DNA from: an uncultured Gammaproteobacteria bacterium
GTDB taxonomy: Bacteria; Patescibacteriota; Patescibacteriia; Magasanikbacterales; UBA922
Length of the DNA stretch: 28,819 nucleotides
NCBI GenBank assembly: GCA_964401185.1
Contig: CAYNXQ010000001.1
Coordinates: forward strand, 1 to 28,819
Direction of reading: 5' to 3'
Shown: piece by piece, positions 1 through 28,819 of the stretch
How the letters are laid out: each line of letters opens with the position of its first letter
Position numbering within the stretch: position 1 is the first letter of the stretch
Notes under the pieces: generated by a model
Seen by the model: the letters and a program-made list of their open reading frames with translations, nothing else
Databases searched by the model: none
What the model was told of the DNA's origin: nothing
Translations under genes and position numbers: made by a program

Positions 1-162
1 GCCGCCGCCGGGCGGAAAGCCCACGATGAGGCTGATCGGGCGGTCGGGGTATGTCGTCGAGATGATATGGGGCATCTGACCATGCTGGTCGGGTCTGCGG
101 AATTCTTCTGTCGGCCGCAGATGATTGGAGCGCGGGGCGTTGGTCTCTTCGAGTTGTCGCAT
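1..162 (-). CDS. 5' part of a tripartite tricarboxylate transporter substrate-binding (TctC/Bug family)-like protein, runs off the window start
   Basis: Manual translation from ATG at 162: MRQLEETNAPRSNHLRPTEEFRRPDQHGQMPHIISTTYPDRPISLIVGFPPGGG. YPDRPISLIVGFPPGGG matches the Bug/TctC N-terminal motif YPxRPIxLIVPFPPGG. Strong SD (GAGGAGGAG) upstream. Not in the ORF track because it is truncated. Confidence 0.7.
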   Translation of the reverse strand, partial: MRQLEETNAPRSNHLRPTEEFRRPDQHGQMPHIISTTYPDRPISLIVGFPPGGG

Positions 163-218
163 GTTCTCCTCCTCTTTGATGCTGTCTGCTTGTGCAGTGT
201 TGAAAAGAACGGTTGGGT

Positions 219-247
219 ACTATAGCAGGGAACTCGGATTTTGTCAA
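219..247 (-). promoter_or_regulatory. sigma70 promoter for the TctC-like gene
   Basis: Minus strand TTGACA (247-242)-N17-TATAGT (224-219) with extended -10 TGn. Confidence 0.75.
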
Positions 248-250
248 TAC

Positions 251-343
251 AAAAAAGACCCTGGTCGTGTTCGGCTTTGGCAGAGGGAGAGAAGGAGGGG
301 CCTCTCCAACACCTTGGTCGAACACGATCAGAGTCCTTTGATT
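251..343 (-). ncRNA. candidate small non-coding RNA (rod-like hairpin, anti-SD sequence in apical loop)
   Basis: 17-position basal stem (335-319 with 273-257; one GU pair, one mismatch) followed by U6. Inner stem GGAGAG/CUCUCC with loop GCCCCUCCUU. Preceded by its own promoter. No ATG on this strand. Confidence 0.5.
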
Positions 344-349
344 TTTCTC

Positions 350-378
350 ACTCTAGCAGATTGGGACGATTTTGTCAA
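350..378 (-). promoter_or_regulatory. sigma70 promoter for the candidate sRNA
   Basis: Minus strand TTGACA (378-373)-N17-TAGAGT (355-350) with TGn. Shares TTGACAAAATC...CTGCTA(T/G)AGT with the promoter at 219-247. Confidence 0.7.
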
Positions 379-395
379 GTCTGACGATGCGTAGA

Positions 396-430
396 GAAAA
401 TCAAACCTCCCGACTCAATCGGGAGGTTTG
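396..430 (-). terminator. intrinsic terminator of infC-rpmI-rplT
   Basis: CAAACCTCCCGA-N5-TCGGGAGGTTTG hairpin followed by AUUUU on the minus strand, 10 nt after the rplT stop. Confidence 0.75.
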
Positions 431-440
431 TATATTTTGT

Positions 441-788
441 TTAGGCTTTGGCCTTGGCCACCAGAGTGGCGAAGATGTTGGGCTGTTCGGCAGCGATTTT
501 GGCCAGGACCTTGCGGTCGAGGAGGATGCCGTGCTTCTTTAGTCCTCCCATGAACTGACTGTAGCTCATGCCAGCGTCGCGGACGGCAGCGTTGATTCGG
601 ACCTGCCAGAGACCACGCATCGTGCGCTTTTTCACGCGGCGATCGCGATAGGCATGGGCGCCCGCTTTCAGCTGGGCAGTTTTGGCTAGTTTCAAAAGAT
701 TTTTTCGGCCAGCTTCGTATCCCTTCACGCGTTTCAAGATTTTTCGGCGGCGTTTGAGATGCGAGAGACCACGTTTGACTCGGGACAT
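441..788 (-). CDS. rplT: 50S ribosomal protein L20
   Basis: MSRVKRG...AYRDRRVKKRTMRGLWQVRINAA...YSQFM...LDRKVLA; infC-rpmI-rplT synteny. Confidence 0.98.
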   Translation of the reverse strand: MSRVKRGLSHLKRRRKILKRVKGYEAGRKNLLKLAKTAQLKAGAHAYRDRRVKKRTMRGLWQVRINAAVRDAGMSYSQFMGGLKKHGILLDRKVLAKIAAEQPNIFATLVAKAKA

Positions 789-797
789 AAAGGAATC

Positions 798-1004
798 TTA
801 TGCGTAGGGGAGTGAACGGAGGATCGTCTGTTTCACCGTTGTATCCATGATGGCGTCGGATCGCTTGTTGCGCTTCACCTTGCCAGTTTCGCGGGAATTA
901 AAATGATCCTGTCCATCCGTGCGTTTCAGGACCGTGATGCCTTTTTTGGAGCGTTTGACAACAAATCGTTTGGCAACCGCTTTGTGGGTTTTGAGTTTCG
1001 GCAT
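798..1004 (-). CDS. rpmI: 50S ribosomal protein L35
   Basis: MPKLKTHKAVAKRF motif; lies between infC and rplT. Confidence 0.96.
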   Translation of the reverse strand: MPKLKTHKAVAKRFVVKRSKKGITVLKRTDGQDHFNSRETGKVKRNKRSDAIMDTTVKQTILRSLPYA

Positions 1005-1074
1005 AAAAGAAAGGTTCGTTGATGGACAGTACTGTACCAGATCGCCAACTCCCTGTCAAGAGATGGGCTGTGGC

Positions 1075-1623
1075 TTACTTTTTGGCAACAATGGCGGTGA
1101 CTTTGTTGGCTTGCTTGGTGATTTCCTGGTCGATGCGCAGCGGCATGGTGGCCTCGATCATGCCCATGAATTTGCGAATCACATCAAAAGCGATGGCGGG
1201 TCGGCCGTGTTCGCGACCGCGCAGGATAATTTCAATTTTTACCTTGTCGCCACGAGAAAGAAATTTCTCGGCTTGTTCGCGGCGAATGTCAAGATCGTGC
1301 TCGCCGATGCGGACCGAGAGGCGGATGCCCTTGGTGTCGCTCGTGTGCGCATTGCTTTTTTGCTTCTTGGCTTCTTTTTCTTTTTGATATTTGAAATGAG
1401 AAAAGCCAATCATCTGGGTGACTGGCGGTGTTCCTTTGGGATTGATTTCAACCAGGTCCATTTCTTGAGCGCGGGCCATGGCAATCGCTGCGGCTGTGGT
1501 CATGACGCCAAGATTGGCGCCCTCGCGGTCAATCACGCGCACTTCGGGGACAACAATCTGCTCGTTCACATTGAAGTGCGGGATAATGGGTTTGTCTGGT
1601 CGGCGTTTGCGAGAGATACGCAT
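1075..1623 (-). CDS. infC: translation initiation factor IF-3
   Basis: NEQI..PEVRVID..G.NLGVM, DLVEINP...PPV, K.IRLS.RIGEHDL, GDKVKI...RGRE motifs. Confidence 0.97.
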   Translation of the reverse strand: MRISRKRRPDKPIIPHFNVNEQIVVPEVRVIDREGANLGVMTTAAAIAMARAQEMDLVEINPKGTPPVTQMIGFSHFKYQKEKEAKKQKSNAHTSDTKGIRLSVRIGEHDLDIRREQAEKFLSRGDKVKIEIILRGREHGRPAIAFDVIRKFMGMIEATMPLRIDQEITKQANKVTAIVAKK

Positions 1624-1638
1624 AATATTGGTAAGGAG

Positions 1639-1667
1639 AGTATGCCATGGTTTTCTCTGACTGTCAA
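1639..1667 (-). promoter_or_regulatory. sigma70 promoter of infC operon (very short leader, no SD)
   Basis: Minus strand TTGACA (1667-1662)-N17-CATACT (1644-1639) with TGn. Confidence 0.7.
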
Positions 1668-1930
1668 GATAAAGAAAAGCCGCCTGGGCGAACCAGATGT
1701 TCTTTTTTTATTTTTGGCCAACGTTTTATTTCCGCTTCTCGTTTGGCCGCATCACTACGACTGTCAAAAGATTCGGAATAAATAATTTTGATTGGCAGAC
1801 GACTGCGGGTGTATTTGCTTCCTTTGCCTGCATTATGTTTTTTCTCTCGCGCATCTAGATCGTCGGTCATACCAGTGTACAAGCTATGGTCACTGCAGCG
1901 AGCCAGATAAGTAAAATATTTTTTTGACAT
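1664..1930 (-). CDS. GIY-YIG nuclease superfamily protein (UPF0213/YhbQ-like)
   Basis: YFTYLARCSDHSLYTGMT.D...R...HN.GKGSKYTRSRLP......E.F.SRS.A.KREAEIK signature. Confidence 0.9.
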   Translation of the reverse strand: MSKKYFTYLARCSDHSLYTGMTDDLDAREKKHNAGKGSKYTRSRLPIKIIYSESFDSRSDAAKREAEIKRWPKIKKEHLVRPGGFSLS

Positions 1931-2015
1931 ATCAATAATAAGTCGAGTTTATTTTAAATTTTTGTTCTACGTATTAAGTATATCATTGCCGGGAATTTCA
2001 CTCGTCGCTTTCGGT

Positions 2016-2051
2016 AAAAGAAAAACTCCCTGGTGGGGAGTCTTTTCTTTT
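2016..2051 (-). terminator. intrinsic terminator after ssrA
   Basis: AAAAGAAAAACTCCC...GGGAGTCTTTTCTTTT hairpin with A/T tracts on both sides. Confidence 0.7.
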
Positions 2052-2054
2052 GTG

Positions 2055-2448
2055 TGGAGATGCCGGGAATTGAACCCGGGTCTAGAGCGGGTTGTCACAA
2101 TGCTCAACATGCGTTGCCTTTTTGGATAATCAAGAAATCAGAAAAAGGCAAAAGTTTTCTTGATGCGTCTGTGCATGACTTCGCGCGAGACTGACAGACC
2201 AAGCGCTCGCACTACGCTCGATAGTTGACACCGCAGTCCTGTTATCGAGTATTACAGGCGCGATGGTAGTTGCACTTAAGCGACTACGGGTGCGAATGAA
2301 GGAACGGCAAATGCTTTCGCAATGGCGTTCTTCACTCGACTAAGTACGTTTGCACGTAGCTTTTGCTCCGCAGTTTTACGAGGGTGTAGAGCGACCTCGA
2401 CATGCACACTGGTGACAACAAATCCGTCTATCGAATCCTGTCATCCCC
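2055..2448 (-). ncRNA. ssrA: tmRNA (one-piece, ~394 nt; CCA not encoded)
   Basis: 5' GGGGAUG pairs with 3' CAUCUCC-A including the G3.U Ala identity pair. 5' GGAUUCGA, T-arm CCGGG-UUCAAUU-CCCGG, internal tag ORF ending in UAA at 2278-2276. Directly downstream of smpB. Confidence 0.95.
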
Positions 2449-2463
2449 TTATGAAAAATGTTT

Positions 2464-2901
2464 TTACTCCTTTCGTCGCAGCTCGCGATTGAGATCTCTT
2501 TTTTTGATTGCTTCGCGTTTGTCGTAGGTTTTTTTGCCACGCACGAGCGCGATCTCAATTTTGATATGCGGCCCGTGAGTATACACCGAAACAGGCACAA
2601 TTGTCAAGCCGGCTTCGTCGCTTTTTCCCCGAAGATAGCGAACTTCTTTTTTTTTCAGAAGCAAACGGCGGCTGCGATCTGATTCGTGCGGAATTGAGAG
2701 GGCTGCCGCCTTGTATCTTGGGATATGAAGATTGATGAGATAGGGGATTTCGCCCTGAAATACTACATAACTGCCAGTCAACTTCAGATTGTTCGTACGG
2801 ATGGATTTTACTTCTGGTCCAGTCAATACCAAGCCTGCCTCGAAGGTTTCGAGGATTTCGTAATCAAAACGGACGCGCTTGTTGAGGCCATAGGTTGGCA
2901 T
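2464..2901 (-). CDS. smpB: SsrA-binding protein SmpB (145 aa)
   Basis: NKRVRFDYEILETFEAGLVLTGPEVKSIR, R.R.LLLKKKE, GLTIVP, KIEIALVRGKKTYDKRE motifs. True start is MPTYG at 2901, not the ORF-track start at 3117. Confidence 0.97.
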   Translation of the reverse strand: MPTYGLNKRVRFDYEILETFEAGLVLTGPEVKSIRTNNLKLTGSYVVFQGEIPYLINLHIPRYKAAALSIPHESDRSRRLLLKKKEVRYLRGKSDEAGLTIVPVSVYTHGPHIKIEIALVRGKKTYDKREAIKKRDLNRELRRKE

Positions 2902-2910
2902 AGTGCCCCA

Positions 2911-2961
2911 AGTATAACGCCAGCGCCCTGGTTTGGCTAGAGGCAGAAAAAAGTGTATACT
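2911..2961. promoter_or_regulatory. back-to-back divergent promoters with overlapping -35 boxes
   Basis: Minus: TAGCCA (2939-2934)-N17-TATACT (2916-2911) for smpB. Plus: TTGGCT (2933-2938)-N17-TATACT (2956-2961) for the gene at 2972. Confidence 0.55.
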
Positions 2962-2971
2962 ATTTCTTGAT

Positions 2972-3421
2972 ATGCAGTGGCATCGGCATGACAATCGTTC
3001 TTGGTTTCTCTTGCTGCCTGGGCTTCTCGGGCTTTTCATCCTGGCAGGATTATTTTTGTTTTTACTTGGCTCGCTGCGTATGCCAAGTCCAGGGACAACC
3101 CTTGGCACACTCAACAATACCCCAGCTCCTGCCGAAAGTCTTTTGACTCCGCGCAGTGTCTTTGATCAGTATCAAAATAGTTTGCAGGCCTTGGTAGCAA
3201 GCATTGCCTCGGGCGCGCTTGACAAAAATGGCATCTTTGCTAGTGTAGACACCACCATGTTCCAGGTGCGTGTACCACAGCCCCTCCTCGATGCGCATCT
3301 CAAGGCAGTACTCGCAATCCATGCGCTGGAGCAAAACCAGGCGCTCACCGACAAAGACGTCGCTACCAAAGTGACCAAGATTCTTCAATCCCTGATCACT
3401 GCCGCGACCAATCAGGGGTAA
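2972..3421 (+). CDS. hypothetical protein, single N-terminal TM anchor plus helical domain (149 aa)
   Basis: ATG at 2972 just after a promoter; hydrophobic stretch WFLLLPGLLGLFILAGLFLFLL. Confidence 0.75.
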   Translation: MQWHRHDNRSWFLLLPGLLGLFILAGLFLFLLGSLRMPSPGTTLGTLNNTPAPAESLLTPRSVFDQYQNSLQALVASIASGALDKNGIFASVDTTMFQVRVPQPLLDAHLKAVLAIHALEQNQALTDKDVATKVTKILQSLITAATNQG

Positions 3422-3434
3422 GAAGCTCATACGT

Positions 3435-4211
3435 ATGATTCGATCGGTTCAAAATATTTCGAGCTTGATCGCTGGCATTGCGGCCAGTATTTTTTTATTG
3501 ATTGTTCTTGGGCAGACGATCTGGTGGGTGATTCTCATCCTCACCATTATCTGGCTTGGGCTCCTCGTATCGGCCGAGCGATTTATCCAGCAGAAAAATT
3601 CTCCAGCATACCCCACCATTCTTCTCACAATTTTTTCCACACTGGGTTTTCTTGGGCTCCTGGCACTGACAGAAATAGAAATGATCAAGTTGATTCTGGT
3701 CGTGCTCTCGGGGATGAGTACGGCATTTCTGATTCACACTTCTCTTCCTGCGGGAGCATCAGTTCAAGCATTTGAAGCCAAGCGGACACGACGCATTCTG
3801 ATGATCTTGTGGGTGTTTTCGGTCTATGCGATATTGGCGACACTTTTTGCAACAACATTTTTCTTTCAATCCATCCCATTTTTTCTGGTCGCAGTAGTTG
3901 GCGCGGCGATGTTTTCGCTGGGGACGCGTATGATTTGGCGGCTCTACGAAGAAACGAAGGCGCCGCATACCCGGCTTTGGATTTTGGTTTTTGCTGTGTG
4001 TATGATGGAGCTGCTCTGGGCCATTCATCTGCTCCCGTTTGGCTATCTGGTATCGGCCTGGATGGCCACCTGGGTTTGGTACATTGCACAGTTATTGATC
4101 CGGTTTCATTTGTCTCGACAGGGGATTGATTGGGCGCGCCAGCGCTGGTTTTTGGCAGGAAATATTATATTGTACTTTTTGTTTCTACTCTCTTTTGTTC
4201 GCTGGGTATGA
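3435..4211 (+). CDS. multi-pass membrane protein of unknown function (258 aa)
   Basis: About 8-9 hydrophobic segments; ATGA-coupled to the next gene. Confidence 0.8.
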   Translation: MIRSVQNISSLIAGIAASIFLLIVLGQTIWWVILILTIIWLGLLVSAERFIQQKNSPAYPTILLTIFSTLGFLGLLALTEIEMIKLILVVLSGMSTAFLIHTSLPAGASVQAFEAKRTRRILMILWVFSVYAILATLFATTFFFQSIPFFLVAVVGAAMFSLGTRMIWRLYEETKAPHTRLWILVFAVCMMELLWAIHLLPFGYLVSAWMATWVWYIAQLLIRFHLSRQGIDWARQRWFLAGNIILYFLFLLSFVRWV

Positions 4212-5278
4212 TTGTTCACGCTCCGCATCTGCCGCCCAAAAGCTGCAACATAAAACAGCACGAACGCCGACAGTGGCTGCCCGTTTTTATTTTGGTTACG
4301 ATTATGGCCTTTTTTTCTGGACTGGTTGGCGCGCTTGTGACCGTTGCCTGGATTGTGCCGCCGTCTCCAACAGGGCAAATTTTTTATGCCTATCAGACGA
4401 ATCGCGCTGCCGAAACGCCGCTTGATCCGATCGTAGAAAATCAAATGAAAGAACGCACGATCGCGATGTATGATCGGAATAAAAAGATTTCTGGTTCATT
4501 GTATCCGCTTGGCGCTCGCCAGGGTGTCGCGATTCTCCTGAGTTCTGATGGCTGGGCAGTGGCTTCTTCTCTCGGATATCGCGCAGGGCAGGAGAATCAG
4601 TGGGAAGGGATTGATAATCAGGGCACTGCGCATCCGATTGTGGCGGTGCGGCTCGCTGCAAATACGCATCTGCTGTATCTCAAATTTGGTGGCGATGGAT
4701 TCCACATTGCCCCATTTGCTCGGCCAGACGCGATTGCCTATGGCGCATCCTCTTGGTTTTTTACTGGAGACAACTGGAAACGGGCAATCATGGATGGCGT
4801 GCAACCAGTGACAACCGACAAGACGATTTCCCTTGGTGATTTGGCGTATCTCTATCATCTTGCTCCGACTGTAGGAGCTGGTGATCCGGTGATTACTGAT
4901 CGCGGAGAATTGCTTGGATTGGCCGATGATCACAGCCGACTGATTCCAGCCTGGGTGATTCAAGCCGACGTTACAAATCTTCTCTCGCAGGGTACGCTGC
5001 ATCGTGATCTTTGGCCGATTGATGGCCAATTTGTCGAAGGGTTTGGTGTCGAGCCTGGAGTCCGTGGAGCCACTGGATTTTTGGTGAGTCGAGTTGGTCC
5101 ACGTCTGGGCGCCGCTCTGATCAAAGGCGATTTGATTCTTCGGCTGAACAACGAGCCTGTAGATCCAGCCTCGGCTTCTCGTCAGGTGTTGGGTTTGGGG
5201 CCTGATTCTACAGTGACGATCCTGCGTGACGGCAAAGAACAGGATATCTCTTTGCGAACAGCATCGAGCACCCCTTGA
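4208..5278 (+). CDS. HtrA/DegP-like membrane-anchored trypsin-fold + PDZ protein with degenerate catalytic triad (356 aa)
   Basis: TM, then GVAILLSSDGWAVASS, THLLYLKF and GAGDPVITDRGELLGL aligning to S1C motifs. C-terminal PDZ-like GFLVSRV...KGDLILRLNNEPV. Start taken at the ATGA overlap (4208). Confidence 0.75.
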   Translation: MIVHAPHLPPKSCNIKQHERRQWLPVFILVTIMAFFSGLVGALVTVAWIVPPSPTGQIFYAYQTNRAAETPLDPIVENQMKERTIAMYDRNKKISGSLYPLGARQGVAILLSSDGWAVASSLGYRAGQENQWEGIDNQGTAHPIVAVRLAANTHLLYLKFGGDGFHIAPFARPDAIAYGASSWFFTGDNWKRAIMDGVQPVTTDKTISLGDLAYLYHLAPTVGAGDPVITDRGELLGLADDHSRLIPAWVIQADVTNLLSQGTLHRDLWPIDGQFVEGFGVEPGVRGATGFLVSRVGPRLGAALIKGDLILRLNNEPVDPASASRQVLGLGPDSTVTILRDGKEQDISLRTASSTP

Positions 5279-5303
5279 CAAGATTTCTCCTTTCTGTTAT
5301 AGT
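5275..5303 (+). promoter_or_regulatory. sigma70 promoter for the Wzz/CapA-like gene
   Basis: TTGACA (5275-5280)-N17-TATAGT (5298-5303) with TGn. Confidence 0.75.
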
Positions 5304-5317
5304 GGACTGTTTTGTAT

Positions 5318-5950
5318 ATGTTTATTGAACACAGTCCAATTCAAATCCTGCGGACGCACAAAAAAGCGATCCTTGGTTTTGGCGTGCTTGTCGCCCTTTT
5401 GTCTTTGGGCGTCAGCCTGCTTTTCCCTCTGGAATACCGCGCCGATGCTCAGGTGCTGGTGATTGCCAAATCCCGTTCTGGTGTTGATCCCTACACGATT
5501 GCCAAATCCGGCGAGCGCATTGGCGAAGATCTGATTCAAGTGGTGAAGACCAATGATTTCTATACCAAGGTTATGGCTGATCCCAATTTTACCGTGGATC
5601 GTACCCGCTTCGAAGCGATCGGTATGAGCGAACAAACCAAGCGCAAAAACTGGCAAAATTCCGTTTCGGCAAGTGTCGTTTATGGCACCAGTGTGCTGTC
5701 GGTTTCGGCCTATAGCCCCAATGCATCGGATGCTGCCCAGCTCTCTGGCGCGATTGTGGATACCTTGGCTGCCCATGGTTGGGAATACGTGGGTGGTGAC
5801 GTGAGCATGAAGATCGTCAACCAGCCGATTGTTACACGATGGCCAGTGCGACCAAACCTGATTGTCAATGTTTTGTCTGGCTTTGCCATCGGGGTACTCA
5901 CCTTTGGACTTTTGGTAGTCTATCGCCCCAACAAAACCCGAGTGATTTAA
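5318..5950 (+). CDS. polysaccharide co-polymerase / chain-length determinant (Wzz/CapA/YveK-like, 210 aa)
   Basis: N-terminal TM followed by P.EYRADAQVLV; C-terminal P...PVRPNLIVNVLSGFAIG TM motif. Confidence 0.8.
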   Translation: MFIEHSPIQILRTHKKAILGFGVLVALLSLGVSLLFPLEYRADAQVLVIAKSRSGVDPYTIAKSGERIGEDLIQVVKTNDFYTKVMADPNFTVDRTRFEAIGMSEQTKRKNWQNSVSASVVYGTSVLSVSAYSPNASDAAQLSGAIVDTLAAHGWEYVGGDVSMKIVNQPIVTRWPVRPNLIVNVLSGFAIGVLTFGLLVVYRPNKTRVI

Positions 5951-5968
5951 TCTCTCAAGATATCGCAG

Positions 5969-5998
5969 AAAATTAGGCTCTACACAGCCTAATTTTTT
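5969..5998 (+). terminator. intrinsic terminator after the Wzz-like gene
   Basis: AAAATTAGGCT-CTACAC-AGCCTAATTTTTT. Confidence 0.7.
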
Positions 5999-6013
5999 GT
6001 TGCATTTATCCCC

Positions 6014-6042
6014 TTGACAAAAGCTTGGTTATATGGTATAAA
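6014..6042 (+). promoter_or_regulatory. sigma70 promoter of the GC-rich block
   Basis: TTGACA (6014-6019)-N17-TATAAA (6037-6042) with TGn. Confidence 0.8.
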
Positions 6043-6160
6043 GATATGTCTTGTTCTTTAGAACGCAGGAAGGGATTTTTCGGCTGGGTATAGCCGAGAA
6101 AGTATCTTTTTGCCATACAACCAGGCAGTGCGAAAGCGCTGCCACAAACAGGAGGACAGC

Positions 6161-7672
6161 ATGACGACGGAACGGAAGTGCGTGATTTACAGGAGCTCCT
6201 CGGTGGGGCTCATCTCTACAAGCTACCGGATTCGCGGAATCGAATCCGGTTGGATCCTGATCGAGGGGGACAAAGACCTCCCCGAAGATGGGAAGAAGGT
6301 CGTGTTCCTCGTCTCCGCAGATCCGAAGGATTTGCGGATCGAGGCCACGGTTTGCTCTCTGGGGAGAGAGGATCTGGTCGCGCTGGAAGTGTCGACCAAC
6401 CTCGATCCTCGGGATTGGGCTTGGCTCGATAGCCTGTCCGAGGATCTGATCAAAATCAAGATCCAAAATCCGGTGCCAGCGATGACGCCTACCCAAGAGC
6501 CAGATGTGGAGAGGCGAACCGAACCGTCCACGAGGACGTGCGATGTGAAGACGCCGGCCGAGGCGCTGGCACAGCCGGCAGCCACACCGACGCCCGAGAT
6601 CATTGCAATTCGCAATGAGACTCTTCCTGGGTTTGACCCGGTCGAAGGCAGCAGCAAGTCGCTGCAGCCACCTGCCTGCGCAGTCAGGCCGCCGATGCCC
6701 AAGAAGACTCCACCTCCGCGGCAGCAAGCTGGACTTTTCCGTATGGCTGGTCCGAAACGAACGGACGCGCCAAATACGGATGTGATCCCAGGCCGAGAAA
6801 ATCGGCCGAAAGGAGATCGAACAATGCTGACGGGAAATAGCGGTGATCGTTCACCGCAACCGATTGTTCTGCCGATTCTCGGCGGACCGGCGGAGAACGC
6901 TCCGCCGCCCAATGTGAGTCGTGGAAACGGACCTCCCAGGGATCCGCCGAAGGGTGGATCAGGTCGGCCGCCGCCGCCCAAGCCGCCGAAGAAAAGGAGC
7001 TGGGCGTGGCTGGGCTACGTGCTCGCTGCGCTCTTGCTGATCTTCCTCGGAATCTGGGGGGTCAGTGGGATCTCCAACTGGTGGAACGCCGGCGACATCG
7101 GCGCGAAGCCGGTGAAGGTGCATCGGATCACGCTCGACCTCCACGAGGACATGAATTTGTCCTCGTCCGAGGTGGCGCGGCTCGCGCGAGAGAACGATCA
7201 GATCGTGATCTCATGCGGGATCATCCGAACCACGAGCACTGCGAGTGTCGCTCGGATTCATCCGAACGAGGTCAAGGTGATCCGTGGATCTTTGGCCGAG
7301 ACGTGTCTGCGGTCGAGCGAGCACGGTGGGTGCCAGATCAGCTGCGAGCTGCCCGCCGAGCCTCCACCGAAGCCGGTGAAGGTCGTGACGAAGCGGGGGA
7401 TCTCGAAGCCGAGGTCCGCACCGCCCAAGCCGCCGGCACCGGTCGCCAAGACCGGACCGAAGCCCGAGCCGGTGATGCCACCGGTGGGATTCATCAAGTC
7501 GGACCTCACGGAGTGGGGCGACTGCGACGGCGGACGGCTGAAAGCGCACGATCTGGCGGCATGTTGCCGCAAGGAATTCGCGGCACAACCTGTCGGAACC
7601 CTCGACGAGTACAAGGAGGCCTGGGGATCGTACAAGACCTGTATGTCCCAGGTCCACGGAGGTGGAGAATGA
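6161..7672 (+). CDS. bitopic membrane protein: ~100-aa N-terminal domain (possibly PilZ-like), Pro-rich linker, TM, Cys-containing external part (503 aa)
   Basis: GGAGG SD 5 nt before ATG 6161; TM WAWLGYVLAALLLIFLGIWGV; two Pro/Lys-rich linkers; ATGA overlap with the next gene. Confidence 0.8.
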   Translation: MTTERKCVIYRSSSVGLISTSYRIRGIESGWILIEGDKDLPEDGKKVVFLVSADPKDLRIEATVCSLGREDLVALEVSTNLDPRDWAWLDSLSEDLIKIKIQNPVPAMTPTQEPDVERRTEPSTRTCDVKTPAEALAQPAATPTPEIIAIRNETLPGFDPVEGSSKSLQPPACAVRPPMPKKTPPPRQQAGLFRMAGPKRTDAPNTDVIPGRENRPKGDRTMLTGNSGDRSPQPIVLPILGGPAENAPPPNVSRGNGPPRDPPKGGSGRPPPPKPPKKRSWAWLGYVLAALLLIFLGIWGVSGISNWWNAGDIGAKPVKVHRITLDLHEDMNLSSSEVARLARENDQIVISCGIIRTTSTASVARIHPNEVKVIRGSLAETCLRSSEHGGCQISCELPAEPPPKPVKVVTKRGISKPRSAPPKPPAPVAKTGPKPEPVMPPVGFIKSDLTEWGDCDGGRLKAHDLAACCRKEFAAQPVGTLDEYKEAWGSYKTCMSQVHGGGE

Positions 7673-8427
7673 AACGTCTTACCTTTTTCCTGTTGGTCCT
7701 GGCCATCATCGGATTCGTCCGAATGGCCCGGGCCGATGATTCTCGCGACGTGGTCGCCTGTGTCGACTTCTTCTCGAAGAAGGCCGACAGTAAGGCGCTC
7801 ACCGCGCGGGATATCAAGCCCGCGATCGGATGTCTCCAGCGTGTGAGCCGAGAGACCTATCTCGGCATGCAGCACGCGATCGACAAACTGATCGCCATCC
7901 TCGGCAATTACGCCGAGAAGGGTGATCTGTCCCGGCTGGATGACAAACTTCGGACCCTCCAAAAGGAGGTGGAGGATCTGAAACAAGAGAAGTCTGGTCC
8001 GCGGGTCGGAGTCGCAGCTGGCGGCTTGGGGGTGATGAACCTCCATGAGGGTCTGTACCTGTTCCTCGAGGGAACACTCCAACTTCATGTTGGGGATTGG
8101 CTCCTCGAGGGTGGAGGACTCATCGGCGAATCGCCGGTCATTCCTGGTGAGTACAGCTACGGCGGCACTGGCGGACTTCTGTATCACCTCAGTGGTGAGA
8201 ATCCGTCGTGGTCGCTCGGGCTGTCCGGTCTCTACGTGAACAACGTGGGGACCGATGCGCCAGGATCCGCTGCCGAGATCTGGGGAGTTGGGCCAACCCT
8301 CCGCATGGAGATTGGGAAGGTGTCCTACATGAACACGTTCCTGCTCTATGGGCCTTCTCGCGACCTGTTTCACCGCCAGTCGGCAGGATCGCTGACGACG
8401 GGCCTCAGCCTGGGACTGTTCTTTTGA
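7669..8427 (+). CDS. secreted protein: helical/coiled-coil N-domain plus predicted 8-stranded beta-barrel ending in Phe (252 aa)
   Basis: Signal peptide MKRLTFFLLVLAIIGFVRMARA, coiled coil LSRLDDKLRTLQKEVEDLKQE, eight Gly/aromatic-rich amphipathic segments, C-terminus TTGLSLGLFF. SD GGAGG. Confidence 0.8.
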   Translation: MKRLTFFLLVLAIIGFVRMARADDSRDVVACVDFFSKKADSKALTARDIKPAIGCLQRVSRETYLGMQHAIDKLIAILGNYAEKGDLSRLDDKLRTLQKEVEDLKQEKSGPRVGVAAGGLGVMNLHEGLYLFLEGTLQLHVGDWLLEGGGLIGESPVIPGEYSYGGTGGLLYHLSGENPSWSLGLSGLYVNNVGTDAPGSAAEIWGVGPTLRMEIGKVSYMNTFLLYGPSRDLFHRQSAGSLTTGLSLGLFF

Positions 8428-8432
8428 TGATT

Positions 8433-8469
8433 GCGGTACGGGGATTCAAGGATTGAATCCCCGTACCGC
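8433..8469. repeat. perfect 17-bp inverted repeat
   Basis: GCGGTACGGGGATTCAA-GGA-TTGAATCCCCGTACCGC; no immediate U-tract on either strand. Confidence 0.85.
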
Positions 8470-8635
8470 ACCTATTTTCAGTTCAGAATCCACACGAAAG
8501 AAATTTCGATTGGATGTTCTGGATTGAAATCGGTTCTTTCAATCAAACAACTGCTGCGTCCAAGGGGATGCACAACCATCTCATCCGCCTTCGTCCGACT
8601 CGGTCGAGACTACGGCGTGATGATAGGAGAAAACG

Positions 8636-9994
8636 ATGAACAAGATTCTCGTGACCGCCATGATGGCGGCGATGACTCTGTCTCTGGTCGCGTGCGACTG
8701 GGGCAAAGTCGCGGAGCCGACGGCTCCGACCGCTGACAGCGGTGTCGCGACCGATGCCGCGTCCCCCGACGCCACGGACTGTGCGGGTCAGCAAGGCTGT
8801 GCTTGCTTCGGCAACTTCAGCTGCTACTCGCCATTCACGTGCGTCGGCGGCACGTGTAAAGAGCCATGCGACGGCAATCCGGGAGATATCCACTGTGGGT
8901 GTCTCACGGCCGGAACCACGCTCTGCAACGGCGGTCTCGTCTGCACGGCCGGGTCTTGCGAAGATCCGACCACGGTGGACGCTGGCATCGACAGCGGCGT
9001 GGCGGATTCGGGCATTGCCGTCGATTCTGGAATCGTGGATTCCGGCATCGCTGATACCGGAGTGACCGATTCGGGCGTCGCGGATTCTGGAGTCGCAGAC
9101 TCTGGTGTCGACAGCGGCGTTGGCGGCGGTTGCAACCCGGGAGACATCCACTGCGGGTGTCTCACTTCTGGAGCCGTACTCTGCCATGCAGGGCTTTCCT
9201 GCTCGAATGGCAGGTGCGAGGATCCGGGCACGCTGGACGCAGGCATTGATGCTGGGGTCGCAGACTCTGGCGTTGATACTGGGGTGGCGGATTCCGGAGT
9301 CGTTGACTCCGGGTTCATCGACAGTGGGACCGCTGACTCTGGTGTGGTGGTGGACTCGGGAGTCGTCGTCGATTCGGGTGTCGTGGATGCAGGCTTTGTC
9401 GATACCGGGGTCGTGGACTCTGGTGCCGACAGCGGCGTTGACGGCGGCTCGAACTGTCACGGCAACCTGGGAGACATCCACTGCGGGTGTCTCACATCTG
9501 GAGTCGTGCTCTGCAACGGCGGTCTCGTCTGCACGGCCGGGTCTTGCGAAGATCCGACCACGGATGCTGGCGTCGTCGTCGATTCGGGTGTCGTGGATGC
9601 AGGCTTCGTTGATACCGGGGTCGTGGACTCTGGGATCGGCACGGCGTGCAACGTCCAGAACGGACAGCGGATTCCTGGAGACGAAGGGTTCTTCTGCTTC
9701 CAGGGGAATCGCTACGAGTGCGATGACTCGTGGGGAGAGACGTCCGGTGGACAGCCGGGTAGCCGAATCGGGTCCAACCCGCGTCCGGATGGGAAATGTG
9801 ACGCGTACGACTACGACGGAGATTGCTACTGCGCAAGCGGTAGCTGCGTCGGGTCGAGCAACCCAGCCTGTACAGTTCTTCATGATGGAGACTGTGACGA
9901 GAGTTCGGCGGGCAACCACCCGGGTGCCCCCGACTGGCCGGGAGACAACTACGACAACGGGTGCATGTCCACCAGCACCAGCCAGTTCACTTAG
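8636..9994 (+). CDS. Cys-rich lipoprotein with repeated 6-Cys modules and D-[SAT]-G spacer repeats (452 aa)
   Basis: Lipobox LSLVA|C, SD AGGAG, three GDIHCGCLT..G..LC..GL.C..G.CEDP modules plus a related first module, 30 D-[SAT]-G tripeptides. Confidence 0.88.
   Translation: MNKILVTAMMAAMTLSLVACDWGKVAEPTAPTADSGVATDAASPDATDCAGQQGCACFGNFSCYSPFTCVGGTCKEPCDGNPGDIHCGCLTAGTTLCNGGLVCTAGSCEDPTTVDAGIDSGVADSGIAVDSGIVDSGIADTGVTDSGVADSGVADSGVDSGVGGGCNPGDIHCGCLTSGAVLCHAGLSCSNGRCEDPGTLDAGIDAGVADSGVDTGVADSGVVDSGFIDSGTADSGVVVDSGVVVDSGVVDAGFVDTGVVDSGADSGVDGGSNCHGNLGDIHCGCLTSGVVLCNGGLVCTAGSCEDPTTDAGVVVDSGVVDAGFVDTGVVDSGIGTACNVQNGQRIPGDEGFFCFQGNRYECDDSWGETSGGQPGSRIGSNPRPDGKCDAYDYDGDCYCASGSCVGSSNPACTVLHDGDCDESSAGNHPGAPDWPGDNYDNGCMSTSTSQFT
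8920..9633 (+). repeat. intragenic direct repeats in the lipoprotein gene
   Basis: 56-nt identical copies at 8920-8975 and 9508-9563; 62-nt copies with 2 synonymous differences at 9362-9423 and 9572-9633. Confidence 0.9.
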
Positions 9995-10244
9995 ACCGCA
10001 CCCACCTCGGTGCACGCGGTCGTCCCGACTCAGTCGGGATAAAGCACCAGCCCAGTATCACTTTTTTCAAAAGTGGTTCTGGGCATCTCATTCAGCTAAG
10101 AATTTCTTGTCTTGCCAAAGCCTTGGCGACGGCAGATTCTTGGTTGATAGGATAAAAAAGTTCTTTCAAATCGTTCTCGCATCCGAGGCCTCTGGTCTCA
10201 TGGAAAGGCACAATGGTGTGCCCAATAGATGCACAGGAGGAAAT

Positions 10245-11042
10245 GTGCACAACAACAAGTGGGTGGCGACCATCGCCAACCTGGCCATGAGGTTTTTCAT
10301 GGCAGTCTTCCCCATCGTCGCAGGCCTGGTGGCTTGCGGCGGCGGGCTCGAGGCTGTGGGCTCCGTCAACGGAGCGTGCTACGGCAACGGCACCTGCGAC
10401 ATGGGTCTGGTCTGCGCGCCGACGACCAGAATCTGCGTCGCGACCGATGGCGGGACCGGCAACGGTCCTGACAGCGGCGCGCCGATCGTCTGTGACAACC
10501 AGCACGCCGGTGCTGGTTGCCCCTGCTATGGCAACGGCTCGTGCGACATGGGAGCCGCGTGCAACGCGACGACCAAGAAGTGCGAGACGCCGGACAGCGG
10601 CGTGGTGGTCACCGACAGTGGCACCACGATCGTCGACACCGACGCCGGAGTGGCGAGCACCGACGGTGGTGTCACGACCTATGCCGACGCATCCAGCCCG
10701 ACCCCGGTGCCGAATTCGTGCACCAATGCGATGGGTGGCGCCGGGTTCAAGAATGTGAACTCGGGATCGCTCGACCTCCTGGTCGGGAAGACCTGGCTCG
10801 GCGGGTCCAACGAGACCGACTACTGGGGCTTCGGCTCCGGTCAGTCGATCGTCGACTGCGGCGCGACCGGCTTCTACATGCGGTCGGAGGGCTGGAACGC
10901 CTGGATCGCCAGGAGTCAGTCGGACCGCATCTCGTGGTGCCAGGCCAACATCTCTTGTCGTGATCGCGATGGTGTGTGGTACACGCCGCAGCATCTGACG
11001 GGGGATGGCCTCAACTGCGAATGCAGCTGGGATCGTCAGTAG
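10245..11042 (+). CDS. second Cys-rich lipoprotein (about 265 aa; alternative start ATG 10287)
   Basis: AGGAGG SD before GTG 10245; lipobox GLVA|C; two CYGNG(T/S)CDMG..C modules; DSG/DAG linker; Trp/Cys-rich C-domain. Confidence 0.82.
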   Translation: MHNNKWVATIANLAMRFFMAVFPIVAGLVACGGGLEAVGSVNGACYGNGTCDMGLVCAPTTRICVATDGGTGNGPDSGAPIVCDNQHAGAGCPCYGNGSCDMGAACNATTKKCETPDSGVVVTDSGTTIVDTDAGVASTDGGVTTYADASSPTPVPNSCTNAMGGAGFKNVNSGSLDLLVGKTWLGGSNETDYWGFGSGQSIVDCGATGFYMRSEGWNAWIARSQSDRISWCQANISCRDRDGVWYTPQHLTGDGLNCECSWDRQ

Positions 11043-11051
11043 TCAATTCAT

Positions 11052-11088
11052 GACCCTTCAAAGCGAAAGCTTTGGAGGGTCTCTTTTT
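11052..11088 (+). terminator. intrinsic terminator closing the GC-rich block
   Basis: GACCCTTCAAAGC-GAAA-GCTTTGGAGGGTC followed by TCTTTTT. Confidence 0.8.
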
Positions 11089-12470
11089 ATTTGCGTGAGC
11101 GCGGCCCCCCAATACGCCCAGGTGAACCAAATCACTGGCGTATGATGAAGCATGTTGTCGGAAGCGCTCATAATCACAAAGATGATGACCCAGGAAAAAA
11201 GATACAGTGATTGCGGCGCTCGCCAACTTTTTTTCTTTTGTGGATGATAAAATGTTTTTGCCAGTTGCCAAAACAAGACCAGATATGCCAAAAGTCCGAA
11301 GACGCCAGTTTCTTCTGCCAGTCGCAAATAATCATCGTGCGATTCGGCGCTGTCATCCCACTGATGATCGGTACTGCGATTGGCTTCCCAGACGATCGGG
11401 AAGGTGCCATAACCATATCCCTGGATCGGTCGAGCGCGAATGATCGGAATATTTTCCTGCACCAGCGACCAGCGCCAGGCCAGCGAATCGGCATCTTCGT
11501 TGCGGGTGGTCAATCGTCCAATGAGTGGGATATCGCTCAAACTTACGTTGGCCGTAGCAATCAAGAAATTGTTGAAGGGGCCCAAAATCAGGTAGCCAGC
11601 GATTCCAGTGATAGCCAGGATGTAGAGCAGGCGACGATACTTCCAGATACCAAGAAAAATCAGGAATACGCCAAGGCCAATAAAGGCTGCCCGCGTGTAG
11701 GTGAGCGCCAGCAGTACGAGCAATGTTCCTGACAGCCAGTCTTTGGCCTGCGGATACCTTTTCCAAAAAGCAATTGGTTGGAGATAGGCGATCTCGGCAT
11801 GGATCAAGATGAGCGAGAGAACAAAAAAAGCAAAAACATTGGGATGAGCAAAGGTGCCATAGATGCGGCCGTTGATGCCAAAGGTGGAGAGTCCCTGAGC
11901 AAAGAAAATCTGCTTTACGCCCGCAAGCAGTGGAATCACAGCTGAGGCAAAAATAACCGCCGTGAGTTCGAGCAGAGTAAACTTTTTTTCCTGGACAAAA
12001 ATATACGACAAGAAAAAGAGCGCCTCGAGATTGGCAAATTTGATCAGTTCGATCGCGGTAGTGGTGGCCGAGACACTGCCAAACACACTCATGAGGAAGA
12101 TAAATGTGGTGGCCGGAAAAATATACCGCAGCGGGATGGTCTTCAGTTTGTGACGGTAGACAGACAACCAGATCAGACTCCAGACAAGTAGAGCGATTGC
12201 CATCACCGCGTTGCCATTGACACTCAAGTTCTGATAGGTAAAGATGATGGTGTCGCGGAAGTAATCCAGTGTTGGTCGCACCAAGAGGAAGACCAAGAGC
12301 AGTCGTTCCTGAAGCAAGATGTGCCCTACAATCAGCATGGCCACCGATAATATGATCGCATCCACACTGCTCCAGGGACTGGCGACGATGCCGATGGTTG
12401 CGAGGATCAGTGTCCAGGCAATCACCTGATATTGCGCTTGGGTGAGTTTGATTCGGATTGCGTTTTTCAT
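11058..12470 (-). CDS. O-antigen ligase/polymerase family (Wzy_C) membrane protein (470 aa)
   Basis: Multi-TM; RIYGTFAHPNVFA, LTYTRAAFIG, RPIQGYGYGTF, SHDDYLRLAEETGVFGL motifs. Confidence 0.88.
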   Translation of the reverse strand: MKNAIRIKLTQAQYQVIAWTLILATIGIVASPWSSVDAIILSVAMLIVGHILLQERLLLVFLLVRPTLDYFRDTIIFTYQNLSVNGNAVMAIALLVWSLIWLSVYRHKLKTIPLRYIFPATTFIFLMSVFGSVSATTTAIELIKFANLEALFFLSYIFVQEKKFTLLELTAVIFASAVIPLLAGVKQIFFAQGLSTFGINGRIYGTFAHPNVFAFFVLSLILIHAEIAYLQPIAFWKRYPQAKDWLSGTLLVLLALTYTRAAFIGLGVFLIFLGIWKYRRLLYILAITGIAGYLILGPFNNFLIATANVSLSDIPLIGRLTTRNEDADSLAWRWSLVQENIPIIRARPIQGYGYGTFPIVWEANRSTDHQWDDSAESHDDYLRLAEETGVFGLLAYLVLFWQLAKTFYHPQKKKSWRAPQSLYLFSWVIIFVIMSASDNMLHHTPVIWFTWAYWGAALTQIKRDPPKLSL

Positions 12471-12516
12471 GAAGACAAGCTACGATATACACACGAATGA
12501 CCCCATTTTCTTCTGT

Positions 12517-12545
12517 AGTGTAGCAATTTTTTCTGCCTCTGTCGA
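12517..12545 (-). promoter_or_regulatory. likely sigma70 promoter for the Wzy_C gene
   Basis: Minus strand TCGACA (12545-12540)-N17-TACACT (12522-12517) with TGn. Confidence 0.5.
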
Positions 12546-12550
12546 CAGCT

Positions 12551-13615
12551 ATGAGAAAAAAGATTTTGTTTCTTTTGCCGCGGTTTACGACCGGCGGCGC
12601 CGAAAAATTGGTTCTGGAATATTGTCGTCGCTTGCCGAAAGGTCAGTTTGAAATTGCTGTGGCCAGCAGTCGCGGCGGAGGAGAGCTTACTGCCGATTTC
12701 CAGTCGCTTGGGATTCCTGTGATAGTAGGGGACCCTGGGCATTTTTTTGGCACAGTGAAAAAGATAAAAAAATTTGTAGGGGATTGGTCTCCTGATATTG
12801 TCCATACGCATATTTTTAGCGCGGATGTCGTGGGCTATTTCCTAAAGACTTCACACAAAAAAATCGTCTGGATCAGTACTGCCCACAATGTGGAGACAGA
12901 AGCATCATTCTTTCGCAAATGGGTCTGGCGGTATGTTCTTGGATCAGTTGACCGAGTGATTGCTGTGTCGGGAGCTGTCGCAAAATTTTATCTCTCCGAT
13001 TTTCATATTCCAAAAGAAAAATTGATCTTGTTGCCCAATGCCATTGATCCTGCGCCTTACCTCACTGTGCCTGCGCCATCTGCCAAGGCGCCGATCCAGC
13101 TGGCTACGATTGGTCGATTGACGCATCAGAAGGGGCAGGATGTATTGCTGCAGGCGCTTGCTCGCATTCCGGTTCCTTGGCAATTGCATATTTTTGGCGA
13201 AGGAGAAGAAAAAAATACACTGGAAGATTTGTCCAAAAGATTGGGGATTGGCGATCGGATTGTCTGGCATGGAGTCGCGGCTGATATGCCAAAGGCATTG
13301 GCTAGTATTGATGTCGTTGTCCAACCATCACGCTACGAGGGAATGAGTCTGGTTACTCTAGAAGCTATGGCAGCTGGGCGGGCGATTGTGGCTACGCCAC
13401 CGGCAGCGGGAGAATATTTGTACGATCATGAAAGTAGTTTGATTGTGGCGATTGACGATGTGCGTGGCTTGTCGCAGGCAATCGAGCAATTAATTCAGAA
13501 TCATCCGCTTATTCTAAAATTGGGCGCAGCTGCGCAACAAAAAATCCGCACCGTGGCGGATCTTTCGTCTCATATCGAGCGCCTAAAGCGCATTTATGAG
13601 GATGCGATTGTTTAA
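12551..13615 (+). CDS. glycosyltransferase family 4 (GT-B)
   Basis: GGAEKLV, PDIVHTH, PNAID, GRLTHQKG, PSRYEGMSLVTLEAMAAG. Confidence 0.93.
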   Translation: MRKKILFLLPRFTTGGAEKLVLEYCRRLPKGQFEIAVASSRGGGELTADFQSLGIPVIVGDPGHFFGTVKKIKKFVGDWSPDIVHTHIFSADVVGYFLKTSHKKIVWISTAHNVETEASFFRKWVWRYVLGSVDRVIAVSGAVAKFYLSDFHIPKEKLILLPNAIDPAPYLTVPAPSAKAPIQLATIGRLTHQKGQDVLLQALARIPVPWQLHIFGEGEEKNTLEDLSKRLGIGDRIVWHGVAADMPKALASIDVVVQPSRYEGMSLVTLEAMAAGRAIVATPPAAGEYLYDHESSLIVAIDDVRGLSQAIEQLIQNHPLILKLGAAAQQKIRTVADLSSHIERLKRIYEDAIV

Positions 13616-14784
13616 TTGCGAGAGGGAACAAGCGTGTCGATTGCTGGGCGACCGACGATAGAACGGTAGAGAGCAATCGTGTCTTTGGTTACGCGGTCCC
13701 AATCATAGCGCACCTCCACTGCAGCGCGATTGGCTGCTCCTTGCAGTCGGCGCGTTTCTTCGTCGAGTGTCAAGAGATGGAACAGCGAGACAATCAGCGC
13801 ATCGGCATTGCCGTGAGCAAACAGACTGTTGGAATCATTGGTCAGCTCGCGATGTTCTGGAATATCAGACAAGAGGACTGGCAGGCGGTGGCTCATGGCT
13901 TCAAGCACAACCATCGGCATGCCCTCATTGAGTGATGGGTGCACAAAGGCGTAGGCATGGGCATAGAGTGTGTCGAGCGTGGCGCCATGCTGGTAGCCAG
14001 TAAAAACAATGCGTGGATTATTTTTGGCAAGATTTTTCAGCTCGGCAGTATACGCATCGGTATAATGACCTTCGCCAACAATCACGAGTTTCTTTTCTTC
14101 CACAAGCTCTGGTTTGGTGGCGCACAGTTCGTTCCAAGCAGCAATCAACTGGTGCAAATTTTTGTGCGGGATAAATCGAGAAACCGAAAGCAGGTATTGT
14201 CCTGGCACAAGACTCCATTCTTTTAGCGCATCGGTATTTGCCTCAAATGGAGTGGGCAGAGTGACACCGTTTGGGATATAGGTTGCGCGCTGATCATAGA
14301 CATCACGAGCATATTGCTCCAGAGTGCGTGAAACCACAATCGTCTTGTCCGAGAGACTGCAGGCAGCCCATTCACCGATCTTCAAAATGTAGCGAGCAAA
14401 AGTACCCCATTTGGCATGCTTGCGGTCAATGCAGTGGAAGGTTGTAACCACAGCCGTTCGAGGAGCAAAAATTTTTGGGATCCAGGACAAAAGTGCGGGG
14501 CCAACGCCATGGTAGTGGATCACGTCAAAGTGTCCACGCAAAGCATCAAGTGTTGCAAAAAAAGTAGCGCTGACAGTATCAAGATGCTTGGTGTGAATAC
14601 TGCCGGTATTTTTGACCGTTACGCCATGAATGGTAGCGTCCCCAGTTTTGGTATACCAGGGGCGTCCATAGACGGTCACTTCGTGGCCATAACGAACCAG
14701 GCGCACAGCAAGCTCTTGCACGTGGCGCTCGACGCCGCCATTTACGGCCGGCATACCCTTTTGTCCAATCATGGCAATTTTCAT
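13612..14784 (-). CDS. glycosyltransferase family 4 (GT-B)
   Basis: MKIAMIGQKG.P...GGVERHV.EL, IPNGV, SRFIPHKN, HPSLNEGMPMVVLEAMS. Confidence 0.93.
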   Translation of the reverse strand: MKIAMIGQKGMPAVNGGVERHVQELAVRLVRYGHEVTVYGRPWYTKTGDATIHGVTVKNTGSIHTKHLDTVSATFFATLDALRGHFDVIHYHGVGPALLSWIPKIFAPRTAVVTTFHCIDRKHAKWGTFARYILKIGEWAACSLSDKTIVVSRTLEQYARDVYDQRATYIPNGVTLPTPFEANTDALKEWSLVPGQYLLSVSRFIPHKNLHQLIAAWNELCATKPELVEEKKLVIVGEGHYTDAYTAELKNLAKNNPRIVFTGYQHGATLDTLYAHAYAFVHPSLNEGMPMVVLEAMSHRLPVLLSDIPEHRELTNDSNSLFAHGNADALIVSLFHLLTLDEETRRLQGAANRAAVEVRYDWDRVTKDTIALYRSIVGRPAIDTLVPSRN

Positions 14785-14836
14785 ACGTTTTTTTGGCTAT
14801 TTCTAGCCATTTTTGTCTTCCAAACAGAGACTGTTC

Positions 14837-14865
14837 ATCTTATCATTTTTCTCCTTATCTGTCAA
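14837..14865 (-). promoter_or_regulatory. sigma70 promoter for the GT4 gene
   Basis: Minus strand TTGACA (14865-14860)-N17-TAAGAT (14842-14837) with TGn. Confidence 0.65.
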
Positions 14866-14925
14866 GTACGCCTGGGGATGAAAAACAATCAAAAAATCGC
14901 CCTGGGTTTTTGGCGATTTTTTGGC

Positions 14926-15285
14926 TTATTTGATGGGGTTTTCTGGGAGCACTGGATCAGTAATGGGTGTGGGTTCAGCGTGCTTCTTTACACTCTTGGC
15001 GCTTGGGGAGTAGAGGGTGTTTTTTATCTTCCATTTCTCGACATATTGGCCAATGCCAGACTGGTCAGTTTTGTTCTTGACTGTGGTTTTGGCTTGGGAC
15101 CAGCGGACCAGACTCTCGAAGTTGATCTTGTAGCGTCCAGCGACGACCACGTAGGTGATCTCTTGGGCCTTGATGGCACGGCGAATCGTCTGGGCATTGA
15201 CGCCAAAGAGGCGAGCGGCTTCGGAGATCGAGACACGAATGATCTCCTTTTCTGTATTGGTTGCTGGGTTCAGCATATCTGCCAT
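14926..15285 (-). CDS. HTH_17 / excisionase-MerR-like winged HTH DNA-binding protein (119 aa)
   Basis: VSISEAARLFGVNAQTIRRAIKAQEI......GRYKINFESLVRW. Confidence 0.85.
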   Translation of the reverse strand: MADMLNPATNTEKEIIRVSISEAARLFGVNAQTIRRAIKAQEITYVVVAGRYKINFESLVRWSQAKTTVKNKTDQSGIGQYVEKWKIKNTLYSPSAKSVKKHAEPTPITDPVLPENPIK

Positions 15286-15315
15286 AGAGCCATTTGTCTA
15301 AGTAAGTCTATACAA

Positions 15316-15344
15316 ATATTAGCATTTATCTTCTCTTTTGTCAA
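15316..15344 (-). promoter_or_regulatory. sigma70 promoter for the HTH gene
   Basis: Minus strand TTGACA (15344-15339)-N17-TAATAT (15321-15316) with TGn. Confidence 0.7.
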
Positions 15345-15434
15345 CAGTCTATTGGGCAGCTTATTTTTGGCGCTTTTTTGTTTGTTCTTGTGGATATCTT
15401 TTTGTTTTCCAATATTACTGATGTTTTTCTTTAT

Positions 15435-15522
15435 TTGTATACAATAGTGTATACAATATTTATAATTTTTTAAGCTATTTTACTTGCAAAAGTCTACGAT
15501 TTGTATACTATTGTTTATACAA
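15435..15522. promoter_or_regulatory. two 22-bp operator-like sites TTGTATA-N8-TATACAA
   Basis: TTGTATACAATAGTGTATACAA (15435-15456) and TTGTATACTATTGTTTATACAA (15501-15522) in the AT-rich spacer between the divergent HTH and ECF genes. Confidence 0.6.
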
Positions 15523-15642
15523 AATATAGGATAGATCTGTCATTTTTATTTTTTTGTGTGTATTATCAATGGATATATTTTACTTTTTGACCGAAATCAG
15601 CTATACTTTCGGCTATCTCTTTGGGCCCCATGACTGCATGGG

Positions 15643-15670
15643 TGTAACATTTTGGCTAGATCCACGTCTA
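15643..15670 (+). promoter_or_regulatory. ECF-type promoter directly before the ECF sigma start codon
   Basis: TGTAAC (15643-15648)-N16-CGTCTA (15665-15670), resembling Bacillus SigW/SigX/SigM-type TG(A/T)AAC-N16-CGT/CGA promoters. Confidence 0.65.
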
Positions 15671-15675
15671 TTTAT

Positions 15676-16227
15676 ATGAAGAACTTGGTAAGAGAAAAAT
15701 TGCTCCTCTACAAAGTTCGAGTCGACAAAGACGCGGATGCTTTTGCAGAGTTGTACGACTTGTATGTGGAGCCAGTCTACCGGTTCGTTTTTTTCAAAAT
15801 TTCACACAAAGAAGAAGCCGAGGATTTGGTCAGCGATGTCTTCTTGCGCTCCTGGCAGTATTTGGTAGATGCCAACAAAGAAGATGTTCGAAACTTTAGC
15901 AGTCTGGTATATACGATTGCTCGGCGTCGGATTGTCGATGTATATCGGGATCGTTCCAAGCGCCAAGAGTCGTCTATTGATAGCGTTGGAGAGATAGTAG
16001 ATCAAGATACTGGCCACGACATCATGATCCAATCCGAAGATGCCAAACGGTTGCTTGGCCTGGTACATTCTCTCAAACAGGAATATCAGGAAGCCATTTT
16101 GCTCCGCTATGTGGAAGGATTTCCTTTGAGTGAGGTGGCGGCGATCATGGGCAAAAGTCCAACCAGTATCCGAGTGACCATTCATCGCGCGATAAAAAAA
16201 TTGAAAAGCCTATCCCAAATGTCATGA
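15676..16227 (+). CDS. RNA polymerase ECF sigma factor (183 aa)
   Basis: DAFAELYDLY...VYRFVF, EEAEDLVSDVFLRSW, LVYTIARRRIVD; region 4 L..EYQEAILLRY.EGFPLSEVA.IMGKS...IRV.IHRA.KKL. Confidence 0.95.
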   Translation: MKNLVREKLLLYKVRVDKDADAFAELYDLYVEPVYRFVFFKISHKEEAEDLVSDVFLRSWQYLVDANKEDVRNFSSLVYTIARRRIVDVYRDRSKRQESSIDSVGEIVDQDTGHDIMIQSEDAKRLLGLVHSLKQEYQEAILLRYVEGFPLSEVAAIMGKSPTSIRVTIHRAIKKLKSLSQMS

Positions 16228-17534
16228 ACCGGAACACGATTGAACAATTGAAGACGCTGCGACACGAACACGGCCAGATCAACCCTGACCGTGATTGGGT
16301 TTTGCGCAATCGTGAGACTTTGCTTCATCAAATTCAAAATACAGTTGAAACCAATGGACGGAAGCTGTGGAATGTTGATTATGTTTCCAATGCATTGGGG
16401 CAAATAACTTCTCTTTTTCTTCCAACCCAGATTGTCGCTATGGGACGATCGGCTGCCATCCTTATTCTTGTTTTTTCTATGGCAATTGGCGGGTGGATTA
16501 CTTCGGCTTCTGCAGCGAGCAGTCTTCCGGGAGAACCGCTCTATCACGTGAAGATGGCCAAGGAACAAACCGAACTTTTGGTGGTATCGGTGGTGGGCAC
16601 AGAAACAGACAAAGTGAATACACTGCTCCAGCATGCTTCCAACCGTGTAGAGGAATATCAAAAATCCAAATCACCTGCACAGGCAACTCAGGCCATTCAA
16701 TCGCTCAAAGAATCCATTCAATCGACCAAAGACAGTCTTACCAATATTTCCACATCCGATCCAGCCGCTACCGGCCTTGCCCAGACAGTCAATGATAAAA
16801 CAGATCAATTGCTTCAGTCGCTTAGCGCAACTTCTACAGCTTCAACCAATACCTCCACGACCGGAATCTTGGTAGGTACCGATCACACTGATGCGGTAGC
16901 TCTGCAAAAGGAAGTTGGAGAAGCAGCACACCTTATCGCCGTCACAGGGGTGAAGGCGGCCGAAGTTTTGGTTCAGAAAAATTTGGATGGCGATCAGAGT
17001 ATTGATTTGAATGAAGTCAAGGCGAATGTGGAGAAAAAACTGGATACTATAGTGACAGATTTTTCGCAGATAAATAAAGATGCCGCTGTGGTTGCCTCGA
17101 GTACTTCGCCCAATTCCGGCGCTACTACCACAATTCCATTTTCATTGATTCCAGTCGTGCCAGCCAGTCTAGTCTCAACGACAGTCGTATCAACCACTAT
17201 TAATGCGAATGCTTCATCGACAATTACTGTAGCTCAAGCCATCAAGGTGACAGAACAGACAGTAGGAGATGCGAACAAAATTGTCCAAAAAACAGTTGCT
17301 GAAGCCAAGACGATGATCGGTAACAATGATTTGCTGGGAGCTCTGCAGAAAGTTCAGGAATTGGCTACGGTAAAAAAGGATACGGCTACAGTGGTAATTG
17401 ATGCCCAGGCCGTGGCCGATACGATTTCACAATCAGCAATTCAGGCAACTACCAGTTCCAGTGGCACTGGGATTGCGCCAGTGAATGGAGTAAGTACAAC
17501 CACGACAACCAAACCACTCGGCGGATTGAAATAA
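16224..17534 (+). CDS. putative anti-sigma factor: short N-terminal helix, TM, DUF5667-like domain, Ser/Thr-rich tail (436 aa)
   Basis: ATGA-coupled to the ECF sigma; SLPGEPLYHVKMAKE motif after the TM; low-complexity S/T tracts. Confidence 0.72.
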   Translation: MNRNTIEQLKTLRHEHGQINPDRDWVLRNRETLLHQIQNTVETNGRKLWNVDYVSNALGQITSLFLPTQIVAMGRSAAILILVFSMAIGGWITSASAASSLPGEPLYHVKMAKEQTELLVVSVVGTETDKVNTLLQHASNRVEEYQKSKSPAQATQAIQSLKESIQSTKDSLTNISTSDPAATGLAQTVNDKTDQLLQSLSATSTASTNTSTTGILVGTDHTDAVALQKEVGEAAHLIAVTGVKAAEVLVQKNLDGDQSIDLNEVKANVEKKLDTIVTDFSQINKDAAVVASSTSPNSGATTTIPFSLIPVVPASLVSTTVVSTTINANASSTITVAQAIKVTEQTVGDANKIVQKTVAEAKTMIGNNDLLGALQKVQELATVKKDTATVVIDAQAVADTISQSAIQATTSSSGTGIAPVNGVSTTTTTKPLGGLK

Positions 17535-17859
17535 CTCTTGGGTAGATTGATCTATTGATTCATCGATAGATCAGATGTGCACAAGAGCACAGCCTCCGTT
17601 CGCGGAGTGCATATTATTCAATTGTATTCCTGGTACTGTACGGCGATTGTTTGCTCGCGACTGGGCGGACGATCGCCATACAGTATATTCCTTTCGTGTC
17701 ATACGAATGGCAGGCGGTGTCTCCGACCGAATTCGGGGATAGTATAGATCAAAGGTCGAGGCCCATGCGGTCGTTCTATACTGGCTAGTGTTATTACCAG
17801 AGGGTAAAGACATTCCAACAATAGTTGGATGCGCAATACGCTCTGGGTTTATCTAAACT
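17535..17859 (+). ncRNA. highly structured intergenic RNA / probable long 5' leader of the S-layer-like gene
   Basis: At least six hairpins, several with GU pairs: 17549-17572, 17594-17607 (UUCG loop), 17634-17685, 17741-17782, 17814-17829, and an outer pair 17797-17802/17841-17846. Confidence 0.5.
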
Positions 17860-20800
17860 ATGAATAATGCATTACAAATCGGGAAGAAAGCTCTGACCTG
17901 GTCTGTCGTGATCCTCACTATTCTCTGGAGCATGGGCATTGCCGCCTTGGCGCCATTGGCTGCCAAAGCCGCGACCTGTCCAACACTTCAGGCTGGTGAC
18001 CTGTTCAAGGTCCCAGGAAATAGCGCAGTGTATCTCCTCAACGCCAACATGCAGCGCTTGTATTTCCCACACGCGAATATCTATCACTCATGGTACACGG
18101 ATTATTCTGGCGTTCAGGAAATCCCAACATCATGTGTGGACGCATATCCAGCACCAAGCGCACCTCCATTTGGGGTGAACTATCGTCCTGGATCGATGCT
18201 TGTGAAAGTACAAATCTCACCAAGTGTATACGTGGTTGAACCAGGCAATACTCTTGCCAAGATCACCAGCGAATCAGTCGCTTCAGCCCTTTACGGAAGT
18301 AACTGGGCAGGTCAAGTAGCTGACGTTGCTGATGTGTTCTGGCCAAACTACGCCAATCGAGCTGCCGATATTACTGACGCCGTACCACCAAATGGTATGT
18401 TGCTCAAAGTATCAGGTGGTTCTGTCTATTATGTGAGTGGTGGTATGAAACATTTGGTTGATGGCAGTGTTGCCGCTTCCGCTGTTCATATCGTCTCACA
18501 GGCAGTCCTCAATGCAGTTGGAACTGCATCGGACTCGGTCACCGCTGCCAGTATTTGGAGCAATCCATCACAGGGTATGGGTGGTTCCACGAGTGTTCCA
18601 GGTCCAATCGTTGGACAAGGTGGCTCACTCTCGGTCTCACTCGCTGCAGATACTCCAGACGGGACGACCTACGCAGTTGCCAATGCTGCTCGTGTTCCAT
18701 TCACGAAAGTGAATTTCACGAACAACAGTGGTCATGACATTGTCATTGATTCCATGAGAATCATTCGCGACGGTTCACCCGCCAAGAATGCCGACTTCAA
18801 CACGATCAATGCAATTGATGCCAATGGCAACTTGCTCAACGACACAGGCAAGACATTGAACTCCGACAACTACGCGACCTTTACTGAAGATGTCACTATC
18901 CCAGCAAATTCAACCAAAGCGTTGACATTTGTTGGCGACATCGCCAGTTCCGTTGGTAACGGCGACGTTCCAACCATCGACTTGACTATGGTTACTCCAG
19001 CTGACCCAACCGTCACTGTGAGTGGTCTGCCAGTCCATGGCAATCGCGTGACCATGAACAACAACGTCGCTCTTGGTACAGTTACACTGGCCGAGGGTAC
19101 GGTGATTGGATCAGTCACAAAAGAAGTTGGCGCGACCAATGTTGATTTGGCAAGTCTGAAGATTTCGGTTGCTACGAATGACTTCCAAGTAAGTCGTATT
19201 GTGCTCTACAACTCAAGTACTGCCGCCGATGGCGATGTGCAGAACTTCCAGTTGAAGTACAACAACAATCTGATTGTCAAAGGAACCATGAAGAACAAAT
19301 ATCTCACCTTTGATTTGTCAGCTTGCGGATCGGATTGTATGATCCAGAAGGGAAACAACAAAACCTTCGGGGTTACCGGTGATATTATCGGCGGCTCTGG
19401 TCGCTCGATCAAGCTCACTGTGCTCAAGGCCGTCCATGTGTTGGTATGGGACAAGTTGAACAACTACTATGTCACTCCAACCAACAATGCCACTGCCATG
19501 AACAATCAGGTGACGATCTCGACCGGGAAATTGGCGGTCTCCAAGACCAACGATATCCCATCGAGCAATGTCCCAACCAATTCCAGCAATGTTGCGCTCG
19601 GTACCTTTGACTTCCGCGTCACTGGTGAACCAGTCGAAATTCGTACCTTGGTCTTCAAGGTAACGACTACTGGTACTCTCGTGCCAACCGGAATTGATTC
19701 CATTGTGCTCTACGATGCCAATGGCAAGGCGCTCAACGGCGGCGTGGATGCCGTCGGCGCAGCCAGTCCAGGATATGCCACCACAACCGACAGTTTTGTA
19801 CTGCCAGTCGGTGACAATATCCTCACAGTCAAAGCCAAGATCGACAACACACCAGTCAATGGTGATACTGTCTCGATCGGCATTGATATGAGCAACACCT
19901 CGAACTTCGATGCTCGTGGTAGCTCAACAGGGGATGTCGTAACGCTTGGTACATACGCAACGCCAAATTCGGTGGTTTCGGGTAACACCATGACCATCAA
20001 TACAGCGGCTCTGCGCATGACCACGCTCTCGACTCCAGCCTCGACCACCTACGCTGGTGGTACCAATGATATTATCTGTGAAAAGGTGCTCCTTGATGCC
20101 AACGGTTCATCCGAAGACCTCAAAGTGACACAATTCCAGATGATCGATACGCCATACAGTGGCGCCAAGACTCAAGACTTGCAGAATATTCGTCTGTTTG
20201 TCGACAAGGATGGCGACAGCTACAATGGTGTCGGATCTGACACAGCCCTCTCCAATGTTCAAAGTGGTTCAACTGCGACTGTCAATACAGCCGAGACAAT
20301 CACGTGGAACTTGAGTGGTTCTGATCAGTTCATCATCAAAGCAGGCAAGAAAGTGGTGGTTACAGTGAAATGTAACTTGACCGGCGGCGCATCTGTTGGT
20401 ACACATCGTCTCCACAGTGATGGATCAAGCAACGTGACGTTGACTGGTATCATAAGTGGCAGTTCGGTGGTCCCAGTGGTTGACGCAGCCCAGGGACAAG
20501 GTGTCTCGGTCGGCACAGCTGGCGGTACGGTCCAGGTATCGATTGATGCCTCGAGTCCAACTGCTTCACAGTTGTACCCAGGCGGCTCACAGGGTGTGAC
20601 GCTCGCTGCTTTCAACTTCTATGCCACAACGACAGAAGATGTTGAAGTGCAGACGATCAACTTCACCCAGCGTGTCACCGACACCAATAGTGCTGCGTTC
20701 CAGGATTACGATTTGCTCTACCTCGTTGACCAGAATGGCAATGTGGTCGGATCAGTCGTGCCAACCAGTACCAAGCCAACGATCACGATGAATACGAAAG

Positions 20801-21639
20801 CATTTATCGTCAATCGTACGACCAGTAATGGTCAGATCTTGTATCTCAAGGCGAACCTTACCAACATCAACCCACAAGGCGTTGTCACTGTTGGCGGTCA
20901 TTCTCTTGGGTTCAACATCGGATCGACTTCTGCCATCGTTGCCAAGGGCAACCAGACTGGCAGTAGTTCTGTTGTCTACTTTGGCAGCAGCGTTCCAAAT
21001 GGCTTGACGCACTACATGTTCAAGGGCACACCAACCGTGACAGTCCTGCCAGTCTCTGGCAAGCTGACCAACGGTTTGGTTGACCTGTTCTCGTTCCAGG
21101 TCGCGGCCAATATGTCCGATATCGATGTCTATAAGTTTAGCTTCGATTTGACGACATCCACAGCCAAGATCAACGCTCTTGAATTGGATGACATCACAGA
21201 CGCGACACAGGTGACGCTCTACACCAGTAGTACAATCAACTGCAATAGCGGCCTGGCAACAGGATACTGCTATATCCGCGTGTTGTTTGATACATCTGGA
21301 AATCAGACCTTCCCACAAACGGGTGGTCAGGCGCGCACGGTCTCGGTGTCCAAACCACGCATCTACGTCTTGCGCGGTACGATTACTGGCAGTGCTTCCG
21401 GTGCTTCAGTATCCACTCGCCTTGCGGGTGATGCGGCAGTTCCGTTGGCCTCCACAATCAAGATTACAAGTTCGCCAATGGCTTCATCGACGGTCATCGA
21501 CACAGATCCAAACAACGACTTTATCTGGTCAGATCGCTCAGCTGGAGCACACGCGACAACGACAAACGACTGGACCAATGGTTACGGAGTTGCAGGGTTG
21601 AACTCTGCTTCGAGTACGCCAGCGGCAGTGTCGCAGTAA
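17860..21639 (+). CDS. large secreted S-layer-like surface protein with six ~150-170-aa beta-rich modules (1259 aa)
   Basis: N-terminal signal/TM; GDLFK...SAVY...R.YFP...Y.SWY.D N-domain; T/S/N/G/V-rich repeats; terminator downstream. Confidence 0.85.
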   Translation: MNNALQIGKKALTWSVVILTILWSMGIAALAPLAAKAATCPTLQAGDLFKVPGNSAVYLLNANMQRLYFPHANIYHSWYTDYSGVQEIPTSCVDAYPAPSAPPFGVNYRPGSMLVKVQISPSVYVVEPGNTLAKITSESVASALYGSNWAGQVADVADVFWPNYANRAADITDAVPPNGMLLKVSGGSVYYVSGGMKHLVDGSVAASAVHIVSQAVLNAVGTASDSVTAASIWSNPSQGMGGSTSVPGPIVGQGGSLSVSLAADTPDGTTYAVANAARVPFTKVNFTNNSGHDIVIDSMRIIRDGSPAKNADFNTINAIDANGNLLNDTGKTLNSDNYATFTEDVTIPANSTKALTFVGDIASSVGNGDVPTIDLTMVTPADPTVTVSGLPVHGNRVTMNNNVALGTVTLAEGTVIGSVTKEVGATNVDLASLKISVATNDFQVSRIVLYNSSTAADGDVQNFQLKYNNNLIVKGTMKNKYLTFDLSACGSDCMIQKGNNKTFGVTGDIIGGSGRSIKLTVLKAVHVLVWDKLNNYYVTPTNNATAMNNQVTISTGKLAVSKTNDIPSSNVPTNSSNVALGTFDFRVTGEPVEIRTLVFKVTTTGTLVPTGIDSIVLYDANGKALNGGVDAVGAASPGYATTTDSFVLPVGDNILTVKAKIDNTPVNGDTVSIGIDMSNTSNFDARGSSTGDVVTLGTYATPNSVVSGNTMTINTAALRMTTLSTPASTTYAGGTNDIICEKVLLDANGSSEDLKVTQFQMIDTPYSGAKTQDLQNIRLFVDKDGDSYNGVGSDTALSNVQSGSTATVNTAETITWNLSGSDQFIIKAGKKVVVTVKCNLTGGASVGTHRLHSDGSSNVTLTGIISGSSVVPVVDAAQGQGVSVGTAGGTVQVSIDASSPTASQLYPGGSQGVTLAAFNFYATTTEDVEVQTINFTQRVTDTNSAAFQDYDLLYLVDQNGNVVGSVVPTSTKPTITMNTKAFIVNRTTSNGQILYLKANLTNINPQGVVTVGGHSLGFNIGSTSAIVAKGNQTGSSSVVYFGSSVPNGLTHYMFKGTPTVTVLPVSGKLTNGLVDLFSFQVAANMSDIDVYKFSFDLTTSTAKINALELDDITDATQVTLYTSSTINCNSGLATGYCYIRVLFDTSGNQTFPQTGGQARTVSVSKPRIYVLRGTITGSASGASVSTRLAGDAAVPLASTIKITSSPMASSTVIDTDPNNDFIWSDRSAGAHATTTNDWTNGYGVAGLNSASSTPAAVSQ

Positions 21640-21682
21640 TCTCATTCTCTTGACTGCCTCGGTAGTCATCCGAATACGCAAT

Positions 21683-21718
21683 ACCCTCCCGACCAAGTCG
21701 GGAGGGTTTGTGTTTTCT
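21683..21718 (+). terminator. intrinsic terminator after the S-layer-like gene
   Basis: ACCCTCCCGAC-CAA-GTCGGGAGGGT followed by TTGTGTTTTCT. Confidence 0.72.
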
Positions 21719-21731
21719 GTGGCTTTGGGGC

Positions 21732-21760
21732 TTGATTTCTTGACGAATCAGTGCTATAGT
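21732..21760 (+). promoter_or_regulatory. sigma70 promoter for the TPR-ligase-ligase operon
   Basis: TTGATT (21732-21737)-N17-TATAGT (21755-21760) with TGn. Confidence 0.65.
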
Positions 21761-21786
21761 GGGGGAGATACTTTTATCTTTTTGCT

Positions 21787-22476
21787 ATGCAAATTTTTTT
21801 CAAATATCGCTGGCCCATCATGATCGCCCTCGTTATCATCCTCGGCGGCGGTTGGTATTTTTTTCATCAAACAAAAACTGCCGAAGTGTCGGTAGCAACT
21901 GATCCATTTGCCAACATCGTGATCCCGGATGTGTATGCCACCGACCCTGCCACCAAACAAGTGATTCAAAACAAGATTGACCTCACCAAAAAACTCTACA
22001 TGGACAAGCCAAATATTTGGGAGACATGGATTGCGATTGGCAATCTAAAATCACTTCTCCAGGATTATCCAGGAGCAGTTGTCGCCTACCAGAAGTCTTT
22101 GGATATTACGGGTAACAATCTGCTGGGCAATCGCAACATTGCCATGATTTACGATCAAAATATTCATGATTATGCCAAAGCCGAAGTGTACTATCGGGCT
22201 GCTATAAAAAGCGATCCAACTGCGAGTGACTTATATATTGCCCTGGCCGAAATGGAATATCAGCGGTTGCAGCGTCCAGATCGGGCCGAATCAGTTTTTC
22301 TTGATGGGCTTGCACAGACCAGTAACAATCCGGAACTCTGGAGTCACATGATCGCTTTTTATCAAGCCACCGGCAACACCACCAAATATGCCGCCGCTGT
22401 TCGCGCGCTTGTTCAGGCCTATCCAAATAATCAAGCGTATCGCCAGAAGTACGCCGATGTGCTCGGCTCCAAATAA
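21787..22476 (+). CDS. membrane-anchored TPR-repeat protein (229 aa)
   Basis: N-terminal TM; TPR-like WIAIGNL...QDYPGAVVAYQKSL and YAKAEVYYRAAIKSDP. Confidence 0.85.
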   Translation: MQIFFKYRWPIMIALVIILGGGWYFFHQTKTAEVSVATDPFANIVIPDVYATDPATKQVIQNKIDLTKKLYMDKPNIWETWIAIGNLKSLLQDYPGAVVAYQKSLDITGNNLLGNRNIAMIYDQNIHDYAKAEVYYRAAIKSDPTASDLYIALAEMEYQRLQRPDRAESVFLDGLAQTSNNPELWSHMIAFYQATGNTTKYAAAVRALVQAYPNNQAYRQKYADVLGSK

Positions 22477-22481
22477 TTTTC

Positions 22482-24686
22482 GTGAGCGTTTTTATGTTGC
22501 GACACCCCTCGCTTGAACGCGTACTCGAAGTCGGATTGCCCGTGCTCCTCGGCACGACCCCGCTCGTTTTTGGAACGCAATGGTTTTATCCATTCGTGAC
22601 CTATCGCACATATTTATTTTTGATTGCAAGCGCAGGACTGTTTTTTGTTTTTTTGCTGCAATACGGGTTTTCTTGGCGATCAATTTTCCGCAATCCAATC
22701 GTTCGCTTTCTTTCTTTTTTTCTCGGGATCAAAGCGCTCACCGATGTGCTTGGGTTGAATTTTTCTGTCAGCTTTTGGGGAAATTATGAGCGCATGATGG
22801 GATTATTTGTCTGGCTGCATCTGTTTGTTTTCTTCCTCATGTTGGTGGTTGTTTATCGCGAGAAAGCAAAGAAGTATCGAGAAATAGTTGCAGCGCTCGC
22901 CGCTAGTGGAGGAGCAGTATCGCTGTATGGCATTTTGCAGAAATTTCAGGTTGCCTTTCGCATTCGCACTGTCGATGAACGATTATTTTCGACCATTGGC
23001 AACCCAGCATTTTTGGCTGGGTTTCTGTTGTTTGCAATTTTCTTCAGCATCTATTTGGTTGCTACCGAAAAAGAACGTGCGAGAAAAATTTTCTGGTGTT
23101 TTGTCCTCGCACTCAATCTGGTTGCGCTGTATCTCACTGCCACGCGTGGCGCCCTTGTTGGATTGGGGATTGGCTTGGTCGCATTGCTCGTAGCTGGAAT
23201 TTTTTTCCTTCCGCCATCGCTCCAGACGTATCAAAAAAAGATTCGGATTGGTGTTGGGGTTACTTTTGGCATCGTTTTGGCGCTGGCCGCAAGCTTGATC
23301 TTCTTTCGTGAGTCTGGATTTGTCCAAAACAATCTCACCCTGCGCCGCCTGACGAACATTTCTCTGGCTGACTACGACACGCGTTCGCGCCTTCTTTTGT
23401 GGCAGATTGGCTGGACTGCTGGCAGGGAACATTTTATGCTTGGTACTGGTGAGAATACGATTTTTGCTTTGGTCGATCGCCATTTTGATCCGGCGCTGGC
23501 CGAGGCTTGGTTCGACAGCAGTCACAACATGATTTTGGATATTTTCTTGGCACATGGCGTGGTTGGAGTTTTATCGTATGTGGTCCTCTTTGGTACCATG
23601 CTCTATCAATTTTTTCTCGCGAGGAAAACCGATGCCTGGGCAGCGCTCCTGGGCAGCGCGTCACTGGTTGCTTATTTGGTTCAGAGTTTTTTTATTTTTG
23701 ACACACTCGTCGTGCTGTTGCCGCTACTCATCACCATGGCTTGGCCGGTCGTGTTGTCTTCTGCTACAGAATCGGTCCAAGAAAAAAATTCTGATCGCAC
23801 GCCTTGGCTTCCGGCTGGAGTTGCCGGTATCGTCGTTTGCGTGCTCTGGATGTTCGAGGCGCGATCAGCGACAGCGTTGTCACTGGCCAGTGATGCAGCG
23901 CATCTCGTGAGCCATGGTGGCGATACCGCCAAGGCAGCAGCCGAGTTTGGTCAGAGTTTTGATCGCGCATATTTTGGTTTTGATAGTCTGGCGAGTATTG
24001 TCCGTGATTCTACCGATGCGGTTCTTCTTCATCCGGCACAGTACCCGGCGAACACCGCTGGAGCGTTCCTTGGTGCCATGAGACATGCCTATGATTTGGC
24101 AGCTGCGCATGGCCTTGCGACTTCGCAAACCTGGTCTGATCCAGCCAAAATTTATCTGGATATTCCGGGGAAGAATAATCCCTATCTGGCCGAAGCCATT
24201 ACCCGATTGGACCGAGCGATTGCGCTTTCTCCACAGCGCATTGATGTGTATTACGCCGAAGCACAGGCTCTGTATCAGATGGGCAAAAACAATGATGCCG
24301 CGCATTTATTCCAAAATCTTTTGATACAATTTCCCGGCGAACGGCAGAATATTTTTTATCGCCTGCTCACGCTCCAGTCGACGACAGCTCCGAGAGAAGC
24401 TGTGATAGCGACACTTGATCAGGCAGAGGCATCAGGTAAGGTAACAGATACGATTTACGATATGATTGTCCAGAATTTTGTGCAGCGCAAGGAATGGGCT
24501 GGCGCGCGAGATGTGCTCGGTAAAGAAGTGAAAGCGTATGGCGAAACGGCGCGCGCATTGTCCAACTTGGCTCAAGTGTACAAGGCAATGGGCGACAAGG
24601 CTGATGCCAGGGCAACAGCCGAACGCCTGCGAACGCTTGATCCCGCGCTTGCGCCTCAAGTATCCGCTTTTATTGATTCTTTATAG
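22482..24686 (+). CDS. O-antigen ligase (Wzy_C) family protein with C-terminal TPR-like region (734 aa)
   Basis: SFWGNYERMMGL, RLFSTIGNPAFLAG, LTATRGALVG, RSRLLLW, FDSSHNMILD; TPR-like C-terminus. GTG start, or ATG 22494. Confidence 0.88.
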   Translation: MSVFMLRHPSLERVLEVGLPVLLGTTPLVFGTQWFYPFVTYRTYLFLIASAGLFFVFLLQYGFSWRSIFRNPIVRFLSFFLGIKALTDVLGLNFSVSFWGNYERMMGLFVWLHLFVFFLMLVVVYREKAKKYREIVAALAASGGAVSLYGILQKFQVAFRIRTVDERLFSTIGNPAFLAGFLLFAIFFSIYLVATEKERARKIFWCFVLALNLVALYLTATRGALVGLGIGLVALLVAGIFFLPPSLQTYQKKIRIGVGVTFGIVLALAASLIFFRESGFVQNNLTLRRLTNISLADYDTRSRLLLWQIGWTAGREHFMLGTGENTIFALVDRHFDPALAEAWFDSSHNMILDIFLAHGVVGVLSYVVLFGTMLYQFFLARKTDAWAALLGSASLVAYLVQSFFIFDTLVVLLPLLITMAWPVVLSSATESVQEKNSDRTPWLPAGVAGIVVCVLWMFEARSATALSLASDAAHLVSHGGDTAKAAAEFGQSFDRAYFGFDSLASIVRDSTDAVLLHPAQYPANTAGAFLGAMRHAYDLAAAHGLATSQTWSDPAKIYLDIPGKNNPYLAEAITRLDRAIALSPQRIDVYYAEAQALYQMGKNNDAAHLFQNLLIQFPGERQNIFYRLLTLQSTTAPREAVIATLDQAEASGKVTDTIYDMIVQNFVQRKEWAGARDVLGKEVKAYGETARALSNLAQVYKAMGDKADARATAERLRTLDPALAPQVSAFIDSL

Positions 24687-24729
24687 ACGTTCTGGTATCC
24701 TTGGGGATATTATCTTTCCTTTGTTTTCT

Positions 24730-26763
24730 ATGAGAAAAAAGATCGAATTGGCTGTCAAGATTTTGGTCGGGCTCAGTTTCCTCGTGCCGCTCGTCCTCAT
24801 TTCTTCGCGATTTATTTTCCCATTTATCGTGCCAAAGATATTAATTTTCCGCACGCTCGTTCTTCTGATGCTTGGCGGGTATATCATTCTTCTGGCCAGC
24901 AATTGGGAGACGTACAAGATTCAAATAACCCCGATCACATGGGCGATTGGATTGTTTTTCTTAAGCTTTACCATCTCCACATTTGTCGGCAAGGATTGGT
25001 ACCACAGTTTCTGGGACAATCACGAGCGCATGCTTGGGCTCTTCACCCTGGTTCACTACGGCCTCTATTATCTGGTGGCCACGACCGTGATTCGCGAATG
25101 GCGCGATTGGCGTTGGCTTATGCGTGCGTTTCTGTTCGCCGGCACGATCTGCATGTTCATTGGGCTCTTGCAGGAATTCAATCCAACCTTACTTTTGAAT
25201 AGCAGCGGATCGCGCGTGGCCTCGACGCTCGGTAATCCGATTTACGTTGGCGGATATGGATTGTTTTTGTCATTTCTCGGCTGGCTTCTCTACATGAAAG
25301 AAGAGAAAAAGTGGTGGAAGGTGTATGGTATTGTCGGCGGGTTGTGGGGAGTCGCTGGAATTTTTATGAGCGGCACGCGCGGCTCGCTCTTGGGCTTTAT
25401 CGCCGGGATTGTGGTTCTTTGCATTTGCTATGCATTTGGTCAAAAGGGACATGCGACTGCCCGGCGTTCGATCATCATTGTTCTGTCTGCGCTCGTTATA
25501 TTGTCTGGTTTTATTTATGTTTTTCGCCATACGAATTTTGTACAGAATCTGCCGACGATTGGAAGCTTGGTCAATACCAGCTTGACTGGTGGCGATGCAA
25601 GTACGCGTCTCATGGCCTGGGGTGTGGCCTTTGACGCGTGGAAAGAACACATGATTTTCGGCTGGGGCCCAAACAATTTTTTCTACGCCTTCAACAAGTA
25701 CTACCGTCCTGAATTTCTCGAGCATGGCTGGGCCGAAACTTGGTTTGACAATGCCCACAACATCATCATGAATACCTTGGCTGTGCAGGGCGCCTTTGGG
25801 CTTATCACCTATTTGGGCATGTTTACGACCGTGATTCTGATTCTCTGGCGGCGGCACCGCGAAGGAAAAGTGGATGTGCAAATTGCCAGCATTGGCACGG
25901 CGTTCCTGATTGCCCATTTGACCCAAAATGTATTTGTCTTCGAAGATCCGACATCGTATCTCTATTTCTTTTTCTTTCTGGCGTTCTTGGATCGAGCGGT
26001 GGTTGGGTTTGGTCCGAAAGCAGAAGAAAAGGCCGTTGGGGAACAATCAATTTCCTTGGGCTTTAGTGCGTTTGTCATGCTCTTGATCGGCATTTCTATT
26101 TTTGCGACCGACGTGAATCCGGCTCGAGCCAACATGTCGACCTTGGAACTCTTGCGCAGCCTCTACACCGGTGTGGATCCAGTTGGGGCATTCAATGCGA
26201 CCATGGCAATCCCCAGTCCGCATGTCGATGATATTCGCAATGATTTTGCTCGTACCGTCTTCTCGGTGTTGCCGCAGTATGTGCAGAGCAATCGCCAGGC
26301 TGATGCCAAACAGCTTTTGAATTTGGCGTACGATGAACTCCGCAAAAATCGCGCGCTTCATCCGGATGATATTCGCGTGCACCTCCAGCAGGCGCAGCTC
26401 GCAGAGCAAGGAGCTGTGTATCTTCAGCAGCCAGCTTTGATGCTTGATGCCGAACAGGCGCTTATAGATGCCTTGACCAAATCGCCCAAACGCCAGCAGC
26501 TGCAATACACGCTGGCATCGATCGAGTACGAACTCGGCCACAATGATCAGGCCATCGCTCTCCTAAAGCAAAGCATTGATAATGATCCAAAGATTGGCGA
26601 AGGCTGGTGGCGCTTGGCATACCTCTATCAATCGCTCCATCAGTTGCCGCAAGCGGTGGACGTTGTGCGACGAGCCAGACTGTCGGGCGCCGGGTTCGAT
26701 GACAACGCGCTCAAAATCATGAATGATATCCTTCCCTTAGCAACACCTGGTACAAAGAAGTAG
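24730..26763 (+). CDS. second O-antigen ligase (Wzy_C) + TPR protein, paralogue of the previous gene (677 aa)
   Basis: SFWDNHERMLGL, RVASTLGNPIYVGG, SGTRGSLLG, STRLMAW, FDNAHNIIMN; true start MRKKIEL at 24730. Confidence 0.88.
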   Translation: MRKKIELAVKILVGLSFLVPLVLISSRFIFPFIVPKILIFRTLVLLMLGGYIILLASNWETYKIQITPITWAIGLFFLSFTISTFVGKDWYHSFWDNHERMLGLFTLVHYGLYYLVATTVIREWRDWRWLMRAFLFAGTICMFIGLLQEFNPTLLLNSSGSRVASTLGNPIYVGGYGLFLSFLGWLLYMKEEKKWWKVYGIVGGLWGVAGIFMSGTRGSLLGFIAGIVVLCICYAFGQKGHATARRSIIIVLSALVILSGFIYVFRHTNFVQNLPTIGSLVNTSLTGGDASTRLMAWGVAFDAWKEHMIFGWGPNNFFYAFNKYYRPEFLEHGWAETWFDNAHNIIMNTLAVQGAFGLITYLGMFTTVILILWRRHREGKVDVQIASIGTAFLIAHLTQNVFVFEDPTSYLYFFFFLAFLDRAVVGFGPKAEEKAVGEQSISLGFSAFVMLLIGISIFATDVNPARANMSTLELLRSLYTGVDPVGAFNATMAIPSPHVDDIRNDFARTVFSVLPQYVQSNRQADAKQLLNLAYDELRKNRALHPDDIRVHLQQAQLAEQGAVYLQQPALMLDAEQALIDALTKSPKRQQLQYTLASIEYELGHNDQAIALLKQSIDNDPKIGEGWWRLAYLYQSLHQLPQAVDVVRRARLSGAGFDDNALKIMNDILPLATPGTKK

Positions 26764-27916
26764 TTTGTCTGATCATCTCTTCGACTGTGTATCGAAAAGC
26801 TGATGCCTCCCGAGCTACTCCAACGGTTCGGTTTTGGTATGCGTAGACAATCAGTTTGCCCAGGTCATTCCAGGGTACGTCTATTCCCGCCACGATGGCT
26901 TTTGGATTGGAGCGAAGATGCGAAGGGATACCGCCAACTGCCGCGGCAACAATCGGGAGTTCGGCGCGTTCGGCTTCCAAAATGGTGTAGGGGAGCCCTT
27001 CTTTGCGACTGGGCAAGACAAACAAATCGAAGGCTGGCAGGTACTGCGCGGCGTTGTCAACAAAGCCTGCCAGAGTAACCACTGATTCAAGTTCATTTTT
27101 TTTGATCAAGGCAACGAGCGCTGATCGTTCTGGTCCATCGCCAAAAATAACGGCCCGCAGATTGGGAATGTCTTTTTTTATAGCAGCCAATTCTTTGAAT
27201 AGAATATCGAGCCCTTTGGTTTTGTAAAAGTTGGCAATCGTGACCAGAGTGTATTGGTTGTCACGAAGTATAACCATGCAGTCTTTTGCCAAAGCGGCTC
27301 GCGCCTCCAGACGCGACAAGATTGATTCGCGCGTATCAATCCCAAGCTGGGTCACTATGAGTTTTTCTTCAGGAATCCCAATGCTTGTTCCCACTTGTTT
27401 GTCTTCTTCAGAAAGCACAATTATTCGATCTTTCCATCGAGCAGTGGATGTTTCCAGTGCGCGATACAGCCAAGCGGTCAAACGGGGGAGCGGCTCATTG
27501 AACACCCAGCCATGAGCGGTGTAGACGAGATAAATATTTTTCAAACTGCGGGCCTGCCTGCGCAGGCGGGCCGCAAAACTTCCGATAATTCCGGCCTTGC
27601 TGCTGTTCAAATGCACAATATCAGGTGCTACTTCTTGGTAGAGTTTGCGGAGTTCTGCTACAGCCAAGAGATCGTGTATGGGGGAGATAGAGCGCACGAG
27701 GTGTTTCAATTGTTTTATTTCAATGCCGGCCGCGGTGAGTTTTTTTTGCAAATCAGGCGGGCCATGGGGCTCGCCAATCGCGACGGTGATATCAAATGCA
27801 TCTTTCAGACCAGTGGCCAAATCAAAAACATAGCGCTGCGCCCCGCCCCATGGCCCGCCTTGAGTAATCACAAAGAGAATTTTCTTTCCTGCGTGCGCAG
27901 GCGTGCTGTCTGGCAT
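26717..27916 (-). CDS. glycosyltransferase family 4 (399 aa)
   Basis: KKILFVITQG..WGGAQRYVFDLA, PDIVHLNSSKAG, YTAHGW, LPSRKEGLPYTILEA; start MPDST at 27916. Overlaps the convergent ligase gene by 47 nt. Confidence 0.92.
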   Translation of the reverse strand: MPDSTPAHAGKKILFVITQGGPWGGAQRYVFDLATGLKDAFDITVAIGEPHGPPDLQKKLTAAGIEIKQLKHLVRSISPIHDLLAVAELRKLYQEVAPDIVHLNSSKAGIIGSFAARLRRQARSLKNIYLVYTAHGWVFNEPLPRLTAWLYRALETSTARWKDRIIVLSEEDKQVGTSIGIPEEKLIVTQLGIDTRESILSRLEARAALAKDCMVILRDNQYTLVTIANFYKTKGLDILFKELAAIKKDIPNLRAVIFGDGPERSALVALIKKNELESVVTLAGFVDNAAQYLPAFDLFVLPSRKEGLPYTILEAERAELPIVAAAVGGIPSHLRSNPKAIVAGIDVPWNDLGKLIVYAYQNRTVGVAREASAFRYTVEEMIRQTTSLYQVLLREGYHS

Positions 27917-27970
27917 ATCGTGCGTAATTGCGGTAGTATAAGAGAAAAACGTCCCAAAATCAAGCCCGCT

Positions 27971-28819
27971 ATGAAACTCAAAAAAAACACCTGGATTCTT
28001 ATTTTTGTATTCGCCATCGGGCTCTTTTTCCGCCTCTATCAGGTAACGGTCCATGATTCGTATACCGACGAGGCGATTTTGGCATTTCGCGCGGTTGGCA
28101 TGGTAGATTACGATGCGTCGCAATCCCAGACCAGCGTGTGGCAATGGTTCCCAAAGCTGGCCTGGTGGATGCATCTGTCTTTCTCGGATCATCCGCTGGG
28201 ATTTTTCTTCCTCCAGCATCTTACTATGGGGCTGTTTGGCGAGAATTTGTTCGGTGTGCGTCTGCCTGCGATTCTCTCGGGCATGGCCGCAATGTGGCTT
28301 GTCTATCTGTTGGCGAAAAAATGCTGGGACCAAGAAACGGGGATTGCGGCCGTGGCGATTATGGCGGTCAATTCGTATAGTTTGTGGGCGTCGCGCCTGG
28401 GGATCCAAGATGGAGTCGTGACCGCAATCATGTTGCTCTGTCTCTGGTGTTTGTTCAAAACAAAAGAAGACAAACGGTATTGGTTGGTTCTCGGCGTGGT
28501 GTTTGGTTTGGGAATTATTACCAAATACACGATTTTGATTGTGATCCCGATCACGCTTTTGTATCTCACGGTGTATCGCTTGCCGCTGTGGCGAGAAGTC
28601 TGGGCCTGGTACGGCGTGGCGGCAGTGATCGTGTGTTCGTCTCCGAGCTGGCTGTACAATGTGTTTCTCTATCGCGCCACAGGACATTTTGATTTTCAGA
28701 TTTCGGCTGCGCTACACGAGAATGTTCCGCAATGGTCATTCCGTCTGGGTCGAGAAGAAGTGGGCGGTTTGATGAGTCGCTTCTCCAATTTTTTTCTGGC
28801 GCTCCACTATGCTTTGAGC
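27971..28819 (+). CDS. ArnT/PMT-like (GT-C) membrane glycosyltransferase, runs off the window end
   Basis: Manual translation: MKLKKNTWILIFVFAIGLFFRLYQV...YTDEA...DHPLGFFFLQHL..GLFGENLFGVRLPAILSG. Absent from the ORF track because there is no stop in the window. Confidence 0.85.
   Translation, partial: MKLKKNTWILIFVFAIGLFFRLYQVTVHDSYTDEAILAFRAVGMVDYDASQSQTSVWQWFPKLAWWMHLSFSDHPLGFFFLQHLTMGLFGENLFGVRLPAILSGMAAMWLVYLLAKKCWDQETGIAAVAIMAVNSYSLWASRLGIQDGVVTAIMLLCLWCLFKTKEDKRYWLVLGVVFGLGIITKYTILIVIPITLLYLTVYRLPLWREVWAWYGVAAVIVCSSPSWLYNVFLYRATGHFDFQISAALHENVPQWSFRLGREEVGGLMSRFSNFFLALHYALS

Follow-up and report, generated by a model that had tools for sequence, protein, structure and literature searches.

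The RNA gene and its surroundings

The 28,819-nt stretch of DNA analysed here (the window) comes from a groundwater sample and carries, on its minus strand, infC, rpmI and rplT, followed by a terminator, a promoter and a small RNA gene (Table 1). A reading of the letters alone (the original prediction) had described this RNA as a stand-alone, non-coding structured RNA gene with an anti-Shine-Dalgarno (anti-SD) loop. That description holds: the gene has its own promoter, a rod fold, a U6 tract and conserved homologues. The promoter that had been proposed, TTGACA-N17-TAGAGT with a TG, was called at 378-350 (-), and the transcript (343-248) is indeed free of AUG.

Table 1. Features of the RNA gene and its neighbours, in window coordinates
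Feature	Position	Strand	Details
Sigma-70-type promoter of the RNA	350-378	-	-35 TTGACA at 378-373, 17-nt spacer with TG, -10 TAGAGT at 355-350
The RNA itself, ~92-96 nt	248-343	-	start placed near 343 from the -10 element; 3' end within the U-tract
Apical hairpin	286-307	-	stem GGAGAG 307-302 / CUCUCC 291-286 around the 10-nt loop 301-292
Invariant loop motif CCCUCCUU	292-299	-	includes CCUCCUU, the core of the 16S 3' tail
Basal and middle stem	253-339	-	5' arm 339-319, 3' arm 273-253
U6 tract	251-256	-	completes the intrinsic terminator; T-run kept in homologues
Separate intrinsic terminator of rplT	402-430	-	upstream of the RNA promoter; 13-bp stem, then T-rich tail
infC, rpmI and rplT	441-1623	-	infC 1623-1075 (NCBIfam TIGR00168), rpmI 1004-798 (TIGR00001), rplT 788-441 (TIGR01032)
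Next promoter, not part of the RNA	219-247	-	TTGACA-N17-TATAGT; serves the truncated ORF starting at 162

Upstream of infC, a small stand-alone ORF with a GIY-YIG nuclease domain (1664-1930 (-); PF01541, E 2e-16) lies between that gene and a tmRNA gene (2052-2448 (-); RF00023, 108.7 bits), and two relatives (L013 and L044) have a similar small ORF after the RNA. Contigs of one soil metatranscriptome cover close relatives of the tmRNA and nothing over the RNA, which is no evidence of silence.

The RNA promoter had also been taken for a duplicate of the promoter at 219-247. This idea was not upheld: both match a genome-wide consensus, TTGACAAA...TGcTAnnnT, and the two look alike because each fits this general pattern. 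The genome contains 156 TTGACA-N17-TAnnnT sites, 85 of them with the TG, and TTGACAAAATC occurs 7 times.

The truncated ORF served by that second promoter (1-162) is cut by the contig end and has AGAGGAGGAGAA as its SD. It was previously called "TctC-like", and searches of Pfam and NCBIfam gave no match for it. A pairing of UUCUCUCCCUCU with AGAGGAGGAGAA at 11 of 12 positions had been proposed. The arithmetic is correct, but a special pairing with the neighbouring gene is not supported, because UUCUCUCCCUCU lies in the 3' arm of the apical stem, which is paired and covaries freely, and because the neighbour is not conserved. In one DNA run, the contig ends at window 170, and another contig matches bases 1-47 (6 mismatches); the junction near window 170 is not spanned by that one run.

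An Rfam 15 search of the window matched only the tmRNA and gave nothing on the RNA. When window 100-500 was scanned with all 4227 models of Rfam 15 (cmscan, E <=10), only noise was returned (MIR844, sraA, Phe_leader and others), far under the gathering scores. No known family, then, matches the RNA at the gathering threshold or at E <=10, and a search of the literature on small RNAs of the Candidate Phyla Radiation (CPR) or Magasanikbacteria found no description of it.

Fold and covariation

In ViennaRNA, the RNA forms one rod with a folding energy of -42.0 kcal/mol, compared with -24.5 +/- 3.8 in 200 shuffles (z -4.61; 0/200 as good). This reproduces the rod that had been claimed, with its basal stem, its U6 and its GGAGAG/CUCUCC apical stem. 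The rod is stable, comprises 40 bp and holds out a 10-nt loop, GCCCCUCCUU, at window 301-292, on an apical stem that can be written GGAGAG(G)/(U)CUCUCC.

Covariation was assessed in an independent MAFFT alignment of 33 homologues from across the order. Here, 95.3% of cells are paired, versus 74% in column shuffles and at most 50% with the partners slid, and 27 of 29 base pairs have undergone compensatory changes, a level that 0/500 shuffles reach. The apical stem has such changes across the order in all seven of its pairs, as do 20 of the 22 pairs of the basal and middle stem. Within the latter, one pair (G19-C77) is invariant, and the segment GUGUUYGG/CCGRACAC, which has a U-G wobble, is conserved. 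In alignment A4, about 100 G-U cells are compatible with the minus strand only and, together with the promoters and the U-tract, they fix the transcribed strand. A type I antitoxin or small-protein gene was considered and rejected, since the transcript lacks an AUG and the substitutions are compensatory for RNA pairs, not codon-like.

Distribution and genomic neighbourhood

A BLAST search against relatives found five homologues with 74-85% identity, and a covariance model was built from these. By covariance model, 97/107 genomes of the RNA's own family (53/56 genera) carry it, as do 122/151 of those sampled in the order Ca. Magasanikbacteria (class ABY1). Both counts are lower bounds, because the model missed a diverged copy that inspection found after rplT in family f8. 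On the RNA itself, covariance model R1 scores 89.3 bits (E 2.7e-19, 248-341 (-)), and 43.6 bits on the opposite strand. A broader model added seven looser relatives in other ABY1 families, equal in length and with the same GUUUGG/CCRAAC stem segment. Neither the Patescibacteria genomes sampled outside ABY1 nor viral contigs gave a match. The homologue search in CPR genomes suggested with the original prediction has thus yielded a large family, with compensatory changes in nearly all of its pairs.

The RNA is almost always single-copy; where a genome gives a second match, it comes from the same rod read on its opposite strand. A few genomes have tandem head-to-tail arrays of 2-3 copies, e.g., G004 (L058:1501-1774) and likewise G011, G016 and G108-G111. 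In the one array that was read (L058 of G004), a U-tract is present on the last copy alone, which means that such an array would yield one multi-rod transcript.

The RNA lies directly after infC-rpmI-rplT, in the same order and on the same strand, in 46/49 homologous loci. It is preceded at a fixed distance by its own perfect TTGACA-N16-18-TAnnnT promoter in 34 of the 46 syntenic loci. The gap from the rplT stop to the RNA is <=39 nt in 7-10 loci, and the RNA is therefore read through from rplT in these, forming the 3' end of the operon. The genes downstream differ between genomes and are often on the opposite strand, so the RNA is not a leader, and this variation also rules out the downstream gene as a cis target. 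The class-level relatives in other ABY1 families are stand-alone genes away from rplT. Judging by translations only, at L119-L121 the RNA is ~0.5 kb upstream of a sigma-70-family-like ORF, and at L120-L122 a small excisionase-like HTH ORF adjoins it.

The invariant loop

CCCUCCUU is the sole block of contiguous invariant columns (8) in the 33 order-wide homologues, where three other, isolated positions are also invariant. It stays constant even where both stems are wholly different in sequence (families f6 and f7), and it is unpaired with a mean probability of 0.99 in 35 homologues. More distant ABY1 relatives have loops such as CUCCUCCUC, which leaves CCUCCU, the anti-SD core hexamer, as the only element common to all 42 sequences. 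The canonical anti-SD core that had been noticed in the loop is therefore a property of the whole family. CCUCCUU is common to CCCUCCUU and the canonical 16S tail, GGAUCACCUCCUUUCU, which was confirmed in four relatives, the 16S of the RNA's own genome being unassembled. An anti-SD-like motif in an exposed hairpin loop, conserved while the stems covary, characterises the anti-SD-loop base-pairing sRNAs (a functional kind, not a homology family), and the RNA has precisely this arrangement. It is a real, uncatalogued and strongly supported structured RNA family of the anti-SD-loop kind. We infer that it is also abundant.

With the neighbouring GGAGG SD, the duplex energy is -12.1 kcal/mol for the loop alone and -13.0 kcal/mol for the 16S tail. 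The invariant C 5' of CCUCC mismatches both the commonest SD flank, AAGGAGGA, and the SD of rpsU, GGAGGUGA; these two fit the 16S as well as or better than they fit the loop.

A search of the RNA's own genome (G000) for other anti-SD-loop hairpins found none comparable. In relatives, perfect hairpins of the form CCCCUCCUU-N3-4-AAGGAGGGG are scattered, some directly before a start codon (L146:1490-1530 and 1930-1970; L156:1490-1530; L139, L145 and L157 around 1480-1520). They have the same sequence as the RNA loop and are either cis SD/anti-SD hairpins or a repeat family.

The translational setting

The RNA's own genome is poor in SDs: 580 of 858 crude genes are without even GGAG or GAGG at any candidate start. 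An SD is present at infC in 1/44 loci, at rpmI in 0/45 and at rplT in 0/46. For the window, the original prediction had reserved SDs for GC-rich genes and denied them to housekeeping genes. The second part agrees with these counts, but SD-led genes are hardly GC-richer genome-wide (0.506 vs 0.500). Nowhere in the order is AAGGAGG over-represented relative to its reversed control. The ratio of the two is ~0.6-0.7 in families with the RNA and ~0.8-0.9 in two without it, a comparison confounded by relatedness and composition.

Nevertheless, a start codon follows at a distance of 3-10 nt for 50 of the 112 AAGGAGG sites in the RNA's own genome, which thus has a defined set of SD-led genes. Genes with a very strong SD follow the pattern AAGGAGG, ~5 nt, ATG, and 25 of the 30 tested are without a Pfam family; among those that have one are an Era-like GTPase, a NUDIX protein, a DHH protein and a DUF218 protein. 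Examples are C76:820-1737, C102:373-2519 and C134:674-1466, and several are clustered on short contigs. As for a phage link of the small SD-led genes, a PHROG match was found in only 1 of 10.

The ribosomal-protein gene rpsU, which encodes bS21, has the extended SD GGAGGUGA in 28/30 loci of the order (G000:C59:2440-2721 (L205/L206) and L207-L235). Against TIGR00030, the bS21 homologue has a full-length match whose 21.9 bits are under the cut-off, and 143/151 genomes of the order have a bS21 homologue, among them members of families without a detected RNA. The rpsU SD is often preceded by UCAC(C), which is able to pair with GGUGA as a small hairpin. Taken together, SD-poor genomes, a canonical 16S tail and an SD-led rpsU look like the genomic signature of the "SD-blind ribosome" of Bacteroidia. 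In that group, bS21, bS18 and bS6 sequester the anti-SD, and rpsU is autoregulated via its SD (PMC7797042, PMC9976891).

Possible functions of the RNA

The explanation we favour, tentatively and by analogy with known sRNAs, is that the RNA acts in trans, with its loop pairing with GGAGG-type SDs and thereby competing with the 30S subunit for SD-led mRNAs; we think it plausible but stop a little short of calling it probable. The RNA would be a housekeeping-type small RNA, transcribed separately from its own promoter, whose rod presents the ribosome's anti-SD core in a 10-nt loop. By base-pairing with GGAGG-type SDs, this loop would be a competitor of 30S subunits for SD-led mRNAs, which are a minority here, core genes starting without an SD, and such pairing would be expected to repress translation. 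The tandem arrays of 2-3 copies are as expected for a dosage-dependent competitor.

Several results weigh against pairing with SDs, among them the mismatches of the invariant C described above. For steric reasons, a 10-nt loop that is closed can form only ~6-7 bp, and families that have the RNA do not differ clearly in AAGGAGG density from those that lack it. No conserved specific target of the loop was found either. The 10-mer complement of the loop, AAGGAGGGGG, is no commoner than its reversed control in the 107 family genomes once the RNA gene is discounted, and the genes behind AAGGAGGGGG sites are unrelated and differ between genomes. The 16S regions and tmRNA contain no complement of the loop.

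The loop could instead be aimed at a protein. As a mimic of the 16S 3' tail, it would bind a protein that holds this tail, with bS21 as the best candidate, perhaps together with bS18 and bS6, and would so set the number of ribosomes with a free anti-SD, with no mRNA pairing involved. We consider this main rival unlikely. In its favour, the lineage has the Bacteroidia signature (SD-poor genomes, canonical anti-SD, rpsU with GGAGGUGA), bS21 binds an anti-SD-containing element of OLE RNA in vitro (PMC12054373), and two features of the RNA, its 8-nt invariance and a conserved stem segment with G-U, are what protein sites typically show. However, the RNA has a C at the position of 16S A1534, which in F. 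johnsoniae stacks on Tyr54 of bS21; the occluding site in Bacteroidia is mainly bS18 and bS6 on the assembled platform; and in OLE it is a duplex, not a loop, that bS21 recognises. The near-universal presence of bS21 in the order leaves no co-occurrence signal with the RNA. In its fuller version, the proposal strikes us as slightly less likely still: on an otherwise "SD-blind" ribosome, the RNA would compete for the proteins that hide the anti-SD (bS21, with bS18 and bS6), whether these are free or bound to the 30S platform, and so set the fraction of SD-reading ribosomes. If it were true, the messages concerned would be rpsU and ~50 accessory genes of the RNA's own genome, and the RNA would act in CPR bacteria as a switch that specialises ribosomes. 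Era was set aside as the decoyed protein, since the loop has no GAUCA, which we take Era to need.

Two further explanations were considered. In one, the RNA is mainly a cis element of the infC-rpmI-rplT transcript, i.e., a terminator, a 3'-end stabiliser or an L20 operator, and the loop is incidental to any regulation in trans. Its position directly after rplT on the same strand (46/49 copies), the read-through from rplT in the 7-10 loci with short gaps, and the U-tract at the end of the rod all suit such an element, but we judge it improbable. The RNA has its own perfect promoter in 34/46 loci, and rplT in the window has a separate terminator; a terminator requires neither 92 nt nor an invariant loop; infC, rpmI and rplT are without SDs for the loop to pair with; and the ABY1 relatives outside the order stand alone, away from rplT. 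On these grounds (own promoter, separate rplT terminator, invariant loop), a plain intrinsic terminator of rplT was rejected. An L20 leader or operator was likewise rejected, as the Rfam L20 leader is unmatched and the RNA is downstream of rplT, not upstream of infC or rpmI. In the other explanation, the RNA would be a divergent signal recognition particle (SRP) RNA or another known housekeeping RNA. A single-copy rod of ~90 nt with a strong promoter would fit, as would the failure to detect an SRP RNA (RF00169, RF01854) in the RNA's own genome or in 40 relatives. Against this, no Ffh M domain or SRP54-type GTPase was detected, a six-frame search gave no DTAGR motif, the loop is without the features of SRP domain IV, the RNA is confined to part of ABY1, and no Rfam model matches it at E <=10 beyond noise, which brings this explanation close to refutation.

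The SRP searches also gave an observation in its own right: SRP RNA, Ffh M domain, SRP54-type GTPase and DTAGR all went undetected in a genome that is 98.9% complete. With PF00448, 101 genomes from the class and 5 further Patescibacteria gave P-loop fragments only. In genomes other than the RNA's own, this may reflect a limit of the search, and nothing in the literature searched dealt with missing SRP components.

Significance

Riboregulation in the CPR is, to our knowledge, almost unexplored, and we know of no riboregulator that has been studied in the lineage of this RNA. The RNA is a very well supported structured-RNA family of the CPR, near-universal in its order and with 27/29 covarying pairs. 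Its invariant 8-nt loop, which contains the sequence by which the ribosome docks mRNAs, is a simple, testable handle. An abundant anti-SD mimic could control a small SD-dependent regulon, or it could report on how ribosomes of this type manage their anti-SD. Either outcome would bear on an open question: why SD-poor lineages keep an anti-SD at all.

Comparison with known systems

The Bacteroidia system is comparable in its setting. We know of no RNA with an anti-SD loop from that group. What it shares with the lineage of the RNA is a genomic signature, in which SDs are rare, the anti-SD is canonical and the SD of rpsU is extended (PMC9976891, PMC7797042). P6 of OLE RNA, the element bound by bS21, is comparable in its sequence: it has exactly the same 16S anti-SD hexamer, CCUCCU, and is linked to the SD-anti-SD machinery (PMC12054373). 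However, the anti-SD of OLE is paired to an SD-like strand within a 600-nt ribonucleoprotein, whereas in our RNA of 92 nt it is single-stranded in a loop.

Two groups of sRNAs are closer in architecture. The C-rich-loop sRNAs of Firmicutes, such as RsaE/RoxS and the RNAIII hairpins with UCCC, use unpaired loops to pair with G-rich SDs through short complementarity. They have shorter motifs, multiple hairpins and SD-rich hosts, and the RNA has no Rfam match to them.

The cuckoo/CcsR sRNAs of Alphaproteobacteria (RSs0680a-d, SmelC397 and others) have anti-SD-like hairpin loops, CCUCCUCCC, as their only conserved sequence, while their stems change by compensatory mutation; they have a conserved neighbourhood and repeated modules, and depending on the lineage they either derive from 3' UTRs or have a promoter of their own (PMC4615179, PMC8034643). 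The RNA is not a member of this family: there is no sequence or model similarity (Rfam), it lacks their 2-4 CCUCCUCCC hairpins, and its host belongs to another phylum (CPR). Where cuckoo/CcsR sRNAs string together 2-4 short adjacent hairpins, the RNA has one long rod of 40 bp per unit with the loop CCCUCCUU, and where their neighbour is a DUF1127 gene in Alphaproteobacteria, that of the RNA is infC-rpmI-rplT in Ca. Magasanikbacteria, an SD-poor host. What they have in common is an anti-SD-like loop, covarying stems, a conserved neighbourhood and repeated modules, and the cuckoo/CcsR sRNAs are the closest functional analogues of the RNA.

Follow-up and report, generated by a model that had tools for sequence, protein, structure and literature searches.

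A GC-rich cassette of putative cell-surface proteins next to wzy in Candidatus Magasanikbacteria is probably ancient and fast-evolving

Within the window, i.e. the whole 28,819-nucleotide stretch of DNA analysed here, four adjacent GC-rich genes (A to D) form a block at positions 6161-11042. It is probably this genome's version of a cell-surface cassette that lies 3' of wzy, is of ancient origin and vertical descent, and evolves very fast; its high GC content does not betray a recent foreign source. In Candidatus Magasanikbacteria, as well as in several allied CPR families, the cassette would sit inside a surface-polysaccharide locus. An earlier note on this DNA had placed it in a CPR-like genome, which is borne out by the genome size, 892,569 bp (0.89 Mb), and by the wzy-bearing relatives, which are Candidatus Magasanikbacteria.

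The block is set apart by its composition. GC content per 500 nt is 0.58-0.66 across positions 6501-11000 and 0.40-0.54 in the remaining window, with sharp boundaries in the profile. The genome has a GC content of 0.499 (sd of 2-kb windows, 0.024), and the block is its only long segment above 0.57; one further 2-kb window exceeding this value lies at a contig end (C39). Individual genes of the block have GC contents of 0.59-0.65 and GC3 values of 0.70-0.85, whereas GC3 is 0.43-0.59 for the flanking genes and averages 0.537 (sd 0.066) over the genome. Their codon usage is inverted relative to that of the genome. Amino acid composition (+5.4 points) and codon choice (+6.7 points) each account for about half of the GC excess. 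The codon bias differs from the expression-related bias of this genome: GC3 is 0.57 for EF-Tu and 0.42-0.62 for the ribosomal proteins. The two internal spacers of the block are at native GC (0.48 and 0.50).

All four genes are on the + strand. Gene A (6161-7672; 503 residues, GC 0.62, GC3 0.72) overlaps gene B (7669-8427; 252 residues) by ATGA; they are followed by two lipoprotein genes, C (8636-9994; 452 residues) and D (10245-11042; 265 residues, GTG start, GC3 0.85). Shine-Dalgarno sequences (AGGAGG, GGAGG, AGGAG and AGGAGG from A to D) lie 4-7 nt 5' of the start codons. A sigma-70-like promoter, TTGACA-17 nt-TATAAA, can be read on the + strand ahead of A (6014-6042); the automatic promoter scan misses it because its second hexamer ends in A. 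An intrinsic + strand terminator with an 18-bp stem follows B (8432-8470), and a hairpin terminator at 11052-11081 is common to D and the convergent wzy gene. Since there are terminators after both B and D, the block comprises at least two, probably three transcription units. A GTTCTTT leader motif is found on the + strand at 6053-6059, with two more copies starting at 8533 and 10160. Of 30 related loci, 12-14 have its extended form, GTTCTTTACAA, ahead of cassette genes, and this form sits within the cassette spacers throughout the lineage.

On the left, the block is flanked by a Wzz-domain (chain-length determinant-like) gene (5312-5950, + strand; PF02706, E 1.3e-6; GC3 0.55), and on the right by a Wzy_C (O-antigen polymerase/ligase-like) gene (11058-12470, - strand; PF04932, E 1.2e-16), both at native GC. 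Neither integrase nor transposase domains were found at the block in a Pfam profile search, and no direct repeats flank it. The only RNA gene of the window is a tmRNA (2052-2448), with no tRNA target at the block. Thus, what the earlier note had described holds: four co-oriented high-GC genes with Shine-Dalgarno sites, their own promoter upstream and a terminator at the end, between Wzz-like and Wzy_C genes and with no sign of integrase, transposase or target duplication.

The product of A has one internal transmembrane segment, as first proposed, and would be a bitopic membrane protein. An N-terminal domain of ~100 residues is followed by a Pro/Lys-rich linker, the transmembrane segment (residues ~280-305) and a Cys-containing outer part. 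The protein matches no Pfam, NCBIfam or PHROG family. A PilZ identity for its N-terminus, for which Atlas neighbours at 0.80 were the sole indication, was rejected, as residues 1-110 gave no match to the PF07238 profile even at E 10. Positional counterparts of A, bitopic membrane or coiled-coil proteins, open the cassettes of relatives.

B would be an exported protein composed of a stalk and a barrel. Its Sec signal has Lys-Arg followed by a hydrophobic h-region and an ARA-DD cleavage site; a helical stalk (residues 26-109) then precedes a C-terminal domain ending in GLSLGLFF. There is no match to Pfam, NCBIfam or PHROG profiles. AF2 run on the single sequence gave helices at pLDDT 62-81. Run on residues 100-252 with a shallow alignment (A4; 16 sequences, 13-25% identity), it gave eight strands with moderate confidence (pLDDT 73.8, pTM 0.67). 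The best Foldseek matches of this model are NspA, OprF-N, OmpA, Ail, OmpX and PagP (TM 0.50-0.57, probability 1.0), and AFDB OMP_b-brl clusters match it with TM up to 0.72. We thus predict an OmpA/OmpX/NspA-like eight-stranded barrel ending in Phe, in line with the beta-barrel-like product noted earlier. Counterparts of B in relatives have sub-threshold matches to PF13505 (E 0.031 and 3.5e-4) and Porin_4 (E 0.008). Across the cassettes, 17 of 104 proteins, from 16 of 34 loci, end in Phe or Trp, compared with 42 of 786 (5%) in the proteome.

CPR bacteria are usually described as devoid of an outer membrane. Omp85/BamA (PF01103) was found neither in the genome itself, which is 98.9% complete, nor in 121 genomes of the order, using a search that yields matches in seven diderm control genomes. 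A diderm-type barrel is thus predicted in a lineage with no detected Omp85/BamA. The apparent recurrence of such predicted outer-membrane-type barrels with a beta-signal (16 of 34 cassettes) bears on the nature of the CPR envelope and on episymbiont docking.

C and D were recognized from the outset as lipobox proteins with Cys-rich modules and D-[SA]-G repeats, and both would be disulfide-rich lipoproteins. C has a SLVAC lipobox (Cys20), three modules of ~6 Cys with arrays of D-S/A/T-G repeats between them, and a C-terminal part that is likewise rich in Cys. Its gene contains internal repeats (144 nt x3 and 72 nt x4), and a 210-bp unit of it is skipped or duplicated between sequencing runs. 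D has a GLVAC lipobox (Cys31, counted from the GTG start), two small Cys modules with D-S/A-G repeats and a C-terminal domain of ~100 residues ending in C-E-C. This domain recurs in the wzy-proximal lipoprotein of five cassettes; in a search within the order, it was found in 6 of 201 genomes, from both cassette-bearing families. Neither protein belongs to a Pfam, NCBIfam or PHROG family. Compared with PF11617 (MopE), PF00526 and the NCBIfam myxococcal repeat, neither scores above threshold: C reaches 19 bits with PF11617 over residues 419-443 (cut-off 27), and D has no match at all. The genome encodes both Lgt (PF01790, E 3.9e-41, contig C77) and LspA (PF01252, E 2.1e-23, contig C30), so lipobox proteins are not a diderm trait here. 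It also encodes three DsbA-like proteins, DsbB and VKOR. The cell's own Sec, Lgt/LspA and DsbA/DsbB/VKOR would thus export and mature the products of A to D.

We looked for the same arrangement in relatives. Among 151 genomes of the order, 35 have an orthologue of wzy, as do another 21 genomes from the class. A GC-rich block of 3-9 kb directly follows wzy at all 20 loci retrieved from the order. In an independent set, the block was found 3' of wzy in 31 of 33 relatives, counting loci with at least 3 kb of sequence beyond wzy; it is therefore not peculiar to one genome. It also occurs in families f30, f102, f40, f20, f109 and f45 of the class. The Wzy_C gene is the conserved anchor that the cassette adjoins, the Wzz-domain gene is the conserved left landmark, with orthologues (40-51% identity) beyond the cassette, and an ECF sigma/anti-sigma pair is syntenic at the locus. 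The recurring gene order is a membrane protein, a signal-peptide protein and one to four lipobox proteins with 5-14% Cys. Sequence counterparts of A and B of the window are not detectable even in a genome of the same genus; their orthology to cassette genes elsewhere would hold by position and type only. Over 36 loci, the block exceeds genome GC by 20.4 ± 3.6 points, and its GC rises and falls with that of the background (slope 0.62, r 0.73), down to 0.46 in 25%-GC genomes. Cassette spacers have a GC content of 0.46, compared with 0.405 for the background and 0.65 for the coding sequences.

Close relatives indicate how the cassette evolves. The members of the pairs L087/L094 and L116/L117 share orthologous cassette genes, with dS values of 0.19-0.67 vs 0.25-1.0 for the flanks. 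These genes keep a GC3 of 0.68-0.88, and their dN/dS ratios (0.09-0.37 vs 0.01-0.15) are 2-10 times those of the flanks. In the pair L097/L099, the flanks are 77-87% identical and the cassette proteins only 29%, with dN/dS of 0.64-0.72 and a GC3 still at 0.79-0.84. The locus thus shares with hypervariable surface loci a fixed site, conserved flanks and a content that diverges faster (dN/dS 0.09-0.72 vs 0.01-0.15). Of the features of a recent island, only atypical composition was found, with no mobility genes, tRNA target, repeats, site absence or donor for B, C and D. The recent insertion implied by the earlier note is thus unsupported, since the cassette dS resembles that of the flanks in close pairs and relatives have the same site occupied. 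Vertical inheritance with no Myxococcota affinity, the outcome named beforehand as contrary to its proposal, is largely what we observe.

These data suggest that high GC is a long-maintained property of the coding sequences, which would combine an amino acid bias with a preference for C- and G-ending codons, and selection on synonymous sites most likely maintains it. The cassette represents a clean counter-example to the amelioration model: its silent sites turn over at the genomic rate, but over a radiation of order rank its GC3 has remained 30-50 points higher than in the genome. Some force must therefore push the silent sites of this one class of genes in one direction. Judging from the protein types and the locus context, the products most likely constitute a native surface complex that diversifies rapidly and serves in cell contact. 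They may form one surface assembly that contacts partner cells, or one that varies under partner or phage pressure. No other part of this conserved surface locus evolves as fast, which makes the cassette a candidate determinant of partner specificity in this uncultured lineage.

A more far-reaching proposal, which we regard as speculative and rather unlikely, is that Magasanikbacteria and allied CPR bacteria keep a dedicated envelope module with a B-type barrel inserted without BAM and an actively maintained codon regime. The barrel would go either into the outer membrane of a diderm partner, as a docking device, or into an unrecognized outer layer of the CPR cell, and the Cys-rich lipoproteins would be the variable recognition part. 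A GC3 of 0.7-0.99 in genomes with GC3 of 0.3-0.5 would then be functional, for instance in codon/tRNA-dependent expression control or mRNA stability. To our knowledge, such an intragenomic codon dialect has not been described in bacteria.

Continual replacement would be a different explanation for the divergence of the cassettes. The site would be a hotspot taking coding segments from a GC-rich mobile or partner (possibly host) pool, so that the native spacers of each lineage would separate genes of recent import. The lineage does have a pool of GC-rich mobile genes, since in a complete relative (G060) ~65 kb of DNA is GC-rich and resembles mobile elements, with serine recombinases and R-M genes among its contents, and many genomic islands have been reported in Patescibacteria (PMC12455944). 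However, no recombinase or repeat is present at the site. Similarity between cassettes is almost nil, 84 of 140 proteins being singletons, but high dN/dS by itself accounts for this loss. Counted alone, the cassette coding sequences depend weakly on background GC (slope 0.14), and GC3 reaches 0.95-0.99 in some relatives, which would fit an external source; set against this are the constant GC offset of the block to the genome, down to 25%-GC genomes, and close-pair orthologues that share the dS of the flanks and keep their GC3. Lipoproteins of relatives contain modules that are widespread among secreted proteins of Myxococcota type (Dicty_CTDC, E 1.4e-66; MopE, E 1.4e-12; TSP_3), but homologues of B, C and D were not detected among the sampled organisms. 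Variant contigs from two runs share the spacer but differ from the window on the upstream side of 8400 and 10436, yet close pairs hold orthologues. Some swapping of cassette parts among strains is likely, given these variants and the patchy distribution of the D domain. As a general account of the cassette, we find continual replacement improbable.

That this genome received the block in a single recent transfer from a Myxococcota-like diderm host of high GC is very improbable. Such a transfer would account for the inverted codon usage, the sharp composition boundaries and the predicted diderm-type barrel, but synteny largely refutes it, as an equivalent feature occupies the same site in nearly all relatives and in other families. 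In addition, the internal spacers have native GC and the lineage motif, and mobility genes and target duplications are lacking. Neither 5.8 billion nor 1.84 billion proteins yielded a convincing homologue of B, C or D; C had only weak, repeat-driven matches in the larger set. The host-derived origin put forward in the earlier note is thus not supported. As for the proposed Myxococcota affinity, its only signal is that the nearest language-model clusters of A and D in the Atlas are Myxococcota proteins at 0.79-0.80; scores below 0.9 are leads only, and one in three shuffled sequences reaches 0.8. A shared GC-rich amino acid composition would explain this weak neighbourhood.

The block was confirmed to be real and correctly joined. 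One Logan contig covers 10383-11414, including the D/wzy junction, without mismatch, and a second one from a different sample covers 5668-6193, reaching 33 bases into A, and is identical to the window. A chimeric assembly or binning contamination fusing GC-rich DNA to a CPR contig, conceivable for a genome of 138 contigs with 3.35% estimated contamination and a depth of 3-5x, has a negligible probability given these bridged junctions, the even read depth within and outside the block and the same architecture in dozens of other assemblies, single-contig genomes among them.

Our literature search found no paper describing the cassette, which to that extent is the undescribed system that it had been taken for. 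The B barrel resembles the small outer-membrane barrels (OmpA N-domain, OmpX, Ail, NspA and PagP; PF13505) in its Sec signal, its eight long, predicted antiparallel amphipathic strands and its aromatic terminus, reminiscent of their C-terminal beta-signal. Unlike them, it is an orphan by sequence with no profile match, has a helical stalk ahead of the barrel and belongs to a lineage with no detectable Omp85/BamA.

Large Cys-rich extracellular proteins with weak similarity to Cys-rich repeat proteins of Myxococcus have been described in CPR Peribacteria, with a proposed role in attachment to other cells (Anantharaman et al. 2016, PMC4736985). Both systems involve exported Cys-rich CPR proteins that vary between strains. 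However, the Peribacteria genomes have a uniform GC content of 58.5%, and that study reports neither a compositional contrast nor a fixed wzy-adjacent site, a barrel partner or a cassette organization. Gios et al. (2025, PMC12455944) report that in aquifer Patescibacteria horizontally acquired islands can cover as much as 13% of the genome length, in a text that mentions neither lipoproteins, cysteine-rich proteins, the cell envelope nor Magasanikbacteria. Composition-based detection would flag the A-D block and label it foreign, contrary to our findings. Unlike those islands, the block has no mobility genes, its position and type are conserved order-wide and its dS is flank-like.

Finally, the cassette can be compared with replacement-type flexible islands and the variable regions of surface-glycan loci, such as O-antigen/capsule clusters and the Haloquadratum cell-wall island (PMC4535781). 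They likewise occupy a fixed site between conserved flanks in an envelope locus, with a content of deviant composition that diverges far faster than the flanks. In contrast to these, the cassette deviates towards high GC, in coding sequences only and order-wide. Moreover, close relatives hold cassette orthologues, and its divergence would therefore reflect mainly in-place protein evolution rather than gene swapping.

The GC content of the window climbs from ~0.48-0.53 to 0.58-0.66 between about positions 6160 and 11042. This block consists of four genes on the forward strand, A (6161-7672; GC3 0.72), B (7669-8427; 0.71), C (8636-9994; 0.70) and D (10245-11042; 0.85), with flanking genes at GC3 values of 0.43-0.59 and a genome mean of 0.537 (sd 0.066). 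A scan in 2-kb windows of the whole genome (138 contigs totalling 892,569 bp, 98.9% complete, 49.9% GC; sd of 2.4 points) showed that the block is its sole long stretch above 57% GC; at a finer scale, GC-rich DNA adds up to 15 kb, of which the block contributes 4.9 kb. All two-fold codon families are inverted in A-D relative to the genome (AAC, 72% versus 29%; GAG, 76% versus 34%; TTC, 81% versus 34%). The excess GC splits into +5.4 points for an amino-acid composition rich in Gly, Asp, Cys and Pro and +6.7 points for codon choice. The leaders of C (208 nt, GC 0.48) and D (250 nt, GC 0.50) are at the genome level, and a strong terminator is present 3' of B in addition to the final one. Per-window GC, per-gene GC3 and codon usage thus bear out the description in an earlier note of a distinct GC-rich four-gene block in a lower-GC genome, and the Shine-Dalgarno sites, upstream promoter-like site and final terminator are present as it stated. 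Domain, RNA and repeat searches of the window found no integrase, transposase, tRNA or flanking direct repeats, in agreement with its observation that there is neither an integrase or transposase nor a target duplication.

The block is not an assembly artefact. One study of groundwater metagenomes includes four runs (X1-X4) that contain its sequence, and independent contigs bridge both junctions, near 6000 and 11050, which excludes the chimera considered in the earlier note. A 1032-nt contig of X1 spans 10383-11414, a 526-nt contig of X2 spans 5668-6193, ending 33 bases inside gene A, and a contig of X4 spans 6096-6254, all identical to the window; read depth is equally low within and beyond the block. 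Other contigs of X3 and X4 (95-99% alike) match the window downstream of 8400 and 10436, with 255 nt of unlike GC-rich sequence upstream. These contigs represent strain variants in which the same downstream sequence is joined to another 3' portion of B or another upstream portion of D; some exchange of cassette parts between strains probably occurs. To retrieve more such variants, JGI metagenome contigs were scanned for the exact pattern of the post-B spacer, without a match. In gene C, a 210-bp unit (9361-9572; one 70-aa module) is absent from X2 and X3 contigs and doubled in X1; thus, the repeat number of C either varies within the population or is ambiguous in the assemblies.

The synteny check in CPR relatives suggested by the earlier note revealed a GC-rich block at the same site. 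Among 151 genomes of the order, 35 have an orthologue of wzy, the Wzy_C gene convergent with the cassette (11058-12470, reverse strand). In all 20 wzy loci fetched, the 3' end of wzy is followed by 3-9 kb of DNA at 60-73% GC, in backgrounds of 27-47%. A separate scan of species-representative genomes yielded 48 wzy loci in records titled Candidatus Magasanikbacteria or Magasanikiibacteriota, many TPA ones being mis-titled. Judged from wzy loci and genome size, many CPR assemblies of a TPA series among loci L061-L106 belong with Magasanikbacteria despite the title 'uncultured Gammaproteobacteria bacterium'. Of the 48 loci, 33 extend 3 kb or more past wzy; 31 of these have the block, which begins 0-2.7 kb from that gene. 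The GC offset is +20.4 ± 3.6 points over 36 loci, related genomes being non-independent points, and the GC of the block follows that of the background, from 0.46 in 25%-GC genomes to 0.65-0.68 in 45-54%-GC genomes (slope 0.62, r 0.73 for the 36 related, non-independent loci). When only genes are considered (30 loci), cassette coding sequences have a GC of 0.65 and a GC3 of 0.83, with internal spacers at 0.46 and the background at 0.405. Beyond the order, a GC-elevated block lies 3' of wzy orthologues in families f30 (5/5), f102, f40, f20, f109 and f45; none was found after wzy in families f35, f82, f65, f96 and f53.

The architecture of these cassettes recurs with divergent sequences. Read in the cassette direction, those of the relatives open with a bitopic membrane or coiled-coil protein, followed by a signal-peptide protein with few Cys and frequently an F/W terminus, then by one to four lipobox proteins in which Cys makes up 5-14% of residues (326 of 2363 aa in the largest) and the convergent wzy. 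Among cassette proteins of 150 aa or longer, 17 of 104 have a C-terminal F/W (16 of 34 loci), versus 42 of 786 in the crude proteome of the window's own genome, and the tails of the cassette proteins ending in this way resemble beta-signals. At an E value of 1e-6, 84 of 140 cassette proteins are singletons; B was not detected by sequence in 60 relatives, and neither A nor B has a match in the sequence of a same-genus genome. An exception is D, whose C-terminal domain (~100 aa) occurs again in five cassettes, each time in the lipoprotein closest to wzy; across the order, 6/201 genomes, representing both families, contain it. Lipoproteins of the relatives hold Dicty_CTDC (E 1e-66), MopE-motif and TSP_3 modules.

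The spacers of 12-14 of 30 loci have the motif GTTCTTTACAA in common. In the form GTTCTTT(A/C)(A/C)A, it is a leader motif of cassette genes kept across the order, 73-376 nt upstream of the start codon; its window copies are at 6053-6059, 8533-8542 and 10160-10169, the first of them 11 nt past the -10 hexamer, and copies in relatives occur at loci L063, L080, L088, L097, L099, L100, L102-L104 and L108. The genome contains 18 copies versus ~7 estimated by chance, and that at C61:3299 sits 5' of another GC-rich gene. An integron reading was rejected, as the attC core is GTTRRRY, which GTTCTTT misfits, and the window is devoid of integrase. Beyond wzy, the window encodes an ECF sigma factor (15652-16227; PF08281, PF04542) followed by a DUF5667 protein, a probable anti-sigma (15652-17534); this pair is syntenic in relatives of family f1 and is a candidate regulator of the cassette. 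Downstream of it is a 1259-aa protein (17860-21639) with no family match. The window also harbours two tandem, slightly overlapping genes (22482-26763) coding for proteins of 734 and 741 aa with a Wzy_C domain and C-terminal TPR repeats, and a tmRNA (RF00023, 108.7 bits) adjoining smpB (PF01668, E 6e-48; 2052-3117, reverse strand).

We compared the rates of change of cassettes and flanks in pairs of related loci. The cassette genes of L087 and L094 are orthologous, with dS of 0.19-0.67, dN/dS of 0.09-0.36 and GC3 of 0.68-0.88 on both sides (flanks, dS 0.40-0.88 and dN/dS 0.01-0.15). Similarly, L116 and L117 have dS of 0.31-0.66 and dN/dS of 0.25-0.37 in the cassette and 0.25-1.0 and 0.02-0.14, respectively, in the flanks. 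In L097 and L099, the cassette proteins are 29% identical, with dN/dS of 0.64-0.72 and GC3 still at 0.79-0.84, and the flanks are 77-87% identical, with dS >1. Silent sites have turned over and the GC bias has been kept. As shown by the dN/dS of close pairs, similarity is lost at genus distance because of divergence in place. Together with the native-GC spacers, their common motif and the syntenic ECF pair, these rates point to a native framework rather than to repeated import. The cassette thus probably descends vertically, with fast protein evolution and GC3 maintained in place.

Continual replacement of cassette genes from a GC-rich pool is an unlikely explanation, given that orthologous cassettes in close pairs, native-GC spacers and the common motif speak against repeated import, even though the unlike sequences upstream of 8400 and 10436 in X3 and X4 point to some exchange and the lineage possesses a GC-rich mobile pool. 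The latter is indicated by GC-rich, recombinase-bearing blocks in G060, a complete relative (963 kb, 44.8% GC) in which 27 GC-rich blocks represent 9.5% of the genome. Its regions C1:1-9700 and 128600-187700 (L134, L140-L143) comprise ~65 kb at 59-65% GC, with repeated serine-recombinase-like and type I restriction-modification-like genes, AAA ATPases and kinases, and look like mobile elements. Mobile elements are usually not GC-richer than their host, and these candidates in G060 show the reverse.

With GC3 maintained in place as the preferred reading, three causes of its high value were considered, each of them insufficient. Amino-acid composition as the only cause covers about half of the GC excess; gene conversion biased towards GC as the only cause is disfavoured by cassette spacers just 5.7 points above background, with GC3 at ~0.83; and expression-linked codon bias is rejected, the EF-Tu, EF-G and r-protein genes having ordinary GC3. 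A few small GC-rich genes elsewhere in the genome encode exported proteins, which indicates that the codon regime is the trait of a gene class rather than of a single site. They include, at GC3 of 0.80-0.85, those of a 165-aa Cys-module lipoprotein (C55:3083-3580), whose module is like those of C and D, and of a signal-peptide protein (C2:23886-24413, reverse strand) ~300 nt from a DsbA-like gene (C2:24737-25213); a third example, at C61:3363-4247, lies downstream of a GTTCTTTACA motif and falls in the same GC3 range. Another stretch of high GC (0.61-0.65), located where a contig ends (C39:6500-8306; L109:1576-2931, reverse strand), codes for a 451-aa Glu/Lys/Arg-rich protein without signal peptide, a kind of gene that differs from those of the cassette. 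In addition, a 430-aa gene with GC3 of 0.72 (C8:9148-10437) encodes, to judge by its sequence, a putative isocitrate lyase in this 0.89-Mb CPR genome.

Judged from their lipoboxes, C and D are ordinary lipoprotein precursors. Both lgt and lspA, for which the earlier note had proposed a search, were found in the genome, which also encodes three DsbA-like proteins, DsbB and VKOR; the cell itself thus appears able to lipidate and oxidise C and D. Protein A has an N-terminal domain of ~100 aa, a Pro/Lys-rich linker, one TM segment and an outer part with Cys. A PilZ assignment of its N-terminus, a language-model (Atlas) lead at 0.80, was not confirmed by profiles.

The earlier note had envisioned host-derived or host-mimicking proteins, with a possibly myxobacterial host; the homologue searches with B, C and D identified no donor. 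Pfam, NCBIfam and PHROGs gave no family for A-D, phage families included, except for a sub-threshold MopE motif in C. A word-indexed search of 5.8e9 proteins was performed with B, C and D and an exhaustive phmmer search of 1.84e9 representatives with B. In the former, B matched itself only, D matched nothing, and C had 17 weak, partial, repeat-driven matches; in the latter, B matched itself and four giant proteins over its Gly-rich stretch 160-222 only, which we read as compositional. No paralogues were found in the genome. Language-model neighbours, as leads only, were Myxococcota PilZ and Dicty_CTDC clusters (0.79-0.80) and OMP clusters (0.90-0.91). The affinity with Myxococcota pointed out in the earlier note holds as a matter of style (Cys modules, Asp-rich repeats and the module families of the relatives) and fails as evidence of ancestry. 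A Myxococcota-like flavour of Cys-rich extracellular proteins was likewise remarked in a study of CPR Peribacteria (PMC4736985).

AF2 modelling of B alone yielded a usable helical stalk (residues 26-109, pLDDT 62-81) and no barrel; the full-length model without alignment was discarded (pLDDT 46.7, <50 in the barrel part). With 16 aligned B-like C-terminal domains, residues 100-252 were modelled as eight long antiparallel strands (pLDDT 73.8, pTM 0.67). When compared with solved structures, this model best matches NspA, the OprF N-domain, OmpA, Ail, OmpX and PagP (TM 0.50-0.57, probability 1.0); its matches in AlphaFold DB clusters, at TM values of 0.72 or below, are 'outer membrane protein beta-barrel', DUF3575 and opacity proteins. 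The ~615-aa counterparts of B in family f30 have sub-threshold OMP_b-brl, Porin_4 and LysM scores. The B-like domain profile had no match in PDB sequences, and searches for Omp85 were negative both in the window's own genome and across 121 genomes of the order.

Our literature search found no description of a conserved GC-rich surface cassette. The compositional islands of Patescibacteria (PMC12455944) are a near kind, described in a text that does not mention lipoprotein, cysteine, cell envelope or Magasanikbacteria. According to its model, B would share the fold of small outer-membrane barrels, from which it differs in family membership and cellular context. Among the known kinds closest to the cassette are the Cys-rich surface proteins of CPR bacteria and flexible islands of envelope loci.

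Follow-up and report, generated by a model that had tools for sequence, protein, structure and literature searches.

A candidate stalked eight-stranded β-barrel in a hypervariable surface cassette of a CPR bacterium without outer-membrane machinery

Introduction

Small 8-stranded outer-membrane (OM) barrels include OmpX/Ail, the OmpA N-domain, OmpW, PagP/PagL and NspA (PF13505 clan). A C-terminal aromatic residue is the established feature for recognition by BamA, and small barrels can also fold and insert without BAM in vitro. To our knowledge, OM-type barrels occur only where BAM/Omp85 assembles them into an outer membrane, and we know of no way in which a monoderm could house one. Two further systems place a β-barrel or β anchor behind a stalk: the OmpM/SlpA-type tethers of diderm Terrabacteria, which have an SLH domain, a coiled-coil stalk and a C-terminal 16–18-stranded porin barrel, and the trimeric autotransporter adhesins (type Vc), which need BAM. 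The CPR lineage, whose members are commonly episymbionts, is usually placed with or near the Terrabacteria, a placement that is debated. Our literature searches brought up no paper that describes OM-type barrels in CPR bacteria, or GC-rich CPR surface cassettes led by Shine–Dalgarno (SD) sites.

Here we describe g2, a protein encoded in a 28,819-nt stretch of DNA (the window) from an uncultured CPR bacterium (Magasanikbacteria-type), which an initial annotation, made from the letters alone, had proposed to be an OM-type barrel. The C-terminal domain of g2 (144 aa, against 148 aa for OmpX) resembles the small OM barrels in having, at the level of sequence, eight amphipathic strands whose hydrophobic face carries no charge, with short turns at one end of the would-be barrel, longer loops at the opposite end and the N- and C-termini on a common side. 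Gly is abundant, and alternating hydrophobic residues lead up to an aromatic end. Its score in our segmentation test equals those of OmpX and OmpA, and its language-model (ESM) neighbours are exactly these families. It differs from them in giving no HMM match, in its fewer aromatics, very short loops and N-terminal helical stalk, and in belonging to an organism without BAM, Skp, LPS or an outer membrane. With the OmpM/SlpA tethers, g2 shares the order of signal peptide, coiled-coil stalk and C-terminal barrel (a candidate one in g2), but it has no SLH domain by Pfam, its stalk is short and its would-be barrel has 8 strands rather than 16–18. As in the type Vc adhesins, a coiled-coil stalk runs straight into a C-terminal β anchor-like domain with an aromatic end; their anchor has four strands (about 70–90 aa) per chain, whereas g2 has eight segments in its 144 aa, gives no YadA_anchor (PF03895) match and lacks a head or passenger domain.

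Results

The genome is a 0.89-Mb, 138-contig MAG (98.9% complete, 3.35% contamination) with a backbone GC of 50% and, as expected for CPR bacteria, without ribosomal protein L30. Searches whose controls were positive in diderm genomes found no Omp85, POTRA, LptD, LpxC, OMP_b-brl, Skp (OmpH) or TolC (OEP) in this genome, nor did any of the 107 family genomes yield Omp85. With BAM and LPS genes absent, the host has no outer-membrane machinery. These searches and the missing L30 agree with the initial annotation, which had described an apparent monoderm without its own BAM or outer membrane and had proposed looking for BamA in the genome: none was found.

The window contains a surface-polysaccharide locus, with an S-layer-like gene of 1259 aa in the same window. 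Within the locus lies a GC-rich block of 5 kb that holds a cassette of four genes, g1–g4, with the following signals and neighbours of g2.

6014..6042, + strand: promoter-like site of the cassette (TTGACA, 17 nt, TATAAA), read from the sequence
6076..6101, + strand: putative terminator-like hairpin and T run inside the g1 leader, a possible attenuator (hairpin scan)
6161..7672, + strand: g1, predicted 503-aa bitopic membrane protein (translation; SD AGGAGG)
7658..7667, + strand: SD site of g2 (GGAGGTGGAG), read from the sequence
8432..8470, + strand: predicted intrinsic terminator after g2, 18-bp stem and T run (hairpin scan)
8636..9994, + strand: g3, predicted 452-aa Cys-rich modular lipoprotein with an LVAC lipobox, D-S-G spacers and a weak MopE motif (SD AGGAG)
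10245..11042, + strand: g4, predicted Cys-rich lipoprotein of about 265 aa with a GTG start and an LVAC lipobox (sequence, SD)
11052..11081, + strand: predicted terminator hairpin common to g4 and the convergent Wzy gene, at the right edge of the GC-rich block (hairpin scan, GC profile)

The TATAAA hexamer had been skipped by the promoter scan, whose rule demands a T as the sixth letter of the −10 box. From its N-terminus on, the g1 protein would comprise a cytoplasmic domain, a linker rich in Pro, a transmembrane (TM) helix at about residues 280–300 (SWAWLGYVLAAL...) and, on the outside, a KP-rich spacer and a tail that contains Cys; it has no homologue in 5.8 billion clusters and belongs to no Pfam family. 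The MopE motif of g3 (PF11617, E 0.0017) is below cut-off. The C-terminal domain of g4 is common to lipoproteins from the cassettes of relatives (blastp against small local databases, G001_d464 E 1.4e-6 and G485_307 E 9e-6; at whole-genome scale the G485 match has E 5.9e-5), while outside searches gave g4 weak matches only and no useful relatives.

The g2 ORF lies at exactly 7669–8427 on the + strand and encodes 252 aa. Its GC at codon positions 1/2/3 is 0.64/0.42/0.71, a coding pattern that is absent in the rival frames, and its ATG overlaps the stop of g1 (ATGA). The coding GC pattern, strong SD site, ATGA overlap and hairpin terminator together mark g2 as a real gene and, judged by these signals, one that looks expressed. 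Its product divides into three predicted parts.

7669..7740, + strand: predicted signal peptide, residues 1–24, cleavage after ARA (sequence; AF2 helix 3–19)
7741..7992, + strand: predicted helical or coiled-coil stalk, residues 25–108, with two Cys (AF2, amphipathicity)
7993..8427, + strand: C-terminal all-β domain, residues 109–252 (144 aa), rich in Gly and aromatic residues and ending in LGLFF and the stop; candidate 8-stranded OM-type barrel (segmentation test, ESM neighbours)

The Sec signal and the helical or coiled-coil stalk that had been read from the letters are both supported, the former by an h-region followed by ARA and, across the cleavage site, DD, with an AF2 helix at residues 3–19, and the latter by AF2 helices at 26–40, 46–62, 65–84 and 90–109 (pLDDT 60–80) and by an α-periodic hydrophobic moment over residues 25–108 of z 2.2–2.9. 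The only PDB matches to g2 are to coiled coils and were judged to be noise. After signal-peptide cleavage, the N-terminal part would be only about 85 residues long, with no head domain, and g2 would have no other anchor.

The β domain was examined with our own 8-segment dynamic-programming (DP) segmentation, scored against 300 shuffles and run on OMP and soluble β controls. It independently recovered the eight candidate strands of the initial annotation (residues 112–125, 128–141, 144–153, 162–175, 180–190, 204–216, 218–227 and 239–252; 10–14 residues each) with z = 3.47, a score reached by 0 of 300 shuffles, and 0.60 per residue; the score rises up to eight strands and then plateaus. The same test gave z 3.9 and 0.58 per residue for OmpX and 5.0 and 0.57 for OmpA, with a range of 1.9–5.0 for true 8-stranded OMPs and of −1.0 to 1.8 for eight soluble β proteins. 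The domain is the best-scoring window of the proteome (769+ ORFs), where other large CPR surface proteins reach 0.55–0.59 per residue, so that its margin within the genome is small. None of the 48 outward positions on the hydrophobic face of the eight segments is charged, and the sequence-level strands leave stalk-side turns of 2, 4 and 1 residues and far-side loops of 2, 8, 13 and 11. ESM feature neighbours of residues 109–252 were all small OM barrel families (PF13505, PagL, TraO and DUF2715; 0.94), with no soluble β family among them, and those of the whole protein include PF13505 clusters.

Other measures discriminated less. In a simple test of the mean β hydrophobic moment, the domain did not stand out from its shuffles (z 0.4–1.5); this test was underpowered, as OmpX and PagP failed it too (z about 0.5–1.2). 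A first, crude strand counter was dropped since it did not tell OMPs apart from helical membrane proteins; low charge was likewise dropped as a sign that the domain is embedded in a membrane, FimA being equally poor in charged residues. Aromatic residues make up 10% of the domain against 13–20% in four E. coli barrels. Against Pfam, g2 had zero matches even at E ≤ 10; NCBIfam gave none, PDB sequence and profile searches gave none for the β domain, and PF13505 matched nothing anywhere in the genome at E ≤ 1.

The initial annotation had proposed AlphaFold modelling of the domain. Single-sequence AF2 runs had low confidence (mean pLDDT 46.8 for the whole protein and 39.7 for the domain alone); the domain-only model is all-β with eight strands, as proposed, but unreliable at a pLDDT of about 40, and the Foldseek matches are meaningless. 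A soluble-sandwich model, or BamA and LPS genes in the genome, had been named as grounds for giving up the barrel: the genes are absent and no such sandwich was obtained, but neither was a confident model of any fold. Taken together, the sequence statistics support the view that the β domain has the character of a small 8-stranded OM-type barrel; of the proposal of an OM-type 8-strand β-barrel, this much holds, and its closure stays a candidate feature at these pLDDT values.

A serious, though distinctly less probable, reading is that the domain is no membrane barrel but a Gly-rich amphipathic sandwich, or a self-associating or lattice module, in a proteinaceous or glycan-linked surface layer, held there by the stalk, g1 and the lipoproteins. 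Soluble Fim subunits do come to z 1.7–1.8, with charge and GRAVY values similar to those of the domain, and in the DP test the big CPR surface proteins come close to it, yet both the z and the per-residue score of g2 stand above all eight soluble controls and within the OmpX/OmpA range. The surface-polysaccharide setting and the S-layer-like gene in the window would suit such a layer, as would a lineage without an outer membrane or BAM; set against this is a hydrophobic face that continues, uncharged, along all eight strands of 10–14 residues. That OMP families have no HMM match to g2 and that AF2 gave no confident closed barrel also favour a non-membrane fold, but every language-model neighbour is an OM barrel.

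The C-terminus of g2, L-S-L-G-L-F-F, confirms the terminal Phe, in the form of a terminal FF with alternating hydrophobic residues. An end in F or W with hydrophobic residues at −2 and −4 is found in 11 of 769 ORFs in the genome, none of them barrel-like by score. Among the four probable family members (see below), two, g2 and the G620 protein, end in Phe, whereas the G621 protein ends in ...GRSL and that of G624 in an acidic tail. Because the residue is not conserved and the lineage has no BamA, the further proposal that it serves as a BamA recognition signal is unlikely to be right.

Three genomes from another genus of the same family (G620, G621 and G624) share the gene order L20–IF3–SmpB–hypothetical–membrane–PDZ–Wzz, followed in the same slot by a GC-rich, SD-led cassette and, after that, by GT. 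These cassettes hold a g1-like gene, a gene for a signal peptide, coiled coil and β domain of about 150 aa, and Cys-rich lipoproteins. The first gene (462–482 aa) has the g1 architecture and a W-x-W motif at the TM start (hhalign P 0.023), and the β domains score z 3.9–4.7 in the DP test. Aligned with the profile of these relatives, g2 gave an hhalign P of 0.015 over 130 columns, and its HMM score was beaten by 11 of 2000 shuffles (P about 0.006); the alignment is collinear, with VGVAA and EIWG[AV]GP motifs in common and an in/out face agreement of 65–87%. In the four-way alignment, a 22-residue block of g2 (strand 3 to strand 4) is unmatched, which leaves strand-for-strand equivalence uncertain. 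From these weak statistics together with synteny, the stalk-plus-β-domain protein of the three genomes is probably a remote homologue of g2.

Beyond that genus, g2 found only itself in 5.8 billion clusters and in an exhaustive phmmer search of 1.84 billion representatives, and no homologue in metagenome and viral contigs or in 60 relatives. Four phmmer matches (P0002–P0005) are giant repeat proteins in which many weak repeat matches are summed, and were judged uninformative; pairwise, g2 is 41% identical to such repeat proteins over 51 residues (E 4e-4). Profile searches with two alignments (A2 and A4) added no members to this genome (G000), G620, G621 and G624 among 107 family genomes, GTDB genomes and metagenomes. 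Between G620 and G621 the Wzz proteins are 99% identical, while two cassette proteins are 52% and 41% identical. In G001, which belongs to the same genus as our genome, the GC-rich, SD-led cassette is a different one; it adjoins Wzy and has a g4-like domain. In G002 the syntenic site is empty. The slot after the Wzz-like gene is thus native to the lineage and conserved in position and architecture, with hypervariable contents. Its divergence, which far outpaces that of the backbone, explains why no homologue of g2 could be detected beyond one other genus, and the allele here appears to have diverged beyond BLAST recognition from the G620-type allele.

Such fast divergence beside a 99%-identical Wzz might also reflect an arms race with hosts or phages, if the stalked barrel were an exported effector or grappling device that inserts itself in a partner (host) cell's membrane. 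We consider this decidedly unlikely. It would account for a barrel in an organism with no outer membrane or BAM of its own, and for a protein with no other anchor after signal-peptide cleavage; small barrels do insert BAM-free in vitro, and CPR bacteria are commonly episymbionts, but here the host is purely hypothetical. The cassette encodes no secretion system or toxin-like domain, its membrane protein and lipoproteins point instead to a complex on the producer's own surface, and the terminal aromatic residue, which a host BAM could read, is not conserved.

The composition of the block raises the question of import. Of all 2-kb windows in the genome, the four highest in GC lie in it (0.60–0.62 against 0.50 ± 0.024), the cassette genes have a GC3 of 0.70–0.82 against a genome value of 0.54 ± 0.07, and SD sites precede all four of them and none of the 13 backbone genes in the window. 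Together with the Cys-rich lipoproteins and their weak MopE motif, and with the absence of g2 from the 60 relatives and the empty G002 site, this led us at first to favour a recent horizontal transfer of the 5-kb block from a high-GC diderm (for example, a myxobacterium-like one), with g2 as a displaced OMP without a working role. That reading was rejected for the conserved slot and architecture in relatives, and we now hold it very unlikely: the same GC-rich, SD-led style recurs in the same slot of another genus with a probable remote g2 homologue, and a congener (G001) carries a related cassette. The vast cluster and representative sets searched above hold no donor or homologue for g2, nor the clusters any for g1, and g4 has only its weak matches. 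The intergenic parts of the block are backbone-like in GC, the profile falls to backbone level at about 11050, and the right end has the terminator common with Wzy; no integrase, tRNA or flanking repeat was found at the block, and its four ORFs are intact, with promoter and terminators. The implication of the initial annotation that g2 is a displaced diderm protein in need of a host envelope falls with this, as the cassette is native and conserved in position and the searched proteins offer no donor.

Finally, a chimeric assembly or a non-coding ORF is extremely unlikely, for although the GC-rich DNA here yields long spurious ORFs in several frames and the assembly is a fragmented MAG with some contamination, the block is flanked by backbone genes in the order of relatives (L20, IF3, SmpB and Wzz on one side; Wzy, GT4 and GT4 on the other), the coding GC pattern is in the g2 frame only, g2 has an SD site, start/stop coupling and a terminator, and the same architecture occurs in independent assemblies.

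Discussion

We regard it as an even call that g2 is a Sec-exported, stalked 8-stranded barrel that belongs to a native four-gene surface module and does without BAM. On this account, g2 would be an envelope protein whose signal peptide is cleaved, leaving a stalk of about 85 residues, helical and in part coiled-coil, and a domain of 144 residues whose most likely fold is a small antiparallel amphipathic barrel of eight strands (OmpX-, OmpA-N- or OMP_b-brl-like), its turns near the stalk short and its far-side loops longer. As the lineage has no BAM, the barrel would have to fold and insert on its own. The module would join the bitopic membrane protein g1, the stalked barrel g2 and the Cys-rich lipoproteins g3 and g4, written in GC-rich codons with SD sites and kept at a set position in a surface-polysaccharide locus, downstream of the Wzz-like gene, and the barrel may act as anchor or pore in a surface complex that g1 and the lipoproteins hold. 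We infer the closure of the barrel, the membrane or layer in which it sits, its partners and its function.

If a stalked barrel is indeed kept without BAM, it would imply that barrels assemble spontaneously in vivo without BAM, that CPR cells have an outer layer not yet described, or that the protein is a device acting on the membrane of another cell. At 252 aa, g2 is small enough to be tested directly as a protein. In a wider and unlikely version, the CPR family would make BAM-independent stalked barrels as a standard part of a hypervariable module, set in an unrecognised barrel-containing outer layer or in the membrane of a partner cell, and the GC-rich, SD-led style would mark a separately regulated, rapidly exchanged class of surface-antigen genes. 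The cassette keeps its foreign-looking style at a fixed locus, and its divergence to 41–52% identity next to a 99%-identical neighbour is how a surface-antigen locus behaves when diversifying pressure on it is strong. Such a locus bears on how uncultured episymbionts deal with their hosts and phages.

A GC-rich cassette beside the Wzz-like gene

The window is one whole 28.8-kb contig of a 0.89-Mb genome (G000; 138 contigs, 98.9% complete), and positions ~6100–11050 form the most GC-rich stretch genome-wide (0.60–0.62 versus 0.50 ± 0.024). This block consists of four co-oriented genes, g1–g4, with a GC3 of 0.70–0.82 (genome, 0.54 ± 0.07); Shine–Dalgarno (SD) sites precede all four, compared with none of the 13 backbone genes within the window. 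Backbone genes flank the block: the left-hand run is L20, IF3, SmpB, genes for a membrane and a PDZ protein, and Wzz, and the right-hand run is Wzy with two GT4 glycosyltransferases. Pfam gave no family above cut-off for any of g1–g4, and g1, g2 and g4 had no useful homologues in the large sequence databases searched.

Features of the cassette
6161–7672, + strand: g1, bitopic membrane protein; its outside part has a KP-rich spacer
7658–7667, + strand: strong SD site of g2 (GGAGGTGGAG)
7669–8427, + strand: g2, the protein under study
8432–8470, + strand: 18-bp hairpin with T run, 3′ of g2
8636–9994, + strand: g3, Cys-rich lipoprotein
10245–11042, + strand: g4, Cys-rich lipoprotein

A terminator-like hairpin and T run also lie at 6076–6101 in the g1 5′ leader, between a promoter-like site (6014–6042) and the start codon (6161); they may form an attenuator or a riboswitch-like element that controls the cassette. 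Elsewhere in G000, non-envelope genes rich in GC3 (0.75–0.91) were seen on contigs C39 (6575–7930, − strand), C56 (5169–5777), C64 (1954–2616), C15 (12270–12941) and C47 (5513–6898), among them a K/E-rich 451-aa protein and one paralogue pair, so the GC-rich coding style is wider than the cassette.

g2 encodes a stalk and a barrel-like tail

Several features show that g2 is coding: its frame has a GC1/2/3 of 0.64/0.42/0.71, a pattern not seen in overlapping frames, and it has the strong SD site, a start ATG that overlaps the g1 stop codon (ATGA), and the downstream hairpin and T run. Its 252-residue product begins with a signal peptide (predicted cleavage after ARA), continues as a helical stalk (residues 25–108; AF2 pLDDT 60–80, alpha-periodic amphipathicity z 2.2–2.9) and ends in a 144-residue tail (Gly 20%, Leu 17%, aromatic 10%) with the C-terminus LGLFF.

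The initial annotation had proposed that this tail is an outer-membrane-type barrel of eight strands. We applied a custom dynamic-programming (DP) segmentation that fits eight strands, each 9–14 residues long and facing outward and inward in alternation, and leaves the loops unconstrained. It was calibrated on E. coli K-12 proteins, with z taken against shuffles.

DP scores of the g2 tail and calibration proteins
OmpX, OmpA N-domain, OmpW, PagP: z 3.9, 5.0, 2.4, 1.85; per-residue score 0.47–0.58
Soluble beta proteins (n = 8; Fim subunits, FimC, LptA, LptC): z −1.0 to 1.8
Helical or alpha/beta proteins: z about −2
g2 tail (109–252): z 3.47, reached by 0/300 shuffles; per-residue score 0.60

The strands traced independently by this test (112–125, 128–141, 144–153, 162–175, 180–190, 204–216, 218–227 and 239–252) were those already listed in the initial annotation. 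In the trace, their outward face carried no charged residue, the connections were of 2, 4 and 1 residues on the stalk side and 2, 8, 13 and 11 on the far side, and the score levelled off at eight strands. The tail was the top-scoring 144-residue window proteome-wide by a small margin (0.60 versus 0.589), as large CPR surface proteins score high too. A simpler hydrophobic-moment test lacked power: OmpX and PagP failed it as well.

ESM Atlas feature neighbours of residues 109–252 were exclusively small outer-membrane barrel families (PF13505, PagL, TraO and DUF2715; 0.94), a lead rather than proof, and searches of Pfam, NCBIfam and PDB gave no match to the tail. AF2 run without an alignment reached pLDDT 46.8 for whole g2 and 39.7 for the tail alone; the tail-alone model is all-beta and eight-stranded but not trustworthy, and Foldseek matches to it were meaningless. 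The barrel-like character of the tail stands at sequence level.

The host lacks detectable outer-membrane machinery

Searches of the G000 genome for Omp85, POTRA, LptD, LpxC, OMP_b-brl, Skp (OmpH) and TolC-type OEP gave no hit, though they were positive in diderm controls; across the same family, Omp85 was found in 0/107 genomes. Ribosomal protein L30 is likewise absent from G000; its absence is a hallmark of the CPR. The proposed host without BAM is upheld. The terminal Phe, previously read as a BamA recognition signal, is unlikely to be one, because the lineage is without BamA and, among four probably related proteins, only g2 and its G620 counterpart end in Phe.

PF13505 scored above cut-off in only 1/401 genomes of the phylum, and literature searches found no published description of outer-membrane-type barrels in CPR. 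A CPR genome of 34% GC (G370) encodes, between RuvC and topoisomerase I, a 164-aa signal-peptide protein (L019, 1498–1992, − strand) that matches PF13505 weakly (E = 4.9e-4), ends in GVGYNF and has a DP z of 4.4. In a 36% GC genome (G005), an island at 65–70% GC encodes a 625-aa secreted protein (L035, 12296–14173, − strand) that combines thrombospondin type-3 repeats with a beta domain at its C-terminus, which closes with PIGVYF (DP z 3.7). Two ‘Patescibacteria’ genomes (G226 and G294) hold a full OMP_b-brl protein and an autotransporter-like protein (L016, 1336–2166; L020, 1–2313); the latter’s position at the start of a contig makes bin contamination possible.

The slot and its cassettes in related genomes

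Of two congeners, G002 has a glycosyltransferase directly 3′ of Wzz, leaving the slot empty, and G001 has a different SD-led four-gene cassette (GC 0.57–0.67) adjoining Wzy; the last lipoprotein of this cassette and g4 have a C-terminal domain in common (blastp E = 1.4e-6, small local database). G001 also has two tandem Ser/Thr-kinase-like genes between Wzy and this cassette (L010, 8296–9952, − strand).

Three genomes of another genus in the family (G620, G621 and G624; ~1.0–1.1 Mb) have the order L20, IF3, SmpB, hypothetical protein, membrane protein, PDZ and Wzz, then a GC-rich, SD-led cassette. This encodes a g1-like protein (462–482 aa, N-in/TM/C-out), a g2-like protein (306–349 aa; signal peptide, coiled coil and a beta domain of ~150 residues, DP z 3.9–4.7) and Cys-rich lipoproteins. 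In the G620–G621 pair, identity is 99% for Wzz beside 52% for the g1-like and 41% for the g2-like proteins (L049, 425–988 and 4848–7287; L036, 10535–11131 and 14887–17224), which makes the slot hypervariable on a near-identical backbone.

The g2 tail aligned with the profile of these proteins over 130 columns (hhalign P = 0.015), and 11/2000 composition-preserving shuffles equalled or exceeded the HMM score of g2 against the G620-type profile. The four proteins align collinearly with common VGVAA and EIWG[AV]GP motifs, and their in/out faces, predicted independently for each, agree at 65–87% over common strand columns. A W-x-W start of the TM helix, at the same position, is common to g1 and the g1-like proteins (P = 0.023). 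On these comparisons and its position, g2 is probably a fast-diverged positional orthologue of the stalk-plus-beta-domain proteins. A profile search yielded no further g2-like members in 107 family genomes, GTDB genomes or metagenomes.

g2 as a probable native surface component

Recent import of the block from a diderm, our initial reading, is unsupported given the GC-rich, SD-led cassettes at relatives’ slots and the probable g2 orthologues, so a native role at the surface is the better reading for g2. After export, its stalk, possibly oligomeric, and barrel-like tail would form a surface complex with g1 and both lipoproteins. Embedded in a membrane or layer, the tail may act there as an anchor or pore whose assembly needs no BAM; candidate sites for it would be the cell’s own membrane, entered from its outer side, an outer proteinaceous layer or the membrane of a partner cell.
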